Virus record (IMG/VR): IMGVR_UViG_3300010883_000001
Coordinates: 32,001-96,000 of that record
Origin: a virus
Reading direction: 5' to 3' (one strand)
DNA: 64,000 bases
Shown here: piece after piece, positions 1 through 64,000 of the stretch
Position numbering within the stretch: the first letter of the stretch is position 1
Layout: each line of letters opens with the position of its first letter
Position numbers and translations under genes: made by a program
The notes under the pieces: model-generated
The model's database searches: none
Told to the model about the DNA's origin: nothing
What the model saw: only the letters and a program-made list of their open reading frames with translations

Positions 1-999
1 ATCTTACCCTTAATATCGATCATGCGAACAGATATAAATCAAGAAGTTTCTAATGGGATGGGCCCAGGTCAGACAGCACCATTCATTTTAAAAAGAAGAA
101 TTCATAAAGATACTGCTGATTATAAGAAGCTTATAGGAGAAATGGGATTTAAGAACTCAGATGATATCGCCGGTTCAAAAAGTTTAGATGGATCCCAACC
201 AACACAAAAGTCAGGAAGATTAGCATCAAGAAGATCGCTGGGGGGACTCGATAATCTTCGTAGATCTGGTGCAGTATTGACAAAGAATGTGGGTCCAACA
301 ATTTATGAAATAATACAAATGCCACCGGTTAAATTTTATCAAGCAACATATGAAATTCATTTTTGGGCACAATACACTCAACAAATGAACAACATGTTGT
401 CTGCACTTATGAGTATGTATTTGAGTAATCATAAAAGAACATTCAAACTTGAGACTAAAAAAGGATATTGGTTCGTAGGCTTTGTTGATGAAGCTTTTTC
501 ATCTGGAAATAATTCTGATGATTTTACTGATGATGAGAGAATTGTTAGGTATACGTTCACTATGAGGGTTAATGGATACCTGATTAATCCAGAATATCCC
601 GGTGCACCTCCTCCTTTGAGAAGGTTTTATTCTGCACCAAATATTAGTTTTGATGCATCAAGTGGATCAGAAATTGTCAATCTGCCGACAGGCAACGTAC
701 TTAAAAATGATCCGGATGCTTTTATTCTTGCGGATTTGGATCTTGAAACAGATGAAGGGCAGAAACAAGCTGTTGCATCTTGGGGTCCAAATGATCCAAG
801 AGTACCCGGTAAGGATAGTACGGTTGCAAATGTTGGTGGTTTTTCCAATGTCAGTACGACACCATATATGATCTTAAAAATTGATCCATTTACGGGTGAG
901 AAAAAGACTAGCATATTGCGAGTAAAACATAGAAATCAGAGAACGGGTGAGACGGTATTATCTGCCGGTATCACGGACGATCTGATTAAATTGATATAG
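1..999 (+). CDS. Tail completion/tail-terminator-like protein (5'-truncated)
   Basis: Frame is open from base 1 (ILPLISIMRT...), so it begins upstream of the window. Contains P..F...YEIHFWAQY..QMN and ERIVRYTF.MRVNGYL segments. Lies directly upstream of the sheath genes. Confidence 0.55.
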   Translation: MLPLISIMRTDINQEVSNGMGPGQTAPFILKRRIHKDTADYKKLIGEMGFKNSDDIAGSKSLDGSQPTQKSGRLASRRSLGGLDNLRRSGAVLTKNVGPTIYEIIQMPPVKFYQATYEIHFWAQYTQQMNNMLSALMSMYLSNHKRTFKLETKKGYWFVGFVDEAFSSGNNSDDFTDDERIVRYTFTMRVNGYLINPEYPGAPPPLRRFYSAPNISFDASSGSEIVNLPTGNVLKNDPDAFILADLDLETDEGQKQAVASWGPNDPRVPGKDSTVANVGGFSNVSTTPYMILKIDPFTGEKKTSILRVKHRNQRTGETVLSAGITDDLIKLI

Positions 1000-1081
1000 A
1001 GAATCTGTAGTTTTGGTTTCTTGATCAATAATTACAGAATGACTTACAAAAGAATGATTCGTGTCTAAGGAGATTCATTAA

Positions 1082-4000
1082 ATGGCTGAGCAAACTTTTC
1101 GTTCACCTGGGTTTTTCGAGCAAGAAATTGATCTTTCATCGAAAAGAGCTGCTGCTTTGGGAACACCCGCTGGTGTAATAGGTACTTCGCAAAAGGGACC
1201 GGCATTTGTCCCTGTTGAGGTTGGGACTTTTGTCGATTTTACACAAAGATTTGGGAGCCTTGATCCTAACATGTTTGGACCTTATGCTGTTAGAGAATTC
1301 TTAAAGCATAGGCAATCCCTTACATTTCTTAGGGTCTTGGGCGCGGGTGATAATGAGACAATTACAGATATATCTACGACTGAGACTGCTGGGACTGTTA
1401 AGAGTGCTGGATTTAAGGTCGCATCGACCGTCGTTGATGCCGCTGCAATAGAAAAACATCAGGGTGCAGTCCAGTTTCTTGTGGGTAGGCATAAGCTTAG
1501 GGGCCATGAGTCAGTGGGCTTTCCAATGTTTTCAGATAACGTTAGTACACCGCTTGGGACAAACCGACTAGCAGGGTCTGCATCATTCGGAGGATTATCA
1601 TCTGAGACAGTAAACCTGGTTAGGGCCGTAATATTAATGGCATCTGGCACTAGAGCAGGGATTGTTTCAGGTTCTGTTACAGATAGTATAAGTAAGACAG
1701 CAGGTGATACTGGGTTTATCCAGAGTTCTGGTGACATGAAGGGTCGCTTTGGTTTATTCTTAAGCTCGACCGCAGGTCACAGTTATGGGTCGGCAGAGGG
1801 TATAAGTGGTGTTAGGGTATATACGGCCAGCTTAGATCCTAGAGACCAATATTACATATCAAAGATTTTAAATACAGACACTAGGGCCTTCGCGGAAGAA
1901 GAGCATTTACTCTATCTAGATCTCGCGGTTGAGGATGAATTAGCCGCAGTACCAGAGGGTGAGCATGTAGGTCACATAGCGATGTTGTCGGGCTCTGCTT
2001 CAACTTCATCAACCTCTGGGGCTAATACAACAGTATTTAGGGATTTATTTGGGAGATTTGATACTAGATATACGACACCTAGGACCCCATCAATTCTATC
2101 ACAACCATATGGCAGAACTGAGCATGCATTATTCTATTTCGAGACTATATCGGACGGCGAGGCTGATAATTCAAATTTTAAGATATCAATTGCTAATTTG
2201 AGAAAGAGTACAGATCCAAAAGATGAATATGGGACATTTGAGGTTCAGGTTAGAAAATATAGTGATAATGATTTAGCACCAGATATTTTAGAGAGATATT
2301 CTGAATGTAGCCTTAATCCTTTTAGCGAAAATTATATTGCTAGAAAGATTGGTGATAAGAAGGTTAAATATAATTTCGACGCGACCGATGAGGATGAACA
2401 GAGATTAGTAATTTCCGGAAAATACCCGAATCGCTCCGGTCGAATTCGTGTTATTATGAACCCGAACGTCGACAGGGCTCTTGTTCCTGGGGACGTATTA
2501 CCTTTTGGATTTACCGGTATTCCTACATTAAAAACGTCTGAAACGCTCACCGATGTTACGACTACGGCACTAGCGGATGATAATGGAATTGCACTGGGTG
2601 CCGCCACAACAGACCGGTTAGCATTCGTAAACCTGCTGGCCAATCATGGCACCTCGGCCAACGCCGAGGCAGTACTAAATAGATTATCAGCATTGACAGG
2701 TTCTATAGTACCTCCTCTTCCATTTAGATTCAAACAGACGCGTGGCGCTGTTGCTGAGACACCAACTAGAGTTGGAGAGGTTGGAACAAACGAAAGGGTT
2801 GATAGTCGACTATATTGGGGTGTTAAGTTTGAATGTGCTCCAATGTCATCATCACATGCCCAGGGTTCAACTCCGTCAGCAGCACTAAATACTAACATTG
2901 GATCGTTAAAAAATCCTCTTGTCGCTGCTTATGGGAAATTTCAAGGCATCTTAAAGCTCGATACTCTCGTTACCGGCGCCGGCGCAGATAAGTTTAATAA
3001 CAATAAATTTACGTTGGCGCGTGTGGCATTAGATGATCAAACATTATCAAGTTTAACGTCCAGTGCTAAAGAGCATATGATCAAGGCTTCATATATCCGG
3101 AATGGCCTGTGGGATTCTGTTGACTATAGGGTAAAAGACCCTGTCTGGAATAATGCTGGAGGTTCCTTAAACAGAATAACCATGGCGTCGCTTGTGCACA
3201 CATCGGCAGTAACATTTAATAGGTTCACTGATTTTGCAAAGTTTTCGACTATGTTTTTTGGTGGATTTGATGGAGTAAATAAACTTGATGGTGATGTTGT
3301 AAACATGAACCATAAGGCCGCGGCCGTTGGAGCCGGTGGGAAGGCTGGATCAAGCTATACTGGTGGCATGGGGCTATTAGGAACAGACGATGGTACACTG
3401 ATGGGTACCGGTCGTCATAATAATTCAATTGTATCATATAGGCACGCAATTACAATAATGACAGATCCTATGGCATCTAGAATTAACATCCTCGCAATTC
3501 CAGGAATAAAGGATGAATTTGTTACTGACTTTGCTGCCCAACGAGTTAAAGATTATGGTATGGCATTATATTTGATGGATATAGAATCGTATGATGCTAG
3601 TAAAAATATATTATTTGATGATAGTACAGCAAGGATAGATGTTCAGGAAACAGTCGATCAATTTGAAGGAAGAGTTGTGGATAATAACTACACCGCGACA
3701 TATTTTCCAGATATTTTTATCGAAGATCCTGTTAATAATAGATCCGTTGAGGTACCGGCATCCGTTGCTGCTATAGGCGCACTGGGATTTAATGACAAGG
3801 TTGCATTCCCATGGTTTGCTCCTGCTGGATTTAATCGCGGCGCATTATCGGCGGTACAGAACGTGAAGACAAGACTAAATTCTGCTGATAGGGATACATT
3901 ATACGATGCTAGGATTAATCCAATAGCATCTTTTCCAAATAGTGGATACGTTATATTTGGGCAAAAATCATTGCAGATGGCTAAATCAGCATTAGACAGA

Positions 4001-4309
4001 GTTAATGTTAGAAGAATGCTTCTGGAAGTTAAGCGATTAATTGTCGGTATTTCTAACAGGCTATTATTTGAACAAAATAATGCAGAAACAAGGTCACAAT
4101 TTGTAAATCAGGTTACGCCACTGTTGGCGCTGGTTCAAGCCCAAGCGGGTATAGAACAATTCAGGGTTATTTGTGATGATTCTAATAATACGGAATCTGA
4201 TCGCGAGGCTAGTAGGATGAACGGAAAGATCGTTGTCGTTCCCACTAGGGCGGTCGAATTTATTGCTATAGATTTTATTATCACAAATAGCGGAGTTAGT
4301 TTTGAGTAA
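1082..4309 (+). CDS. Contractile tail sheath protein 1
   Basis: N-terminal FRSPGFFEQEIDLS, GVIGTSQKGPAFVP. C-terminal PWFAPAGFNRG, RINPI, GQKSLQ..SALDRVNVRR, FEQN, PTRAVEFIAIDF. SD AAGGAG upstream. Confidence 0.95.
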   Translation: MAEQTFRSPGFFEQEIDLSSKRAAALGTPAGVIGTSQKGPAFVPVEVGTFVDFTQRFGSLDPNMFGPYAVREFLKHRQSLTFLRVLGAGDNETITDISTTETAGTVKSAGFKVASTVVDAAAIEKHQGAVQFLVGRHKLRGHESVGFPMFSDNVSTPLGTNRLAGSASFGGLSSETVNLVRAVILMASGTRAGIVSGSVTDSISKTAGDTGFIQSSGDMKGRFGLFLSSTAGHSYGSAEGISGVRVYTASLDPRDQYYISKILNTDTRAFAEEEHLLYLDLAVEDELAAVPEGEHVGHIAMLSGSASTSSTSGANTTVFRDLFGRFDTRYTTPRTPSILSQPYGRTEHALFYFETISDGEADNSNFKISIANLRKSTDPKDEYGTFEVQVRKYSDNDLAPDILERYSECSLNPFSENYIARKIGDKKVKYNFDATDEDEQRLVISGKYPNRSGRIRVIMNPNVDRALVPGDVLPFGFTGIPTLKTSETLTDVTTTALADDNGIALGAATTDRLAFVNLLANHGTSANAEAVLNRLSALTGSIVPPLPFRFKQTRGAVAETPTRVGEVGTNERVDSRLYWGVKFECAPMSSSHAQGSTPSAALNTNIGSLKNPLVAAYGKFQGILKLDTLVTGAGADKFNNNKFTLARVALDDQTLSSLTSSAKEHMIKASYIRNGLWDSVDYRVKDPVWNNAGGSLNRITMASLVHTSAVTFNRFTDFAKFSTMFFGGFDGVNKLDGDVVNMNHKAAAVGAGGKAGSSYTGGMGLLGTDDGTLMGTGRHNNSIVSYRHAITIMTDPMASRINILAIPGIKDEFVTDFAAQRVKDYGMALYLMDIESYDASKNILFDDSTARIDVQETVDQFEGRVVDNNYTATYFPDIFIEDPVNNRSVEVPASVAAIGALGFNDKVAFPWFAPAGFNRGALSAVQNVKTRLNSADRDTLYDARINPIASFPNSGYVIFGQKSLQMAKSALDRVNVRRMLLEVKRLIVGISNRLLFEQNNAETRSQFVNQVTPLLALVQAQAGIEQFRVICDDSNNTESDREASRMNGKIVVVPTRAVEFIAIDFIITNSGVSFE

Positions 4310-4351
4310 TTTAATATCTATTAAATAAAGGCATAAGCTAGGAGACTACTA

Positions 4352-7300
4352 ATGGCGCGATTGGATTTTAAAAGTCCGGGAGTTAGCACGCGAGAAATTG
4401 ACCTCAGTGGACCAACCAGGGTTTTACCCCAGGGCACGCCCGCGGGAGTTATTGGGACATCGTTAAAAGGACGAGCGTTTGTACCCATAACGTTTGCAAC
4501 ATATCAAGATTTTGTCGCTGAGTTTGGCACCACGGATGGTGAGAAATTTGGTCCTCTTGCTATCAACGAGTGGATGAAGAACGCAAGGGCAGGTACATAC
4601 ACACGTGTTCTTGGAGTAGGTGATGGTAAGAAGCGCCGAACGGCGGCATCAGCTACAGGTGCCCCTGCCGGACGAGTAAATCGAGCCGGGTTTGTTGTAG
4701 GTGCACAACAGGTACAGTCAAATGGAACTGTTGGCCATAATGCTGCGACGGTTGTTCCAACAAATGCTGTACCTGGAATTACGGGAAAAACCTTCTTTCT
4801 TGCGGCATTAATGCAAGCGCAAGGGACAAGTAAAATATTTTCCGACGCTGGAATTGATGCTGCAACAGAGGCAATGCCAATAATCAGAGGCGTAATCATG
4901 GCTGCTTCGGGCATTATGCCGGCGCTATCATGTTCTTGGGCAAACGGGGCTACACTTCTTAACACGGTTATTTCAAGTCGTCCAGCAGGTAAGTTCTTTT
5001 CCTCTCATGGATCTAAGACTGCAACTACAAATGCTGGTGCATCATTTGGCACTGTTAAAACCTTAAGTGGAGATCCTACATTTACAATTCTATTAAACGG
5101 ATTAAAGAAGAGTGATTCTTACCCTAACGTTATAACATGTTCATTTGATCCAACATCACCTCAGTATATATCAAAGGTTCTTAATAAGGATCCTGAGAAA
5201 CTCGAGAAGGCCGGCTATATGTTATATACACATTATGATATATTTCCAGCTTTGGCAACCGTATCAGGTTCTAGAAAAGGCACAAACCAGACTGATTCCT
5301 ATAAGCTAAATAAACACCAGGGTCTTGCCGGCTCTAATACGCACATTGCCGCATTATTACTTTCATCATCGGTTACATCTGATAATGGTAGTGCTACAAT
5401 ACCAAATTATGAAAATTTTGAAGACAAATATAAAACTGCAAAGACACCATTTATAATATCTCAAAAGTTTGGTGTTTCAAATAAGAACTTATTTAGGATC
5501 CATGCTTTGGACGATGGTGCATCTGCAAATGATCTTTTTAAGATAACGGTAGAGAATATCCAGTCTAGTAACAATTCAAATAACAAGTATGGCCAATTTG
5601 ACTTAGTTGTGAGGGATTTTTATGATTCAGATGAAGACGCAAAAGTATTAGAGGCATTTAGAGGCTTATCACTAGATCCAGGATCCGATAGGTATCTATC
5701 CAGGATCGTAGGTGATCAAAATGTATTTTATGATTTTAATCAGGCTCCAGGTGCACAAAAGCTTAGAGTTGACGGCGTACATGCAAATGTTTCAAAATAT
5801 ATTAGGGTTGAGGTTACCCAGGACGTTGCACAGGCTCGTATTGATGAATCTGCGTTACCCGTTGGGTTTAGAGGTCATGACCACCTGGTAACATCAGGTT
5901 CATCGATAATGCAAGCAACTGGCTCCGTCTCCGCCGGTGTTACACTTGATTATGTTCGAAGAGTCGTACAACCCCCTGTACCTATGCGTGAAACAGTCGC
6001 ACAGGGTCAGGCACCTAAGAAACGTTCAAATGCAGCTCTTTGTTGGGGCGTACAATTCGAGATGAAAGACAGCATTGTAGAACCAAATAGATCACAGAAA
6101 ACAGATCCTAGTCTTGTATCTTTTACAAAGTACTTTCCAAACTTTGCAACAGCCTATCAGAACGTCCTTGCTGGTGACAATGAGGGTGTGGCTGATGTGG
6201 CCGGAACAATATTGGACGCTGACCGGTTTAACAACAACTTCTTTACATTAGAGAGGGTGCAGGTATCAACAGGGTCTGATGATAGACCAATATCAGGTAG
6301 GTGGTCCGCGGCCGAGTATCGCAGAAATGGCGTTGAGTCTGCTACGCTTACTTTAGAGGATGGAACAACCGTAAGTAAAGATAGCACCAGGTTCCTTGAT
6401 CCGGCAAAAGATTTTAATCATGCGCCATCAAAGAAATGGCTTAAGTTTAATATGTTCTTACAAGGTGGGTTTGATGGTCTCAATATTTTTGATCATGAAA
6501 AGGGTCAAATGACAAACCTAGCCGCAAAGAGAGAGATGGACGACTCCATTAATCAAGGCGGCGTTTCAGGTCCAACTGTTGCTGCATTTAGAAAAGCAAT
6601 AGATATTATGGAAGAAAAGGCTGATGTTGATATCCAGCTGTTGGCGATCCCAGGCATTAGGCACGAAGGTGTGGTAGATTACGCAATAGACTCTGTCGAG
6701 GCCAGCTTTGATGCACTATATATTCTGGACATACAGGAACGTGATGCGTCAAATAACGTAGTTACTGGTTCTTCTCAATTAATTGATGTTACAAATACGG
6801 TTTCAGACTTTGAATCAAGAAATCTAAATTCATCATTTGCCGCAGCATATTTTCCGGATGTCGTAATTACAGATCCAAGGACATTAACAAATGTAAGGTG
6901 TGCACCATCCGTCGCGGTCCTGGGTGCTTTTTCTAGAAATGATGTTGTTGCCCACCCATGGTTTGCACCGGCTGGTTTTACTAGAGGGTCATTAACCTCA
7001 GTAGAAGAGGTTCAGGTTAAGCTGAAGAAAGCAAATATGGATTCCCTTTATGAAGCGGATATTAATCCAATAACATCTTTTCCTCATGGTGGTGGTCCGG
7101 TTATCTTTGGTCAAAAGACATTGTTGGCGACCCAGAGTGCTCTGGATAGGGTAAATGTTAGAAGGTTGTTGATAGACATTCGTCGAAAGGTTAAGATAGT
7201 AGCGAATAGCGTACTATTTGAGCCAAATAGAGCTTCAACGCTAGCTAGATTCTCTTCGTTAGTAAGTCCAATACTACAACGGATCCAGGCGCAACAAGGT

Positions 7301-7456
7301 CTAGACCGATTTAAGGTACAAATTGATACATCAACAACGACGCAGGCCGATGTTGAAAATAATACAATAAGAGGAAAGATATTCCTCCAGCCTACACGGG
7401 CACTGGAATTTATTGCTCTTGATTTTGTTGTAACAAATCAAGGTGCAGAAATTTAA
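4352..7456 (+). CDS. Contractile tail sheath protein 2
   Basis: FKSPGVSTREIDLS, PWFAPAGFTRG, INPI, GQKTL...SALDRVNVRR, FEPN, PTRALEFIALDF. SD AGGAG. Confidence 0.95.
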   Translation: MARLDFKSPGVSTREIDLSGPTRVLPQGTPAGVIGTSLKGRAFVPITFATYQDFVAEFGTTDGEKFGPLAINEWMKNARAGTYTRVLGVGDGKKRRTAASATGAPAGRVNRAGFVVGAQQVQSNGTVGHNAATVVPTNAVPGITGKTFFLAALMQAQGTSKIFSDAGIDAATEAMPIIRGVIMAASGIMPALSCSWANGATLLNTVISSRPAGKFFSSHGSKTATTNAGASFGTVKTLSGDPTFTILLNGLKKSDSYPNVITCSFDPTSPQYISKVLNKDPEKLEKAGYMLYTHYDIFPALATVSGSRKGTNQTDSYKLNKHQGLAGSNTHIAALLLSSSVTSDNGSATIPNYENFEDKYKTAKTPFIISQKFGVSNKNLFRIHALDDGASANDLFKITVENIQSSNNSNNKYGQFDLVVRDFYDSDEDAKVLEAFRGLSLDPGSDRYLSRIVGDQNVFYDFNQAPGAQKLRVDGVHANVSKYIRVEVTQDVAQARIDESALPVGFRGHDHLVTSGSSIMQATGSVSAGVTLDYVRRVVQPPVPMRETVAQGQAPKKRSNAALCWGVQFEMKDSIVEPNRSQKTDPSLVSFTKYFPNFATAYQNVLAGDNEGVADVAGTILDADRFNNNFFTLERVQVSTGSDDRPISGRWSAAEYRRNGVESATLTLEDGTTVSKDSTRFLDPAKDFNHAPSKKWLKFNMFLQGGFDGLNIFDHEKGQMTNLAAKREMDDSINQGGVSGPTVAAFRKAIDIMEEKADVDIQLLAIPGIRHEGVVDYAIDSVEASFDALYILDIQERDASNNVVTGSSQLIDVTNTVSDFESRNLNSSFAAAYFPDVVITDPRTLTNVRCAPSVAVLGAFSRNDVVAHPWFAPAGFTRGSLTSVEEVQVKLKKANMDSLYEADINPITSFPHGGGPVIFGQKTLLATQSALDRVNVRRLLIDIRRKVKIVANSVLFEPNRASTLARFSSLVSPILQRIQAQQGLDRFKVQIDTSTTTQADVENNTIRGKIFLQPTRALEFIALDFVVTNQGAEI

Positions 7457-7504
7457 TTAAGCTGAATATTTAATGTGGAAAGCCACTTATTAGGAGAATA
7501 AAAA

Positions 7505-7993
7505 ATGGCAGATACTCTATCAGTCGCGAGAATGTTACCAAACAAATTTGAACCGAAACGAAAGTTTCGTTGGGTCTTTGCAATAGAGGGTATTGATGCT
7601 TTCTTGATGAAGACAGCTGCACGGCCGTCATTTACTACTACGGGCGTTGAGCTAAATTATATCAATTCAACTAGATTTATTGCAGGTAAGACAAAGTTTG
7701 ACACACTTGCCGTTACACTGCATGATCCAATAGCACCATCTGGTGCACAGCAGGTTATGGAGTGGGTACGTACTCATTTTGAATCAGTATCTGGTCGTGC
7801 AGGCTATGCTGATTTTTATAAGAGAGACTGCCAACTTAAACTTCTAGACCCAGTAGGTACAGTTGTTGAGTTGTGGGATATCAAGGGATGTTTTCTAGAG
7901 CAAGCCGGTTTTGGCGATCTAGATTATGGCTCCGAAGATCCGGCGGATATTTCTTTAACCATTAGGTTTGATAACTGCGTACTGCAGTACTAA
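7505..7993 (+). CDS. Tail tube protein (T4 gp19-like)
   Basis: 162 aa immediately after the sheaths. FEPKRKFRW, LHDPIAPSGAQQVMEW, YKRD..LKLLDPVGTVVELW.IKGCF...FGDLDY. SD AGGAG. Confidence 0.9.
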   Translation: MADTLSVARMLPNKFEPKRKFRWVFAIEGIDAFLMKTAARPSFTTTGVELNYINSTRFIAGKTKFDTLAVTLHDPIAPSGAQQVMEWVRTHFESVSGRAGYADFYKRDCQLKLLDPVGTVVELWDIKGCFLEQAGFGDLDYGSEDPADISLTIRFDNCVLQY

Positions 7994-8027
7994 TAACGAT
8001 AAGTGGCAAAAGTACATTCTCCTTTTT

Positions 8028-8061
8028 ACGGCCGGTTTTTTAGACCGGCCGTTTACTTTCT
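8028..8061 (+). terminator. Probable intrinsic terminator after tail tube
   Basis: ACGGCCGGT-TTTTTAG-ACCGGCCGT 9-bp stem followed by TTACTTTCT. Confidence 0.7.
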
Positions 8062-8153
8062 TGTGTAGCGTTTTAGTTTTAAAAATGCCTAAATTTTATA
8101 TTTAATTCAGGCAATAGAAATAACGGTCGTTAGTTTAAGTCCGGAGGTTAATT

Positions 8154-9008
8154 TTGAGTAACGATAATACTAGATCATCAAATGAAATATTCACGGCTGA
8201 TCAAGCACGTGCCATGGGGCATCAAACAAGAAACGTTTTAAAAGACGATTTCAATTTTGAGATTCCTGTTGAAACAGTTCCATTACCAAGTGCTGGTATA
8301 TGCTATAATGCTGATTCTCCCTTATTCCAGAAACAGACTGTTGAAATAAGGGCAATGACTGCAAAAGAGGAAGACATCCTAACATCTCGAGCACTTATAA
8401 AGAACGGGACGGTTATAACACAGCTTCTAAAGTCATGTCTGGTTGATAGGGACATAGATCCTGCAAAAATGTTGTCAGGTGATAGAAACGCAGTTATGAC
8501 AGCATTACGAATTACCGGTTATGGTAATGAGTATAAGACGGAGGTTGACTGTCCAGAGTGTGGCGAACGCTCAAAGCAAGAATTTAACCTATCTGAGTTG
8601 CCCATTAAACGTCTGCAGATTGATCCTGTTGTTCCAGGTGCTAACCAGTTTAACTTTGTTTTACCTGTTACAAAAAAAGACGTTGTATTTAAATTTTTAG
8701 ATGGTACAGATGAAAATGAGATTCAAAAAGTTATGGAAAGAAGAAAGAAGCAAGGCGCTGCTTCCGAGTCTTTGATAACAACAAGATTACAATATTCAAT
8801 TATTTCCGTAGCTGGTATTACTGAGAAACATAAGGTTAATCTCTTTATTAGGAGTATGCCGGCAAGAGATTCATTGGCTTTGAGAAATTATATTGATACT
8901 CATGAACCGGGTATAGAAATGGAAGCATGGATGGAATGTCCAAGCTGCTTTGAAACGACGGAGGTAAAGATGCCCTTAGGGGCATCGTTTTTTTGGCCTG
9001 ACTCCTGA
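8154..9008 (+). CDS. Tail/baseplate-hub assembly chaperone (T4 gp26-like), with CxxC motifs
   Basis: PVETVPLPS.G, MTAKEEDIL, GDRNA.M..LRITGYG, CPECG, CPSC, ends FFWP. Lies between tube and tape measure. TTG start with GGAGG SD. Confidence 0.75.
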   Translation: MSNDNTRSSNEIFTADQARAMGHQTRNVLKDDFNFEIPVETVPLPSAGICYNADSPLFQKQTVEIRAMTAKEEDILTSRALIKNGTVITQLLKSCLVDRDIDPAKMLSGDRNAVMTALRITGYGNEYKTEVDCPECGERSKQEFNLSELPIKRLQIDPVVPGANQFNFVLPVTKKDVVFKFLDGTDENEIQKVMERRKKQGAASESLITTRLQYSIISVAGITEKHKVNLFIRSMPARDSLALRNYIDTHEPGIEMEAWMECPSCFETTEVKMPLGASFFWPDS

Positions 9009-9261
9009 GGATAAGGAGATATTTCTAGAGCATATATTTTTATTGATGTACTATACTGGGTTTACCTATTGGGGTGCCTATAAGTTACCAATATGGCAAA
9101 GAATATGGTTCATAGAGAGAATTAATACAGAGTTCGAAAGAGCTAATAAAGCAAATGGCCAATCCCAGTCTAGGGCGGCTCATCATAATACACCGGATCA
9201 TAGATCAATGATGGGAAATGCTAGACCTCAGGTTCCCGCTCGGCTCAGACGATTTACTTAG
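8989..9261 (+). CDS. Frameshift-accessed extension of the tail assembly chaperone (GT-like)
   Basis: The frame of ORF 9043..9261 is open back through the T7 run at 8988-8994 (FFGLTPEDKEIFLEHIFLLMYYTGFTYW...LPIWQRIWFI). No well-spaced SD for 9043/9046. Confidence 0.65.
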   Translation, partial: FFGLTPEDKEIFLEHIFLLMYYTGFTYWGAYKLPIWQRIWFIERINTEFERANKANGQSQSRAAHHNTPDHRSMMGNARPQVPARLRRFT

Positions 9262-9345
9262 TCAAAAAAATGTTAAACGTATCTTAATGCTCAGCGCCGA
9301 ACTTAGTTAAGTGAATACTTAGGCCTGTGAACGGAGTCTTTTGAT

Positions 9346-12300
9346 ATGGCTGAAGGTAATGATGGTGGACAGCTAGGTGCGGCAATGTCCATTAATAAGG
9401 TTCTTCAAGAAAGAACAGCCCTTTTAGATAAACAATCAAATGTCTTATCTTCTCAAGTTAAGATTGCCATGGAGTTGTGTAAGGCTCTAGAGTGTAAAGA
9501 TCTAGATGGCATGATTGATCGTGTCAATGATATTAATGATTCCCTTAAAAAGAGTTCAAAAGAAGCTAAGAAGATGGGTAAAGATACCCAAGGCGCGCTC
9601 AAGAAGACGGGCAAACAGGCCGATAAGACAAAATTAAGTACAAGCTCAATATTTAGTAAACTCACGCCCTCCGCCGGCGCAGCCATGGGTGCAATATTTG
9701 GTTTCGGCAGCGCACTTAAAGGTATCGGTGGATTAATATCTGCCGGTGTTAAAGGTGTCTTTAGTCTTGTTTCATCATTCTTCAAGCTAGGCGCCACCAT
9801 TGTTATGGTCCCATTTAAAATGTTGTCTGGCCTTATAGGGATGGCTCAAGAAGAAATGAGTGGCAGCAACGGTCTACGTGACGCAATAGAAGAAGTGCGT
9901 GATGCATTTGGTAGCCTGACAGAAGCTACTGGTGGAAAATTCATGGCTTCCATGAACCATATGAGACAGACCGCTAGTAATCTTGCCGGTTCAGGTCGGT
10001 CACTAGCCAGCATATATGGCCATGGCCCAGAAGGCATTGCTAATGCGTTCAAGGACAATCTTGAGTTTACCAAGGCTCTCGGAGGTGCCTATGATGAGCT
10101 AGCGCAGACACTCGACAAAAAAGCACTAGCGAAGTTCGTCATATATAGAAAAGCACTCGGTTTGACAGGCGAATCACAGGCTGCAATTCTTAAACAGGCA
10201 ATGAATTTAGGCGAAGATCCTGTTAAGGCCATGGCCAAATTCGGTGCAGCAGCAACAAGGATGTCCAAGGCGACAGGGGTTGCAGTAAAAAATATTACGA
10301 AGGCCATGTCTGAGATGATTGAGGAGGTCGACAGTTTTGGTGTTATGGGACCGAATGCAATGTCTGCCGTTGCCGCCTGGTCAAACAAAACAGGCGTCGA
10401 AATTAAGACACTAGCGTCAATTACAAATAAATTCTTAAACTTTGAGGATGCTGCTGAGTCCGCGGCAAAGTTGAACCAGGCGTTGGGAATGAACGTCGAT
10501 ACAATGAAGTTGATGAAAGGTGGTACAACCGCTATTGAGGAGCTGAATAGATCTTTTAAGGCACAAGGAAAGACACTTAAAGATCTATCGGTTGCAGAGA
10601 GACAAATGATTTCTAATGCAACCGGCCTACAGGGTGCCCAACTTAGCGCCGCACTTGGTGAGAAAACCAAGAAGAATGAGATGAAGAAATTCAATAAGCA
10701 AGCCAGGATGCAACAAAAGATATTGGTTAATCAGGAAAAGCTTATTAAGAAACTGGGCAAGATGATAAAGAAGACGTTTGGCCAGGGTAGCAAACAGTTT
10801 AAAGGATTTTTTGATGCGTTTGTGAAGGGCGTTGAGCGTGGTGTTAAAAGATCACAACCAATGCGAAAATTGTTTCGGAATATAACAAGATCTTTATGGA
10901 TGACCCATAGGGCCGGCCGAAAAGTTGGTAAGGATTTCGTAAACTTCTTCCCCGGGTTTAAGCAGTTTATAAAGGGCCTTCAAGAATTCTTTAGTCCAAA
11001 GTCATTTAAGCCAATGCTGGGCGAGGTTGTGTCTGCCTTTAAGGATTTCTTTAAGATGCTGGATAAAGATCCGGATGCCAGTTTTGAGATGTTTTTTGAT
11101 AGAATAAAGAAGGCATTTCTGAAATTTTTTGGTGGAAAGGGTGGTGCCGTAGACAACGTAAAGTCGGGTGGATCAAAAATACTCAAAGCATTTGGGCAAA
11201 TATTTAAACATCTGTTAATCAAGGCCGCCGAAGGTGTGGCATTCCTTCTGAATAAGTTGGCAGATCTGATAGAGAATCCGGCCCCGCTAGTGACGGCTGC
11301 CAGTAAGGCGTGGAACACTCTAGCAGATGCTTTTGGTAGAATATGGGAGATACTCATTACCAAGATTGCCCCCCCACTTGGCCGGGCCTTTGAGAGATTA
11401 TTCACAGTAATAGGAAAAAAACTAGGTAGCTCTGGTGTTCTTAAAAAAGTCTTTAGCGTATTGGCCAAAGTTTTCATCGCTAAATTGATGCTATCAATGT
11501 TAGCCAACGCGATAAAGGGTGGCCTTGTAATTACAATAGGTAGGAAGATTGCCTCTTTTCTTGCCATGGCAATGACCCCTAAAGTCCCGGGTCCAGTTAC
11601 GGGATTTTGGACAACTTTATTTACTCAAAGTGCTACCACATCGACAGCTGCAGCCGCAAACGCAAAAGCTCCTGTCGCTCTAGGTATTGCCGGCATCCAA
11701 AAGATAATACCTTTTATATTGGCCTTAGCACTTTTGATTCCTGCGGTATATGTTCTTTATCAGGTTGCAAAGTCAATGAAGTCTTCTGCGATTGCAAAGA
11801 CTGCATTACTCATGGCCGCCGTTGCCGGTATGGCTGTTGCCGTCGCCGCCACTGCATACGCATTAACTACAGTAGCTGCATCACCCGCAGAGACGGCCCT
11901 GGCTGGCGTGCCTAAGATGGCAATGGTGATGGCAGGCGTCGGCGTCGTGGCCCTAGCAATAGTTGCCCTAATGTCTACGTTGCCGAAGATAGAAACGTCT
12001 GTTATTGTTGCATTTGTGGCAGCGATGTTGGGAATGGTCCTGGGGGCTATACCAATATACATGGCCGCCGTCGCGATGGGGACGGTAACAATGGCATCCG
12101 GAGGCCTGGATCAGGCAGCATTGGTTGCTGGCCTATGGACATTAACAGCAGTGATGGCCGTTGTTGGTCTTTTAGGTGTAGCCATGGTCGCATCAATGAG
12201 TATGTTCTCCAAGGATTCTGCTGAAAAGACAAAGAACATTATGGGTCCATTAGCCTCATTACTAGCGGTGGTTGGTCTGACCCTAATTCCTGCAATATTA

Positions 12301-14862
12301 ATTGCGGGTATAGCATCCGCGGGAATACTTGGAGCTATTGCTTTGGTGGCCGGTCTCGGTGCACTAGCGATCGTCTTTGATGCAATTGTAGGTGAGGGTG
12401 GTGTGGCCGAGAGGATGGTCAAGTTAGCAGATTTAAAGGTTGGAAATCCTGGTAATTTTAAGCAGGTTGTTGAGGGTATATCTGCTGGAATTAAGGCCGG
12501 TGCATGTCTGATGATGGCATTGGCTGAGATAATTGACCAGGCAGATGACTTTGCCGATAATCATGAAGAGATGGATATGATCCTAGGTCATATGAAAAAT
12601 CTCATTGATGCAGTCTTGAAAAATGGGATTGTTTCGATTGTTGACAAGTTGGCAGAGTTAGCAAAGATAAAAGATATTAGCTCTGAGGCCGGCCCAGCAA
12701 TTCGAGCCATATCAGGCGCAATTAATGCTTCAGCTGCGATGATGAAGGCAGTGCAGTTTCCAAAAGAGATGTTCTCGATGATCGAAGAGTTAGATGACCC
12801 GGACATGATAAATCAGGTCTTTACCAAAATGCTAGCCCACCAAAAAGCTGTTTTTGACACGATGACAAAGAAAGATGGCTTGCTTGATGTTGTTATCGAT
12901 AAATTTATGTCTCCAGAATTTACCTCTCGCCTCAGCAAGATTCCGGAACCAGAGAAGGTTGCAAAGCTCATAGGTGGTCTTTCTAAGATGATTGGTACCG
13001 TCATGAAGATTGGTTCCGCATTTTCGATGAACCCCCAAGAGGCTAGCGTATTGAATAAGTTGACGGAGGAGGATGATGATGAGACCCTGGACGCAATAAA
13101 GGCACTGAACGATCGTCAAGATAAAATGATGCAGAATATGCCGGCGATGCTAACAGTAATGATGGATGGTGTCAAAGGCATGGTCACAGAACTGGGTCCA
13201 ATTTTCAAAAAAATAGAGACCTTCTCAGGTTCAACTGAAAAAATGCAGGCCGGTGGTTCTATTATTTCGGCTGTCATGTCTGGAGCGGCAGCGGTTTTAG
13301 GTGCGGTAGTTCAGGCCGTGGTACCAATTATTGATATGCAAAAGAGTATTGTTTCAAAGCAGAAAGGCCCGCTAGCTGCAGCGCAGCAGGGCAGTAGTTT
13401 CAAGTTATCCAAACTCATGGGTCCCATAAGCAATCTAATGACCGATGTTTTGGGTGCCATTAATAATCTAGATCTAACAAAGATGTTCAAGGGAATTATG
13501 GAGGCCGTATCGATCCCAACTGCCTATACTACACGAATTGAGGCTGCTGCAAAGCTATTGGGTCCGATCGTGGGTATGATAGGAACAATAATCCAGGCAA
13601 CAAGCCAGTTGGCTACTACATTTTTAAAGAATAATACTGAAAAATTCGCGAAAGATGTTAGCAAAAAGAAAGATGCTGCCGGCAATGCAATAGATGCAAC
13701 CAAGTCTACCGGTGATAGTGTAAAGCACATAATGGGATCTATAGGTGAAATATTTAAGCAAATTGATGTGGGTCCAGCCATTAAATCAGCACTCGCTGCA
13801 GCAAGGGGCTTGGGTAAGAGTAAGGGCGCTCTTAAAAGTGTCCAGACGATAACCGGTCTAATGGCCGCTGTAATGAGTATGATATCAGGTATAGCAGGGG
13901 TCTTATCAGCAAGTGAAGATGCTGTCAAGGATTCTCCGGCATATACAAATGCCAAACGTTTGCTTGATTATAATGAGGATTCATGGGAGAAAACGTACAA
14001 AACCGCAAGTCACTCCCAAGGGGCAGCATATGTGGCAACCAAGGCCAAACACTCAGAGAAGATGGCAGACCTTCGTAAAGCGGCAATTGAGGATTCCGTT
14101 CCCAGAATAACGAGGTCGATGGAAAAAATGGGCGGCTTGATGAAGGCCGGCGGCCCGATCGATAAGATGATTAAGGGGATTTCGGATAAAGATGGTATCG
14201 GTGCGATTCCAAAAAATATTGTTCAACGGACTGCAAACCTGGTTGCGATAATGACGGATATGGGCAAGTTGATGCAGGTAATGGGTGATGAGAAAATGGC
14301 CGCGGCACTTACCAAAGGGGCAGGTGGCACTACGAAGCTGGAAGCCAATGCCAAAATGCTGAAAGATGGAATAACGAGAAGCGTGGTCAACGATATCTTG
14401 CGGGTAGGAAAGAATATCAAGAAACTGGGCAGCCTAGGGGTGACGGAGAAGAACGTAAAGGCAATGAGCCAGATGTCTATAGCGTATCTTGAGGCTGCAA
14501 AACTGGGTAGTGATATCAACACCTTTAATAATCCTGGTGATAAGATAAAAGAGGTAGGCATAGCTATTTCTGAGGGTGTGACCACATTTAACAAGATGTA
14601 TGGAATTAAGAAGGGTGGCCTTAAGGCTGTGTTAGACATTGCAAAAGCATTAAACACAAATGGTTCACTCACTATTAAGCATGATGTAACTGACAAGATC
14701 CAGATTGAGGTTAACGTTAAGCTGGATGCAGAGTCTGTTGCCGCCGCCGTCAGTAATACTAAGGCTGGAAAGGCTAGCACCCCACAATCCAGTGCGGCCG
14801 GACCGAAGAAGAAGGTAGCCAGTAAATCTAAGAGATCGGCCGTTGCCTCAAAGACGCAATAG
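9346..14862 (+). CDS. Tape measure protein
   Basis: 1838 aa, Ala/Gly/Lys/Met-rich helical protein with a long central hydrophobic region. Canonical position after tube and chaperone. Confidence 0.85.
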   Translation: MAEGNDGGQLGAAMSINKVLQERTALLDKQSNVLSSQVKIAMELCKALECKDLDGMIDRVNDINDSLKKSSKEAKKMGKDTQGALKKTGKQADKTKLSTSSIFSKLTPSAGAAMGAIFGFGSALKGIGGLISAGVKGVFSLVSSFFKLGATIVMVPFKMLSGLIGMAQEEMSGSNGLRDAIEEVRDAFGSLTEATGGKFMASMNHMRQTASNLAGSGRSLASIYGHGPEGIANAFKDNLEFTKALGGAYDELAQTLDKKALAKFVIYRKALGLTGESQAAILKQAMNLGEDPVKAMAKFGAAATRMSKATGVAVKNITKAMSEMIEEVDSFGVMGPNAMSAVAAWSNKTGVEIKTLASITNKFLNFEDAAESAAKLNQALGMNVDTMKLMKGGTTAIEELNRSFKAQGKTLKDLSVAERQMISNATGLQGAQLSAALGEKTKKNEMKKFNKQARMQQKILVNQEKLIKKLGKMIKKTFGQGSKQFKGFFDAFVKGVERGVKRSQPMRKLFRNITRSLWMTHRAGRKVGKDFVNFFPGFKQFIKGLQEFFSPKSFKPMLGEVVSAFKDFFKMLDKDPDASFEMFFDRIKKAFLKFFGGKGGAVDNVKSGGSKILKAFGQIFKHLLIKAAEGVAFLLNKLADLIENPAPLVTAASKAWNTLADAFGRIWEILITKIAPPLGRAFERLFTVIGKKLGSSGVLKKVFSVLAKVFIAKLMLSMLANAIKGGLVITIGRKIASFLAMAMTPKVPGPVTGFWTTLFTQSATTSTAAAANAKAPVALGIAGIQKIIPFILALALLIPAVYVLYQVAKSMKSSAIAKTALLMAAVAGMAVAVAATAYALTTVAASPAETALAGVPKMAMVMAGVGVVALAIVALMSTLPKIETSVIVAFVAAMLGMVLGAIPIYMAAVAMGTVTMASGGLDQAALVAGLWTLTAVMAVVGLLGVAMVASMSMFSKDSAEKTKNIMGPLASLLAVVGLTLIPAILIAGIASAGILGAIALVAGLGALAIVFDAIVGEGGVAERMVKLADLKVGNPGNFKQVVEGISAGIKAGACLMMALAEIIDQADDFADNHEEMDMILGHMKNLIDAVLKNGIVSIVDKLAELAKIKDISSEAGPAIRAISGAINASAAMMKAVQFPKEMFSMIEELDDPDMINQVFTKMLAHQKAVFDTMTKKDGLLDVVIDKFMSPEFTSRLSKIPEPEKVAKLIGGLSKMIGTVMKIGSAFSMNPQEASVLNKLTEEDDDETLDAIKALNDRQDKMMQNMPAMLTVMMDGVKGMVTELGPIFKKIETFSGSTEKMQAGGSIISAVMSGAAAVLGAVVQAVVPIIDMQKSIVSKQKGPLAAAQQGSSFKLSKLMGPISNLMTDVLGAINNLDLTKMFKGIMEAVSIPTAYTTRIEAAAKLLGPIVGMIGTIIQATSQLATTFLKNNTEKFAKDVSKKKDAAGNAIDATKSTGDSVKHIMGSIGEIFKQIDVGPAIKSALAAARGLGKSKGALKSVQTITGLMAAVMSMISGIAGVLSASEDAVKDSPAYTNAKRLLDYNEDSWEKTYKTASHSQGAAYVATKAKHSEKMADLRKAAIEDSVPRITRSMEKMGGLMKAGGPIDKMIKGISDKDGIGAIPKNIVQRTANLVAIMTDMGKLMQVMGDEKMAAALTKGAGGTTKLEANAKMLKDGITRSVVNDILRVGKNIKKLGSLGVTEKNVKAMSQMSIAYLEAAKLGSDINTFNNPGDKIKEVGIAISEGVTTFNKMYGIKKGGLKAVLDIAKALNTNGSLTIKHDVTDKIQIEVNVKLDAESVAAAVSNTKAGKASTPQSSAAGPKKKVASKSKRSAVASKTQ

Positions 14863-14884
14863 AACTAATAAGGTATTATATCAA

Positions 14885-15217
14885 ATGGACGAATTATTAA
14901 AAGATGAGTTAGTAAAAAAGGGGCTGGAAATATTTAGAAAGAGAGCCGAAGGCGGTGACAATTTTGCCGGTGCATTTATTTCAACTTATGATAAGCAGCC
15001 TGACGGTATGAAGGAAGGACTGTTAAAAGAATATTCAGGATATCTAATTGCTGCTGCGAAGATAATTGAAGCGCATAAAGAAGTAAAGAATCCGATTCAG
15101 ATGAAGAAGTTGCAGGAGAAGGTAAGTAGATATAAAAGTGATCTAGATGGAATTGGTCATAATGATTATGCAAAGATGCAGGCTCTAGCTAAAAAAATAA
15201 TATCGGATACTGATTAA
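14885..15217 (+). CDS. Hypothetical protein
   Basis: Open frame 14843..15217. ATG at 14885 is the more likely start. Stop overlaps the next ATG (TAATG). Confidence 0.55.
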   Translation: MDELLKDELVKKGLEIFRKRAEGGDNFAGAFISTYDKQPDGMKEGLLKEYSGYLIAAAKIIEAHKEVKNPIQMKKLQEKVSRYKSDLDGIGHNDYAKMQALAKKIISDTD

Positions 15218-18200
15218 TGCCAACAACGAATCAGACAAAATCATCAATTGCAAGACCTCCTGAGGAATTGTATAACCCACACCCGGATCGGTCAATGCCA
15301 CTATTGGATGCACCGAATCAGGATTTGTCTGAAGAGGCCCGGGAGACGCTAGCGTCATGGGCACAGCTTGTTACTATGGGCGCTGCTGGCTCAGCAGGAA
15401 GACCGAACGCATTTATCCTTAAGCCAAATTTGGGTGAAGCGTTAGATGAAGTAAATATAAATGAATCAGTTAATGCATCGTTAGAACCATCCGAGGCCGC
15501 GCGCACGGCCGGTGATACTGGTATTACATTTGGAACATTCGCGGATGTGTCTGAAGGAAATACTGAAGGTTCATTTACGAATGCATCATATGGATTTTAT
15601 AATGTAAAAAAATCAGATTTTTCGAGATCAAAAGAACCCATTCATCTCAACGAGATGGCTAAAGGTACCGGTCATACATTATTGCCCATGATAAAAGGCA
15701 AAGGGGAAGCAGCCAAAGATGGTGAGGACGGCCCGGCCGATCTGTACGCCACACCGGGTGCACCTGCTGTGCACGAGCCAAAATCATATGCCGATCTGCA
15801 CCCCATACAACAAAAGTTATCTGCTGTATTAAAGATTAATCGGTTTAATCCAGAGGCAGGCACCCCATACATGCAGGATCATGCCCACTCTACAAAAATA
15901 AGCGGGATGGGATCCGTACAAGAGAAATTTGGTAAATATGATGCTGATGCACCGCAGGTTGAATTCGGCGCACTCACCCATGTCGGTGACCAGTTGCTTC
16001 AATCACAAGTAGGTCATGCGGATGACACCGGTCAAGGAATGGCATTGTTACCTTCGGGTCAACAACTATTACCACAAATACTAACAATAGGCGTAAGTAA
16101 TCTCCGTGCAAAGAACACCGATGTTGGTGCCGGATTAACAAAGGACAGGACAACCCTGCACTCGTCCGAAGACAGTTTAGAAAGTGTTGGGGTCTTAAAT
16201 TCAGATCTGGAACCATTTTCTGGCGGTACCATGGCCAAGATTGGGATGGCTACCGTTGCAATACCCGCGGCAATTGCTATATTTTTAATTGTTGCCATCC
16301 TCGGTCTTGTAATCGATTTCTTTGCGAAATTTGAAGGAATGAGACAACCAGCTGAAGATCCTTTCAGCATAAAGAGTCTTGCTAAAGGTAATCACTCTCC
16401 GAATATGTCAAGCTTCCAGAGGGATACATTACAGATTCCTGCTATTGACTATCCAATTGATAAATGTTTTAATTTGGGTTTTGGCCAATGGCTTGGCATG
16501 AAAATCAGTAAAGGTGAGTTTAGTGTAGCTGATCTATTAATAGGCATGCTAACGGGTGATGTTGGTTATCTACTCTCTACTCCAGGATATTATGCAATAG
16601 TGATGAGAAGGGTTATTGCCGATACAACTCAGGTAGCTGAGGCGTTTGGTAATATTGGATTTTCAATATCAGGAATTTTAGCGATATTTGATATATTCTC
16701 GACGATTACTAAAAGTATGACATATAAGTTTATCATGACTATGATCGCTGCTGGGAACTTGGCGGCATACAGATACCGCGGCCACCCGCGGCTTGATGAT
16801 ACTGACCTGGATAGCTTACCCAGTACCGGTCCTCACCGCGGTGGCAAGAGTAGGATTTCCTCTACCCCATTTCATTCATATGATCTATATCATAATATGG
16901 CATGGAAACATTCTGCACCCCCGTCTAGATATTTGATTCCGGCATCCGTTATGAATGCCTGGGCAGCCACCAGACCAAAGGCCGGCGCGGTAGAGCATCA
17001 ATTAGGGACAACAATTTCTGCAAGAAAGGCCGGCGGAGGTGAGAAAGGCTCAGCGGCATCTGAGGATGAAGCAAAGCTTGGGTATAAAGACGCAGGTCAA
17101 TCATCCTGGTCACCTACGGAGCTAGCTCAACTATCGGCGAATGATGGCAGGCTTTCTAATGAATATGTTGAGTTTATAGAGAGAAATTTAGATGCAGAAT
17201 ATATGCCGTTCTATTTTCATGATCTTAGAAACAATCAGATAATTGCATTTAATGCATTTTTAGATTCATATAGCGATTCATTCTCACCTTCGTGGACAGA
17301 GGTTGAAGGATATGGTCGCGCAGATCCAGTTGCAATATACAAGAATACAAGGAGATCAGTCAGCATTTCATTTACGGCCGTCGCGACCAGCAAAGAAGAT
17401 TTTAATGTTATGTGGTTTAATATGAACAATCTTGTTTCAATGATATATCCACAATATTCTAGAGGCAAGATGATGGTTACGGCCGATAACAAAGATAATT
17501 TTATTATGCCATTTTCTCAATTACAGACTGCCTCACCAATTATTAGGATGCGAGTTGGTGATTTATTTAGTTCAAATTATTCCGAGATTATGGGTTTAGG
17601 CAGAAGTTTTGGTGTTGGTTTACCTGCGGAGAAATCTGAGTTTGATTTTAAGGCTAGGCAGGAAGCAATTACTGCTGCAGAAGACAAGATTGCTGCAAAG
17701 TTACAAAATCCAGGTGATAAAAATACAGTCTTCGGCGGCGGCCCGGATGGCTTGGGATACGCAGAAGGAGATAAGGTTCATCTTACTGGACGTGGTTCAT
17801 TAATTGCCAGAAAAGATGATGGTACATTTCTAATGTTCCAGGACGAAGCATATAAAGGGCGAGGCGCTGAACCGGTGATGAAACAGAAGAAATTTCCTGT
17901 TGATTCTAAGATGAAATTTGAAATTACAAAAACCGGTAGGGCAGATAAGGCTTTTCTTGAGTTGATGAAGGGCGCTGGTGATTCAATGTCACTTTTTTAC
18001 GTTGTTAAGCCTGATGCTGAAACGGCAACCGATCTTTTTCCAAAAGCCAAAGATGTGCATTTTGTTATAACGCACGAGCAGATTAACGGGTTGACAAAAG
18101 AGGATTTTGACAAGATGTATTCTGGTATAGCTGATGCAGGCCTAGACAAGAAAATGTTAATTAAAGATCCAAAAGACTTTTTAGATCCAAAAAAGAATGC

Positions 18201-18570
18201 GATAGTTAGGGCATTCAATACCACAAAAGGTAAAGGTATGGCCGGATATATAACTTCACTTTCGATGGATTGGACTGACGCTACATGGGAGATTGATTAT
18301 GGGCATAGGGCACCAAAACTTATTAAGTTATCTGTATCATTTAGCCCGATACATGATACACCTCTAGGCCTAACACACGATGGTGGCTTACGTGGCGTAG
18401 CCTACAACGTTGGATCTGCATCTAGATTATATGCCGGTAATCCTTATGCATCCGCTGCGGTGGACGAGAATGAGGCTGAACGAGATGATCTAAAGGTGAT
18501 AGGTGTACTAAAGGGAGGTAAATTCACCGCCCGCGGCGCAGGTGAGGATCCCGACGGCGGGTTGTTTTAA
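15217..18570 (+). CDS. Baseplate/tube-initiator-like protein with long N-terminal extension
   Basis: C-terminal half has YMPFYFHDLRN..IAFNAFL.SYSDSFSPSW....YGRADP...YKNTRRSVSISF, SPIIRMRVGD and GYITSLSMDW...WEI...RAPK...SVSF.PIH, typical of tube-fold baseplate proteins preceding a LysM gene. Confidence 0.65.
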   Translation: MPTTNQTKSSIARPPEELYNPHPDRSMPLLDAPNQDLSEEARETLASWAQLVTMGAAGSAGRPNAFILKPNLGEALDEVNINESVNASLEPSEAARTAGDTGITFGTFADVSEGNTEGSFTNASYGFYNVKKSDFSRSKEPIHLNEMAKGTGHTLLPMIKGKGEAAKDGEDGPADLYATPGAPAVHEPKSYADLHPIQQKLSAVLKINRFNPEAGTPYMQDHAHSTKISGMGSVQEKFGKYDADAPQVEFGALTHVGDQLLQSQVGHADDTGQGMALLPSGQQLLPQILTIGVSNLRAKNTDVGAGLTKDRTTLHSSEDSLESVGVLNSDLEPFSGGTMAKIGMATVAIPAAIAIFLIVAILGLVIDFFAKFEGMRQPAEDPFSIKSLAKGNHSPNMSSFQRDTLQIPAIDYPIDKCFNLGFGQWLGMKISKGEFSVADLLIGMLTGDVGYLLSTPGYYAIVMRRVIADTTQVAEAFGNIGFSISGILAIFDIFSTITKSMTYKFIMTMIAAGNLAAYRYRGHPRLDDTDLDSLPSTGPHRGGKSRISSTPFHSYDLYHNMAWKHSAPPSRYLIPASVMNAWAATRPKAGAVEHQLGTTISARKAGGGEKGSAASEDEAKLGYKDAGQSSWSPTELAQLSANDGRLSNEYVEFIERNLDAEYMPFYFHDLRNNQIIAFNAFLDSYSDSFSPSWTEVEGYGRADPVAIYKNTRRSVSISFTAVATSKEDFNVMWFNMNNLVSMIYPQYSRGKMMVTADNKDNFIMPFSQLQTASPIIRMRVGDLFSSNYSEIMGLGRSFGVGLPAEKSEFDFKARQEAITAAEDKIAAKLQNPGDKNTVFGGGPDGLGYAEGDKVHLTGRGSLIARKDDGTFLMFQDEAYKGRGAEPVMKQKKFPVDSKMKFEITKTGRADKAFLELMKGAGDSMSLFYVVKPDAETATDLFPKAKDVHFVITHEQINGLTKEDFDKMYSGIADAGLDKKMLIKDPKDFLDPKKNAIVRAFNTTKGKGMAGYITSLSMDWTDATWEIDYGHRAPKLIKLSVSFSPIHDTPLGLTHDGGLRGVAYNVGSASRLYAGNPYASAAVDENEAERDDLKVIGVLKGGKFTARGAGEDPDGGLF

Positions 18571-18584
18571 TTAAGGAGTGAGTT

Positions 18585-18878
18585 ATGCCATCTAGATATT
18601 TGCGCGCACCAAGAATGGGTTCTGGTAGGTTTACCGGTACAAGTCATGCATGCAACCTAATCACGCGTGCGGTTGATAACGGGATGATTGGTGTAAAGAT
18701 GACGGTATTGAGAGAAGGCCAACGGCTTGACGTAATGGCACAACATGAATATGGTGATGCTAGTCTGTGGTGGGTAATTGCTGCTGCTAGTGGCATAGGC
18801 TGGTGGTTACAGGTACCTCCGGGTACTGAGATTTTAATCCCTACTTCATTGAGGCAAGTTATGGGTCTAGTCGCATGA
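18585..18878 (+). CDS. LysM-like baseplate wedge protein (P2 gpX/T4 gp53-like)
   Basis: GQRLDVMAQHEYGDASLWWVIAAASGI...VPPGTEILIP. Confidence 0.8.
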   Translation: MPSRYLRAPRMGSGRFTGTSHACNLITRAVDNGMIGVKMTVLREGQRLDVMAQHEYGDASLWWVIAAASGIGWWLQVPPGTEILIPTSLRQVMGLVA

Positions 18879-21800
18879 GTGATTTACCAAAGCCACCACT
18901 CTCGCAGGCGATTGAAGCATTGGGTAGGTTTTTTGAAGTTTTTGAGAAGGGCGGAATTTTACAAGCGATTCGTCAAAAAGAGCTATTTCCAGAGTCGAGG
19001 CCGAAGCCCCCAAGCACTCCCAAAATAACTACTGAGTCGATTATGACAGATTTTTTATACGACTCGTCTCTAGGAGGTATTCGTTTCTCCCGTCTGCTTG
19101 AAGGTATCGAGACTGCCGTAAAAGATCGTAAGGATTTTGCTGAGGCAACCGCTGCTGCTGATATGGCAAAGACATTTTGCGTGACATTTGATCCAGCCGC
19201 GGCAGGTGCACTTAAACCAATGTTCAATGGGAATGGATCCCCATCTAAGATAATAGCAAAACAAGGTTTTGAGGTGGATGCACCAGATGGTCTTCCCGAA
19301 TGGAAGTTAACCGATTCAATAAATGATCAGATTTCTAGATCAACAGGCATGCCGATAGCAACAGAGATTAATACTGAGTATAAAAAACCTACGACGGCAC
19401 AACCAAACCTAATATATAATCAAATATTACAACGTGGGATAAGCCCCGCAATTCGTGATGTTGGTGCGCTTACGGTTTTCATGAACTGTATGCCTACGTT
19501 AGAGGTCAGCAGAGCAGTACCATTTATAGACGTGACCTTATTTGAGGATTTTAGTACAATAGGTGATACCGCAGATGGCAGGAGATTACAGGGTTTAAGT
19601 TTGGGCAAGTTTTTGATGGGTCAAGTTAAGGATTCTGAGTTTGATCCTAAAATATGGGAGGCTAACCCAGTTGATAATGACGGCATGATAGCGTTATTAA
19701 ATGCCAAGGCAGATCCCACAAAAACAACTGCAGAGAAACGTGGCGAGAAAGGTGTGGTTCAACCCAACACTGCTGGTATGGAAATATTTACAGCCCCCCA
19801 GACGCTAGTACCAGCTAATGAGATGTTTTCAGAGGATAATGAGATTCAGCTAACTGACAAGGTACCATATCGTGAACGTGCTGCGCCTGTATTAGATAGA
19901 TTCAGACCATTTTTATCATTGCTTTCTCTAGAGATAACCTCCGCACCATCAGTTCAAACCTTTGTGTATACACAAGCAACATTGGAGCTGGTATGTCATG
20001 ACCGGTCAAGGCTAGCTGAGGTATCGGGTTTTGTGAGTCCTAGCTTTTTAGGAAATGAGCATTTATTGATTGAGTATGGTTGGGGACATCCAGATTTTCA
20101 GGTTCATGGGAATGCTATATTCGATTCTTCAGCCGAAGGTAAGGGAAATGCATTTGGTGCATTCATAGGTTCATTAAGATCAAGGGAAAAATACCAGATT
20201 GTAAATACGTCATTTAATTTCGATGACGTAGGACAGGTTACGTTAAGTGTTAAGGTTTCCATGATGGGAAATCATGACGTCGCCAACAAGGGAATAACGC
20301 AGTTTGGATCTAAAGAAGATCATCAGCTAATCCGAAGATTAACAAAGAAAATAGGGAAAGCATATTCAAAGCTTAATGAGGTAGCTACAAGAGCTTCTGA
20401 TAATAATCCGTATGATTTTTTAGAGTCTTCATCAACAGTTGACGGTGCATTATCTTTAGACAAAGATTCCAAAAAAGCGATTAGAGCATTTTTGAAACAG
20501 AATAGAAATGCACCACCAACCTCCGGATTAAAGGAGGTTGCCGACGCACTTAGCGAGTTATACGGCGCAGATGGATCAGGTGAGGATAGTAAGTTAAGGA
20601 GAGGTCACCGCAAGACAAAAGGCGGAAATGCGGTTGCAAAATATAGACAATCTGCATCGTCATTTATTAGTAGAGAACTTGACGGCCTCTCGGATAATTC
20701 ATTTAGTGATCCATGGTTTAGGGATAACCCTCACGGCCCAGGGGCATGCAATAGAAAGACTCAGGCTGCTAAGTTTACACGCGGTTACGTTAGTCTTGGG
20801 AAGCTTTTTGCTAATCTAGTTTTTGTACCCCTATTGGATACAGGAAAATTCCATGAAATACAGGTGTCGTGGGGAATGTTCAATAAGGATGCCGGTGCAA
20901 TGTATGATTGGAATATTGCACAATTTCCTATAGATTTACATGATTTGAAGGTTGTTATGCGTGAACACTTAAAAACAAACCATCAGATGACGGTTGCAAA
21001 TTTCGTAAGCTTTATTAATAAATACTTTATGGAAGATCATGGAAACCAGGCCTTTGGTATGAGAGAGATATATAGCACACGTTCTAGAGAAGATAGGACT
21101 CAACGAAAGGCTAAAACAAATGCTATGAGAAAGAAACCTTCATTATTGAGTGATAAGACAAACTCAATATTGAAAAAAATCTATGCATCAGCCACAACAA
21201 AAAAAGAGGCCCACTTTGCACCGCCCAAACTGGGCATAATATTAGAGGCTGTTCCGGAGATAGTTGATCCAACAGATGACCCTAATTCCGGACCAACTGG
21301 CGTGGAGAGAACAATATTGAGGGTTCATATATACGATAATGTATGCCAGACATATCCCTATTATTCTTCAATATTAAATGAGTCGTCGAACGAGTCTCTT
21401 AAGTTGTTAAGAGACGCCGCAGATAACGGGGAGAACGGTTCCGACAAGGCATGGTCTGATGTACATGATCGCGCCATGGAGCTAGGGATAGTTGTAGATG
21501 TTGATTTAGCAAAAGAGACCGTAGGAAAAACTAACGTGAAAGGTATTCCCTTAAGTTGTTACAGGGTTAAAGGGGGATTCCAGGCAATAAAGGAATTTGT
21601 TATGGTCGGTGTGCCATCAATTAGATATGGCCAGGAAGCATCCGGAATACTCTCAGCAGATGTATCAAGCGAGTCAGATGGTCTAATGTCACGTATTATG
21701 ATGGATAGAATGGGTAAAGTTGGAGGAAGTAGTCCTGGACATGAGACAGACTTAGGGCTACCTTTACAAACTTCACCGGTAAAGGTTTCAATTGAAACTT

Positions 21801-22024
21801 TAGGCTGTCCATTATGGAAAATGATGCAAGAGATCTTTATAGATTTTGGTACCGGGACTACGGTTGACAACATCTATAGGGTAACAAGCGTGACACATAA
21901 AATAGAGGCAGGTCAGTATACTACTAGTGTTGAGTTAGTTACTGGTGCGGTATGGGGAAAGTATCGTTCATCTATGGATCAGGTTGCCTCGGCAATTTAT
22001 GGAATTGCGGGAATTGAACATTAG
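18875..22024 (+). CDS. Baseplate hub-like protein (gp27/gpD-like)
   Basis: LIEYGWGHP motif. C-terminal SIETLGCP....QEIFIDFGTGT.VDNIYRVTSVTHKIEAGQYTT.VEL. Follows the LysM gene with ATGA overlap. Confidence 0.65.
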   Translation: MSDLPKPPLSQAIEALGRFFEVFEKGGILQAIRQKELFPESRPKPPSTPKITTESIMTDFLYDSSLGGIRFSRLLEGIETAVKDRKDFAEATAAADMAKTFCVTFDPAAAGALKPMFNGNGSPSKIIAKQGFEVDAPDGLPEWKLTDSINDQISRSTGMPIATEINTEYKKPTTAQPNLIYNQILQRGISPAIRDVGALTVFMNCMPTLEVSRAVPFIDVTLFEDFSTIGDTADGRRLQGLSLGKFLMGQVKDSEFDPKIWEANPVDNDGMIALLNAKADPTKTTAEKRGEKGVVQPNTAGMEIFTAPQTLVPANEMFSEDNEIQLTDKVPYRERAAPVLDRFRPFLSLLSLEITSAPSVQTFVYTQATLELVCHDRSRLAEVSGFVSPSFLGNEHLLIEYGWGHPDFQVHGNAIFDSSAEGKGNAFGAFIGSLRSREKYQIVNTSFNFDDVGQVTLSVKVSMMGNHDVANKGITQFGSKEDHQLIRRLTKKIGKAYSKLNEVATRASDNNPYDFLESSSTVDGALSLDKDSKKAIRAFLKQNRNAPPTSGLKEVADALSELYGADGSGEDSKLRRGHRKTKGGNAVAKYRQSASSFISRELDGLSDNSFSDPWFRDNPHGPGACNRKTQAAKFTRGYVSLGKLFANLVFVPLLDTGKFHEIQVSWGMFNKDAGAMYDWNIAQFPIDLHDLKVVMREHLKTNHQMTVANFVSFINKYFMEDHGNQAFGMREIYSTRSREDRTQRKAKTNAMRKKPSLLSDKTNSILKKIYASATTKKEAHFAPPKLGIILEAVPEIVDPTDDPNSGPTGVERTILRVHIYDNVCQTYPYYSSILNESSNESLKLLRDAADNGENGSDKAWSDVHDRAMELGIVVDVDLAKETVGKTNVKGIPLSCYRVKGGFQAIKEFVMVGVPSIRYGQEASGILSADVSSESDGLMSRIMMDRMGKVGGSSPGHETDLGLPLQTSPVKVSIETLGCPLWKMMQEIFIDFGTGTTVDNIYRVTSVTHKIEAGQYTTSVELVTGAVWGKYRSSMDQVASAIYGIAGIEH

Positions 22025-22043
22025 ATTAAGTTGCAAAAAATAG

Positions 22044-22072
22044 CTGAACAATCTAGGTTATTTTTGTATCAT
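22044..22072 (+). promoter_or_regulatory. Sigma70-like early/middle promoter
   Basis: CTGAAC-N17-TATCAT. GTG start only 5 nt after the -10. Confidence 0.45.
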
Positions 22073-22077
22073 TTTAT

Positions 22078-23286
22078 GTGATTGCTATATCAAAAAAAAT
22101 TCTAGGCACAAAAGATAACCTGATTATTAAATGTGATGATGAAATTTCGTGGTCCCCCCACGTATCAAATGACGTGTGGTGTTATGGTGATGACTATCAT
22201 ATAAGGTCTTTGAATATTCTTTTTGATATTTTAAAAATAAAGGGCCCAGTATTAAATTATGCCAATCATGTCATGGCATTCCGAAATTTAGGAATTGACG
22301 TTGATAGCATTGATATACCCATGAGGCACGTCGTTGGTCAACAAAAGTACGTCCGTGAACTTCGTGATATCATTAGAGACATATCATCACTATCTGATGA
22401 CATTCTAAAGAACGTCTATGTGCAAACATATATAAAATCTAGGGAGCTTCTATCAGCCCTTGATGATGCTTCTATAAATTTGGAAAAATTTGACCTATAT
22501 GTCTCAAAAGAGAAGAACCCTACCAATTTGTCTGCTATTAATAGTTTTAAACCTGTTTCCGGAAATAAGTCTGGCAAGGTAGTTTATTCTCAATCGTCTA
22601 CGCAAACTGGTAGGATGGTTGTTAAGAGTGGGCCGCGGATTTTAACGCTTCCATCGAAATATAGGGATATAGTCTGTTCGGCTGACGATTCAAAAAAGAT
22701 TGTTGGAATAGACTTTATCTCGCTGGAACCTAGGGTTGCGGCATACCTTACTGGGCAGACACCTAATGATGATATATACGAGGACGTTAGGGAAAATATC
22801 GGGCTTGATATATCTAGGACGGCATGTAAACTAGCGGTACTGACAACATTATATGGTGGGACAAAATCAAAGATATCTGAAATATTGAATATTCCAATTT
22901 TTGACGCAACAAAGATAATGAGTAGTATAATTTCTTATTTTGGTATCACCGGTTTGAGAATGATGCTCAAGAAACAAGCAGATGAATTTGGATCATTCAT
23001 GAATTTTTTTGGGCGCCCTATTTTTTGTGATGAAGAGAAGAGTAGAAATATAGTGAATCATCAAATTCAGTCGACGGCAGTAGATGTTTCATACGTGGGA
23101 TTTCATTCATTGGTTGAGAAGGCAAAATCTTCGAATACACATTTCAGGCCCTTATTTTTATTGCATGATGCGCTTATAGTTGAAGTAGACAAGGATGATC
23201 CTAATATCGGAGAACTAGTTTCTTCCGGAATTAATTGTGAGTTAGGATATTTCCCATTATCCTTGACCGAGTGGGGTAGTATTTAA
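22078..23286 (+). CDS. Family A DNA polymerase, polymerase domain only
   Basis: TQTGRM, motif A DFISLEPR, motif B RTACK...LYG, NFFGRP, NHQIQSTAVD, motif C LHDAL. Only 402 aa, with no exonuclease motifs seen. Confidence 0.8.
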   Translation: MIAISKKILGTKDNLIIKCDDEISWSPHVSNDVWCYGDDYHIRSLNILFDILKIKGPVLNYANHVMAFRNLGIDVDSIDIPMRHVVGQQKYVRELRDIIRDISSLSDDILKNVYVQTYIKSRELLSALDDASINLEKFDLYVSKEKNPTNLSAINSFKPVSGNKSGKVVYSQSSTQTGRMVVKSGPRILTLPSKYRDIVCSADDSKKIVGIDFISLEPRVAAYLTGQTPNDDIYEDVRENIGLDISRTACKLAVLTTLYGGTKSKISEILNIPIFDATKIMSSIISYFGITGLRMMLKKQADEFGSFMNFFGRPIFCDEEKSRNIVNHQIQSTAVDVSYVGFHSLVEKAKSSNTHFRPLFLLHDALIVEVDKDDPNIGELVSSGINCELGYFPLSLTEWGSI

Positions 23287-23306
23287 TTTGTGGATCGGAG
23301 AATTAT

Positions 23307-23792
23307 ATGAAGTACATATTTGAAAAAGAAGAAAATGGAAAAGATCAGCAAACCAAACCAGCACCTTCACCGGAGAAACCGGCAGCGAAAGGTAGTTTGC
23401 AGGTAATGCCAGGCCAGGTATCCGCTAGGGATGGTGCATATTATGTCTTGCATACACTTGTTGGTGCAAGAAATGCAAACCTATTGACACTGTCAACAGA
23501 TGTGCAGGTTGGTGCAGAAGGGGGTGCCGTGATAGTCAAGGCCTTAGATACCGGCACCGGTGCTGTCAAGAAGGGTACGGTAGGCAGGGGGGGAGTAAAG
23601 AAAGAATTAAAGAAAGCTGAGATGCTTTCCGTCTCTGATCCAACGACACTCATGTCAAATCTTAGGATTTCAAATCCGGCACCGGCATCAGAGGCAAATG
23701 ATATTAAAAAAGTATTACTAATACTTCGCCAGGCTATATACAATACCGAAGCTATGACGCAGGCTTTTGTTGGCGTTAAGGAATTAAAATAA
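23307..23792 (+). CDS. Hypothetical protein
   Basis: 161-aa ORF with GGAG SD. Confidence 0.6.
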   Translation: MKYIFEKEENGKDQQTKPAPSPEKPAAKGSLQVMPGQVSARDGAYYVLHTLVGARNANLLTLSTDVQVGAEGGAVIVKALDTGTGAVKKGTVGRGGVKKELKKAEMLSVSDPTTLMSNLRISNPAPASEANDIKKVLLILRQAIYNTEAMTQAFVGVKELK

Positions 23793-23801
23793 AATTAAAT
23801 T

Positions 23802-24371
23802 ATGGATAATTTAGAGAAAAACTGGAATAAGTATTATGATTTATGTGGTCGATTCTGTGATCATAATTTAACAAAAATGCTAGATGACTTGGGCGAAAGA
23901 ATAGTTTCTGCGCCGGCATCTAATAGGGAACCATATGGTTTTTGTCGCCCGGGAGGTCTTTTAGAACACTCTTTAGATATAGCATCTAGATCACGGAGCA
24001 TGATAGATAAAATAGGGGGAGACGTTAGTATAAGCGCTGTTATGAAAGTTTCACTTCTTCATGATCTTGGAAAAATTGGGGATTTAGAAAATGATCTGTT
24101 TATAGAAGAAACAAGCTCTTGGCATATTGAGAAACTAGGGCAACTATACAAGTATAACGAAAACATTCGAAAGATGACAATACCTCATAGAACTCTTTTC
24201 CTTCTTCAACATTATGGTGTAAAACTGACACCTGATGAATGGCTAGCAATTGCAACAGCACAAGGTTCACATTTGGATGAAAATAAGTTTTATGAACAAG
24301 GCATGAACAGGGACGTATTATCAATAATACTACAGACGTCAAAGAAACTATCATTTACTTTGGATAGTTAA
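23802..24371 (+). CDS. HD-domain protein
   Basis: GGLLEHSL...LLHDLGKIG...HRTLFLLQHYGVKLT.DEWLAI. Confidence 0.75.
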   Translation: MDNLEKNWNKYYDLCGRFCDHNLTKMLDDLGERIVSAPASNREPYGFCRPGGLLEHSLDIASRSRSMIDKIGGDVSISAVMKVSLLHDLGKIGDLENDLFIEETSSWHIEKLGQLYKYNENIRKMTIPHRTLFLLQHYGVKLTPDEWLAIATAQGSHLDENKFYEQGMNRDVLSIILQTSKKLSFTLDS

Positions 24372-24375
24372 TATT

Positions 24376-24603
24376 ATGAATTTTTTACATTTAAGAAAGC
24401 TAATACGAAGACTAGTAATAATCGCAGAACGAAATTCTGGCAATAAAAAAATCCTGAATGAACCTGATGAGATAAGTGAAGATTCAGAAGAGCAGGAAGA
24501 GATCTCAGCTGGAGGTGTTGCCGGTGCCGCAACACCTTTGGGAACAACACCTACATACCCCGCCTCAAGAAATAAAAAGAAGAAAAATAGCAAAAACAGC
24601 TGA
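24376..24603 (+). CDS. Small hypothetical protein (acidic middle, basic tail)
   Basis: 75 aa. EEISAGGVAGAATPLG motif. Preceded by ATAGTTA. Confidence 0.55.
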   Translation: MNFLHLRKLIRRLVIIAERNSGNKKILNEPDEISEDSEEQEEISAGGVAGAATPLGTTPTYPASRNKKKKNSKNS

Positions 24604-24696
24604 ACATACTTTCTTTTTTTGCTAGTTTTTACTACGCAATATTCATGTATTGAAAATTTGCAATTTGATATTTGATTAATTAAAGGAGAGAATAAT

Positions 24697-25488
24697 ATGG
24701 CTATTGATTTTGATGCTCTTAGAAAAAAGTTGAACCAGATTTCTGGGACGAGCAGTCGCAAGGATTCAATGTGGCGCCCTCAGGAAGGTGAGGAACACAC
24801 TGTTAGGGTTTTGTCATTCGCGGATAATGACGGGCAACCTTTTAAAGAGAGGTGGTTTTACTATAATATTGGAAACAATCCAGGCTTGTTGGCTCCATAT
24901 CAATTTGGCAAGGATGATCCAATTCAGGAATTAATTAATAAGCTTCGGGATGATGGGTCCAAGGAGTCTTATGAGTTAGCCAAGAAGTTATATCCTAAGA
25001 TGAGATGTTATGCACCGGTAATTGTTCGGGGTGAAGAAGATAGAGGTGTGAGGATTTGGTCATTTGGAAAGATGGTATACCAGTCTTTATTGAATATTAT
25101 GTTGGATGAAGACTACGGTGATATTACTGATCCCCTTGATGGCCGTGATATTAAGGTTACTTGCACAAAGGCTCCAGGTAGACAGTGGGCAACAACGGAA
25201 GTAAGACCTCGGGGGAAGGTATCAAAACTATCAGAGACTCAGGCAAAGGCTAAGGAATGGATGACGTCTGTCCCTGATCTGGATGATATGTACGCATGCA
25301 AGACCTACGCCGAGCTTGAGAAGATTGTAAATGACTGGTTAAACGGAGATGATGAGCCGACTAACTCTATAGGTACATCACGTGGAGTAGAAACTCCACA
25401 GCCTCAAAAACAAGACGATTCTGCGAATGCACCTCCGGGTAAATATAAAACGCTTGATGAAGCATTCGCTGACTTAGAAGATCTATAG
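24697..25488 (+). CDS. Single-stranded DNA-binding protein (T4 gp32-like)
   Basis: MAIDFDALRKKL, WRPQEG...VRVL, P..FGK.DPI.E, IWSFGK.VY..L, DYGDITDP.DGRDI, acidic C-terminus DEAFADLEDL. SD AAGGAG. Confidence 0.85.
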   Translation: MAIDFDALRKKLNQISGTSSRKDSMWRPQEGEEHTVRVLSFADNDGQPFKERWFYYNIGNNPGLLAPYQFGKDDPIQELINKLRDDGSKESYELAKKLYPKMRCYAPVIVRGEEDRGVRIWSFGKMVYQSLLNIMLDEDYGDITDPLDGRDIKVTCTKAPGRQWATTEVRPRGKVSKLSETQAKAKEWMTSVPDLDDMYACKTYAELEKIVNDWLNGDDEPTNSIGTSRGVETPQPQKQDDSANAPPGKYKTLDEAFADLEDL

Positions 25489-25498
25489 AGGTTATAAC

Positions 25499-26686
25499 AT
25501 GGCAAAACAAAAAGGAAGTGTTGCTCAAGATTTCACAAATGATTTAATCAAATCTTTGAATAAAGAGCACGGATCCAGAGTTGCGTATAATCTTGCTTAT
25601 GATGAGTCTCCTACACATGTCAAAAGATGGATATCAACTGGATCAAAGCAGTTAGACTACATTATATCTAATAGGTCAGGTGGTGGGTTACCTGAAGGGA
25701 GGATCGTTGAGATTTTCGGTCCTCCTTCTATAGGTAAGTCACATATCGCAATTCAGATCGCGAGATCAACCCAGAAAAAAGGGGGAATTGTTGTATATAT
25801 TGATACTGAAAATGCTACATCAGTTGAAAATCTAGGACTATTAGGTGTTGATATTTCTAAGAGATTTGTGTATGTTGATACCCATTGTACTGAAGAAGTA
25901 CTGTCCATTGCCGAAGCAACAATTATGAAAGCAAAAGCAATGGATAAAGACGTACCAATTACTATAATCTGGGATTCAGTTGCTGCATCTTCTCCAAAGG
26001 CTGAGTTAAATGGTGATTATGATCAAAACTCTATTGGATTACAAGCTCGAGCTATTTCTAAAGGGATGAGAAAGATTACCGGTATCATTGCAAATCAAAA
26101 CGTTTTGCTGGTTTGTTTAAATCAAATAAGGACAAAGATTGGTGTGATGTTTGGTGATCCTACCGTAACCCCGGGGGGAAAGGCCATACCATTTCACTCT
26201 TCCGTTAGAATCAAATTGGGTGCAGGCCAGAAGATTGAAAATAAGGATAAGGAAGTAATAGGAATACATGTATCAGCTAAGACAATAAAGAATAAAGTTG
26301 CTCCTCCATTTCGGGCATGTAATTTTGAGATCCATTTTGGGAAAGGTATATATGAGCATGAACAAGTTTTTGATATTTTGAGAAAGCATGGAAAAGATAT
26401 CATCGGTGAGTATGAAGTAGAGGTTGGTGGCACTAGCGCATGGAAGACATTGATTGTTAATGATCCAAAAACAGGTGAAGTTATTTTAGAGAAGAAGTTC
26501 TATAAATCTGAGTTTGGTGATTTGATGAAAAATCCTGAGTATTCTCATTTTATTGATGGGTTATTGGAAAAGACACTTGTTCGAGAGATTAACAGCGACT
26601 TCACAATGAATATCGACGTTGAGTCTTATGAAGAGGTAAGATCAGTTGCCTTACATCTCAATGAAGAAATAATTGATCCAGAGTGA
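25499..26686 (+). CDS. recA: RecA/UvsX recombinase
   Basis: ISTGS..LD, GGLPEGRIVEIFGPPSIGKS (Walker A), YIDTE, WDSVAA, NQIR.KIGVMFGDP.VTPGG.A..F.SSVR, KNKVAPPF. Confidence 0.95.
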   Translation: MAKQKGSVAQDFTNDLIKSLNKEHGSRVAYNLAYDESPTHVKRWISTGSKQLDYIISNRSGGGLPEGRIVEIFGPPSIGKSHIAIQIARSTQKKGGIVVYIDTENATSVENLGLLGVDISKRFVYVDTHCTEEVLSIAEATIMKAKAMDKDVPITIIWDSVAASSPKAELNGDYDQNSIGLQARAISKGMRKITGIIANQNVLLVCLNQIRTKIGVMFGDPTVTPGGKAIPFHSSVRIKLGAGQKIENKDKEVIGIHVSAKTIKNKVAPPFRACNFEIHFGKGIYEHEQVFDILRKHGKDIIGEYEVEVGGTSAWKTLIVNDPKTGEVILEKKFYKSEFGDLMKNPEYSHFIDGLLEKTLVREINSDFTMNIDVESYEEVRSVALHLNEEIIDPE

Positions 26687-26689
26687 CTC

Positions 26690-27649
26690 ATGGAACGACC
26701 GGTACTAATTATTGATGGTCTGAATGTTTTTATACGTCATTATATTGCGAACCCTACAATGAGCGATGAGGGCCAGCATGTTGGTGGGATAGTAGGGTTT
26801 CTTAAGAATTTACAGCTTTTATCTGACAAATTGAAACCTTCATCGATATATGTTGTTTGGGAAGGCGGGGGCTCAGCCAGAAGAAGGGCAATATACCCGG
26901 ATTATAAAAAAGGTCGCCGACCAAAGAAGTTGAATAGATTTTATAGTGATATTCCGGATTCATCTAAGAATAAAAATTCTCAATTAAGTTTGCTGATAGA
27001 GATATTAAAGAAAGTTCCGGTATGTCAACTTTATATAGGGGATTGTGAGGCTGATGATATTATTGGATATGTCACAAGGAATATTTTTAAAGATGATGAA
27101 ATCGTGATAATATCATCAGATCAGGATTTATATCAGTTGATAAATGATAAAGTCATACAATGGTCACCTGGTCAGAAGAAATTTATATATGAACAAACAG
27201 TGATAGACAAGTTTGGTTGTCATCCCGTTAATTTTTGTACGGTGAAGTCTTTTGTGGGAGATCACAGCGATTGTATAGATGGGATTAAGGGTGTTGGGTT
27301 TAAAGCTTTATCTAAGAGGTTTCCAGAGGTTTTGGGGCCATCTCATGTATCTGTTAATGATATTATAATGTCATCACAAAAACTGTCTCAGAAATCAAAA
27401 CTAAAGATATTTAAGTCAGTTGCTTTAGGTAAGAGCGTTGCATTAAGAAATTGGGATTTAATGTATTTAGATACGACAAATCTTGCAGCGACACAATCTA
27501 TAAAAATATCAGGTATTTTAGAACAATTTGAGCCGGTTCGTGATAAAATTTCTATAATGAGAATATTAATACGTGAAGGTATAAAATCGTTTGATGTAGA
27601 TCGATTCTTTATGTCAGTTAGCCAAAGTTTTAGAAAGAGCGGAAATTAG
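26690..27649 (+). CDS. 5'-3' exonuclease/flap endonuclease (PolI 5' nuclease / T4 RNase H-like)
   Basis: LIIDGLN, RRAIYPDYK.GR, EADDII, SSDQDLYQL, GDHSDCIDGIKGVG.K. Confidence 0.9.
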   Translation: MERPVLIIDGLNVFIRHYIANPTMSDEGQHVGGIVGFLKNLQLLSDKLKPSSIYVVWEGGGSARRRAIYPDYKKGRRPKKLNRFYSDIPDSSKNKNSQLSLLIEILKKVPVCQLYIGDCEADDIIGYVTRNIFKDDEIVIISSDQDLYQLINDKVIQWSPGQKKFIYEQTVIDKFGCHPVNFCTVKSFVGDHSDCIDGIKGVGFKALSKRFPEVLGPSHVSVNDIIMSSQKLSQKSKLKIFKSVALGKSVALRNWDLMYLDTTNLAATQSIKISGILEQFEPVRDKISIMRILIREGIKSFDVDRFFMSVSQSFRKSGN

Positions 27650-29080
27650 ATGTCAGAAAATTCAGAAATTAATTATAGTGAGACATTTGTATCAAACGAT
27701 TCTTTGTTTTCAAATTATGGAAAGCAGTTTCAGGAAAAGATATTCCAAGGACTGATGTCAGACCAGCGCTGGGCAACCCAAATGTTTGAGGTAATGGCTA
27801 GTCACTATTTTGATGTTAAGTATCTTTCTTATCTTTGCGAAAAATATTTTAGTTATTATGAAAAATATCGTTGCTTTCCTACCATGGGATTACTTGTATC
27901 AATAGTCAAAGATGATCTATCTGAAGAGTGTGACTTAATTCTTCGAGATCAGATTGTTGAGTATCTTCATAGAATTAAATCAAACCCATCAGCCGGTGAT
28001 ATTGAGTATGTAAAAGACAAATCGCTGGATTTTTGTCGGCGCCAGGCATTTCGTGGTGCATTAGAAAAAGCTGTTGATCTTATTTCTACAGATAATTTTG
28101 ATAGTGTTGTAGGTCTTATGAAAGAGGCAGTTGCCGTAGGGATTCCAAGCTCTGTTGGTCACGATTTTTTTAAAGATGCTGAAGCAAGATTTGTGAAAAT
28201 TAATAGGATGGCATGCCCGACGGGGATAAAGCGATTAGATGCAAAAGACATATTACAGGGTGGTCTAAGTCGCGGTGAGATTGGTGTAATAACTGCCAAC
28301 ACAGGTGTTGGTAAAAGCCATTTTTTAGTTGCCCTAGGCGCTAATGCAATGAAACTAGGAAAAAATGTATTACATTATACATTTGAATTATCAGAACATT
28401 CGGTTGGTTTAAGGTATGACTCGAATTTATGTGGTATACCAAGCAACGAGATCATAGATAATAAAGATAAAGTCTTAAAAAGATATGAAGATGAAGATCT
28501 TGGGAGATTAATAATAAAAGAGTACCCCACAGGTTCAGCATCCATTATCACGTTAAGAAATCATATAGAAAAATTAGCTTTTAAAGGTTTTAAGCCGGCT
28601 GTAGTTTTGGTTGATTATGCTGATGTTATGAGATCAACTAGAAATTATGATTCACTTAGACACGAATTGAAGTTAATATATGAAGAACTTAGGAATATGG
28701 CAATGGAACTGAACATCCCAATCTGGACTGCGTCACAAGCAAATAGGGAATCTGCTAAGTCTGATGTTGTAGGCCTAGAAAATATGAGCGAGGCATATGG
28801 GAAAGCAATGGTTGCTGACGTTGTCTTATCTCTTTCTAGAAAACCTATGGAAAAATCGACAGATTCCGGTAGATTATTTGTTGCAAAGAACCGCGCGGGC
28901 CGTGATGGTTTACTGTTTCCAATACGCATTGATACTGCTAGATCTGTTATCGAGATTCTAGATGAAAATAGTATAACGTTACAGGAAGCCGTATCACAAG
29001 ATGAGTCTAGTATGAAAACAATGTTAAAGAAAAAATGGGCTGAGGTTCAGGAGTTAAGTTCGTCTATACAGGCAGGGTGA
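27650..29080 (+). CDS. dnaB: Replicative DnaB-like helicase
   Basis: GGLSRGE...ANTGVGKS (Walker A), TFEL, VDYAD, PIWTASQANR, ADVV, KNRAG.DG. Confidence 0.9.
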   Translation: MSENSEINYSETFVSNDSLFSNYGKQFQEKIFQGLMSDQRWATQMFEVMASHYFDVKYLSYLCEKYFSYYEKYRCFPTMGLLVSIVKDDLSEECDLILRDQIVEYLHRIKSNPSAGDIEYVKDKSLDFCRRQAFRGALEKAVDLISTDNFDSVVGLMKEAVAVGIPSSVGHDFFKDAEARFVKINRMACPTGIKRLDAKDILQGGLSRGEIGVITANTGVGKSHFLVALGANAMKLGKNVLHYTFELSEHSVGLRYDSNLCGIPSNEIIDNKDKVLKRYEDEDLGRLIIKEYPTGSASIITLRNHIEKLAFKGFKPAVVLVDYADVMRSTRNYDSLRHELKLIYEELRNMAMELNIPIWTASQANRESAKSDVVGLENMSEAYGKAMVADVVLSLSRKPMEKSTDSGRLFVAKNRAGRDGLLFPIRIDTARSVIEILDENSITLQEAVSQDESSMKTMLKKKWAEVQELSSSIQAG

Positions 29081-29086
29081 TTGACA

Positions 29087-31576
29087 ATGAAAAAAAAGGC
29101 GTTTACCTACAAGCAGGCCTTTGGTGATAGTTTAGAGTATTTTGATGGTGATGATTTAGCTGCTAATGTTTTCATTACAAAGTATGCGTTAACAGATAAG
29201 CACGGAAATATATATGAAAATACTCCGCAACAGATGCATAAAAGGTTAGCTAAAGAATATGCAAGGATAGAAAAAAAATACCCAAACCCGTTAATGGAAG
29301 ATGAAATATTCGAGCTATTTGATAGGTTTAAGTACGTAGTGCCTCAAGGATCACCCATGTCAGGAATAGGGAATGACCATCAGGTCCAGTCAATTTCTAA
29401 CTGTTTTGTAATTGAGTCACCCCATGATTCATACGGAGGTATATGTAAGACAGACCAAGAGTTAGTCCAGATAGCAAAACGTCGAGGGGGGGTGGGTTTT
29501 GATATATCTACAATTCGCCCAAAAGGGCAGACCACACAAAATTGTGCCAGATCGACAGACGGAATAGAAGTTTTTATGGATAGGTTCTCTAATTCGTGTA
29601 GGGAGGTTGCACAAAACGGTCGACGTGGTGCCTTGATGTTATCTATATCTGTTCATCATCCACAAATTCATGATTTTGTAAAGATAAAGCGTAATTTGAC
29701 TCGGGTAACTGGTGCTAATATTTCGATCCGTCTAACGGATGAGTTTATGAATGCTGTAAAGAATGAAACCCTTGTACAGCTAAGATGGCCTGTGGATTCT
29801 AAGGATCCTATTGTCAAAGAGAAGGTTAGCGCTAGCGATTTATGGCATGAGATAATAGAATCAGCCCACGCGTGTGCAGAACCAGGATTATTATTTTGGG
29901 ATAATGCAACCAGCCTTTCACCGGCAGATATCTATTCAGATCAAGGGTTTGGTTCAACGTCAACTAATCCCTGCGGCGAAATCATATTATCACCATATGA
30001 TAGTTGTAGGTTAATGCTGATTAATTTAAAGTCATTTGTTACCGATCCCTTTACTGACAATGCAACATTTGATTTTGATAAATTTTCAACTATTGTAATG
30101 AAGGCACAACGTCTTATGGACGATATGGTTGATATTGAGATTGAACAGATTGATAAGATAATATCAAAAATAAATAAAGATCCAGAGCCAAAAGCTGTAA
30201 AAAATATTGAGTTAAATTTATGGAAAAACATAAGAGATCGCGCAAAACAAGGTCGTAGAACCGGCTTAGGTATAACTGCGGTAGGTGATACATTGGCTGC
30301 GTTGGGAATTAAATACGGATCAGATCAAAGTATTGAAAGTATTGAGTCTATATATCGTTCTTTGGCAATTGCATCATATCGTTCATCATGCCAGTTAGCA
30401 AAAGAGCGTGGTGCTTTTCCTATTCACGATCATGAGCGCGAAGCGAACCACGAGTTTTTAAGTAGGATATTCGCTGCAGACCATGAGATAGAAGTTTTGA
30501 ATAAGACATACGGTAGACGAAACATTGCATTAACAACGACGGCCCCTGCTGGATCTGTATCAGTCTTAACACAGACGTCTTCCGGTATTGAGCCGGCATT
30601 TTTATTAAAATATACGAGAAGAAAAAAGTTAACTGAGAATGATGTTGATCCTCGAGTGGACTTTATAGATGATTCCGGAGATAAATGGCAGGAGTTTGAT
30701 GTTTATCACCATGGATTTAAGCAATGGATGGACGTAACTGGACTAAAGAAGATTACAGATTCTCCTTATTTTGAGGCATGTTCTAATGATATCAACTGGG
30801 TTCAAAAAGTGAAAGTCCAAGCCGCGGCCCAACGGTGGGTTTGTCATGCAATTTCAAATACAACGAACCTCCCTTCTGACACAACCATTGAAACAGTTAA
30901 AGATGTATATATGGCTGGGTGGATATTAGGTTGTAAGGGCGTGACGGTTTATAGGGACGGCTGTAGATCTGGTGTCTTGATAGGTACTAGTGATAAAAAT
31001 GATAACTCAAAAAACCCTGATTTAGTTGAGAATGCTAATAAAAGACCTGATGTATTAGACTGTGAAATCCATAGAGCGACTATTAAAGGTGAAGACTGGA
31101 CAATACTCGTTGGAATAATGAATGATAGACCTTATGAAATATTTGGTGGTCTATCTGAATATGTTGAAATCCCTAAAAAATATGGTCAAGGAAGAATTCG
31201 TAAACGACCAAGAAAAACAATGTTGTCTAAGTATGATTTAACGATAGGAAGAAATGGCGATGAGATAATTATAAAGGATATAGTAAAAGTTTTCGATAAT
31301 CCTAATCATAGTGCTTTTTCGCGAACGTTATCACTTACTTTAAGGCATGGTGTACCTATCCATTATTTAGTAGAACAATTGCAGAAAGATAAGGACGCTG
31401 ACTTGTTTTCACTTTCTAGGGTCATAGCTAGGTGCCTAAAGAAATATATAAAGGATGGAACAAGGGCTGGAAACGGTACTATCACCTGTAACTGTACAAG
31501 TATAGAGCAAAGTAACGTAATATACCAAGAAGGATGCGCGATATGTTTAACTTGCGGCGCATCTAAGTGTGGGTAA
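29087..31576 (+). CDS. nrdJ: Class II (adenosylcobalamin-dependent) ribonucleotide reductase
   Basis: SNCFV, GGVG, RRGALM, ANIS, EPGLLF, TNPCGE, RRTGLG, APAGS, SSGIEP, KGVTVYRDGCR. C-terminal Cys-rich domain (EGC..C..CG.SKC). No beta subunit adjacent. Confidence 0.9.
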   Translation: MKKKAFTYKQAFGDSLEYFDGDDLAANVFITKYALTDKHGNIYENTPQQMHKRLAKEYARIEKKYPNPLMEDEIFELFDRFKYVVPQGSPMSGIGNDHQVQSISNCFVIESPHDSYGGICKTDQELVQIAKRRGGVGFDISTIRPKGQTTQNCARSTDGIEVFMDRFSNSCREVAQNGRRGALMLSISVHHPQIHDFVKIKRNLTRVTGANISIRLTDEFMNAVKNETLVQLRWPVDSKDPIVKEKVSASDLWHEIIESAHACAEPGLLFWDNATSLSPADIYSDQGFGSTSTNPCGEIILSPYDSCRLMLINLKSFVTDPFTDNATFDFDKFSTIVMKAQRLMDDMVDIEIEQIDKIISKINKDPEPKAVKNIELNLWKNIRDRAKQGRRTGLGITAVGDTLAALGIKYGSDQSIESIESIYRSLAIASYRSSCQLAKERGAFPIHDHEREANHEFLSRIFAADHEIEVLNKTYGRRNIALTTTAPAGSVSVLTQTSSGIEPAFLLKYTRRKKLTENDVDPRVDFIDDSGDKWQEFDVYHHGFKQWMDVTGLKKITDSPYFEACSNDINWVQKVKVQAAAQRWVCHAISNTTNLPSDTTIETVKDVYMAGWILGCKGVTVYRDGCRSGVLIGTSDKNDNSKNPDLVENANKRPDVLDCEIHRATIKGEDWTILVGIMNDRPYEIFGGLSEYVEIPKKYGQGRIRKRPRKTMLSKYDLTIGRNGDEIIIKDIVKVFDNPNHSAFSRTLSLTLRHGVPIHYLVEQLQKDKDADLFSLSRVIARCLKKYIKDGTRAGNGTITCNCTSIEQSNVIYQEGCAICLTCGASKCG

Positions 31577-31586
31577 AGGATAAAAT

Positions 31587-31979
31587 ATGGCATATTCTAA
31601 AAAAGTTATAGATCACTATGAAAACCCTAGAAATGTTGGTGCATTAGACAAGGATGATTTGAGGGTTGGAACAGGATTAGTCGGTGCTCCCGCATGCGGA
31701 GATGTGATGCGCTTACAGATTAAAGTTGATGAAAATGAAAAAATAATAGATGCTAAATTCAAAACATATGGCTGCGGATCCGCAATTGCTGCATCTTCTT
31801 TGTTAACTGAGTGGATAAAAGGACGCACAATAAATGAAGCGCTTGAAATTAAAAATACTGAAATAGTAGAATATCTAAGCTTACCACCAGTAAAAATACA
31901 CTGTTCTGTTTTAGCTGAAGATTCAATACGGGCAGCTATAAAAGATTATAGGAGTAAAGTTAGTGAAGTGGACTACTGA
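31587..31979 (+). CDS. iscU: Fe-S cluster scaffold IscU
   Basis: MAYSKKVIDHYENPRNVG, GAPACGDVM, FKTYGCGSAIA, LPPVKIHCS. All three Cys ligands are present. Confidence 0.95.
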   Translation: MAYSKKVIDHYENPRNVGALDKDDLRVGTGLVGAPACGDVMRLQIKVDENEKIIDAKFKTYGCGSAIAASSLLTEWIKGRTINEALEIKNTEIVEYLSLPPVKIHCSVLAEDSIRAAIKDYRSKVSEVDY

Positions 31980-32565
31980 GATATCACCCCTCTTAAAAGA
32001 ATATGAATTAAAGAAAAGTCCTATTATAGTACGGGTGAATAAGTTTGATGAAGAAAATGCAAAAGCATTTCATAACCAGGTTGCTGCTGCTCATAATACG
32101 GGTCAAAAAATAATTCCAGTTGTTATTGATTCATATGGAGGCCAGGTATATAGTTTAATGGCAATGATTAGCGCAATACAATATTCTGAGATTCCTATCG
32201 CAACAATTATTGAAGGAAAGGCAATGAGTTGTGGTGCCATTCTTTTTACATTCGGTGAGCAGGGTTTAAGATTCATAGATCCGAACGCGACTGTCATGAT
32301 TCACGATGTTTCTTCTATGGACTTCGGAAAAGTAGAAGAATTAAAAGCTGGCGCCGAAGAAGCTGATCGTTTAAACACCAAGATTTATGGTATGATGGCA
32401 AGGAATTGTGGTAAGAAAGATGATTATTTTATGAAGATTGTTGATAAGAAAAAGCACGCCGACTGGTTTCTTGATGCAGCTGCGGCAAAAAAGCATGGCC
32501 TTGCAAATCACATTAGGGTGCCTAAGATGCATATATCAATAGGTGTAGATATCGATTTTGAGTAA
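31963..32565 (+). CDS. clpP: ClpP-like protease
   Basis: IDSYGG.VY, G.AMSCG (Ser), MIHD (His), DWFLDA..AK..GL. Confidence 0.85.
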   Translation: MKWTTEISPLLKEYELKKSPIIVRVNKFDEENAKAFHNQVAAAHNTGQKIIPVVIDSYGGQVYSLMAMISAIQYSEIPIATIIEGKAMSCGAILFTFGEQGLRFIDPNATVMIHDVSSMDFGKVEELKAGAEEADRLNTKIYGMMARNCGKKDDYFMKIVDKKKHADWFLDAAAAKKHGLANHIRVPKMHISIGVDIDFE

Positions 32566-32668
32566 TTGTGTTTTTTTAATTTAATGTTTTTAGTGACGCG
32601 GTATAATTAACTAGCGCATTATAGTTTTGTTAGTTTTCGTTTTCGTTTTTGTTAGTTGAGTTAAGTAA

Positions 32669-35600
32669 GTGACTGCAATCAGTGTTAGAACATTAACCGT
32701 CAGATCTGGATCTGATGTGGTAATTTCTGATCCTACAACTATCGGGGCCACCGATGGTATTATCATTAATAATCTTGGAGCAGGATTCGCGGCGTTGACG
32801 GCATCTATTGGTGTTCCGGAAGATGGCTCATATGCTGAGGGATTATTCACCGACTTTAAACCAACTACTAGATTAGGGATAGCAATTGATAGATTTAATG
32901 AAATCTTAAAATTACTCGTTCCTTCACCCGCCCCAGATTTAAGTGATATTGCTCCGGAGAATACTGGATCATTTGCTAAGTTATCATTTGGATCATCAAA
33001 CGTAATATTACACTACACTAACTCTTCCACAAATGCAGGTTTCGCAGCCGTTGATACAAGCGGTCAGTATAGTCATTTACTGAGTAATGGATCAAGCATT
33101 AGAAGGGGCACTTTTAATGGAGCCACTAATATCTTTGGCGATGTTAATGAGCTAATATCAGAAGACAGGTACTCAAACAGTGTATTAAATTTTCCTTCTC
33201 ACTCATTTGGAAATGCAGAGTTAGGAAATCTAAATCTTGAAGTAAATGGTTCAAATATACATACAGTAGATTTATCAAATGCAGGTACCGGGTTGGGTCT
33301 TCCTGCTAGTGGTACACAGAATAATATAAATGGAAATGGCTCTGGGTTTAAGACGCTATCTGCTAAATCAACTGGAACATTTGAGAATAGTACAAGTTTT
33401 GAAACTTTTAAGCATAGGACAACCAGATTTCATATAGCTGCAGCTGATCAGTGCGTGGGATGGAATTATGCAAGAATTACACATACCGACGGCTCGGTCA
33501 CAAGGTCAACAAATTACGTAGAGTGGGTTAATGATACAGATAATAACGCATTAAGCGCAGCGGGAAATGCATTCACAAAAGATACATTTACACCGGGAAC
33601 AAACTTAAGTGGCGTAAAATATTATGCATCGGGAACTGCTAACTATAAGGTGCGTGTTTCGAACGCTTATAGAAATATATTCACGACAAAAAGTATTTCA
33701 TTTTCCCCCCTAACGAATGTCACAATCGCTGATCAGGCTTTCCCCGATATCGGAGGGGGCGAAAACCACACAAAGATACTACACATAACTGGATCTGCGA
33801 CTGTAAGTGCTACAAAGTTATTGAATGAATCAGTCGCCTCGGCAATAAATGTTGATCACCCGCTTAAGGCAAACCTCAATGGTGCTGGTGGTGCAACACT
33901 ATCAGGTATATTATTATATCGCTTGAGTGATACATCAACATCAATATTGGAAACGTTTAGACAGGAGACACAGAGGTTACAGTCGGGCTCATTTAATGCT
34001 CAAGCAGATTTGTCTGGTGTTGGGTGGGATTCTACATCACATGTATCCGGAGCAAACCCACATGGTGATGGTCTTTTATTCTATAATGAAAAATTAGTAG
34101 CACCTAGAAATTCATTGCTTTCAGGTGATTTCAGAAATGCAGCCGAGGGAGGTTCTATAGCTATAGCTCCAAATAGTAACCCTAACTACTCTGGGATTAA
34201 TGCTGGAACAAGGACATTTTTTAGATCATTTACGAATGCCTTGGGCTCAGCTGCTGACTCGGTTTCGCTAACGATCCAAGGGTCTTCAAATATCATTAAT
34301 TATGATGCTGCATTCGGCGTAGGAAAATGTAGGATTTTCGTTAAGTTTCCAACCGGCTCTGGGGGGAAAGCGACAGGCTGGCTAGATGTATCAAAACAGT
34401 TTATATCGGGTACATATGCTAATGGCGCCGGTGTGGTATACGGGGCATTAGATAATACGCTGAACTCCACAATTGGTTGTACTTTTGGAAACAGAAGAAT
34501 TACTAATGGCGAGAAAGTCGCACTTAAAGTAGAGGCAGCTGCATCATGGACTGGAAATATAGGGCAGATAAGTGTTACATTTGGGGCCTCTAATGCCGTT
34601 GATGCTCCCAATCTTACGACTATTACCTCAACAACAAATGGCACTAGTGCAAAGCTAAGTTTTGGTTCATCGAATTCGATAGCAGGATATTCAAATGTTG
34701 CCGTCACACATGGGGTTACAGCATCAGTCGATGCTAATGGCTCATATGCAACTGGCAGTCCTATTAATAGGCATGCAGTATTCATTGCTGCAAATACCGG
34801 TGTAACAGCATCGGTCTCATCGGGTGTTGCCGCAAATTCACCAAATTATCCAGTAAGATCTTTTGGTGAGGGTGATACTGGGACATTACAATTAGAGCTA
34901 AATAGCGCCGTTGTGCATACGATGGATTTAGCAACATTTTCAGGTGCTGGTGCACCAGGATCGGGTACGGCACAGTCTTTGACGAGTGGTACTGGGTTTG
35001 TAAGCGTTAGTACATCTCAACCCGCGACGGGCTCAAATGGTATACCTGATTTCTTAAAGATGACAAGAACGGCAAACTTGGTCGTATCTGCCAGTACGAT
35101 GCGTAATGGGTGGAATTATGCCAGGGTTATTCATACTGCTCCCGCGGGTGATAGGGCAACAAACTATGTTGAATGGGTTATCGATGGTGACACAACATCG
35201 GTAACGATTGATCCAGTACTGGAAAATTTTACTGATGAAACAACATTCTATCAGAGTGGCGTAAAATACTTCGTAAATCCAAGAACGTTCTTTAAGGCAT
35301 CCGTGATCGGTTCCTATCTGAATGTATATTCAGATTCTGCTTCTGCAATATCATTCAATAATTTGTCAAACGTATCAGTGTCTGCGATTACGGGATCTGG
35401 TGATGGTGTTACAACAGCTATAGCTGCTGCTGCATCAATGGCCAAGCCGGCGATCAATACCACCATTGTTAACGCCGAACAAAAGGTACTAAATCTTACT
35501 GGGACCTTAGATTTTTCGCGTGCGTCAAGTCTCCCAGAGGATGCACACACCGCCGGCGCTCGACTCAATGTTATACATCCGTTTGAAGGTACAACAACAA

Positions 35601-36364
35601 CCACGACTCTTACAAAGTCAAATTTTCTAGTATATAGCAGTTCTGATTCATCAAATATAAATACTGTCGAAAATTTTTCACATGAAGCCTACAGGGTAAT
35701 ATCGGGTAGCTATACAACACAAGCCTCATTAACAAACTCGGGAAATAAGTGGAATCCACAAACTTCGCTGAATGGCGTTGATGGTGGCCATAATACGGGT
35801 CTTTTAGTTTATAATGGTCATATATATTCACTCAAAGCGAAAGGAAATTCCGGAGATTTTAGAAATATAGCAGATGGAGGGATCTATCAGGGCCCCTTAT
35901 CAAACGTAAATTATAGTGCACCATCAAATTCTACTAGAACATATATTAGGTATTTTAGGAATAATAATTCCGGAGACAGGCCTGAGATTACTATTACTAT
36001 AACCGGCGACGCCACGGCTGTAGCACAGCAGTCAAATATCGGGGGTGATACAGTGGGAACGCTGGGGGCTAGCAAAAATATTTTTATCGAAGCAAAAATT
36101 CCAGGTAAAACTGGGTGGCTTGACGTTATGCGTTCGACTGATGGCGCAGGTACGCTCTCTGACGGCGACGGCGCTCTTTCAGGAGATCAAGATACCGGCA
36201 TCGATGGATCGGGTGCAATTAATATATGCACCTTTAACGGCGTTACTCTGGATGGAGAAACTTCAGGTGGGGGAGCTGGAACGGGCGAGCTAGTTGCCAT
36301 AAGGATGCAAGCACATAAAGACTGGACAGGGTACATCTCACAGATCTCTGTCACGTATGTATAA
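32669..36364 (+). CDS. Large virion structural protein with two ~558-aa tandem repeats
   Basis: S/T/G/N-rich. AKLSFGSSN, GWNYAR..HT, TNYVEWV, SGVKY, SGDFRN and TGWLDV each occur twice. Confidence 0.7.
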   Translation: MTAISVRTLTVRSGSDVVISDPTTIGATDGIIINNLGAGFAALTASIGVPEDGSYAEGLFTDFKPTTRLGIAIDRFNEILKLLVPSPAPDLSDIAPENTGSFAKLSFGSSNVILHYTNSSTNAGFAAVDTSGQYSHLLSNGSSIRRGTFNGATNIFGDVNELISEDRYSNSVLNFPSHSFGNAELGNLNLEVNGSNIHTVDLSNAGTGLGLPASGTQNNINGNGSGFKTLSAKSTGTFENSTSFETFKHRTTRFHIAAADQCVGWNYARITHTDGSVTRSTNYVEWVNDTDNNALSAAGNAFTKDTFTPGTNLSGVKYYASGTANYKVRVSNAYRNIFTTKSISFSPLTNVTIADQAFPDIGGGENHTKILHITGSATVSATKLLNESVASAINVDHPLKANLNGAGGATLSGILLYRLSDTSTSILETFRQETQRLQSGSFNAQADLSGVGWDSTSHVSGANPHGDGLLFYNEKLVAPRNSLLSGDFRNAAEGGSIAIAPNSNPNYSGINAGTRTFFRSFTNALGSAADSVSLTIQGSSNIINYDAAFGVGKCRIFVKFPTGSGGKATGWLDVSKQFISGTYANGAGVVYGALDNTLNSTIGCTFGNRRITNGEKVALKVEAAASWTGNIGQISVTFGASNAVDAPNLTTITSTTNGTSAKLSFGSSNSIAGYSNVAVTHGVTASVDANGSYATGSPINRHAVFIAANTGVTASVSSGVAANSPNYPVRSFGEGDTGTLQLELNSAVVHTMDLATFSGAGAPGSGTAQSLTSGTGFVSVSTSQPATGSNGIPDFLKMTRTANLVVSASTMRNGWNYARVIHTAPAGDRATNYVEWVIDGDTTSVTIDPVLENFTDETTFYQSGVKYFVNPRTFFKASVIGSYLNVYSDSASAISFNNLSNVSVSAITGSGDGVTTAIAAAASMAKPAINTTIVNAEQKVLNLTGTLDFSRASSLPEDAHTAGARLNVIHPFEGTTTTTTLTKSNFLVYSSSDSSNINTVENFSHEAYRVISGSYTTQASLTNSGNKWNPQTSLNGVDGGHNTGLLVYNGHIYSLKAKGNSGDFRNIADGGIYQGPLSNVNYSAPSNSTRTYIRYFRNNNSGDRPEITITITGDATAVAQQSNIGGDTVGTLGASKNIFIEAKIPGKTGWLDVMRSTDGAGTLSDGDGALSGDQDTGIDGSGAINICTFNGVTLDGETSGGGAGTGELVAIRMQAHKDWTGYISQISVTYV

Positions 36365-36374
36365 GGAGTAAGTT

Positions 36375-37715
36375 ATGGCTGGAAAGACTAATCAGACTGC
36401 AACACTCTTCGCACAGAAAAAGCTTCTAGGTAAAGCTAATACCAGTAATTTAAAGTCAGATTCTCAAGAGCTAATAGGCTCAAGTATTCAGGCAGGTACA
36501 CAGGCATTATTTGGACAGCTTATACCTGCAGTTCCAGTACAGACATTAAGCATAATTCAATCTGCTAGCATGGGTGCCCCGGCAACAGTTGAGTATGTTG
36601 ATTTTACTGTCCATGTTGTAACCGGCACTACTTATGATGGAAATGATTCTGGTGCTGGTGGCGATGGCTCACAAGATCCGGGCCCGCACTGTTATAAGCT
36701 TAAGTTATCGCCAGGGTATCAGGCTGCTACCGCAAATCCGAGTGCTGGAACATACCCCTTTAATAATAGCGCAACTTTACATGAAACCTTGGGTACCCTA
36801 CAGATAATCCCCCCCAATTTCTCTCAGGCAGCGCCTAACCCATACATTCTTAATATATACGATGGTGATCCTGCCGGCGCGGGTAATAAATTAGCACTAT
36901 TAGATGAAATAGACTGGCAACTAGATCCATATAATGGCGTTTTATATATTCAAGATTACGACGCGTCGAAGATTCCTACACATGCAAGAGGCTTTATATA
37001 TGTAGGAAAGATGCTAGATGATGTGCTTGATTCCTTATCAGGTTCCTCAGGTAACTCAGCAACAGGATCAGCACCAAATAATATAAAAAATAGATCAAAA
37101 CAGACTTATTTTATAACATCATCAGTATCAGCTGGAGCACTTATTCAAGTTGCAAATACAAGTTTTTCAGTTGCAGGTTACCATCCAGAGCTGGTGGATG
37201 TTTCTTTGAATGGTGCTTTATTGGTTTCTGGTTCAACGGCTCAGGTCGCTGCCAAAGAAGTAGATTATCTTATCAAAGATGATAGTACCTTAAGGTTTTC
37301 TTTTGATCTTTCGCAGGATGATTTATTATCTGTTAATGTTTTTGCTAGTGGAACTATTTCTGATGAAACAATCTTGACATATACATCTAGTAGTATGTTA
37401 TCAATGAGCAGAAAACTTACACCTGGCTCTGGCATATTATTTTCGTCTGCTAGTGCTGGTATATTTGAGATATCCTCACAAAGAATTAAAACAAACTATA
37501 CACTTACTGCTCCTCTTTCTGCTGACGCAATACTTAATATTGCTGGGGCTTCCTTTGACAAGGGTGCCATTAACCAGGACAGGATTGATGTTTACGTCAA
37601 CGGAAGGATGATGATAACCGGTTCATCAAGTGATTATTTCATAACTGGACCGAATACATTATATTTTAAATTTGATTTAAGCATTGACGATAAGATAACA
37701 ACAGTGGTACAATGA
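36375..37715 (+). CDS. Virion structural protein with two DVxxNG modules
   Basis: AAGGAG SD. S/G/T-rich. DVSLNG and DVYVNG modules. Confidence 0.65.
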   Translation: MAGKTNQTATLFAQKKLLGKANTSNLKSDSQELIGSSIQAGTQALFGQLIPAVPVQTLSIIQSASMGAPATVEYVDFTVHVVTGTTYDGNDSGAGGDGSQDPGPHCYKLKLSPGYQAATANPSAGTYPFNNSATLHETLGTLQIIPPNFSQAAPNPYILNIYDGDPAGAGNKLALLDEIDWQLDPYNGVLYIQDYDASKIPTHARGFIYVGKMLDDVLDSLSGSSGNSATGSAPNNIKNRSKQTYFITSSVSAGALIQVANTSFSVAGYHPELVDVSLNGALLVSGSTAQVAAKEVDYLIKDDSTLRFSFDLSQDDLLSVNVFASGTISDETILTYTSSSMLSMSRKLTPGSGILFSSASAGIFEISSQRIKTNYTLTAPLSADAILNIAGASFDKGAINQDRIDVYVNGRMMITGSSSDYFITGPNTLYFKFDLSIDDKITTVVQ

Positions 37716-37850
37716 TCATAGAGATTAATATTTTCCACAATTCTCTTGCGGTTAACATTATTGTTAGAGATATAAGAACGTTTATAGCAAATTATTTGTT
37801 AAAAGAGTGATATTTAAAAGCGTAGACGTGGTAGAAATATAAGGAACAAT

Positions 37851-38078
37851 ATGACTGATGAAAAAAAGACATATGAAACATCGGATCTTGCTATAGCGGC
37901 ATACCTGATGTTGAAGGGACACACCCTTACACATGCCGGAAGACATGCAACCGGTCGTTTTAGTTTCATCTTTAATGACGATGATCAATTGTGCAAGGCT
38001 CATGCAGTAGAATTTTTAAGTTCAGAGTGCTGCAAATTTGATACACATGTAAAAAATTTAAAGAAATTAATTTATTAG
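37851..38078 (+). CDS. Small protein, DUF5659-like (possible nucleic-acid-binding regulator)
   Basis: YETSDLAIAAYLMLKG...F.FIF...LKKLI resembles DUF5659-type proteins. AAGGA SD. Confidence 0.55.
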   Translation: MTDEKKTYETSDLAIAAYLMLKGHTLTHAGRHATGRFSFIFNDDDQLCKAHAVEFLSSECCKFDTHVKNLKKLIY

Positions 38079-38197
38079 ATAGGATGTCTTCTTTCGTATA
38101 GTATAGTTAATATCAGTTATTGTTAGTTTCGTCAGTTTGTCAAGTTTCATATTTTATTTACCTTAGGGTTTAGTAAGTTTAGAAGGGTTATTAGTTT

Positions 38198-40372
38198 ATG
38201 TCAGTATCGAGAACACAATTGCGTTTCCAGCAAATCACGGGTTCAATACCCTCTGATGTCCTATCAAAAGTCGCAAATAAAGATTCAATAGCAATAACAT
38301 CAGTATCAGGAACGATTGATCATTTAGCATCAGCGATAAAGAGACTACACGGTTTTACGGCCTTTACCGGTAATGATCCAGGTAGTTTTAATACCAATGT
38401 ATATATATCGGGCAGTTTAATTGATTTAAATCAAGCGGCAACCGTTCAGACTGCGGCCGGTGACCTAACGATCAAATCTGCTGCTGCTAGTGTTAACATA
38501 CAAGGGGTTGAAGCTGCTGCAAATGCCATTTATTTAAATGCATCAAATGCCGCCGGCGGTGTTGATGTAGATGCCGGCACCGGTGGTGTTGCAATAGACA
38601 CAACGGGAGTGTTCTCAATTAATGGTGCCGATGACTCTGACATTACAGTCAGCACAGCGGCCAAAGATCTCGCACTCACTGTCTCTGGTGGCGGTGCACA
38701 GGTCCTCCAGTTGAACTCAGCCGGTACGGGTGCAGACGCAATTGATGTAAATGCAACGGCGGGGGGTATCGACGTTGATGCAGCTGGGGCAATTGCTATT
38801 GATTCAAGCGCGGGTACAATTACAGTTGGTGGAAACGACATAGATCAAAATATTAATGTTGGTACTGACGGTGTCAGGGCAATCGGCATCGGAACCATAA
38901 GCGGTACAGGCGGAGTTCCTTCAACTTCAGTAACCGCAGCTGCTGTTGTTATAGATATTGATGGTGGTGCAACGGGTGTTACGATTGATGCTCTTGATGC
39001 TGGTACAATCGGTATAGGAACCAGCGCAAATGCCGCATCAGATACATCGGCAATTAATATAGGTACGTCCGCAACCGCGAGAACAATAACGGTTGGTAAT
39101 GCTGCGTCGACAAAGGTTGATGTTAACGCGTTGATAATAGAACTTGATTCCGCAGGGACGTTTATCCTTGATGCTGTCTCGACGGCAACGATGGGAGCTA
39201 CGGCATTTGATATTGATGCAGATGGTGGCGCAGGCTCGGGTACAGTGGCTATAGATACAAATGACACAACAAATGGTGTGACAATCGGTACGGCAAACGC
39301 TAACGTACCGATATCAATTGGTAATGCTATATCAGAAGTTACTGTCAATGATAACCTAACTGTTACAGGCGATCTAACCGTTAACGGTGCAACGACGACT
39401 GTCGATACAACAAATTTATTAGTTGAAGATCCAGTCGTTGCGCTAGCAATGAATGCCGGTTCACAAAATCAGAATGGTGGAATAGCAATACTCTCTGGTT
39501 CAACAGATAGTGATTTGGTTTTAGGCCGGGTCGCTAATGATACTTGGGGCGTGGGTAAAAAGGCAACGCTTAAAGCTGAGGTAGTGACGTTAGCTGATAT
39601 GACATTAGTTAATATGCGAGCTAGCAGATTTGAGGTTGATACCGCATCAGATTACATTGACGTCTCAACAGATCTTACATTGGTCGCCGCAGCAGATATA
39701 CTATTAGATCCGGCCGGTGCGGAAGTGAAGGCAGACGCGAGTATCATACCAAATTCTGACAATGCCCGAGACCTAGGTATGGAGGACAATGGGGTAAGCA
39801 GGAGATGGAGAGATGGCTACTTCTCCAGGAACCTATTTGTCTCAGGTGCTTTGGCCTCCAGAGGTTCTACATTACATATAACAGCATCAACATCCGCCGG
39901 TGCCCAAATAACTTTTGGTGATGGTTATTCTGGTGTTGAAGGTATGGGCGGAGGAAATAACGGTAGGATTAAGCTGGCAGGGTCAGGTGAATATACTGAG
40001 TTTATAAGTGCCTTTACTAACACAACAACTATAATTGGTGCAATTAATTCTTTGGCTGCCGGAGTATCAGTGAAGTTTAGTGGGTCTGTCGGAAACGTAA
40101 ACATAATACCTCAAGGGTCTGACCCAGGTACTGCACCAGTTGTTAGAAATACCCAGGTTCACGTAAAGGATATGACACTTGACCAGGTAGATTTAGGAAA
40201 GGTATCAGATAGTAATACGCATGTTTACTTAAATGGCTCAATGTTGATGTCAGGCTCAGCCGCCCTAGTTACTGCCGGTGTACATGCAGACTATGTAGTA
40301 ATAGGGTCTGGTAGTATTAAGTTTGGTTTTCAACTAGAACAGGACGACGTTATCTCAGTTATAAAGTCATAA
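38198..40372 (+). CDS. Fibre-like virion protein
   Basis: A/G/T/D/I-rich beta-repeats. TVNDNLTVTGDLTVNGATTTVDTTNLLVEDP fibre motif. C-terminal HVYLNG module. Confidence 0.7.
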   Translation: MSVSRTQLRFQQITGSIPSDVLSKVANKDSIAITSVSGTIDHLASAIKRLHGFTAFTGNDPGSFNTNVYISGSLIDLNQAATVQTAAGDLTIKSAAASVNIQGVEAAANAIYLNASNAAGGVDVDAGTGGVAIDTTGVFSINGADDSDITVSTAAKDLALTVSGGGAQVLQLNSAGTGADAIDVNATAGGIDVDAAGAIAIDSSAGTITVGGNDIDQNINVGTDGVRAIGIGTISGTGGVPSTSVTAAAVVIDIDGGATGVTIDALDAGTIGIGTSANAASDTSAINIGTSATARTITVGNAASTKVDVNALIIELDSAGTFILDAVSTATMGATAFDIDADGGAGSGTVAIDTNDTTNGVTIGTANANVPISIGNAISEVTVNDNLTVTGDLTVNGATTTVDTTNLLVEDPVVALAMNAGSQNQNGGIAILSGSTDSDLVLGRVANDTWGVGKKATLKAEVVTLADMTLVNMRASRFEVDTASDYIDVSTDLTLVAAADILLDPAGAEVKADASIIPNSDNARDLGMEDNGVSRRWRDGYFSRNLFVSGALASRGSTLHITASTSAGAQITFGDGYSGVEGMGGGNNGRIKLAGSGEYTEFISAFTNTTTIIGAINSLAAGVSVKFSGSVGNVNIIPQGSDPGTAPVVRNTQVHVKDMTLDQVDLGKVSDSNTHVYLNGSMLMSGSAALVTAGVHADYVVIGSGSIKFGFQLEQDDVISVIKS

Positions 40373-40611
40373 AATATGTCAAAAACAGTTTGGACTATAT
40401 ACTTACCCACGTTAATACACTTTTCAACAATGTAGGTTTCATACCTTTATTTCTTTTCAATATTTCTTTTCAATTAATTTCCAAGCAAATTTTATACTTA
40501 AATCGATGATTTGTCATAAGTTTGACGTGTATATAATACGAGTGTAATATATTTAATATTGTCGGCGCAAACCGACTTTATTCCGACATTCGTTTGTTAA
40601 ATTTAGACAAC

Positions 40612-40670
40612 ATTTCGATAATTTCATTTCATTTCAATAATTTCATTTCAATATAATTTCATTTCATTTC
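40612..40670 (+). repeat. ATTTC pentamer array (9 copies) in 5' leader
   Basis: ATTTC at 40612, 40621, 40626, 40631, 40640, 40645, 40656, 40661, 40666. Confidence 0.85.
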
Positions 40671-40708
40671 GTTCTACATGTCTAAAAAAACGGAGGAATA
40701 AAAAAGAT

Positions 40709-43700
40709 ATGGGAGAATTAAGAAATCAATTAAGCCTAAAGCAACTTTCCGGATCATTCGGAAACGCTAGGGGTAAAATAAGATCAGATATATCAAAGGC
40801 ATCTGCTTCGGCAGCGACTATCGCATTGTCTGGATCTAATAATAAGGGAGATTTAGCTGGGCTCTTGAGTCACATGGCATCAGCTATTAAACGAATAAAT
40901 GGTGGCTCTGACTTTGCAACCGTCGGAGGTGGTGTCCTTTCAGGATCAACTTACGAGATAAACGCTTCTGGAGACATTACTTTTAATGCCGATGGGGGTG
41001 ATATTAAGTTTGAAGACGGTTCACAGGCAGCCATGACCATTAAGATGGACTCTACTGCTGGTGATGCTGCGTTCCTTGATGCTGGTGATACGGAAATATT
41101 CCGCATTGACGGTTCTGCTAATTCACTTTTAATGGCGAACAATCTTAAGATTGAGCTAGGACACTCTGATGAGTATGTATATGGTGACGGAACTGATATT
41201 CACTTCGGTGTTGGATCTGGTGGTGATATTAATGTCCCGTCCAGTATCGGTGTTACTTTCGGTAACGACGGTGAGAAGATCGAAGGTGATGGTTCTGGGA
41301 TAACTGTTGCTGGTGGAACAATCACACTCGATTCAGAGGGTGACATCAACCTCAACGCGGGTGGCGCAGACGTTGTGTATCAGAGTGATACCCGTGAGTT
41401 CTTGAAAATCACCAGTGGTTCTGGTGTTGTTGATGTAAGCCTTGCCGGCGCATCAAGCTCAGCAGACCTTGTTTTCAAGGATTACGGCGGAACTGAGATA
41501 TTCAGGGTTGATTCATCCGCTGACTCACTTTTGATGTCTTCTACTAAGAAGATTGAGTTTGGTTCGGCCAATGCTTATATTCAGCATGATGGTACTGACC
41601 TTAAAATCGCCGATGATGCTGATGTTAATATCGTTCCTTCAGTCGATTTCTTGGTCGACGCTGGTGGATCGATCATATTGGATGCTCATGATGGAGATAT
41701 TGCGCTTAGAGATAGTGGTACTAATTACCTCGTATTGTCGCAGTCTGGCGGAAGCGCAATCTTAAGCTCATCTGTTCACAGTGAGGATATTCAGTTTCAT
41801 GGTAATAATGCGGCTGAAGTATTCAGGGTTGATGGATCTGCTAACTCACTCCTGATGGCTTCTGGCAAAGAGCTTCAGTTTGCAGACGATGGTGAGCACA
41901 TTTCAGGTGATGGATCTACTTTGAGCATTGTCTCAGAGGCAGGTTCAATCGCAGTTGGTGCAGCACTAACTGATGGTCAGACATTAAAGCTTGGTAAAAA
42001 CAGCGCCGTTGAGGTAATTATTGCACCGCATGGTACAGCTGGTAGCGAAAAGTACTCTGTTACTAATACTGCTGGTACTGCTGTTGATGCTATTTTGATT
42101 GACTCAACTGCTGGTGGTGTCACGCTGAAATCAGCTAATACTACTCATGGTGTGGTTATTGCTACAGCTACTTCAGGTGTTCCAGTTTCGATTGGTCATA
42201 CAACATCTGAAACTACTGTTAATGATAACCTTAATGTCACCGGCGATCTTGAGGTTGACGGATCACTTTTGATTAAGGGTTCCACAACAACCGTTGATAC
42301 AACCAATATGCATGTTGAAGATCCCTTGATGCTTCTAGGTTCAGGATCTACATCAGCAGGTGATAGAGGTATTGTTCTGAAGACCGCTGCCGCTACTGGT
42401 AAGGTAATGTTCTGGGATAACTCAGCATCTACTTTTACGTTTGGTAGTACAACTACAGCAGGTGATCTATTAGGTACATCAACAACGATTACGACATCTT
42501 CATTGGATCAAGTTCGTGTTGGTAAGCTTTCATTTGAAGAAGGTAGATCATACCTAGATACTAATGCTGATGGTAATGCGGTCACCATGACTGCAGGATC
42601 AACTTTCACTGTTGATGCTGCTACTGACATTGTTCTTGACGCAGCTGGTGGTGATATTGATTTTAAGGTAGATGGAACTGCAATGTTGCAGTTTACTAGT
42701 GGATCTTCCGTCGTTGAGATTCAAACAGGTGCAACTTACCAAGACCTTGTCTTCAAGGAAGACGGCGGTACCGAAGTTTTCCGCATGGATGCTTCAGCTG
42801 AGTCACTTTTGATGGCTTCGGGTAAAGAGCTTCAGTTCGCCGACTCCGGTGAGCACATTTCTGGCGATGGATCTACTTTGAGCATTGTCTCAGAAGCTGG
42901 TTCAATCGCAGCTGGTGCAGCACTAGCTGATGGTCAGACATTAAAGCTTGGTAAAAACGGCGCCGTTGAGGTAATTATTGCACCTCACGGCACACCCGCT
43001 AGCGAAAAGTACTCTGTTACTAATACTGCTGGTACTGCGGTATCTGATACTGCTGCTGCTGTGCAGGTTACTGCTACTGTTGGTGCGGTTACGTTGGCTT
43101 CTGGTGTTGCTGATGCAGCTGCTATTCGTCTCAAGGCGACAAACGCTGCTGGTGGTATTGATATGGATGCAGGAACAGGAACGATCGCTCTTGATGCTGG
43201 TGGAATCTCCTTAGATTCAGCTGGTGTTGCTGCGAACTTTACTGTTGCTTCTGATGGTGCTGGTGAAGATCTCACGATCGAAGTGACTGGTGCTACAAAT
43301 TCGTCAGTGGTGATTAAGTCTTCTGGTACAAGTAATGATGCTATTAGTATCGCAACTTCTGCTGGTGGTATGGACCTTACTGTTGCTGGTGCAGCTGCAG
43401 GTGAAGATCTGGACATTTCATCTAATAGTTCGGTTAATGTAACCTCTACTGAAGATGCAACTGATTCAATTAAGTTTGAAGGGTTGGGATACTCATTTAA
43501 TTCAGGTGACTTGGATGATACATATGCATTTAATGATGCACCACTGACCCTGGCATCGATCGGCTCAGCTGATAGTATGGTATCCATGACAAACAAGCTT
43601 GGTAACATGGATCGTACAAAGGCTGCGTTTGATGGTTTAAACTGGAATGGTGGTAAGGTTATTACTACTAAGACGAGAACAAAGAAAACACACCGCATGG

Positions 43701-43921
43701 CGCATGCGGTTTCGTCTGGTGGAACCGTCACTGTCTCTGGTTCTGTACACGATCTTGGTGAACATGAAGGAAATGTTGACGTGTTTTTGAACGGTCAATT
43801 GATACTCACTGGATCCAGTGCGGTAAATGGTGATTATGCGTTGTCATTAACTAATACCGCTGTTGTCAAATTCTATTTTGCCTTGGAGAAGGAAGATACA
43901 GTTACAGTCATAACTGGCTAA
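40709..43921 (+). CDS. Fibre-like virion protein, paralogue of 38198..40372, internally repeated
   Basis: Shared N-terminus (QL...Q..GS...H.ASAIKR..G), TVNDNLNVTGDL...TTTVDTTN..VEDP and C-terminal DVFLNG module. Four E(I/V)FRxDxSAxSLLM repeats. Confidence 0.75.
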   Translation: MGELRNQLSLKQLSGSFGNARGKIRSDISKASASAATIALSGSNNKGDLAGLLSHMASAIKRINGGSDFATVGGGVLSGSTYEINASGDITFNADGGDIKFEDGSQAAMTIKMDSTAGDAAFLDAGDTEIFRIDGSANSLLMANNLKIELGHSDEYVYGDGTDIHFGVGSGGDINVPSSIGVTFGNDGEKIEGDGSGITVAGGTITLDSEGDINLNAGGADVVYQSDTREFLKITSGSGVVDVSLAGASSSADLVFKDYGGTEIFRVDSSADSLLMSSTKKIEFGSANAYIQHDGTDLKIADDADVNIVPSVDFLVDAGGSIILDAHDGDIALRDSGTNYLVLSQSGGSAILSSSVHSEDIQFHGNNAAEVFRVDGSANSLLMASGKELQFADDGEHISGDGSTLSIVSEAGSIAVGAALTDGQTLKLGKNSAVEVIIAPHGTAGSEKYSVTNTAGTAVDAILIDSTAGGVTLKSANTTHGVVIATATSGVPVSIGHTTSETTVNDNLNVTGDLEVDGSLLIKGSTTTVDTTNMHVEDPLMLLGSGSTSAGDRGIVLKTAAATGKVMFWDNSASTFTFGSTTTAGDLLGTSTTITTSSLDQVRVGKLSFEEGRSYLDTNADGNAVTMTAGSTFTVDAATDIVLDAAGGDIDFKVDGTAMLQFTSGSSVVEIQTGATYQDLVFKEDGGTEVFRMDASAESLLMASGKELQFADSGEHISGDGSTLSIVSEAGSIAAGAALADGQTLKLGKNGAVEVIIAPHGTPASEKYSVTNTAGTAVSDTAAAVQVTATVGAVTLASGVADAAAIRLKATNAAGGIDMDAGTGTIALDAGGISLDSAGVAANFTVASDGAGEDLTIEVTGATNSSVVIKSSGTSNDAISIATSAGGMDLTVAGAAAGEDLDISSNSSVNVTSTEDATDSIKFEGLGYSFNSGDLDDTYAFNDAPLTLASIGSADSMVSMTNKLGNMDRTKAAFDGLNWNGGKVITTKTRTKKTHRMAHAVSSGGTVTVSGSVHDLGEHEGNVDVFLNGQLILTGSSAVNGDYALSLTNTAVVKFYFALEKEDTVTVITG
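41846..43038 (+). repeat. ~236-bp near-identical direct repeat inside the fibre gene (41846-42081 and 42803-43038)
   Basis: Both encode SLLMASGKELQFAD.GEHISGDGSTLSIVSEAGSIA.GAAL.DGQTLKLGKN.AVEVIIAPHGT..SEKYSVTNTAGTA. Offset 957 bp. Confidence 0.9.
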
Positions 43922-43944
43922 TATTTTTTATTAGTCAACTTTTT

Positions 43945-43978
43945 GCCCCCCCGGCTTGCCGGGGGGGTTTCTTTTTTT
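43945..43978 (+). terminator. Strong intrinsic terminator
   Basis: GCCCCCCCGGC-TT-GCCGGGGGGGT hairpin followed by TTCTTTTTTT. Confidence 0.9.
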
Positions 43979-44037
43979 ATATTCATTGATATTTTTATAT
44001 TATCTAGTGTTAGATTATCTTTGTTTTTGGAGAGATT

Positions 44038-44520
44038 ATGGATATTGAAAATTTAGTAAGTAATATTAATTCGCTTTGTGATTCCGAAGGTAAGAATTCA
44101 ATGCGCCGCGCAGCTGAGTTGAAGGAACAGGTTAAGGCTGCCGATTCAATCTGTGGCGCAATATCTACTCGCCTTCGTCAAATTTCTACTAATATAAACA
44201 AGGATGCAACACCAGAACAACAGTTGGGATTTGTTCTAGAACAAATGGGGACATTAGATCAGGCCTTACGCGCTGAACCAACAAATTTAAGGATGCAGTT
44301 TGCACGTTCTCAGGCTGATCATGATACATGGGCTAGGGCAAATAAACTAGTAACAGAACTAATAGAAACGTTACATAGAAAAGAAGAAAAAGTTGCACAG
44401 CTTGCCGAAAAGATAACGTCAGGTGAGCTTGATCCAAATGCTCGCCGTAAACCAGGCCAACGCCCTGAATCACTTAAGAATGTTAGGGCAGCGCAGAAAA
44501 TCTTAAAGGAAGAACCATAG
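44038..44520 (+). CDS. Hypothetical coiled-coil protein
   Basis: 160-aa ORF with GGAG SD. Confidence 0.6.
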   Translation: MDIENLVSNINSLCDSEGKNSMRRAAELKEQVKAADSICGAISTRLRQISTNINKDATPEQQLGFVLEQMGTLDQALRAEPTNLRMQFARSQADHDTWARANKLVTELIETLHRKEEKVAQLAEKITSGELDPNARRKPGQRPESLKNVRAAQKILKEEP

Positions 44521-44999
44521 TGGCTATAAAGCTTTTAAAAAATGTCAATTTTGGTAGTTCAAAAGGTGGTTTAGGCACGGTCGGTTTCACGCTAGTGGGG
44601 TATGGAGGCGAGACCGTCACAGGAAGATCAACTACCGGTGTGCATGAGGTTGGCACATCCACAGGAATATACGCAGCGCCAATAACATTTTCTTCATTAT
44701 TCAGTGGTTCAATACTCTGGGATACTGGTGAGGCAGCTTTACTCGCGGTATATGCGACTGAGGAATATAACCAAACCGAGGACAAGCTTAATTTTATAAA
44801 AGGCATTTCCGGAGGAAGATGGAAGCTTGATCAGACCACAAAACAAATGGTTTTTTACGATGATGATAATACGACCATTGTTGCGAGATTTAGTATGTAT
44901 AACTCATCTAAAAATTCATCAGTAGACTCTGTTCATCAAAGAGTAAGAAATGATGAGAATACTGATGGTGCAGTATTAATAGGAAACGTTGATCCATAA
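44520..44999 (+). CDS. Hypothetical (probable virion) protein
   Basis: GTG start overlapping the previous stop. GVHEVG..TGIY, GGRWK...QMVFYDDDNTT.VARF. Confidence 0.6.
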   Translation: MAIKLLKNVNFGSSKGGLGTVGFTLVGYGGETVTGRSTTGVHEVGTSTGIYAAPITFSSLFSGSILWDTGEAALLAVYATEEYNQTEDKLNFIKGISGGRWKLDQTTKQMVFYDDDNTTIVARFSMYNSSKNSSVDSVHQRVRNDENTDGAVLIGNVDP

Positions 45000-45379
45000 T
45001 GGCTATAACTTCTCCCATAGTAACTCAGGGTTTTGGCCCAAATGTCGACGGCGGAATGATCATTACTATGGGTTTTGGTGGTTTTATAGCTGCTGTTAAG
45101 GAAGTGGCTGAAGATATTATTCGTGCTGCTGGAAAAGCTGCAAGAAGAATAATACCGGATGTTTTATACTCAATAAAGGCATCTCTTATAGAGGTTAATG
45201 GAGAAGAATTATCATATCCAATAGTGGGCTCCGTTAGTAAAATGGCAAAGGTGGATGAATCACCCCTTAGGGGGATAATTACTTTTGTATCTTCTTCAGT
45301 AAGACAGGTGAGTAAACCAATACTTATTGAAGCGAGGCCTCTATTTATTAAGTATTTTAGACCCGGTACAAAAGATTAG
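44999..45379 (+). CDS. Hypothetical protein
   Basis: TAATG-coupled. IVTQGFG/ITMGFG repeat. Confidence 0.6.
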   Translation: MAITSPIVTQGFGPNVDGGMIITMGFGGFIAAVKEVAEDIIRAAGKAARRIIPDVLYSIKASLIEVNGEELSYPIVGSVSKMAKVDESPLRGIITFVSSSVRQVSKPILIEARPLFIKYFRPGTKD

Positions 45380-45394
45380 TTTGGAGTTTATAAA

Positions 45395-45853
45395 TTGAGT
45401 GATTTTGATCTGATATTAGACGATGAAAATGAGTTGAAATTTGCCGTGACAATTGAAGGCGCAGAACAAGGAAGTCCAACGGCCAGGCTTCATATATCTA
45501 CCAATAAGGGATATGATCTTGTTTTTGAGGGTGAAAGATCTTCGGACGGTGAGTTATCAGTTGTTGTTCCCCCCCTCAAAGGCGTAATAGCTGAAGGAAG
45601 TTATTCTGCAGAGCTTGAAGTCATTATAGATGAACGGGTTTTTAAGCCACTCACAATGACGACTAATTTTAAGCGTGCCATCAAGGTGGAGGCTGCCGTA
45701 AAGACAATAATACAATCCAGACAGCCGAGTGTTTCTGCATCCTTATTGACGGAGGAGCCTAGGGAGGTGTCTTCGGTTAAGAAAAAAGTAGAAAAGAAAC
45801 CTGTCAAGAAATCAGCTAGTTTAGATGATATATTGAAGGAGCTGTCCAAATGA
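45395..45853 (+). CDS. Hypothetical protein (Ig/beta-sandwich-like N-terminus)
   Basis: TTG start with GGAG SD. EGSYSAELEVII. Confidence 0.6.
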   Translation: MSDFDLILDDENELKFAVTIEGAEQGSPTARLHISTNKGYDLVFEGERSSDGELSVVVPPLKGVIAEGSYSAELEVIIDERVFKPLTMTTNFKRAIKVEAAVKTIIQSRQPSVSASLLTEEPREVSSVKKKVEKKPVKKSASLDDILKELSK

Positions 45854-46116
45854 TAGAAGCAATTATTTATAGTTTGGCTGGTTTTTATCTCTTAGGCTGT
45901 GCAACGACTGCTGGGTTAGCGTTGATTGGGCATTCTTTTTCTTGCTGGGTATTAAAGAACGTAGTTAGGGGGAGTAAGCAGTCTGAGGTTAAGATATTAT
46001 CGTGTAAGTTGAAGGTTAGATCAAGGGATTCTTTAAGACGATGTTATTTGTGGCCGCTATGGGTTATAGTTTCAATAAAAATATTGTTTGAAAAAGAAAA
46101 CTTAATTGATCAATGA
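45850..46116 (+). CDS. Small membrane protein
   Basis: Hydrophobic N-terminus and LWPLWVIV segment. ATGA overlap. Confidence 0.5.
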   Translation: MIEAIIYSLAGFYLLGCATTAGLALIGHSFSCWVLKNVVRGSKQSEVKILSCKLKVRSRDSLRRCYLWPLWVIVSIKILFEKENLIDQ

Positions 46117-46885
46117 AAGAAAAATACGTTCTGCATCACGCCTACTAAAATATTCCCTCTCAGAGCTCAGGGATACAAAAAATCAGTTTGATACATATAA
46201 TGAAGACTTTTTAAGTGCTGTTGACCATGCTCGTAGAAACTTAAAAAAAGAAACCCGCGATTACGAGAAATTTAAAGAGCAGTCTGGATCTAGTGGTTCT
46301 ACTGAGCCGGCGGACAAGAATAAAGTTAAAGAGGAGACTATCAAGAAGGACAAGGAAGATCCCATCACGGAGACTGTCAATGATATGGATAGCCTTAAGT
46401 CAACAGTTGATCCGGTATATAGAAAATTATATAAAAAAATAGCGATGAAGACACATCCTGATAGAATGAAAACAATGTCGTGGTTGGAAGATTATGAAAA
46501 AGATGCGTTGGTTTCAATATTCCAGGAGGCAAGATCTTCATTAGAGAATGCTGATAAAAATGGATTGCTATGTTCTGCATGTGAAGTTGATATTGATCTA
46601 ATGCAGGTAGGGTTTAATGAAGATGATCTTTTACGTAGATTACAGAAGCAGGCAAAAAAATCAAGTGAAAATTTAAATAGCATATCAAGAAACTATATCT
46701 GGTCATGGGGTGAGACAAAAGATATAGTTACAAAGACGAAAATATTACAGGCATATATGCAACATTTAGGGTACCCTCAAATACCCGAGAGTCTTCTACG
46801 CGATGTTATTGATACATATCGTGACTCCACAGGCCGATCACGAAGAAAAGTTGGAAAAAGACCAAAAAGATTAATTAGACGTTGA
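46106..46885 (+). CDS. J-domain-containing protein
   Basis: YRKLYKKIAMKTHPDR (HPD motif) followed by a helix ending F.EA. Confidence 0.75.
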   Translation: MINERKIRSASRLLKYSLSELRDTKNQFDTYNEDFLSAVDHARRNLKKETRDYEKFKEQSGSSGSTEPADKNKVKEETIKKDKEDPITETVNDMDSLKSTVDPVYRKLYKKIAMKTHPDRMKTMSWLEDYEKDALVSIFQEARSSLENADKNGLLCSACEVDIDLMQVGFNEDDLLRRLQKQAKKSSENLNSISRNYIWSWGETKDIVTKTKILQAYMQHLGYPQIPESLLRDVIDTYRDSTGRSRRKVGKRPKRLIRR

Positions 46886-46910
46886 TCAATTTAATGTTTT
46901 ATTATATAAT
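46882..46910 (+). promoter_or_regulatory. Sigma70-like promoter heading the nucleotide/DNA-modification operon
   Basis: TTGATC-N17-TATAAT. ATG at 46916 lies 5 nt downstream (leaderless-type). Confidence 0.65.
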
Positions 46911-46915
46911 AAAAC

Positions 46916-47116
46916 ATGCAGACTTACACAACAAAACAAATAAAAGCAGCGATTGATGAAACCTTGCATAGGCATTCAACGCTACAGATTAATTTAGCAT
47001 CAAATAGAGCCAGGGAAGTTTTGGCATTAGAAATAATCCAAAAACTTAAACCTTATCTATCTCCTGCTGATCCAGCGGACGTTAGTAAGTTTTGGCCAAT
47101 GGATGAGGAGATATAG
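46916..47116 (+). CDS. Hypothetical protein
   Basis: 66-aa ORF containing QINLAS..ARE.LA. Confidence 0.55.
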   Translation: MQTYTTKQIKAAIDETLHRHSTLQINLASNRAREVLALEIIQKLKPYLSPADPADVSKFWPMDEEI

Positions 47117-47118
47117 GG

Positions 47119-47904
47119 ATGCCAGAAGGACCGGAAGTAAAGTTGTGTGGTGAGCGTTTAGCTTCAAATATTTCAGGTCAAACACTTAAATATATAGAGA
47201 TAATTTCAGGAAGATATTCTAAAAAGACACCTGGCGGAATTGAATTATTTGGAAAAGAATTGCCTACAACGGTTGTAGGTCCTGGTGTTCATGGGAAATT
47301 TATATATTGGATTATGAAAAATAATTATTTTCTATATAATACCCTGGGGTTAACCGGTGCATGGTCTTTGGAACAAGGTCCTTATTCTAGGGTTAAATTT
47401 TCATTTGAGAATCTAGATATTTTTTTTGATGATAAGAGAAATTTTGGCACTCTAAAGTTTGTTAAAGGAAAAGGGAATCTTTTATCAAAATTACAATCTT
47501 TAGGGCCAGATATGCTATCAGGGGACGTTGAAATATCTCTTTTTATTGATAGGCTAAGAGAGAAGAGCTCATGGGAAATTACAAAAGCATTAATGAACCA
47601 ATCCGTGGTTGCTGGGATTGGGAATTATATAAAATCGGAGTCACTATGGAAGACAAAAATTAATCCACACTCTAGGGTTTGTGATTTAGATAACGATACT
47701 TTAGCAGATCTATGCGTTAATATTAGAGATATAATGAGTGATAGCTATAAATCTCAAAAAGAAGGTGACAACTCGTTTAAATTATCGGTATATTCTAGGA
47801 AGAATGATCCTCATGATAATGAGATTATAAAGGAAAAAACAGAGGATGGTAGAACAACATACTGGTGTCCATCCGTACAACATAAAGGGACGATAAATGA
47901 ATAG
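47119..47904 (+). CDS. Fpg/Nei family DNA glycosylase/AP lyase
   Basis: N-terminal MPEGPEV, HGK, D.RNFG, LGPD, LMNQSVVAGIGNYIKSESL (H2TH), GRTTYWCP.VQ. Confidence 0.92.
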   Translation: MPEGPEVKLCGERLASNISGQTLKYIEIISGRYSKKTPGGIELFGKELPTTVVGPGVHGKFIYWIMKNNYFLYNTLGLTGAWSLEQGPYSRVKFSFENLDIFFDDKRNFGTLKFVKGKGNLLSKLQSLGPDMLSGDVEISLFIDRLREKSSWEITKALMNQSVVAGIGNYIKSESLWKTKINPHSRVCDLDNDTLADLCVNIRDIMSDSYKSQKEGDNSFKLSVYSRKNDPHDNEIIKEKTEDGRTTYWCPSVQHKGTINE

Positions 47905-48112
47905 TTTAAAACTTTCTGATGATACGATCGCACAAATTGCAAAAATATTGCAGGTTGCAATTCTTACTGGAACTGACGTGGTGGATAACCTTCGCCAGTT
48001 AGAGCTAGTTACTAGTGAGGACGGCCGGCTAACGATGTCTGAGGATTATGCAAAAAATTTCGAAACTAATATCACCTCGATGTTGGAGGGGATAAGCGAA
48101 GAAAATGGGTGA
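47897..48112 (+). CDS. Hypothetical protein
   Basis: 71-aa ORF overlapping both neighbours. Confidence 0.6.
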   Translation: MNSLKLSDDTIAQIAKILQVAILTGTDVVDNLRQLELVTSEDGRLTMSEDYAKNFETNITSMLEGISEENG

Positions 48113-48494
48113 TAAAAAAAAGGAGGATATGCTAATCAGCATATTCAGACTACGGGAAGAATTTATGCTAAGGATTAATGAGAAAATACCTGGTGTATAT
48201 CCCCCTTGGCCAGTCGTATTATCAGACAAGGCATCACAACAATCATTAAGAGAATCTGCACTTAAGGGTGTGGAGGAAATGTTTGAAGCATTACAACACT
48301 TAAAAAACTGGAAACCACATAGGGTAACAGAAATAAAAGAATTTAATAGAGAAGAGTTTCTTGAGGAGACTGTCGACGCATTTAATTATTTCTTTTCTTT
48401 GCTTGTTATGATGGGTGTTACACCTGAAGAGTTTTTTAATGCATATGTTAAGAAAGATACTACGATTCATAGAAGGCTAGAAGTAGGTTATTAA
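48105..48494 (+). CDS. All-alpha NTP pyrophosphatase (dimeric dUTPase/T4 dCTPase-like)
   Basis: EEMFEAL...NWKPH....EEFLEETVDAFNYF, an E..E / E..D metal motif with a WK motif. Confidence 0.75.
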   Translation: MGDKKKEDMLISIFRLREEFMLRINEKIPGVYPPWPVVLSDKASQQSLRESALKGVEEMFEALQHLKNWKPHRVTEIKEFNREEFLEETVDAFNYFFSLLVMMGVTPEEFFNAYVKKDTTIHRRLEVGY

Positions 48495-49516
48495 TGAATA
48501 TTATCGTGACCGGTGCTGCAGGTTTTATAGGGCAAAACCTTACTAAGTGTCTATTAGATTCAGGACATAAGGTTATTGGGATCGATAATTTCTCTACAGG
48601 CGATAAAAACGTTTTTAAAGAATTCTCTTCAGAATATAAGAGCAGTTTTTTACCAATGCCTTTTGACGTAACACGAGAAGATAGTTGGAGAACCATGCTG
48701 ACTGTTGTACACAGGTTTTTTCGGGGCCAAAAGGACATATCAATATATCATCTTGCATGTCCAGCGTCTCCTCCAGCATATCAAAAATATCCTCTTCGTA
48801 CATTGGATACTTCATACTTGGGTACTAGAAACTGTTTAGAGTTTGCTGCATCTGTAAATGCAAAATTTTTATTTGCTTCTACATCGGAAGTTTACGGAAA
48901 CCCGTCTTGTAATCCGCAGTCGGAAGAATATTACGGTGATGTAAATACCGTTGGCCCCAGGGCTTGTTACGATGAAGGAAAAAGGGTCGCTGAGACTCTA
49001 TGTTATGAGTATAATAAGTGTATGGGAACTGATGTGACGATTGTTAGAATATTCAACACGTATGGTCCTGGAATGAAAGCTGATGACGGCAGAGTTGTTA
49101 GCAACTTTATAAATCAGGCAATCACAGGTAAGGAATTAACGATATATGGTGATGGCTCACAGACTCGAAGTTTTTGTTTTGTATCTGATATGGTTGATGG
49201 ATTGATTTTAGCTATGGGATCTGAGTATTTTGGGCCGATTAATTTAGGGAACCCAAATGAGATTACTGTTTCCAAGTTAACAAATATAGTATTAGAAAAA
49301 TGTAATGCACGAAATGCTATTAATTATTACCCATTACCTCAGGACGATCCATGCATCAGGAGACCCAACATAAATAAAGCTAAGTGGTTATTGGGGTGGG
49401 TACCCAAAGTTAGTCTAGATGAAGGTCTAGATAGGACGATACAATACTTTAGAGGTCTTTTACGTGTAGAACCTCAAGAACCATCATATAATTTAAAAAT
49501 TGGTTATGAAAAATGA
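48494..49516 (+). CDS. uxs: UDP-glucuronate decarboxylase (UDP-xylose synthase)
   Basis: GAAGFIG, YHLACPASPPAYQ, ASTSEVYG.P...PQSEEYYG.VN.VGPRACYDEGKRVAETL, RIFNTYGP.M..DDGRVVSNF, YGDGSQTRSFCFVSD. Confidence 0.9.
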   Translation: MNIIVTGAAGFIGQNLTKCLLDSGHKVIGIDNFSTGDKNVFKEFSSEYKSSFLPMPFDVTREDSWRTMLTVVHRFFRGQKDISIYHLACPASPPAYQKYPLRTLDTSYLGTRNCLEFAASVNAKFLFASTSEVYGNPSCNPQSEEYYGDVNTVGPRACYDEGKRVAETLCYEYNKCMGTDVTIVRIFNTYGPGMKADDGRVVSNFINQAITGKELTIYGDGSQTRSFCFVSDMVDGLILAMGSEYFGPINLGNPNEITVSKLTNIVLEKCNARNAINYYPLPQDDPCIRRPNINKAKWLLGWVPKVSLDEGLDRTIQYFRGLLRVEPQEPSYNLKIGYEK

Positions 49517-52500
49517 AAAAAACACCCTCAAGATTCGTAGGTCTTCATGCACATTCTGGATTTTCTACATTTGATGGATTAGGATACCCTCAAGAACATA
49601 TTGATTATGTAAAATCAAATGGAATGGACTGTTGGGCACTTACTGACCATGGTCACATGAATGGTTTTGCACATGCTTATTTACATGCTGAAAAATTAAA
49701 AAAGCTTGGTGAGAATTTTAAATTTATTCCCGGGTGTGAAATGTATGTTCATCCGGATTTAGATGTATGGAGTCTAGACTACAAGCTAGCCCGGGCGGCA
49801 AAGCGAGGTGATCATGAGTCGATCACAAAACTTAGACAGCAAAGGGAGTCCATAGTAACCCCTATTCTTGCAGTAACCGATCGCGATGATGAGATTATAG
49901 ATGTTGATATAAATGAAGGAGGTATGACTGTAGAGAATGAGGAGGAGACTAAGTCTGCAAAATTTTATGATCCCGTTAAACGCCGGCATCATTTAGTTGT
50001 ACTACCTAGAACTAGTGAGGGTTTAAAACGTTTATTTTCATTGGTCTCCAAAGGTTATCTTGAGGGATTTTATAGATTTCCGCGTGTAGATTATAAGATG
50101 TTAAAAGAGGCCGCTAAAGGTGGTCATTTAATGCTTAGTACGGCATGCCTAGGAGGCCCCGTCGCATATGAAGTATTCAGGCATTTACAAGAAGTTTCAT
50201 TTAATAATCTTAATGCTTCTCTTTTAGATGATAGATCATTAATGGAGAAGACAATCCTTGGTGTTGGAAATGCATATGGATCACTGTGTGACGCAGTAGG
50301 GCGTGAGAACGTTATGCTTGAGTTACAGTTCAATAAACTCCCAGCTCAACATTTGGTGAATAGAGCTATACTTGAGTATTCTAGAAGAAACAATTTATCA
50401 GATCAATTAATAGTAACTTGCGACTCGCACTATGCAAATCCAGAACATTGGAAAGAGAGAGAATTATATAAGAAGTTAGGATGGTTAAATTATCGTGATT
50501 ATGATCCTTCTTCGTTACCACAAAGTCGCGACGATTTAGAGTGTGAATTATATCCGAAAAACGAAACACAGGTCTGGGATTCATATACAAATACATCTTC
50601 TGGGTATGATTTTTATAATGATGAAGAGATATGTAGCGCTATTGAGAGAACGCATGATATAGCACACGAAATGATAGGCGATATCACAGCCGATAAAAAA
50701 ATGAAGCTGCCGTCATATATAGTACCTCAAGGCACTGATGAAAACACGGCACTTCTAGAAGCTTGTAAAAAAGGATTAATAGAGAAGGGCTTACATGCTA
50801 ACAATGAATATATAGACCGCTTAAAGCTAGAGCTCTCTGTAATACGCAGTAAGGATTTTTCTAGATATTTTTTGACGATGAAGTCAATTCTTGATATTGC
50901 AAGAGAACGCATGTTGATAGGACCGGGTCGAGGATCCGCAGCTGGTAGTCTGGTTGCATATGTACTTGGAATAACAAACGTTGATCCTATAGAATATGGA
51001 TTATTGTTTGAAAGATTTTTATCTGTCCATCGTGAGGGCGCACCAGACATTGATACTGACGTAGGCGATAGGGATCTTCTGATTGATCTACTCAAGGCAA
51101 ATTTTGGTGATCAGAATGTTGTTCCTATTTCAAATTATAACACTTTTAAATTGAAATCATTAGTAAAAGATATATCACGTTTTTATGGTATACCCTTTGA
51201 CGAAGTAAATAAGGCACTGGCACCGGTTGAGAATGACGTAAAAAAAGTAGTCTTTACAAAGGGTACCGACAAAAACCTTTTCGTGTTATTGTATGAAGAT
51301 GCCATTGCACACTCGGCATCATTTCGAAGTTTTATTGAAAAGTATCCTGAGGTAGCTGAACCAATCGAAATTTTATTTAAGCAAAATAAGTCCTTGGGTC
51401 GACATGCTGGCGGAGTAATAATCAGTGAAAATATTCCGGAGCAGATGCCCTTGATACTCGCAAGGGGTGAGCTACAGACCCCTTGGGTCGAAGGGATGCA
51501 TTATAAACATCTGGAAGAGTTTGGGTGGATTAAATTTGATCTTCTTGGATTAGAAACCCTACGAATAATCCAACGTTGTATAGAGCTAGTTTTGAAGAGG
51601 CATGAGGGAAATGAGAACCCGACTTTTGTTGATGTGAAGAAATGGTTTGACCAAAACATGGATCCGAAAGTCATAGATTTTAATGATGAAGAAGTGTTTC
51701 GAAACATATATCATCAAGGAAAATGGGCTGGAATATTTCAGGCTACGCAACGAGGCGCACAGGCATTTTTTAAGAAAGGAAAGCCTTTGAGTATTATTGA
51801 TGTTGCTACGCTTACATCAATTTATCGCCCAGGTCCGTTAAGTGCTAATGTGCATAAGATATATTTGGGATCAAAGGACAATCCAGAAGATATAGATTAT
51901 CAACATGATCTTATTAAACAGGTTCTGGAACCGACATATGGTGCGATAATCTTTCAAGAGCAAGTTATGGAGTTATGCAACGTTGTAGCCGGTTTCCCTC
52001 AGGAAGACTGTGATAAGGTTCGTAGAACAATCATGAAGAGATCTGCGTCTAAGGCAGATGCTATGAAAGCCGAGGCTGAAGCTTTAAAGAACAGATTTGT
52101 TGAGGGTGCTGTCACAAATGGCGTGGCACAGGATGTTGCTAGCGAATTATATGAGAAAATCTTATTTTTCTCCGGATATGGTTTTAATAAATCTCATGCC
52201 GTATCTTACGCAGTTGATTCTTACTATTGCGCATGGTTGATGCACTACTATGAGGAGGAATGGCTGTGTGCTTATCTTGAGGCTATGTCAAGTACTCCGG
52301 ATAAGTTGGCAAAAGCATCTAGCGAGATTAAAAAGCTGGGATATAAGACGGTACCTCTAGACATAAATTATGCTGAAAAGACCTGGACAATATTAGACGG
52401 GAAGAAATTTATGCCATCATTCTTATCATGCAAAGGTATAGGACTAGCCGCAATCGACGAGATTATGAAAAATAGACCGTATAGCTCAGTTGATGATTTA

Positions 52501-53112
52501 CTATGGGATGAATCAGGTAAGTGGCGACATTCAAAGTTTAATAAGCGTGCGTTAGGCTCACTTATTCGTGTTTGTGCATTTGGGTCCATGGGCTTAGTTG
52601 GCGAAAGGAAGGCATTTTCTTCATATAAGCAGATGCACGAAATACTAATAGATAAAAACCAAGATATAAAAAAGTCAACAAGGAAAGATCCATGGAGAGG
52701 TAAAAAAGCAATGACTGAATTGCTGGTTGAATCAGATACTTCAAGCGAATGGACATCTTATGAGCTAGCAAAGAATAGTATTGAGCTGTTGGGATCATTT
52801 AGTTCGAAATTACTAGTGGATGACGAGTTACAAAAAGAGCTACAAAAAAGAGGCATTCACACAATTGATGAATATCACTCAAAAGACCTATATTGGTTTA
52901 TTGTAAAGAAGGCAATCCCAAAGTTGACAAAGAATAAAAAGCCGTATCTACTATTGACAATATCTGGTACTGAAGGATCGGAAAGTCGGATGTTCTACTG
53001 GGGATGGAATGGAAACACAGATATATCAGAGTTTTCAGTTTGTGTGGCAGAAATTGACAGGAGCGATTTTGGATTTTCAACTAGATCCGGAAAGATAAAG
53101 GTAATTAGATAA
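49513..53112 (+). CDS. dnaE: DNA polymerase III alpha subunit (family C)
   Basis: PHP domain HAH..FS.FDG, TDHG, GCE, DSHY. GPGRGSAAGSLVAY.LGIT, FERFL, PDIDTD, HAGG, KFDLLGL, YRPGP, YGFNKSHA. Confidence 0.95.
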   Translation: MKKTPSRFVGLHAHSGFSTFDGLGYPQEHIDYVKSNGMDCWALTDHGHMNGFAHAYLHAEKLKKLGENFKFIPGCEMYVHPDLDVWSLDYKLARAAKRGDHESITKLRQQRESIVTPILAVTDRDDEIIDVDINEGGMTVENEEETKSAKFYDPVKRRHHLVVLPRTSEGLKRLFSLVSKGYLEGFYRFPRVDYKMLKEAAKGGHLMLSTACLGGPVAYEVFRHLQEVSFNNLNASLLDDRSLMEKTILGVGNAYGSLCDAVGRENVMLELQFNKLPAQHLVNRAILEYSRRNNLSDQLIVTCDSHYANPEHWKERELYKKLGWLNYRDYDPSSLPQSRDDLECELYPKNETQVWDSYTNTSSGYDFYNDEEICSAIERTHDIAHEMIGDITADKKMKLPSYIVPQGTDENTALLEACKKGLIEKGLHANNEYIDRLKLELSVIRSKDFSRYFLTMKSILDIARERMLIGPGRGSAAGSLVAYVLGITNVDPIEYGLLFERFLSVHREGAPDIDTDVGDRDLLIDLLKANFGDQNVVPISNYNTFKLKSLVKDISRFYGIPFDEVNKALAPVENDVKKVVFTKGTDKNLFVLLYEDAIAHSASFRSFIEKYPEVAEPIEILFKQNKSLGRHAGGVIISENIPEQMPLILARGELQTPWVEGMHYKHLEEFGWIKFDLLGLETLRIIQRCIELVLKRHEGNENPTFVDVKKWFDQNMDPKVIDFNDEEVFRNIYHQGKWAGIFQATQRGAQAFFKKGKPLSIIDVATLTSIYRPGPLSANVHKIYLGSKDNPEDIDYQHDLIKQVLEPTYGAIIFQEQVMELCNVVAGFPQEDCDKVRRTIMKRSASKADAMKAEAEALKNRFVEGAVTNGVAQDVASELYEKILFFSGYGFNKSHAVSYAVDSYYCAWLMHYYEEEWLCAYLEAMSSTPDKLAKASSEIKKLGYKTVPLDINYAEKTWTILDGKKFMPSFLSCKGIGLAAIDEIMKNRPYSSVDDLLWDESGKWRHSKFNKRALGSLIRVCAFGSMGLVGERKAFSSYKQMHEILIDKNQDIKKSTRKDPWRGKKAMTELLVESDTSSEWTSYELAKNSIELLGSFSSKLLVDDELQKELQKRGIHTIDEYHSKDLYWFIVKKAIPKLTKNKKPYLLLTISGTEGSESRMFYWGWNGNTDISEFSVCVAEIDRSDFGFSTRSGKIKVIR

Positions 53113-54200
53113 TGCGGGTCTTAGTAGTCGGAGGAGGTATATTTGGTACCACGATAGCATCAGAACTATCAGAGCATGGAAATGATGTAACATTAATTGA
53201 AAAAGAAAATACCTTGATGACGGCAGCCAGCAGGGTAAATCATAATCGTGTTCATTTTGGCTATCACTATCCTCGTAGTCCAGAGACGGCAAGACAATGT
53301 CTAGACAGCATTCCCAGTTTTTTAATGCATTATGGTGATTCTGTAGTATCGGATTTCCCTAACTATTATACGATTGCTAATGAAGGTAGCTTCGTAACCC
53401 CGGAACAGTTTATTGATTTTTGTAAAGAGGTTAAAATTGATTTCTACGAACAATATCCACCTAAGCATCTTCTTAGAAGAGACAAGCTAGCAGCTAGCTT
53501 TAGGGTAAGAGAGCCTATTTTTAGTACCAGTCGATTAGCACAGCTAGTTAACGATCGATTAGATCGAGCAGGTGTGAACGTTCTTGTAAGGACACAAATT
53601 ACTAAGGCTAAGAAAAATCCTGGAGGTGGATACTCTGTAATGATAAATGGTGCTAGGTGTATATTTGATAAGGTTATTAATGCAACATACGCCGGCCTGA
53701 ATACTGTAAATAAGGTGTTTAATGTCCGGCCTCATGAACTACGGTTTGAGGAGACAGTAGTACCAGTATTCAAGTTCAGTCACACACCTGTTGGGCTGAC
53801 TATAATGGATGGTCCCTATTGTACTATAATGCCTCATGGAAATATTTCGGAAGAGTTTTTACTTTGGCATGTTGATGGCGGAGTTTTATCTCATGCTACT
53901 GACATTAAAAATATTCGTAGGGTTGTGTCATCTGATGAAGAGATCGCGGCTCGTATAATTGAGATGTCTGCTGAGTTTATGCCTTTTATGGAGGGCGTGG
54001 AATTTCTTTCATTGATGAAAACAGTAAAGACTGTCTATGAGAATAAGTATGATGCAAGAATGTCTGAGGTTCATACGTACGACGACAGTCCGGACTTTAT
54101 CTCAGTATTATCTGGGAAGATAATGTGTGCACCTCAGATTTCATATCAGGTTCGAGAATTAGTTAGGGGTAAGAAGTATCACAGGAGTATTTTGGTATGA
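53112..54200 (+). CDS. FAD-dependent oxidoreductase (DAO-like, type found in sugar biosynthesis clusters)
   Basis: VLVVGGGIFG...VTLIEK, AS..NHNRVH.GYHYPRS, INATYA, MDGP. Confidence 0.8.
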   Translation: MRVLVVGGGIFGTTIASELSEHGNDVTLIEKENTLMTAASRVNHNRVHFGYHYPRSPETARQCLDSIPSFLMHYGDSVVSDFPNYYTIANEGSFVTPEQFIDFCKEVKIDFYEQYPPKHLLRRDKLAASFRVREPIFSTSRLAQLVNDRLDRAGVNVLVRTQITKAKKNPGGGYSVMINGARCIFDKVINATYAGLNTVNKVFNVRPHELRFEETVVPVFKFSHTPVGLTIMDGPYCTIMPHGNISEEFLLWHVDGGVLSHATDIKNIRRVVSSDEEIAARIIEMSAEFMPFMEGVEFLSLMKTVKTVYENKYDARMSEVHTYDDSPDFISVLSGKIMCAPQISYQVRELVRGKKYHRSILV

Positions 54201-54862
54201 TAAAGAATATACTAATTTTTGGTGCATCTGGTTATGTGGCACGTCATTTTAGCGAAAAATATTTTAATCATTATAATATTATTCACTTTGCTAGAGAAGA
54301 TTTTGATTTTTTGAGACCTGATTTTGAAAAATTGGTTGAAAATTTAATCGAGAAACTTCAACATTTACGGCAACCACGACATGGCGGCGTAGATGGGATT
54401 GTGTTTTTGCAAGGAATTAACCCCTCATTTGGAGTAAGTGACATAGATGATAATCAGTTTCATGATATGTTAAGTATAAATTTATCAGTACCACTTCAGG
54501 TTATTAGGCAAATTAAAGACTGGATTAATAAAAGTGCATCAATCACATTTATATCATCCATTGCAAGAAAGAAAGGGAGTTATGATCCGAGCTATGCTTC
54601 TGCAAAAGCGGGGCTGGTTGGACTTCAGCAGGCTTTGTCAAATCATTTTTCTGATATTCGTTTTAATACGATATCACTCGGGTTGGTTGGGGGATCCCCT
54701 GTTCACGAGGGAATGACAGATGATTTTGCCCTTAAACATCTAGATGCCATGGGAGGAAAATTGGTAAAAGTTGATGATGTTTGTAAAGCTATAGGTTTTT
54801 TGATAGAATGTGATAGTATTTCTCGCGCGATTATTCCAATTGATAGAGGGTTTAAGTTATGA
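54197..54862 (+). CDS. Short-chain dehydrogenase/reductase
   Basis: GASGYVA, INL, ISS, YASAK (YxxxK). Confidence 0.85.
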   Translation: MIKNILIFGASGYVARHFSEKYFNHYNIIHFAREDFDFLRPDFEKLVENLIEKLQHLRQPRHGGVDGIVFLQGINPSFGVSDIDDNQFHDMLSINLSVPLQVIRQIKDWINKSASITFISSIARKKGSYDPSYASAKAGLVGLQQALSNHFSDIRFNTISLGLVGGSPVHEGMTDDFALKHLDAMGGKLVKVDDVCKAIGFLIECDSISRAIIPIDRGFKL

Positions 54863-55389
54863 GTGATCAAAAGATCATAATCTTTGATGGTCCGGACGGG
54901 TGTGGAAAGACAAATATCGCAGCTGCGTTGTCAAGACTTCTAGATATTCCCGTTTTTAAGAATGAATTTGAATGGGATCATTTTAATCTTGGCTCAAGTA
55001 ATGATTATTTTATTAAAGCAATAGAATATCAGCACCCCTACGTGTTATCTTTCTTAAAGCAAACCAGACATTCAGCAATATTTGATAGGGCTCATCCTTC
55101 TGAGTTTGCATACTCCCGCGTATTTGAGAGAACAACAAGTTGGAGGGCTTTAAAGATGTGTGATGATATGAGTGCTGAAATGTCTGTAAAAATAATTATT
55201 CCCTATCGCACAAATTATGAAAATGTCGATGATGAGTTTGGGGTAAATCCCATAAAGCTAGTAGAGATTGAATCCGAGTATAGAGCATTTGCTAAGTGGA
55301 CCAAGTGTGATGTAATGTGGTTAAATGTTGATGATGAAGATTTAGATAGGGAAATTAAGGAAATCGTTGATTTTTTGGAGATGGTATAA
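54859..55389 (+). CDS. dNMP kinase (thymidylate-kinase-like)
   Basis: IIFDGPDGCGKT P-loop, IFDRAHPSEFAY. Confidence 0.8.
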   Translation: MSDQKIIIFDGPDGCGKTNIAAALSRLLDIPVFKNEFEWDHFNLGSSNDYFIKAIEYQHPYVLSFLKQTRHSAIFDRAHPSEFAYSRVFERTTSWRALKMCDDMSAEMSVKIIIPYRTNYENVDDEFGVNPIKLVEIESEYRAFAKWTKCDVMWLNVDDEDLDREIKEIVDFLEMV

Positions 55390-56420
55390 TGAGGGTACTG
55401 TTTAGTTATTGGGGATTTTGTGAGAGCTTTGAAGACTGTAACGAACCGAATACACCTGATGGATCTAGATTCACTAGACCGATGTTTGTTAATGCACTTA
55501 CGATTGCAGGGCACCAGGTAACATCTCTACAAAAAAGAAGAGAGAAAAATGAGTACCCCGGGATTACATATGATCCAGTTGGTTTACCTGATGGTGATAT
55601 TTTATTTATTGAGTGGCGCTGGAAGACGTGGAAAAATTTTGGTGATACTAAATTTGAGAATGATTATGACAGGCAAATCGAATTATTGCAACACTATCAT
55701 GGAGAGGTACCCGTCGTAATATGGGACTGTGATATGAAATTGACGTCTGAGGATGAGAATAGGTGGCCTGAGGCTATCATTGCTGACCCTACAATGGACC
55801 CTAAGCAACTTACCAGAAAGAGGGCTAGGTTACCATTTTCATCAGATCTGAAATTTTTAGTTGAGCCGTATGAAGACCCGGTTAGGTATGGGTATATCGG
55901 GAACAATTACGAGCGAGATGAGATGTTTGAAAAATATTATAATTGTCCCGCAAAATCTCTTAGGCCGGAAGGAATTCAAACATCAGTTTTTGGAAACTGG
56001 CTTCTGCGATCTCCGGAGAGAATGTCTCCTGAACATGTAACGAAGAAATTTCGTAATATTGCGTTTATTGATAGGGTTGGGTTTACTGAATCCATGCAGC
56101 AGTTGAGAAAATTCATATGTACTACACATATCACAAAGCCAGAGTATGCAAAGAGGGGATTTGTCTCGCCTAGGTATCTTGAGAATATAGCAACATGTAC
56201 TCCTTCATTGGTACCTTGTGAGTTTATGATGAATAATATTTTAGGAAATAATTGGATGGCATCAAGCTCAGGCAGTGTTGTCAAGGCTGTAAGATATTTG
56301 AGATGTCTTTTACCAGAAGATCGTGCTGCGGTTGTTGATGAGCAAAGGTATAATTTGAGAAATAACCTGAATGTTGATGTTAAGCAAACAGTTGAGTTTT
56401 TAGAGGGTTTGATAAAATGA
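55389..56420 (+). CDS. GT-B glycosyltransferase resembling T4 DNA beta-glucosyltransferase
   Basis: C-terminal YIGN, VFGNW, RVGF..S...L......HI..PEY...GFVSPRYLE.......LVP.EF parallels the UDP-binding domain of T4 BGT as recalled (NY.DNFITLRVWE.......LI..EF). Confidence 0.6.
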   Translation: MRVLFSYWGFCESFEDCNEPNTPDGSRFTRPMFVNALTIAGHQVTSLQKRREKNEYPGITYDPVGLPDGDILFIEWRWKTWKNFGDTKFENDYDRQIELLQHYHGEVPVVIWDCDMKLTSEDENRWPEAIIADPTMDPKQLTRKRARLPFSSDLKFLVEPYEDPVRYGYIGNNYERDEMFEKYYNCPAKSLRPEGIQTSVFGNWLLRSPERMSPEHVTKKFRNIAFIDRVGFTESMQQLRKFICTTHITKPEYAKRGFVSPRYLENIATCTPSLVPCEFMMNNILGNNWMASSSGSVVKAVRYLRCLLPEDRAAVVDEQRYNLRNNLNVDVKQTVEFLEGLIK

Positions 56421-57412
56421 AAAAATCAGTATTAATTACTGGAGGTTGTGGCTTTATAGGGGGCAATCTTGTAAAAGCACTATACAATAAGGGATGGGTT
56501 GTTGATGTTGTTGATCACAGTGTAGAGATAGATCCGGATATATTTTCCCATGATGGAAAAAATGTGACGAGAATTTGTCCGGCTGCGTTAATGCCAGCGT
56601 TACAAAAAAGGGATAGAGAAGACAAAATATTAGTAATAACGTCTGATTTTACTGACGAAAATATTTTGAAGAAAATTTCTAATAAAAAATATGATATAGT
56701 TTTTCATATGGCCGCTGAACCCCGAGTGGGGTTTAGTGTTAAAGATCCTGTCTTTACAACTGAAGAGAACTTGTTTAAGACAGTTGTGTTGTTTAAGGCC
56801 TGTGCTGATGCTGGTACAAAGGTTGTATTTTCCTCCTCATCAGCAGTTTACGGAAATGCTGATCAACTACCCACCAGCGAAGATTGCAAAAAGAAACCAG
56901 CATCCCCATATGCATTGCAGAAGTTACATGCGGAGGATTACGCAAGGTTATTTAGCGACTTGTATGACTTAGATGTTGTATGTCTGAGGTATTTTAACGT
57001 ATTTGGCCCCGGGGCTCTAGGCAGTTCTCCTTACGCAACGGCAGTTGCTGCATGGTGCCAGGCAATATATGATGGAAACACATTACGAAGTGATGGTGAC
57101 GGAGAGCAAACGCGGGATCTTGTTTATGTGGATGATATTGTAAGAATTAATATTGCCCTAGGGAAAAGTGCTAAAAACTTTAAAGGCGATTGTTATAATG
57201 TTTGTACCGGTAAGTCATATAGCAATAATTACGTATTATCTAGGTTTAGGGAAAAATTTTCTAATTTAGAGATCGTTTCTGCTCCTGCTCGTATTGGAGA
57301 CGTTAAACATACTTTAGGTGATACCAGTAAGGCAACAAATGATCTTGGATTTGAGGTTGTACATGATTTCGATGATGCTTTAAAGGCAACATGGGCATGG
57401 TGGGGATTTTAG
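56417..57412 (+). CDS. NAD-dependent NDP-sugar epimerase (GalE/WbpP-like extended SDR)
   Basis: TGGCGFIG, FHMAA, SSSSAVYG, SPYALQK, LRYFNVFGP, GDGEQTRD..YVDD, R.GDVKHT.GD. Confidence 0.9.
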   Translation: MKKSVLITGGCGFIGGNLVKALYNKGWVVDVVDHSVEIDPDIFSHDGKNVTRICPAALMPALQKRDREDKILVITSDFTDENILKKISNKKYDIVFHMAAEPRVGFSVKDPVFTTEENLFKTVVLFKACADAGTKVVFSSSSAVYGNADQLPTSEDCKKKPASPYALQKLHAEDYARLFSDLYDLDVVCLRYFNVFGPGALGSSPYATAVAAWCQAIYDGNTLRSDGDGEQTRDLVYVDDIVRINIALGKSAKNFKGDCYNVCTGKSYSNNYVLSRFREKFSNLEIVSAPARIGDVKHTLGDTSKATNDLGFEVVHDFDDALKATWAWWGF

Positions 57413-57422
57413 GGGAAAAAAA

Positions 57423-58412
57423 TTGCATATTGTCTCTCATTCGTTTAACGACTGCTATAATCAGTTGGCGAAATATTTGTTAACAAGCGGGGAATATGAT
57501 GTATCCCCTAGAGGCCAGAGGGTTAGAGAATCTTTATGCGTAAGTTTTAAGATTGAAAACCCTAGGGATAGACTAATCTATAATCCGGCGAGAAAATTTT
57601 CTTTCACATATGTTATAGCGGAGATGCTTTGGTATATTTCTGGAAATAATAAAACGTCGTGGATATCTCATTATTCTAAATTTTGGAATAAAATATCTGA
57701 TGATGGTAAGACGGCCAACTCTGCATATGGTGCTAGGATATTTGAGAAAAATGAAAGAATCGCAGGATCCCAATTTATTCAGTGGGATTTTATAAAGGAG
57801 GAGTTAAGAAAAGATCCGGATTCTAGAAGGGCAATAATTCATATCCGCGTTCCGGAGGATTCTATAAAGGCAAAGCTTGATGTCCCCTGTACAATATCAA
57901 TACAATACTTTATAAGATCTGAAAAATTACATTGCATAGTCAATATGAGATCTTCTGACTTAATTTTAGGGATAAGCTACGATATTCCTGCGTTCACATT
58001 TATGCAGGAGATGATGGCAAATGAATTGGGGGTTGATGTAGGCTCTTATATGCATGTCAGTAATTCATTGCATGTATACGAGAGACATTTTGATATGCTA
58101 GAAAAGATAGCATCAACAGAAAATATTAATAAGTCTTATTCATTAAGTTCAGGAGCTAGAAAACTTAAATTACCACAGGGTGATCTACCCATATATAGTT
58201 TAATGCAGTTTGAGGACGCTATGCGAAAAACCACCCATAATAAAACCGCATTAGATTTATTAGATTCATCGATTTGTTTATTCGATGATTATTGGAATGA
58301 TTGGCTACGAGCGCTAGCAGCGCATAGGGTTCTTAAAAATGGTGATAAACATCTTCACGATAATATATTATATAGGTGTGATCGCTTGAGGGGGTGTTAT
58401 GAGAGATCCTGA
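57423..58412 (+). CDS. Thymidylate-synthase-fold enzyme with cytosine-type Asp (probable dCMP hydroxymethylase/hydroxylase/methylase)
   Basis: YGAR, D.DSRRA, PC (C156), MRSSD...GISYD (D187 at the position of TS Asn177 / T4 gp42 Asp179), SLHVY. Confidence 0.8.
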   Translation: MHIVSHSFNDCYNQLAKYLLTSGEYDVSPRGQRVRESLCVSFKIENPRDRLIYNPARKFSFTYVIAEMLWYISGNNKTSWISHYSKFWNKISDDGKTANSAYGARIFEKNERIAGSQFIQWDFIKEELRKDPDSRRAIIHIRVPEDSIKAKLDVPCTISIQYFIRSEKLHCIVNMRSSDLILGISYDIPAFTFMQEMMANELGVDVGSYMHVSNSLHVYERHFDMLEKIASTENINKSYSLSSGARKLKLPQGDLPIYSLMQFEDAMRKTTHNKTALDLLDSSICLFDDYWNDWLRALAAHRVLKNGDKHLHDNILYRCDRLRGCYERS

Positions 58413-58992
58413 GTTTATAATTTTTACTGGACCAATGTTCGGTTCAAAAACTACTAGAATGCTAGCATGTGTAGACAGGTATAGATACCAGCATAAACTT
58501 ATTGCAGTATTTAAACCAAAGATAGATGATAGATACGAGACTGATAAAATTAAAACACATTCAGGTTTGTCTATACAGGCGCACTGCGTCGAGTCAGGTT
58601 ACGAGATTGCTGATATTATAACTAAAATTGAGCTAGCGTCACTTAAGAGAGTTGACGTGATTGCCGTTGATGAAGCTTTTATGATTGAAGGATGCTCGTC
58701 GACGCTAATTCAATTGTTTAAAACAGGATACACAATCGTAATTGCGTCGATACAATTATCGGCCACCGGCGAGCCATTTAATGAAATTAAAGATATTCTG
58801 CCATGGGGGACAAGAGTTGAGGTTTGTCCAGCAGTATGTTCTAGGACTGGCGAAGATGCATATTATACATTTAGAAAAGTTGAATGTTTGGATAGCATTA
58901 TGATTGGAGGTTCTGATATGTATGAGGCCAGGTGTTGGTCAAGTCATCCTGGACTGAATTCCTTGGAGAAATTAAATGATAGAGCCATCTAG
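58399..58992 (+). CDS. tdk: Thymidine kinase
   Basis: TGPMFGSKT, FKP.ID.RY, THSG, VDEAF, IGG..MYEARC. Confidence 0.88.
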   Translation: MRDPEFIIFTGPMFGSKTTRMLACVDRYRYQHKLIAVFKPKIDDRYETDKIKTHSGLSIQAHCVESGYEIADIITKIELASLKRVDVIAVDEAFMIEGCSSTLIQLFKTGYTIVIASIQLSATGEPFNEIKDILPWGTRVEVCPAVCSRTGEDAYYTFRKVECLDSIMIGGSDMYEARCWSSHPGLNSLEKLNDRAI

Positions 58993-59830
58993 CGTTGATT
59001 GCGTAATATATCATGCTGACTGTACTGACGGCTTTGGGGCAGCCTACGCAGCATGGAAACTTTTAGGAAACAAGGCAGATTATTATGCGTGTAAGCATGG
59101 CTCAGTCCCACCAGATGTATCGGGTAAAAGAGTTGTAATTCTAGATTTTTCTTTTAATAATGAGATTACAAAAGCAATGATTGACACAGCGGATGGTTTG
59201 ATAGTCATTGATCATCATAAGTCGGCCATGGTAGAATTGCATGATATTACGGATGCTATATTCAATATGAGTAAATCTGGAGCCATGCTAGCATGGGAAT
59301 TTTTTCATCCGGGAAAAGAGCCACCAAAGTTTATTTCGTACATAGAGGATCGTGATCTGTGGAAGTGGGAGTTACCATATTCAAAAGAGTTCGCTGCAGC
59401 TTTTGATATGGTTCCTTTCGAGTTTGAAGAGTTTGAGAAGTTTGAAGATGACTCTGTTTTTGATGATGCTGTAAAACGAGGAAGTTACATACTGGCGTAT
59501 TCAAAAACGGTAGTTAAAAAAGTCTCTGAGAAGGCATCACCAAGAAGATTAAACGGAAAGAGCATATTGGTCGTAAATGCTTCACATTGGATGTCGGAAA
59601 TAGGCGCCAGGCTTTCTCCCGATTGTGATGTTGCAATGATCTGGTATTATGATCATATTGATAAAATGATAAAGGTTAGCTTAAGATCTTTTCATGACAC
59701 CGTTGATGTCTCCGAGGTCGCAAAGAAATTTGGCGGAGGTGGGCATAAAAAGGCTGCTGGTTTTATACTTCCTGGAGATGCTGTCGTGGATGATATTTTT
59801 GACGATGAGGTTAAGAATGAAGAAGTTTAG
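58976..59830 (+). CDS. DHH/DHHA1 phosphoesterase
   Basis: YH.DC.DG, LDFS, IDHH, D.DLW, SLRS, GGGGH..AAG. Confidence 0.88.
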   Translation: MIEPSSVDCVIYHADCTDGFGAAYAAWKLLGNKADYYACKHGSVPPDVSGKRVVILDFSFNNEITKAMIDTADGLIVIDHHKSAMVELHDITDAIFNMSKSGAMLAWEFFHPGKEPPKFISYIEDRDLWKWELPYSKEFAAAFDMVPFEFEEFEKFEDDSVFDDAVKRGSYILAYSKTVVKKVSEKASPRRLNGKSILVVNASHWMSEIGARLSPDCDVAMIWYYDHIDKMIKVSLRSFHDTVDVSEVAKKFGGGGHKKAAGFILPGDAVVDDIFDDEVKNEEV

Positions 59831-60239
59831 GCCTGGATGGGATGCGATTTGGCTTAAGTTTGCGCATCTAATATCTGAGAGAAGTTATGATGATCGGTAC
59901 AAGGTAGGTGCCATTGTAGTTTCGATCGACAATACACAGGTTCTTGCAGTGGGATATAATGGAAATTATTCTGGTGGTCCAAATGAAGCAGACTCAGCTG
60001 AACCAGGCAAATCAGGATTTATTCATGCTGAGATTAATGCATTACTTAAGTGCGACTATAATTATCACAAAGTTAAAAAACTATATGTTACACTATCACC
60101 GTGCATGATGTGTGCTAAGGCCATTATTAATGCCGGAATCTCAGAGGTGATTTATGATGATGAGTATAGAGATACGGCCGGAATTCAGCTTATGAAGGAT
60201 ACAGGAATTGTCGTTAGGAGAGTAAACAATTATTCTTGA
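59817..60239 (+). CDS. dCMP deaminase
   Basis: VGA.VV, GYNG, HAEINA, TLSPC..CAKAIINAGI. Likely start is ATG 59817 (GAGG SD) rather than 59694. Confidence 0.9.
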   Translation: MKKFRPGWDAIWLKFAHLISERSYDDRYKVGAIVVSIDNTQVLAVGYNGNYSGGPNEADSAEPGKSGFIHAEINALLKCDYNYHKVKKLYVTLSPCMMCAKAIINAGISEVIYDDEYRDTAGIQLMKDTGIVVRRVNNYS

Positions 60240-60342
60240 CATACTTCTGAATCAGTTTTTACTATAAAAAAATAATTTCTATATTTTCTTTTAGTCCTCC
60301 TGTGAAATAAGTATAAATAGCCCAGTATTTTATGGATGTTTT

Positions 60343-62646
60343 ATGAGTAGTATAAAAAACGGTTTATTTAGAGAGTTTGATTTAGAGTATATCATCGAGA
60401 CTAGCCTAAAGTTACGTAGGCTAAGTGATAGCTCAATTATTCTCGAGAACGCGCTAGCCAACAACGATATTAGTGCATTGTTAATGGAGGAGCTAGAAAG
60501 TAAAGACATAGAAAAGCTGAGAAAAACTACTAAGGAAACAAAAAAGGCAGTTGAGCAGATACAGGCTGCCATAGGTGATAAATTACCTAGCCTTAAAGAT
60601 CCACTAGATAGTCTACACGATGCAATAACTGATTCCCTAAAGTTCGTATCAGAGCTTGATTTAGAAAATCCTGAAGGTATGATGGCAAATATTGGGAGAT
60701 TTTTTGGATCTAAGGTTGATATTGCATCTTCATTTCAAGCAGTTTTACAAATACAGACAAAAACAAAACAGATAGCAGATTCTTTAGAGCAAGCAATTCC
60801 TTTAATATTGAAAAATATTGAAGACCTTATTGATGAGACTCAGCAGGATGTTCCTTTAAGTGAGTTAGCTGGAACAGGTGATATTCCGGATGCTAATAAA
60901 ATTAAAGGAGGTGTTCAAAAGGCGTTTAAGGCCGGCGGCGGCGGGTTCTTGGGGAAACTTACCGGGTTTTTGAGAAAAGCAGCAGGTAAATCAAAGCTCT
61001 TAGCCGGTGTAGTTGATCCGGATTTCGATGAGGTCGCTGATGATTTCATGTTACTTTCAATTATACAAATGAAAGAGTTAGAAACGGCCTTAGGTACAGC
61101 TGCAGATGTTGAGATGTTAGATAAGGCTACAACTGAAGATCTTGCCAAGGCAGAGCCTGAAGATTACCAAGCCGTAGCCGCTGATCAAAGCGGATCCGGC
61201 GCAGCACCTGAAAATCCTGATAAGGCTGAGCCTAGACCTGATTTTACGCTTGAAGACTTAATGGCACTATTACAAAAAATGAACCCGCCAGCAGCCAAGG
61301 AGCTGGAGGCGATGCCTGAAGAAGAGCAGGAGGCCGTCGCGGCAGATGACGTAGAGGAGATAGTTGCGGGTGAGGTCAGCCCGGAGGATGCTGCAGAAGA
61401 GGTGTCCGAAGAGGCTGAAGAAGCTGCAGATGCACCAAAGTGGTCAGAGATAGCTAATTCGTTCTTAGATGATCTTAAGTCTAAAGGATTATCCGACAAA
61501 GGCGAAGAGTTTATTAAGAGTTATATGACCGACATTATAAACCAACCTGATTTTGAAGAGGCCGTAGGTGCGTCCCTTAAGTTGAAAGAGTCATTATTTA
61601 TAGGCAGTATTTCTTCATTTTTATTTGAAGAAATAGAATATAAAGATTTAGAAAAGGCATCAAAGGACTCAGCTGAATTTTCATCAGATGAGCAGGCTGC
61701 AGCTGTTACTTCACATCTAGCCACCATGATGTCTGATGCCGGCGTAGCAGTTGCCGGCGACCCTGGTGTAGAATTAACTGATGATATCATTGCAGGAATT
61801 GGCATTGCCGAAGAAGAGATTCCAAAACCAGAAGTAGGCGAAATTTATAATTTCACTACAGGGAAAAACAAAAAGACTTTTGTAAAGATCAACAGCGAAC
61901 CAGATGGAGAATGGGTAAGTGCATCTACAGCTGATGGGAAAGGCTCTTTCAAAAAAGCAAAATTTAATGTAAAGATTACGAGACTTGGCGAAAAGACAAC
62001 CGCTGAAGAAGCGGGGATTAGTGAAAAAGAAGGAGGGGAAGACATGCCAGAAGATCCAGAAGTTGAAAGCTCACCAGAAGAAGAGATTAAAGCGGCGCCT
62101 CAGGATGTACCTCCGGGCGTAGCAATTGGCACGGCATTAGAAGATTGGGAACAGTCACTATCTAAGAGTAGCCAAGAGACCATTAACAGAAAAAATAGGT
62201 TTCAAGCATTAAAAGACGTTATTAACTCCAGTTTAGAGGGAGCAGCACAACGTACTGCCAAGCATGTTAAGACGGCTATTAAAAAGTGGCGTGCTGAACA
62301 TGAGGAGACGCTAATAACATCAAAGAGATTTGCGAAGAAGAATTTTGATACACTATCAGAATTAATTCCCCAGCTGGTCGCAGTGATAATGGCAAAAAAG
62401 ACAGAATCTGCAGGAAATCTAATGACTATAGGAAGCATCCATAGAACAGTTTATAAACATCTGAATAAGAGATTTTATGGAACGAGATATTTATTATCGG
62501 AGATATTGGTTTCTAACGATGCCAGATCTAGCAGTATCAAATCTAATGATGTTAGTAGTACTCGACCTACCGGTAATTTTGATCTTACAAATTCAGATAG
62601 TGATGATTCTACCATGGCTAGGTGGAGAGAATTAGCCGGATTATGA
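60343..62646 (+). CDS. Acidic, probably head-associated/internal virion protein
   Basis: 767 aa, E/D/A-rich. C-terminal RWRELAGL motif. Confidence 0.55.
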   Translation: MSSIKNGLFREFDLEYIIETSLKLRRLSDSSIILENALANNDISALLMEELESKDIEKLRKTTKETKKAVEQIQAAIGDKLPSLKDPLDSLHDAITDSLKFVSELDLENPEGMMANIGRFFGSKVDIASSFQAVLQIQTKTKQIADSLEQAIPLILKNIEDLIDETQQDVPLSELAGTGDIPDANKIKGGVQKAFKAGGGGFLGKLTGFLRKAAGKSKLLAGVVDPDFDEVADDFMLLSIIQMKELETALGTAADVEMLDKATTEDLAKAEPEDYQAVAADQSGSGAAPENPDKAEPRPDFTLEDLMALLQKMNPPAAKELEAMPEEEQEAVAADDVEEIVAGEVSPEDAAEEVSEEAEEAADAPKWSEIANSFLDDLKSKGLSDKGEEFIKSYMTDIINQPDFEEAVGASLKLKESLFIGSISSFLFEEIEYKDLEKASKDSAEFSSDEQAAAVTSHLATMMSDAGVAVAGDPGVELTDDIIAGIGIAEEEIPKPEVGEIYNFTTGKNKKTFVKINSEPDGEWVSASTADGKGSFKKAKFNVKITRLGEKTTAEEAGISEKEGGEDMPEDPEVESSPEEEIKAAPQDVPPGVAIGTALEDWEQSLSKSSQETINRKNRFQALKDVINSSLEGAAQRTAKHVKTAIKKWRAEHEETLITSKRFAKKNFDTLSELIPQLVAVIMAKKTESAGNLMTIGSIHRTVYKHLNKRFYGTRYLLSEILVSNDARSSSIKSNDVSSTRPTGNFDLTNSDSDDSTMARWRELAGL

Positions 62647-62656
62647 GGTATAATAA

Positions 62657-62998
62657 ATGAAAATCTCAGAGATAGATCTTACTAGAAAAAACAAGGTAAT
62701 TCTGCGTAAAGGATTAAAGATCGTACATTCACCTACCGGGTTGGAATATACTGTACTTGATGTATTTAAAGATTCATCAGGAAAAGTAAAAATTAAGCTA
62801 GCTCCCCCAGAACAACCTAGGGTAGAGCCGATCACATCTACTACGGTGATGCAAGAAGTTGAGCTAGTAAATAATACCCAAGACGATCAGACAATACACA
62901 CCACGCCTGAAGATACTGCCGAAGAAGTCATAGATCTGGAGGACGAGGACGTCCTTGTTTTAGATCAAGGAGAATTGAAAGATTATGAGGTTAGATAA
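62657..62998 (+). CDS. Hypothetical protein
   Basis: 113 aa. GLKIVH..TGLEYTV. GAGG SD. Confidence 0.6.
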   Translation: MKISEIDLTRKNKVILRKGLKIVHSPTGLEYTVLDVFKDSSGKVKIKLAPPEQPRVEPITSTTVMQEVELVNNTQDDQTIHTTPEDTAEEVIDLEDEDVLVLDQGELKDYEVR

Positions 62999-63690
62999 TG
63001 TCTGATGTTATAAAAAGAGAAGTTGTCGCAGCGATAAGGGCCGTTATTAATAAAGACGATGACGTAAGTCAAGTCTCTGAGTCATATGTAGTTCAACCTA
63101 GGAAATATGCTTTATCAACAGAGAAGATTGGCGAAAAAACAAAGGGTATGATGATAAAGAGATTTGAGGAAGCTGTTGCAAACCTAAACACAGTTTCAGC
63201 GAAGCTTGACACAGCTAATAAAGAAGCTGCTGGAGAGTTTCACTCTGATTTTCGCTCATTAAAATTTGATGAGTCATCGTTACTATCTAGATCTTTTTTG
63301 ACAGCTATGACCCTGGAGAACATAAGCGACTTAGATTCTAAAATAACGATGGATTCTCTTCCTTTTTTACGTTTAGATAGGGATTTTCAATCTTTTGACA
63401 ATTGGCAAAGAGATTTTATTGCGTGTGGGAAATGTATAACGGATGGGTTTGTTGCATGCGGATTAAACGTTTATTTAAAGAAATACACAAACATAATCTG
63501 CGCCGGCCCAACATTCTCAGTTCCAGTTGGGTTTATGCCTATACTGGTTTTGGCAATTGATCCAATAGTAATATCAAGAAATTTTTCTGCAGATAATTCG
63601 CAGTTTATTGCATCAATGATGAAAGAGATAGATTGGGATAAGGTCTCTGATAGAATTAAGAAGTCAGAAAAGTTTTTAAAGATTTTGTGA
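62998..63690 (+). CDS. Fe/Mn superoxide dismutase-fold protein lacking metal ligands
   Basis: RLDRDFQSFDNWQRDF.A, G.V, PILVL...., F....M..IDW..V..R match the SOD C-domain layout. The DxWEHAY motif is replaced by AIDPIVI. Confidence 0.6.
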   Translation: MSDVIKREVVAAIRAVINKDDDVSQVSESYVVQPRKYALSTEKIGEKTKGMMIKRFEEAVANLNTVSAKLDTANKEAAGEFHSDFRSLKFDESSLLSRSFLTAMTLENISDLDSKITMDSLPFLRLDRDFQSFDNWQRDFIACGKCITDGFVACGLNVYLKKYTNIICAGPTFSVPVGFMPILVLAIDPIVISRNFSADNSQFIASMMKEIDWDKVSDRIKKSEKFLKIL

Positions 63691-63697
63691 GGAAACA

Positions 63698-64000
63698 ATG
63701 ATAAACATACAGTTCTTGAATTCTGTTAGGAATTTAATTAGAGAAGGATTATTGGGCAATGGTTCTCGTGATTTATTTCAAATTACTAGATTAATATCAG
63801 AGATTAAAGAAGGATCTTTGGGAGAACATTATATTTTAGAAGAGGCAAGTAATGACGTCTTAGCCATGCTTAAGGGTGCATCTTCAAACAGTAATATGAT
63901 TATCGTTTTAGAGGGTGAAGAAGAAGATATTTTTGGCGGCGGTGATGACGAAGAAGACGCTGGCGAAGAAGACGCTGACGAAGAAGACGCTGACGAAGAA
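63698..64000 (+). CDS. Hypothetical acidic protein (3'-truncated)
   Basis: ATG 63698 with GAGGA SD. Frame is open to the window end (MINIQFLNSVRNLIREG...DEEDAGEEDADEEDADEE). Confidence 0.65.
   Translation, partial: MINIQFLNSVRNLIREGLLGNGSRDLFQITRLISEIKEGSLGEHYILEEASNDVLAMLKGASSNSNMIIVLEGEEEDIFGGGDDEEDAGEEDADEEDADEE
63947..64000 (+). repeat. 15-bp tandem repeat G(A/G)CGAAGAAGACGCT (DEEDA)
   Basis: Three full copies plus one partial copy running off the window. Confidence 0.9.

What the first reader, a model, noticed from the sequence alone, without database searches (positions are those of the whole stretch)
46882..60239. Candidate new DNA cytosine-hypermodification operon: UDP-xylose/arabinose route, BGT-like transferase and embedded DnaE
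Seen: one sigma70-like promoter (46882-46910) heads ~15 genes with overlapping or near-abutting stops and starts. They are Fpg/Nei, dCTPase/dUTPase-like, UDP-glucuronate decarboxylase, DnaE, FAD oxidoreductase, SDR, dNMP kinase, BGT-like GT-B, NDP-sugar epimerase, Asp-type TS homologue, TK, DHH and dCMP deaminase. Established: T4 builds glucosyl-hmC with this same logic (gp56 dCTPase removes dCTP, gp42 modifies dCMP, gp1 kinase phosphorylates it, BGT glycosylates DNA). UXS converts UDP-GlcA to UDP-xylose, and a C4-epimerase can convert that to UDP-L-arabinose. Inference: the phage replaces C with 5-hydroxymethyl- (or 5-hydroxy-) C and adds a self-made pentose (xylose, L-arabinose, or a derivative tailored by the FAD oxidase/SDR pair). 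I know of no described xylosyl-C base, nor such a pathway in a phage replicating with a family C polymerase. The likely role is anti-restriction/anti-CRISPR.
Basis: partly seen in the sequence, partly recalled or inferred. Interest (0 to 1): 0.92.

Follow-up and report, generated by a model that had tools for sequence, protein, structure and literature searches.

The report
Phage sugar-hydroxymethylcytosine DNA pathway, pentose variant
An uncultured marine giant phage carries a tightly packed gene block that most likely replaces cytosine in its DNA with hydroxymethylcytosine and attaches a sugar, probably a xylose-derived pentose it makes itself. This is a new variant of a known anti-restriction strategy, and no chemistry has been measured.

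Summary
There are 15 co-directional, abutting genes at 46916-60239 with the stated families.

**Components identified**
- The ThyA homologue has the T4 gp42 active-site signature (Asp143, Asp169, Asp177). This signature is kept in 48 of 50 family rows (47 of 49 relatives plus the window). It lacks the D169N mark of 5-hydroxycytosine synthases.
- ThyX lies elsewhere on the contig, so dTMP synthesis is covered separately.
- The transferase is a GT-B fold. Its best structural match, and its only PDB sequence match, is T4 beta-glucosyltransferase.
- The pyrophosphatase resembles gp56, and the kinase is a homologue of RB69 gp45.
- One SDR is a clear UDP-xylose synthase (human UXS1, E 3.5e-94).

**Survey of relatives**
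- The core DnaE-kinase-GT-hydroxymethylase occurs in 49 IMG/VR loci.
- The sugar genes are swappable: galactopyranose mutase, a second epimerase, UXS, or an FAD/SDR pair.
- The window's set (UXS plus FAD/SDR) is rare.
- The FAD/SDR pair is a two-gene module shared with Bacteroidota polysaccharide loci.
- The 4-epimerase also occurs in related phages that lack the module, so it is weak evidence for arabinose.

**Verdict**
- Glycosyl-5hmC is very likely. A pentose is plausible at about 50%. The exact sugar is unknown.
- This scan had already found the same core on other genomes. A pentose on phage cytosine is published (Thanatos, RB69), but by another route.
- I class it as a new variant of a known kind.

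The parts
46882..46910 (+). sigma-70-like motif TTGATC-17-TATAAT in the 30-base gap before the first gene
   Evidence: It matches 10 of 12 positions, but such motifs are at chance frequency in the region, so function is not shown.
46916..47116 (+). 66-aa ORF, no family
47119..47904 (+). Fpg/Nei DNA glycosylase/AP lyase, N-terminus MPEGPEV
   Evidence: H2TH 1.4e-15, N- and C-terminal domains. Conserved upstream in relatives.
47897..48112 (+). 71-aa conserved small ORF, unknown
   Evidence: tblastn found relatives in 22 of 49 loci
48105..48494 (+). all-alpha NTP pyrophosphohydrolase, gp56-like (inferred dCTPase/dUTPase)
   Evidence: Pfam dUTPase_2 1.2e-4. PHROG nucleotide pyrophosphohydrolase 4e-16. 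Family profile against RB69 gp56: hhalign probability 89.5%, E 1.9e-6, C-terminal 64 columns.
48494..49516 (+). UDP-glucuronate decarboxylase (UDP-xylose synthase)
   Evidence: Human UXS1 structures E 3.5e-94 over residues 2-325. The STSEVYG and YDEGK motifs are kept.
49513..53112 (+). DnaE-type (family C) DNA polymerase
   Evidence: PHP, DNA_pol3_alpha, finger and HHH_6 domains. At most about 30% identical to DnaE of cultured phages.
53112..54200 (+). FAD-dependent oxidoreductase, DAO/GlpD/sarcosine-oxidase fold, substrate unknown
   Evidence: Pfam DAO 7.7e-21. Model pLDDT 92.4. Foldseek: glycine oxidase, GlpD, sarcosine oxidase, TM about 0.77. Homologues lie in Bacteroidota polysaccharide loci.
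54197..54862 (+). classical short-chain dehydrogenase/reductase, partner of the FAD enzyme
   Evidence: Pfam adh_short. 41% and 37% identical to the SDRs beside the FAD homologues in Mucilaginibacter and Sphingobacteriia loci.
54859..55389 (+). P-loop nucleotide kinase (inferred 5hm-dCMP kinase), homologue of RB69 gp45
   Evidence: PHROG thymidylate kinase 4.2e-9. Family profile against RB69 gp45: probability 96.6%, E 7e-10, 157 columns. Found beside the GT in 48 of 49 loci.
55389..56420 (+). GT-B glycosyltransferase of an unnamed phage family, closest to T4 beta-glucosyltransferase
56417..57412 (+). GalE-type UDP-sugar 4-epimerase, substrate not determined
   Evidence: PDB: UDP-GlcNAc/UDP-hexose 4-epimerases, 1e-46 to 1e-33. 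NCBIfam galE 6e-43, below its cut-off. Orthologues also occur in relatives without GT/TS.
57423..58412 (+). ThyA-family dCMP hydroxymethylase (5hm-dCMP synthase), MilA-like C-terminal extension
   Evidence: Best PDB match is MilA CMP hydroxymethylase, 3.4e-41. The residues at E. coli positions 126,127,143,146,147,166,167,169,177 read RRDCTRSDD, identical to T4 gp42.
58399..58992 (+). thymidine kinase
   Evidence: Pfam TK 9.3e-33
58976..59830 (+). DHH/DHHA1 phosphoesterase
   Evidence: Pfam DHHA1 and DHH. PHROG DHH phosphoesterase 8e-76.
59817..60239 (+). dCMP deaminase (HAE and PCxxC motifs). The longest ORF starts at 59694; the likely start is near 59817.
   Evidence: Pfam dCMP_cyt_deam_1 4e-19; translation; 139-aa relative in L006

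Best explanation
The block is a T4-like, pre-replicative cytosine-replacement pathway joined to a DNA glycosyltransferase and a phage-made sugar donor.

**Proposed steps**
1. The gp56-like pyrophosphatase turns dCTP into dCMP (inferred).
2. The ThyA homologue converts dCMP to 5-hydroxymethyl-dCMP (strongly inferred from its active-site residues).
3. The gp45-like kinase and host NDP kinase raise it to the triphosphate (inferred).
4. The phage DnaE builds it into DNA (inferred).
5. UXS makes UDP-xylose from host UDP-glucuronate (strong homology).
6. The BGT-like GT transfers a sugar to 5hmC in DNA (inferred from fold, profile match and synteny).

**The sugar**
- In this lineage the sugar is probably xylose or a xylose-derived pentose. 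It could be L-arabinose through the 4-epimerase, or another isomer made by the FAD-oxidase/SDR-reductase pair.
- That pair looks like an oxidise-then-reduce sugar-tailoring module borrowed from Bacteroidota polysaccharide loci.

**Supporting genes and role**
- dCMP deaminase, ThyX (elsewhere on the contig) and TK supply dTMP.
- The likely role is protection of phage DNA from restriction and CRISPR nucleases.
For: **Hydroxymethylase**
- Signature RRDCTRSDD equals T4 gp42 and differs from RB69 gp48 (RRECTRSND) and E. coli ThyA (RRLCHRSDN). It is kept in the window, L006 and 46 further relatives.
- The best solved relative is MilA.
- ThyX is present at contig 120643-121266, so dTMP synthesis does not need this enzyme.

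**Glycosyltransferase**
- The profile hits only T4 BGT in the PDB.
- R262/E265 align with BGT R269/E272.
- The family is all but absent from 185,579 cellular genomes, with one 5-kb fragment only.

**Other components**
- Pyrophosphatase against gp56: probability 89.5%.
- Kinase against RB69 gp45: probability 96.6%.
- UXS against human UXS1: E 3.5e-94.

**Synteny in 49 IMG/VR loci**
- Kinase 48, DnaE 48, TS 46.
- UXS always lies within about 7 kb of the GT where present. It is directly adjacent in L002 and forms UXS-FAD-SDR-kinase-GT in L071.
- FAD-SDR sits directly upstream of kinase-GT in four lineages.
- The only two extended SDRs, and the only GT found on the 145-kb contig, lie in this block.

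**Precedent**
- Phage GTs on 5hmC depend on a partner sugar enzyme for their donor (bioRxiv 10.1101/2023.12.21.572611).
Against: - No chemistry exists for this phage or any relative.
- GT-B matches within about 2 Z units of BGT include PimA, TarM and BshA. The BGT sequence match is marginal and covers only the C-terminal part.
- The DNA acceptor is inferred from context only.
- No UDP-glucose dehydrogenase is on the contig. The contig is only about 52% of the genome, so UDP-glucuronate must come from the host or from the missing half.
- Orthologues of the epimerase occur in related phages that lack GT, kinase and TS. It may be a backbone gene and not part of the donor route.
- Most relatives have no UXS.
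- The substrate of the FAD/SDR pair is unknown.
- The specificity of the pyrophosphatase and of the kinase is inferred.
Confidence: 0.55

Rival explanations
1. The core is the same (5hmC plus the BGT-like GT), but the sugar on DNA is not a pentose. The GT uses a hexose-type donor, such as UDP-galactose from the epimerase or a host UDP-sugar. UXS and FAD/SDR then serve another purpose or only a second decoration.
For: - Most relatives with the same GT family have no UXS. Instead they carry the epimerase alone (10), the epimerase plus UDP-galactopyranose mutase (18), or a second GalE-like enzyme (10).
- The UGM-bearing GTs form one clade, which points to galactose-type donors in much of the family.
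- Known phage GT-epimerase pairs give Hex, HexNAc or HexA on 5hmC.
Against: - UXS is an accessory gene found only next to this module.
- No other glycan target, GT or sugar gene is seen on the contig.
- The window's GT lies on a long separate branch with its UXS+FAD/SDR relative. This fits a changed donor.
Confidence: 0.2
2. The GT and sugar genes glycosylate something other than DNA, such as virion proteins or a host surface polymer. The DNA then carries bare 5hmC.
For: - The GT-B fold is shared with many non-DNA transferases at nearly equal Z.
- The FAD/SDR pair comes from polysaccharide loci.
- Phage GTs can modify capsids or host serotype (stated in PMC12619734).
Against: - In 48 of 49 loci the GT lies beside the kinase, and in 46 beside the hydroxymethylase, next to DnaE. 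T4 has the same arrangement, with b-gt beside gene 42.
- The only PDB sequence match is BGT.
- The family is not found in cellular polysaccharide loci.
- There are no signal peptides or membrane genes in the block (not tested specifically).
Confidence: 0.1
3. Glycosylation takes place on the free nucleotide before replication. The GT would act on 5hm-dCMP, the adjacent kinase would phosphorylate the glycosylated nucleotide, and the dedicated DnaE would incorporate it.
For: - The kinase is always adjacent to the GT.
- RB69, DLP3 and RL38J1 keep a homologous extra kinase beside their first GT although they also have a gp1-type kinase.
- The block is built around its own polymerase.
Against: - In every characterised case the sugar is added to DNA after replication (T4; DLP3 and RB69 in PMC13326640).
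- BGT, the closest relative, acts on DNA.
- No other NMP kinase was found on the contig, so this one is needed for plain 5hm-dCMP anyway.
Confidence: 0.07
4. It is a 5-hydroxycytosine (glycosyl-5hoC) pathway like that of RB69, DLP3 and Thanatos.
For: - The kinase is a homologue of RB69 gp45.
- The ThyA homologue is MilA-like, as are DLP3 gp80 and RB69 gp48 in structure searches.
- Those phages carry a pentose on cytosine.
Against: - Asp169 is kept in the window and in every relative, whereas every tested 5hodCMP synthase has Asn there.
- No arabinose-5-phosphate route is present: no NTP_transferase was found on the contig.
- The GT shows no similarity to RB69 gp46:47.
Confidence: 0.03

Closest known systems
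Phage T4 glucosyl-5-hydroxymethylcytosine system (gp56 dCTPase, gp42 dCMP hydroxymethylase, gp1 kinase, alpha- and beta-glucosyltransferase)
   Same: - Pre-replicative route through a ThyA-family hydroxymethylase with identical diagnostic residues.
- A gp56-like pyrophosphatase.
- A GT-B transferase whose nearest solved relative is BGT.
- The GT gene lies next to the hydroxymethylase gene.
- dCMP deaminase and TK are present.
   Different: - The replicase is DnaE, not family B.
- The kinase is not gp1-like; it is RB69 gp45/Tmk-like.
- The hydroxymethylase has a MilA-like C-terminal extension.
- The phage encodes its own sugar-nucleotide enzymes (UXS, 4-epimerase, FAD/SDR), so the donor is probably not host UDP-glucose.
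Arabinosyl-5-hydroxycytosine pathway of RB69, DLP3, HY126 and Thanatos (PMC13326640; PMC12838424)
   Same: - A pentose on cytosine C5 substituent.
- A homologous extra nucleotide kinase beside the first GT and the ThyA homologue.
- The phage makes its own UDP-pentose.
   Different: - Those enzymes carry D169N and hydroxylate C5 with a flavin; here Asp169 is kept.
- Their donor is UDP-D-arabinofuranose made from ribulose-5-phosphate. Here UXS would give UDP-xylose from UDP-glucuronate.
- The GTs are unrelated in sequence.
Phage MT/TET gene clusters with GT plus partner epimerase on 5hmC (bioRxiv 10.1101/2023.12.21.572611; Cell Rep 2024)
   Same: A DNA GT whose donor is supplied by a neighbouring phage sugar enzyme, with varied glycans on 5hmC.
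   Different: - There 5hmC is made on DNA after replication by a methyltransferase and a TET-like dioxygenase.
- The products reported are Hex, HexNAc, HexA and heptose. No pentose, UXS or FAD/SDR pair is reported.
Uxs/Uxe route to UDP-xylose and UDP-L-arabinose in Sinorhizobium meliloti (Gu et al. 2011, as cited in PMC6024577)
   Same: A UXS plus a GalE-type 4-epimerase. This route was once proposed, and not found, for RB69.
   Different: - Here it sits in a phage DNA-modification block.
- The epimerase's substrate is untested, and its orthologues occur in phages without the module.
Rhizobium phage RL38J1 and Pootjesviridae (UDP-galactopyranose mutase supplying Galf to DNA; PMC13326640)
   Same: 18 relatives of this window carry a UGM gene between the hydroxymethylase and the GT. 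This shows the same principle of phage-made unusual donors.
   Different: - RL38J1 uses 5hoC.
- The window itself has no UGM.
DprE1/DprE2 decaprenylphosphoryl-ribose 2'-epimerase (own knowledge, analogy only)
   Same: An FAD oxidase plus an SDR reductase that together invert one sugar hydroxyl through a keto intermediate.
   Different: - DprE1 has a VAO-type fold; the enzyme here has a DAO/GlpD-type fold.
- No homology is shown and the substrate is unknown.

Membership tests
T4-type 5hmC replacement pathway | ThyA-family enzyme with Asp at E. coli position 177 (cytosine), acidic residue at 143 (water access) and Asp at 169 | tested here: met
   D177, D143 and D169. The whole nine-residue signature equals T4 gp42, in the window and in 47 of 49 relatives.
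T4-type 5hmC replacement pathway | dCTPase that removes dCTP from the pool | tested here: inconclusive
   A MazG/dUTPase_2-like protein is present. Its family profile matches RB69 gp56 at probability 89.5% over the C-terminal half. Substrate not testable.
T4-type 5hmC replacement pathway | kinase that phosphorylates 5hm-dCMP | tested here: inconclusive
   A P-loop kinase is present and is the only NMP-kinase candidate on the contig. It is a homologue of RB69 gp45. A comparison with T4 gp1 was not run.
T4-type 5hmC replacement pathway | virion DNA in which C is replaced by 5hmC or its glycoside | not testable with these tools
   Needs nucleoside LC-MS.
T4 beta-glucosyltransferase-like DNA glycosyltransferases | GT-B fold with the C-terminal UDP-binding Arg/Glu pair | tested here: met
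T4 beta-glucosyltransferase-like DNA glycosyltransferases | acceptor is 5hmC in duplex DNA | not testable with these tools
   Only context: it lies beside the kinase and hydroxymethylase in 46-48 of 49 loci.
5hodCMP synthase / glycosyl-5hoC pathway (PMC13326640) | D169N substitution in the ThyA homologue | tested here: not met
   Asp is kept in all 50 family members. The RB69 gp48 control shows Asn.
5hodCMP synthase / glycosyl-5hoC pathway (PMC13326640) | arabinose-5-phosphate isomerase, kinase/uridylyltransferase and HAD phosphatase route to UDP-Araf | tested here: not met
   No NTP_transferase on the contig, and none of these families in the block. The contig is only about half of the genome.
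UDP-glucuronate decarboxylase (UXS) | extended SDR with close full-length similarity to characterised UXS and its STSEVYG / YxxxK catalytic motifs | tested here: met
   Human UXS1 E 3.5e-94 over residues 2-325. The next family scores E 1e-35.
UDP-xylose 4-epimerase (Uxe) | GalE-type SDR that interconverts UDP-Xyl and UDP-L-Ara | tested here: inconclusive
   The GalE/WbpP-type fold and the SxnYxxxK motif are present. There is no marker for pentose specificity. Orthologues occur in phages without the module.

The most novel reading that the evidence does not exclude
The phage's DNA carries 5-hydroxymethylcytosine bearing a pentose that no nucleic acid is known to carry. The pentose would be made from UDP-xylose and re-shaped by a previously undescribed FAD-oxidase/SDR-reductase two-enzyme sugar epimerase. 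That epimerase would also work in Bacteroidota polysaccharide synthesis. This phage would be one state of a large marine jumbo-phage family that swaps sugar cassettes on a fixed hmC-GT core.
Probability: 0.25. Interest if true: 0.8.

Novelty: new variant of a known kind. Interest (0 to 1): 0.62.

Why it matters
Sugar-coated cytosines are a main way for phages to escape restriction enzymes and CRISPR nucleases, and each new sugar changes which host defences work.

If the reading is right, it would add:
- the first UXS-based (UDP-glucuronate to UDP-xylose) donor route for DNA glycosylation;
- a new transferase family related to T4 BGT;
- an uncharacterised FAD/SDR sugar-tailoring pair shared with bacterial polysaccharide loci.

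The survey shows a widespread family of uncultured aquatic DnaE jumbo phages. Their fixed hydroxymethylase-kinase-GT core is combined with exchangeable sugar genes. This is a natural series for studying how DNA glycans diversify in the arms race. It is also a source of enzymes for tagging 5hmC with different sugars.

Tried and rejected
**No match**
- Megablast of the block against cultured phages found nothing.
- tblastn of the GT and of the kinase against cultured phages found nothing.
- The kinase and the pyrophosphatase gave no useful PDB sequence match on their own. Family profiles were needed.

**Considered and rejected**
- The ThyA homologue's best phage hits include dUMP hydroxymethylases of SPO1-like phages, which suggested a thymine pathway. 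This was rejected because SP-10 has Asn177 and the window has Asp.
- The GT family was compared with RB69 gp46:47. No similarity was found.
- The FAD enzyme as a UDP-galactopyranose mutase was rejected. It has no GLF domain, and its fold is DAO/GlpD-type.

**Absent from the contig (about half a genome)**
- No UDP-glucose dehydrogenase, NTP_transferase, Thymidylate_kin, Glycos_transf_1, GLF or Tet_JBP.
- The Tet_JBP control rang nowhere, so that blank says nothing.

**Other**
- Sequencing-run search: no RNA holder was listed. Three marine or seawater DNA runs hold half or more of the sampled words.
- The 'moraphage' paper (PMC12619734) mentions no DnaE or thymidylate synthase, so I could not tell whether it describes this lineage.

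Full report
**Setting**

The window is bases 32001-96000 of a 145-kb IMG/VR viral contig that CheckV rates about 52% complete, so the phage is probably a jumbo phage. Near-identical DNA is held by marine and seawater metagenomes. No cultured phage is close. Megablast finds nothing, the DnaE is at most about 30% identical to DnaE of cultured phages, and the GT and the kinase have no tblastn match at all.

**Observation**

Fifteen ORFs on the + strand run from 46916 to 60239. Their junctions range from a 17-base overlap to a 10-base gap.

The promoter-like motif is at the stated place. However, such motifs are as frequent in shuffled sequence (63 against 58.2 +/- 7.6). The genes upstream are co-directional too, so the operon limits are not established. 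The deaminase probably starts near 59817, not 59694.

**The base-modifying enzyme**

The ThyA homologue's best solved relative is the CMP hydroxymethylase MilA (E 3.4e-41, full length including the C-terminal extension). I aligned it with E. coli ThyA, T4 gp42, RB69 gp48, phage G gp319 and the SP-10 dUMP hydroxymethylase. I then extended the alignment to 46 relatives from IMG/VR plus L006.

At E. coli positions 126,127,143,146,147,166,167,169,177 the sequences read:

| Sequence | Residues |
|---|---|
| Window and 47 of 49 relatives | RRDCTRSDD |
| T4 gp42 | RRDCTRSDD |
| E. coli ThyA | RRLCHRSDN |
| RB69 gp48 | RRECTRSND |
| SP-10 dUMP hydroxymethylase | RQDCNRSDN |

According to PMC13326640:
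- Asp177 selects cytosine.
- An acidic residue at 143 goes with a non-methyl product.
- D169N marks the flavin-dependent 5-hydroxy-dCMP synthases, and every D169N enzyme tested made 5hodC.

The window keeps Asp169. Arg126/Arg127 and Ser167 are of the deoxy-nucleotide type, unlike MilA's Lys and Ala (the meaning of these two MilA residues is from my own memory of the MilA structure paper). A complete ThyX lies elsewhere on the contig, so dTMP synthesis does not depend on this enzyme.

**The transferase**

The 343-aa protein has no Pfam, PHROG or NCBIfam match. It belongs to a family of at least 197 metagenomic proteins.
- A profile of 26 members hits only T4 beta-glucosyltransferase in the whole PDB sequence set (E 0.004, C-terminal 89 residues).
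- hhalign gives the same stretch (E 0.0017), with the family's invariant R262 and E265 opposite BGT R269 and E272.
- The AlphaFold model is confident (pLDDT 93.6) and is a GT-B fold.
- A pattern scan of 185,579 prokaryote genomes found one fragment on a 5-kb MAG contig and nothing else. The family is essentially confined to phages.

**The other pathway parts**

- A profile of the 129-aa pyrophosphatase family matches RB69 gp56, the dCTPase/dUTPase, at probability 89.5% over its C-terminal half up to the shared terminal Gly-Tyr.
- A profile of the kinase family matches RB69 gp45 over its whole length (probability 96.6%, E 7e-10). gp45 is the unexplained 'nucleotide kinase' that lies beside the first arabinosyltransferase and the ThyA homologue in RB69, DLP3 and RL38J1.
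- No other thymidylate-kinase-like gene is on the contig.

**The sugar genes**

- The 340-aa SDR matches human UXS1 at E 3.5e-94 over its full length and keeps the catalytic motifs. The next family scores 1e-35. I regard it as a UDP-xylose synthase.
- The 331-aa SDR is a GalE/WbpP-type 4-epimerase whose substrate cannot be read from sequence.
- The FAD enzyme has the glycine-oxidase/GlpD/sarcosine-oxidase fold.

The homologues of the FAD enzyme outside this phage family lie in Bacteroidota:
- In a Mucilaginibacter O-antigen-type locus and a Sphingobacteriia capsule locus, the FAD homologue (41-42% identical) lies one gene away from, or next to, an SDR that is 41% and 37% identical to the window's SDR.
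- The two genes therefore travel as a pair in sugar-polymer loci. This supports a role in sugar tailoring.
- An oxidise-then-reduce inversion of one hydroxyl is the simplest chemistry, but that is inference.

These are the only extended SDRs on the contig. No Glycos_transf_1-family GT, galactopyranose mutase, sugar nucleotidyltransferase or UDP-glucose dehydrogenase was found there.

**Relatives**

A scan of IMG/VR with the GT profile gave 49 loci, 35-54% identical, on contigs of up to 280 kb. Within 10 kb of the GT I found:

| Gene | Loci (of 49) |
|---|---|
| Kinase | 48 |
| DnaE | 48 |
| Hydroxymethylase | 46 |
| Epimerase | 43 |
| dCMP deaminase | 43 |

The remaining sugar genes differ from lineage to lineage:
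- epimerase alone: 10 loci;
- epimerase plus UDP-galactopyranose mutase (GLF, E 1e-67 to 1e-79): 18 loci;
- epimerase plus a second GalE-like enzyme: 10 loci;
- UXS in five further lineages (L002, L030, L060, L062, L071);
- UXS plus mutase in one of these (L030);
- a B12-radical SAM enzyme in one (L063).

UXS plus FAD/SDR occurs in the window, in its 71% relative L006 and in L071, where the order is UXS-FAD-SDR-kinase-GT. L072 has FAD-SDR-kinase-GT with no extended SDR at all.

On a GT tree the mutase-bearing loci form one clade, and the window and L006 form another on a long stem. Related phages share labels by descent, so this is not proof of co-adaptation.

The picture is a fixed hmC-GT core with exchangeable donor-sugar cassettes. 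It parallels the GT-plus-epimerase clusters shown experimentally to put Hex, HexNAc or HexA on 5hmC, and the mutase of RL38J1.

**A caution on arabinose**

A scan with the epimerase profile found its orthologues (46-51% identical) in related phages. These carry DnaE, TK, DHH and deaminase but no GT, kinase or hydroxymethylase within 10 kb (L073, L074, L075, L077).
- Earlier follow-ups of this scan on other genomes had reached the same view, that the epimerase is a backbone gene of the group.
- The epimerase therefore cannot carry the inference 'UDP-xylose to UDP-L-arabinose'.
- What is specific to this lineage is UXS and the FAD/SDR pair.
- L062 has UXS without the epimerase. Xylose itself, or an FAD/SDR-made isomer, is as likely as arabinose.

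**Comparison with what is known**

- T4 provides the closest working model and the closest relatives of three parts.
- A pentose on phage cytosine is published, but on 5-hydroxycytosine and from ribulose-5-phosphate (PMC13326640). For Thanatos the pentose has an unsettled structure (PMC12838424).
- A Uxs/Uxe route was proposed for RB69 in 2018 and not found there (PMC6024577).
- I found no paper that holds UDP-xylose together with phage DNA hypermodification other than that one.
- This scan had already found the DnaE-hydroxymethylase-kinase-GT core on at least five other genomes.
- The cultured Bacillus phage G has an Asp-type ThyA homologue, an annotated alpha-glucosyltransferase, a thymidylate kinase and a deaminase near its DnaE. 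The claim 'no such pathway in a phage with a family C polymerase' is therefore doubtful at the genomic level.

**Verdict**

- The core reading (5hmC replacement plus DNA glycosylation) is well supported by sequence, structure and synteny. I put it near 0.8.
- The reading that the sugar here is a xylose-derived pentose is about even odds.
- The role of FAD/SDR is open.
- I class it as a new variant of a known kind. Nothing has been measured.

Noticed in passing
contig C1:120643-121266 (outside the window, about 24.6 kb beyond its end): A complete ThyX (Pfam Thy1 1.3e-48). With dCMP deaminase and TK it gives the phage its own dTMP supply, independent of the ThyA homologue.
   Followed up: partly
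L035-L050, L053, L064 (e.g. L039:8855-9985): Eighteen relatives carry a UDP-galactopyranose mutase gene directly between the hydroxymethylase and the GT. This predicts galactofuranosyl-5hmC DNA in that clade. L030 combines the mutase with UXS, which would fit UDP-L-arabinofuranose.
   Followed up: partly
L063:8760-10004: A distant relative has a B12-binding radical SAM enzyme directly upstream of the GT, in the place where others have sugar genes.
   Followed up: no
L017:6001-8278 and L018:3759-5508: The FAD-oxidoreductase/SDR pair recurs in Bacteroidota O-antigen or capsule loci. In Mucilaginibacter a methyltransferase lies between the two genes. It looks like an uncharacterised two-enzyme sugar-tailoring module in bacteria as well, and hints weakly at a Bacteroidota host.
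   Followed up: partly
L013 (Bacillus phage G, NC_023719 227466-240398): Cultured phage G has an Asp177/Asp143/Asp169 ThyA homologue (gp319), an annotated alpha-glucosyltransferase (gp313), a thymidylate kinase (gp315) and a dCMP deaminase (gp317) a few kb from its DnaE (gp329). The layout resembles this block.
   Followed up: partly
L073:9098-9970: Related phages without GT, kinase or hydroxymethylase have a 290-aa protein of no known family between DnaE and the epimerase, in the place of the module.
   Followed up: no
L002:15236-16297, L030:13257-14291 and nine other loci: A GMP reductase/IMPDH-family gene lies next to the hydroxymethylase in 11 relatives. It is absent from the window.
   Followed up: no
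window 62998-63690: A 230-aa protein with only the C-terminal domain of Fe/Mn superoxide dismutase (E 7.5e-4). It is conserved downstream of the block in many relatives (L003, L071, L072, L073).
   Followed up: no
window 47119-47904 and relatives L003:2511-3738, L006:1304-2522: Fpg/Nei with an intact catalytic N-terminus is conserved upstream of the block. In relatives an HhH-GPD glycosylase gene precedes it. Why a phage with modified cytosine keeps two base-excision enzymes here is unexplained.
   Followed up: no

Follow-up and report, generated by a model that had tools for sequence, protein, structure and literature searches.

Gene content of the locus

The window, a 64,000-nt stretch covering positions 32,001 to 96,000 of IMG/VR record IMGVR_UViG_3300010883_000001, contains a run of plus-strand genes in which a glycosyltransferase (GT) gene, encoding the protein P0001, is embedded among genes of nucleotide and sugar-nucleotide metabolism. 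The genes of the run are as follows.

47119..47904, + strand: Fpg/Nei-family DNA glycosylase (Pfam H2TH, Fapy_DNA_glyco and C-terminal domain); heads the gene run and is also present in locus L001
48105..48494, + strand: small all-alpha NTP pyrophosphatase-like protein, 129 aa; weakly assigned as a candidate dCTPase/dUTPase
48494..49516, + strand: UDP-glucuronate decarboxylase (UDP-xylose synthase, UXS), 340 aa; possible pentose donor supply
49513..53112, + strand: DnaE-type DNA polymerase III alpha, 1199 aa (Pfam PHP, DNA_pol3_alpha, finger and HHH_6); embedded in the cluster
53112..54200, + strand: FAD-dependent oxidoreductase, DAO-like, 362 aa (Pfam DAO, 7.7e-21)
54197..54862, + strand: classical short-chain dehydrogenase/reductase, 221 aa (Pfam adh_short_C2, 9.8e-15); 1 of 54 loci
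54859..55389, + strand: YorR-like (TMPK/dNK-class) P-loop deoxynucleotide kinase, 176 aa; predicted to phosphorylate the modified dCMP
55389..56420, + strand: P0001, GT-B glycosyltransferase gene, 343 aa, ATG start; remote homologue of T4 DNA beta-glucosyltransferase (BGT)
56417..57412, + strand: NDP-sugar 4-epimerase-type extended SDR, 331 aa (Pfam Epimerase, 1.7e-47); NAD-dependent
57423..58412, + strand: thymidylate-synthase (TS) homologue (Pfam Thymidylat_synt, 3.7e-34); active site MRSSD...LGISYD
58399..58992, + strand: thymidine kinase (Pfam TK, 9.3e-33)
58976..59830, + strand: DHH/DHHA1 phosphoesterase (PHROG 4771, 8.3e-76; Pfam DHH and DHHA1)
59694..60239, + strand: dCMP deaminase (Pfam dCMP_cyt_deam_1, 4e-19, match from residue 49); the ORF overlaps the DHH gene, and translation probably begins downstream of 59694

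The GT ORF is genuine, and is translationally coupled to the kinase and epimerase genes. The kinase/GT junction is a TAATG overlap with a GGAG 8 nt upstream, the GT/epimerase junction is an ATGA overlap, and the opposite strand of 55389-56420 contains many stops. An earlier reading of this DNA (the sequence-only reading) had described a 343-aa protein lying between a dNMP kinase and the epimerase/TS genes, and this is borne out: the gene order is as listed above, and the quoted motifs SYWGF, TPDG.R, FIEWRW, WDCD, FGNW and PEYAKRGFVSPRYLE...LVPCEF are all present in the translation. Its description as unannotated-looking was also fair, in that P0001 itself has no match in Pfam, PHROGs or NCBIfam, and all of its homologues, a family of about 200-240 metagenomic phage proteins, are unnamed or “hypothetical”. 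Searches by tblastn of 50,697 phage genomes with P0001, P0164 and P0156 gave no match, and thus no cultured representative; the YorR-like kinase likewise gave none in this set.

For comparison of gene content we used 54 IMG/VR loci, collected with the GT alignment (A1). The NTP pyrophosphatase-like protein falls just below the Pfam cutoff for dUTPase_2 (E 1.2e-4; 22.8 bits vs 22.9), matches PRA-PH at 0.005, and has a 61% identical orthologue in L001, while L010 carries a dUTPase_2 gene. The UXS assignment is based on a phmmer search of the PDB, where human UXS1 (E 3.5e-94, 318 bits) is well separated from the next class (125 bits); an orthologue of 50% identity occurs in L004, and UXS is found in only four of the 54 loci. 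The FAD-dependent oxidoreductase was not found in the other loci of the set. We considered it as a Glf mutase and rejected this, as it has only a Rossmann motif in common with the GLF protein of L004 and is DAO-like by Pfam and NCBIfam. The short-chain dehydrogenase/reductase is possibly involved in sugar tailoring. A kinase profile (A4) matches YorR best in the PDB (2axp/3kb2, E 1.6e-16), followed by thymidylate and deoxyguanosine kinases, and residues K17, D76 and R77 of the kinase are invariant. For the epimerase, GalE is the best NCBIfam match, although below cutoff, and the PDB matches include WbpP, WbgU and UDP-Glc 4-epimerases; orthologues of 46-49% identity occur in L001, L004 and L007.

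The TS homologue is relevant to the acceptor base. In an alignment with T4 gp42 and RB69 gp48 its active site is cytosine-type, and all 50 of the 50 GT-linked TS homologues have D169 and an Asp at the N177 position (MRS[SN]D...G...D), as does T4 gp42. The D169N signature of 5hodCMP synthases is absent from all 50; the window sequence reads MRSSD and that of RB69 gp48 reads MRSQN. We predict from these residues that the protein is a dCMP 5-hydroxymethylase, the substrate base being predicted well, and infer the hydroxymethyl product. The protein also has a C-terminal extension of ~90 aa that is absent from T4 gp42. A ThyX is encoded elsewhere in the genome.

Relationship to T4 BGT

The relationship of the GT family to T4 BGT is seen only with a deep profile. 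A phmmer search of the PDB with P0001 returned only chlorophyll a/b-binding proteins (E 0.004, over a 48-residue stretch), which we judged spurious, and a shallow 40-sequence family profile returned only TRAF6, which was dismissed as noise. When an HMM of 118 diverse members (A3) was searched against 177,635 PDB sequences, T4 BGT was the sole significant match (E 1.3e-13; next E 0.05), and the match spans the whole C-terminal domain. Comparison of the family with BGT by hhalign gave values of 96.5% (local) and 98% (global).

In these alignments R176, Y253, R262 and E265 of P0001 correspond to BGT R195, Y261, R269 and E272, and the R262/E265 correspondence was already present in the shallow profile alignment. 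The UDP-binding residues of BGT (S189, R191, R195, Y261, R269 and E272) are thus retained at four of six positions, with 95-100% conservation of those four in the family; of the other two, S189 is replaced by N172 and R191 lies inside a BGT-only insertion. The parallel that the sequence-only reading had drawn between the C-terminal domain and the UDP-binding segment of BGT, including the R..E pair, is therefore above chance.

Domain libraries describe the family poorly. The atlas neighbour clusters of the GT family are 92-100% PF09198, the BGT model, but PF09198 itself does not match P0001 or 40 close members (E<=1), nor the 118 diverse members (E<=0.01), and even at E<=10 it has no match anywhere in the 145-kb genome. 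Weak matches to PF13524 occur in 18 of the 40 and 65 of the 118 relatives (best 6e-9), with none for P0001; this model cannot separate GT4-like enzymes from the BGT family because some PF09198 clusters carry PF13524 too. PF00534 matches one of the 118 relatives and nothing in the genome. The E-x7-E motif of retaining GT4 enzymes is absent from P0001, which reads E265-x12-E278 (YLENIATCTPSLVPCEF), a spacing class that is the same as that of BGT E272...EEF. As judged by sequence profile, and not by fold alone, T4 BGT is specifically the closest solved relative. Since the family does not match the BGT Pfam model, we regard it as a sister family of T4 BGT in its own right, one that has had no name so far.

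Predicted structure and conserved residues

The structure model of P0001 (pLDDT 94.1, pTM 0.90) has an N-terminal acceptor domain (residues ~1-160) and a C-terminal donor domain (~160-343). The GT-B fold expected by the sequence-only reading was recovered: the model has two Rossmann domains, and its whole length is superposable on BGT (305 aligned residues, Foldseek and VIA). By structure scores, BGT is tied with GT4 enzymes for small molecules and lipids, such as PimA, BshA and TarM.

The N-terminal domain had been described as unlike BGT, and this holds only in part. No local sequence match between it and BGT reaches statistical significance, but the structural alignment runs through it, and the global hhalign alignment places FIEWRW (E75-W-R77-W78) on the catalytic FTDIR...W of BGT (D100-I-R102...W109), with low per-column confidence. 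In this alignment E75, which ends the strand 71-75, corresponds to the catalytic base Asp100, and R77 to R102. The further suggestion that the aromatic-rich N-terminal domain indicates a different donor does not stand, as this domain sets the acceptor and not the donor.

Residues R77 and R262 are 100% conserved in the family, and D113, D115, Q96, Y169, G171, Y174, R176, G202, W204 and E265 are at least 95% conserved (D113 in 112 of 118 members, D115 in 116). E75 is present in 70 of the 118 (59% of the broad family). The near-universal residues R77, D113, D115, Q96 and D70, together with E75 in the close clade, likely form the acceptor/catalytic site. The family has a median pI of 6.0, and the N-terminal domain of P0001 has a charge of -7, vs a pI of 9.05 for BGT. 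We set acidity aside as an argument against DNA binding, as the phage proteome has a median pI of 5.79 and DnaE a pI of 6.15. Distant members of the family are fused to a methyltransferase, a carbamoyltransferase C-terminus or HTH_58, which give no clear functional lead.

Conservation of the gene neighbourhood

Uncultured marine phages with genomes of roughly 150-290 kb commonly carry a member of the family. Among the 54 loci, the GT co-occurs with DnaE in 52, the YorR-like kinase in 51, the TS homologue in 50, dCMP deaminase in 44, the epimerase in 42 and a Glf-type mutase in 21. The kinase adjoins the GT in either gene order. The kinase-GT-TS triad is also present in a PolB phage at 31% identity, and the linkage to TS homologue and kinase (~50 of 54 loci) is retained at identities of 25-54% and with either of two polymerase types. 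One divergent member (L009) lies beside two C5 DNA methyltransferases, with no TET/JBP dioxygenase in its 8.8-kb contig. Overall, the DNA/nucleobase context of the GT is very strong.

Proposed function

The sequence-only reading had called P0001 a probable DNA glycosyltransferase, and the GT-B model, the BGT-specific profile homology and the nucleobase gene context in ~50 of 54 loci all support this. The explanation that we favour, and consider probable, is that P0001 is a GT-B enzyme of a BGT sister family that is predicted to glycosylate 5-hydroxymethylcytosine (hmC) in replicated phage DNA. As suggested by its signature residues, the TS homologue would convert dCMP to 5-hydroxymethyl-dCMP (hm-dCMP), which the YorR-like kinase would convert to the diphosphate and host NDK to the triphosphate. 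The co-encoded DnaE would then incorporate the modified nucleotide, with dTMP presumably supplied by ThyX and dCMP deaminase, and the candidate NTP pyrophosphatase may deplete dCTP. After replication, a UDP-sugar would be held in the C-terminal domain through R176, Y253, R262 and E265 (as assigned by the BGT alignment), and the sugar would be moved to the 5-CH2OH of an hmC presented to the N-terminal domain, as homology and context suggest. From the homology to BGT, the transfer is predicted to be inverting and beta-type. The modification would shield phage DNA against attack by restriction and CRISPR nucleases.

The main alternative concerns the order of the steps. In a pre-replicative route, a possibility that the sequence-only reading had raised, the GT would glycosylate hm-dCMP, the YorR-like kinase would phosphorylate the product, and DnaE would incorporate the bulky glycosyl-dNTP. 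The near-constant presence of kinase and GT together (51 of 54 loci, in either order, and with overlapping genes here) is consistent with such a route, as is DnaE within the same cluster in 52 loci, and the aromatic-rich N-terminal domain, with its conserved Arg and Lys, could hold a nucleotide phosphate. The same route is favoured by a homologous kinase beside the base-proximal GT in RB69, and by the work of Lee et al. (2026; PMC13326640) on RB69 and DLP3, whose experiments do not distinguish mononucleotide from DNA as the acceptor of the first sugar and showed no activity of single GTs on 5hoC-DNA. However, phosphorylation of hm-dCMP requires a kinase in any case, and the 145-kb fragment yielded no second dNMP kinase, so that the kinase-GT adjacency needs no special explanation. 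In addition, BGT, the closest homologue, works on duplex DNA, the divergent member beside DNA C5-methyltransferases suggests a DNA-level substrate, and we know of no polymerase that uses glycosylated dCTP in vivo. On balance, we consider a pre-replicative route unlikely here. Its fuller version, with the GT acting on hm-dCMP, a kinase specialised for the glycosylated nucleotide and a DnaE co-evolved for sugar-bearing dCTP, is distinctly unlikely, although if true it would be the first pathway that builds a glycosylated base before direct incorporation, and it would probably yield an unreported DNA sugar, such as L-arabinosyl- or xylosyl-hmC made via UDP-xylose synthase.

A different cytosine acceptor, namely 5-hydroxycytosine as in RB69, DLP3 and RL38J1, or some other product of the long TS homologue, is quite improbable. 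The kinase-GT-TS architecture, with a Glf mutase in relatives, does mirror the 5hoC systems, including the galactose/UDP-Galp mutase of RL38J1 (PMC13326640), and the TS extension missing from T4 gp42 might be read in the same way, but the published diagnostic of 5hodCMP synthases is lacking in all 50 linked homologues, which keep the Asp of T4 gp42.

It is highly improbable that P0001 lies among nucleotide genes incidentally and instead adds sugar to a protein of the virion, to a glycan of the host envelope or to a small molecule. In favour of this, the structural scores of GT4 enzymes for lipids, teichoic acid and small molecules lie within 1 Z unit of BGT, distant members have methyltransferase or carbamoyltransferase fusions, and other viruses use UXS and similar sugar-nucleotide enzymes to glycosylate capsids or glycans. 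Against it, BGT is the one PDB protein that the family profile matches below E 0.05, which makes the homology BGT-specific, the linkage to TS homologue and kinase persists across divergent members and both polymerase types, and no other gene of the run indicates envelope or virion glycosylation.

For the favoured reading, glycosylation of hmC in replicated DNA, the donor is probably a galacto-type sugar or a pentose rather than plain UDP-glucose, given the UDP-xylose synthase and 4-epimerase genes in the cluster. The 4-epimerase in the conserved core, the UXS here and the Glf-type mutase in 21 of 54 loci together suggest that the sugar has the galacto configuration, as Gal or L-Ara in this phage and as furanose forms in relatives. 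The identity of the sugar is uncertain, as UXS is present in so few of the loci.

Attaching sugars to cytosines is one of the main ways in which phages withstand restriction enzymes and CRISPR nucleases, and T4 BGT is a standard reagent in 5hmC mapping. Within the BGT lineage the GT family forms a branch that is distinct in sequence and that current domain libraries do not recognise, and it is paired with varied sugar-nucleotide modules (4-epimerase, UDP-xylose synthase and Glf-type mutase). A distinct and widespread family with such varied modules marks a phage pool that probably carries undescribed hmC sugars in its DNA, and could supply 5hmC labelling with DNA glycosyltransferases that accept new donors. 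The near-constant kinase-GT pairing also bears on the question, raised by the 2026 RB69/DLP3 study, of whether the first sugar is added to nucleotide or to DNA.

Comparison with known systems

T4 BGT (CAZy GT63; PF09198; PDB 1bgt, 1c3j, 1j39 and 1nzd) is similar in length to P0001 (351 vs 343 aa). GNW of the GT aligns with GNA of BGT, and LVPCEF with LIDEEF; the GT lies near a cytosine-type TS homologue, just as b-gt adjoins gene 42 in T4. The differences are considerable, with only ~13-17% identity and no PF09198 match for the GT family. R191 has no counterpart in the GT, and S189 is Asn. The N-terminal domain is not confidently alignable, the D100 equivalent is a Glu that is not universal, and the near-universal D113-x-D115 and Q96 of the GT family are absent from BGT. 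UDP-Glc is probably not the donor, and the gene comes from a marine phage with a DnaE-type polymerase and a genome of roughly 280 kb, rather than from a T-even phage. T4 AGT (GT72) is a larger (400 aa), retaining enzyme, and the search of the PDB with the 118-member HMM detected no sequence-profile relationship between it and the GT family.

A precedent for the function proposed here is given by the metavirome phage GT-B enzymes GT53, GT66 and GT94, which resemble T4 bGT and glycosylate 5hmC in DNA (Pyle et al. 2023, bioRxiv 10.1101/2023.12.21.572611); in the HMM mining of that study, ~28% of GT-B contigs were linked to thymidylate synthase homologues. Compared by description, P0001 is likewise a phage GT-B enzyme with structural resemblance to T4 bGT, but those enzymes belong to post-replicative methyltransferase/TET clusters, whereas P0001 is found with a TS homologue, a kinase and DnaE.

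In module logic the locus parallels the base-proximal GT clusters of RB69, DLP3 and RL38J1, which combine a nucleotide kinase, a GT-B enzyme, a TS homologue and phage-made UDP-sugars (Lee et al. 2026, PMC13326640), and in which a YorR/TMPK-like kinase similarly adjoins the GT. The kinase here is homologous to RB69 gp45 (hhalign 96.9%), and both have YorR as the top PDB match; the Glf mutase of RL38J1 has its counterpart in 21 of the 54 GT relatives. The GT itself is BGT-like rather than MshA/SPS-like as is RB69 gp46:47, and hhalign of alignment A1 with the two ORF halves of gp46:47 gave 0.3% and 0.1%, for templates that were single, split sequences. The sugar supply also differs, with UXS and a 4-epimerase here instead of the Ru5P-arabinose route, and the GT-linked TS homologue keeps D169, which predicts 5hmC, and not 5hoC, as the base that is glycosylated.

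Identity of the GT gene and its neighbors

The protein analyzed here (GT, 343 aa) is encoded by the ORF at 55389-56420 (+), and its translation contains every motif quoted in the sequence-only reading, which had proposed a DNA glycosyltransferase. The reverse strand of the ORF is closed. The GT start codon shares a TAATG with the stop of the preceding P-loop gene (176 aa), and a GGAG lies 8 nt upstream; the GT stop and the start of the epimerase gene that follows likewise overlap, as ATGA. The source is an IMG/VR viral contig of 145,181 bp (CheckV completeness ~52%), with 39% G+C and genes nearly all on one strand.

Table. GT and its neighbors in the window
48494-49516: predicted UDP-glucuronate decarboxylase (UXS), 340 aa
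49513-53112: DnaE-type replicative polymerase
53112-54862: DAO-like FAD enzyme and classical SDR, an overlap-coupled pair between dnaE and the kinase
55389-56420 (+): GT, preceded by the kinase and followed by a 4-epimerase-type SDR
57423-58412: thymidylate-synthase (TS) homologue, followed by TK and then a DHH phosphoesterase
59694-60239: dCMP deaminase
also neighboring GT: Fpg/Nei; an all-alpha NTP-PPase-like ORF (weak assignment)

The 3' end of the UXS gene overlaps the dnaE start, and dnaE is translationally coupled to both the UXS and FAD enzyme genes. In its listed form the dCMP deaminase ORF shares 137 nt with the DHH gene, and Pfam matches it from residue 49 onward; the true start is probably an internal codon. 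At 62998-63690, a 230-aa protein gives a weak match (E 7.5e-4) to the C-terminal domain of Fe/Mn superoxide dismutase, and a similar gene (PF02777) is carried by a 228-kb related phage (L004). In L004, two inserted genes separate the TS homologue from TK (10990-12311), one for a GIY-YIG endonuclease and the other for an IMPDH/NMO-like FMN oxidoreductase.

Relationship to T4 BGT

As a single sequence, GT has no match in Pfam, PHROG or NCBIfam, nor by tblastn in 50,697 phage genomes, and its PDB matches were judged spurious. Its relatives (~200 close homologues; 240 representatives at 50% clustering) are all metagenomic and unnamed, many of them on contigs of 100-290 kb, and 18 of 40 close members weakly match PF13524 (Glyco_trans_1_2). 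An HMM built from a diverse alignment of 118 sequences, extending down to ~21% identity, matched T4 DNA beta-glucosyltransferase (BGT; GT63, PF09198) at E 1.3e-13 among 177,635 distinct PDB sequences, with family positions 130-337 on BGT 152-349; the next best protein reached only E 0.05. By hhalign, the family scores 96.5% (local) and 98% (global) against BGT. Independently of the HMM, an ESM-Atlas feature search placed three viral clusters, 92-100% PF09198, among the nearest neighbors (scores 0.97-0.98).

Table. Corresponding C-terminal elements, GT family and T4 BGT
YVGNNYER, with R176: YGGSFRSGQRE, with R195
GNW: GNA
Y253: Y261
F258: F265
R262: R269
E265: E272
LVPCEF: LIDEEF

R262 is invariant in the 118 sequences, and R176 and E265 are conserved in at least 98%. 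The R..E pair that had been likened to BGT is borne out, and R262/E265 fall on R269/E272 already in a shallow profile; we take BGT R195 and R269 to bind the UDP phosphates and E272 the ribose. Since no family member reaches the Pfam BGT model, we regard the family as a sister of GT63 rather than a part of it.

The N-terminal domain had been called unlike BGT, which holds for sequence, there being no significant local match, but not for structure, as the domain superposes on BGT. A global profile alignment of low column confidence sets E75-W-R77...W78...K82-N83 on BGT D100-I-R102...W109...K113-N114, and on this basis FIEWRW is placed on the BGT catalytic-base motif. E75 occurs in just 70 of the 118 members, while R77 (118), Q96 (117), D115 (116), D113 (112) and D70 (110) are near-universal, which leaves E75 and the family-specific D113-x-D115 as candidates for the catalytic base.

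Conservation of the gene set

The core gene set recurs in relatives at 40-52% identity. Among 54 IMG/VR loci annotated with HMMs from neighbor genes of the window and its relatives, we found DnaE in 52, the kinase in 51, the TS homologue in 50, dCMP deaminase in 44, the 4-epimerase in 42, a UDP-galactopyranose mutase (Glf)-type gene next to GT in 21, and UXS in 4; loci lacking a partner gene are mostly truncated. The kinase adjoins GT, in either order, wherever locus maps show both. It also recurs in a PolB phage (31% identity), as dUTPase_2, UDG, a Tmk-like kinase, GT, the TS homologue and PolB, and a 32% member has as neighbors a kinase-UDG fusion and two genes for C5 DNA methyltransferases. 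DnaE lies inside the run of base-modification and sugar genes (loci L014-L067, 52/54), a placement that may reflect polymerase co-adaptation to a modified dNTP or template.

Predicted acceptor, kinase and donor

In an alignment that includes T4 gp42 and RB69 gp48, the TS homologue of the window shows MRSSD...LGISYD, with the gp42-like Asp at the ThyA-N177 position that denotes cytosine specificity. It retains Asp169, in contrast to the D169N by which 5-hydroxy-dCMP synthases are diagnosed in RB69, DLP3 and RL38J1 (PMC13326640). Because this D/D pattern is common to all 50 linked TS homologues, and dTMP synthesis falls to a ThyX encoded at another site in the genome, the predicted GT acceptor is 5-hydroxymethylcytosine. 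The TS homologue also has a conserved C-terminal extension of ~90 aa (YW.DW...LA.HR) absent from gp42 and gp48.

A 25-sequence profile of the kinase matched SPbeta YorR (2axp/3kb2; E 1.6e-16), then thymidylate and deoxyguanosine kinases. The P-loop Lys and invariant D-R motif are kept, and the protein is homologous (hhalign 96.9%) to RB69 gp45, the "nucleotide kinase" that in published arabinosyl-5hoC clusters neighbors the TS homologue and the base-proximal GT (PMC13326640). These features together identify a mononucleotide kinase, which most simply would convert hm-dCMP to its diphosphate; the 145,181-bp fragment showed no other dNMP kinase. The loci of two divergent members recurrently tie the YorR/Tmk-like kinase to a DNA glycosylase fold: in L009 (1876-2889 (-)) it forms a fusion with a UDG-superfamily domain, and in L010 (4890-6004) it directly follows one.

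The 340-aa SDR at 48494-49516 is clearly predicted to be a UDP-xylose synthase, being strikingly near human UXS1 (E 3.5e-94, 318 bits; next class 125 bits); such a route to a DNA sugar is not reported in the phage DNA-modification literature consulted. The core SDR adjoining GT is of the 4-epimerase class (WbpP, WbgU, GalE). UXS plus 4-epimerase is the classical UDP-L-arabinose route, the epimerase alone gives UDP-Gal or UDP-GalNAc, and epimerase with Glf leads to a furanose. Since the pentose counterpart of galactose is L-arabinose, we infer that a galacto-configured donor would be coherent for the family. The Glf-type gene abuts GT in L025, L030-L043, L045, L046, L049, L058, L059 and L061, which points to donors of furanosyl type (Galf or Araf) for these 21 relatives. 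The window's phage, unlike them, has instead of Glf the DAO-like FAD enzyme and SDR, a pair nearly unique to it among the 54 loci that may tailor the sugar by oxidation and reduction.

Level of action and comparison with known systems

We consider it reasonably likely that GT acts on DNA. BGT, the one protein to which it is specifically related, works on duplex DNA, one family member adjoins DNA methyltransferases, and BGT-like GT-B phage enzymes glycosylate 5hmC on DNA (Pyle et al., 10.1101/2023.12.21.572611). Action on the nucleotide we consider rather unlikely. In its favor are the near-constant pairing of kinase and GT, the DnaE embedded in the cluster, and the analogous systems of PMC13326640, whose authors state explicitly that they could not assign the first sugar transfer and did not see it on DNA. 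Acidity of the family was dropped as an argument against DNA binding, because the phage proteome is itself acidic (median pI 5.79; DnaE 6.15).

Addition of sugar to hydroxymethylated cytosine by a phage GT-B enzyme is textbook knowledge for T4. Metavirome mining has yielded thousands of GT-B contigs, and ~28% of these show linkage to a TS homologue (10.1101/2023.12.21.572611). The novelty lies in a well-defined sister family of BGT, invisible to Pfam and with no cultured member, and in the tight module that it forms with DnaE, a YorR-like kinase and a TS homologue of cytosine type in marine phages of ~150-290 kb, where the sugar-supply genes UXS, 4-epimerase and Glf would predict hmC sugars as yet undescribed.
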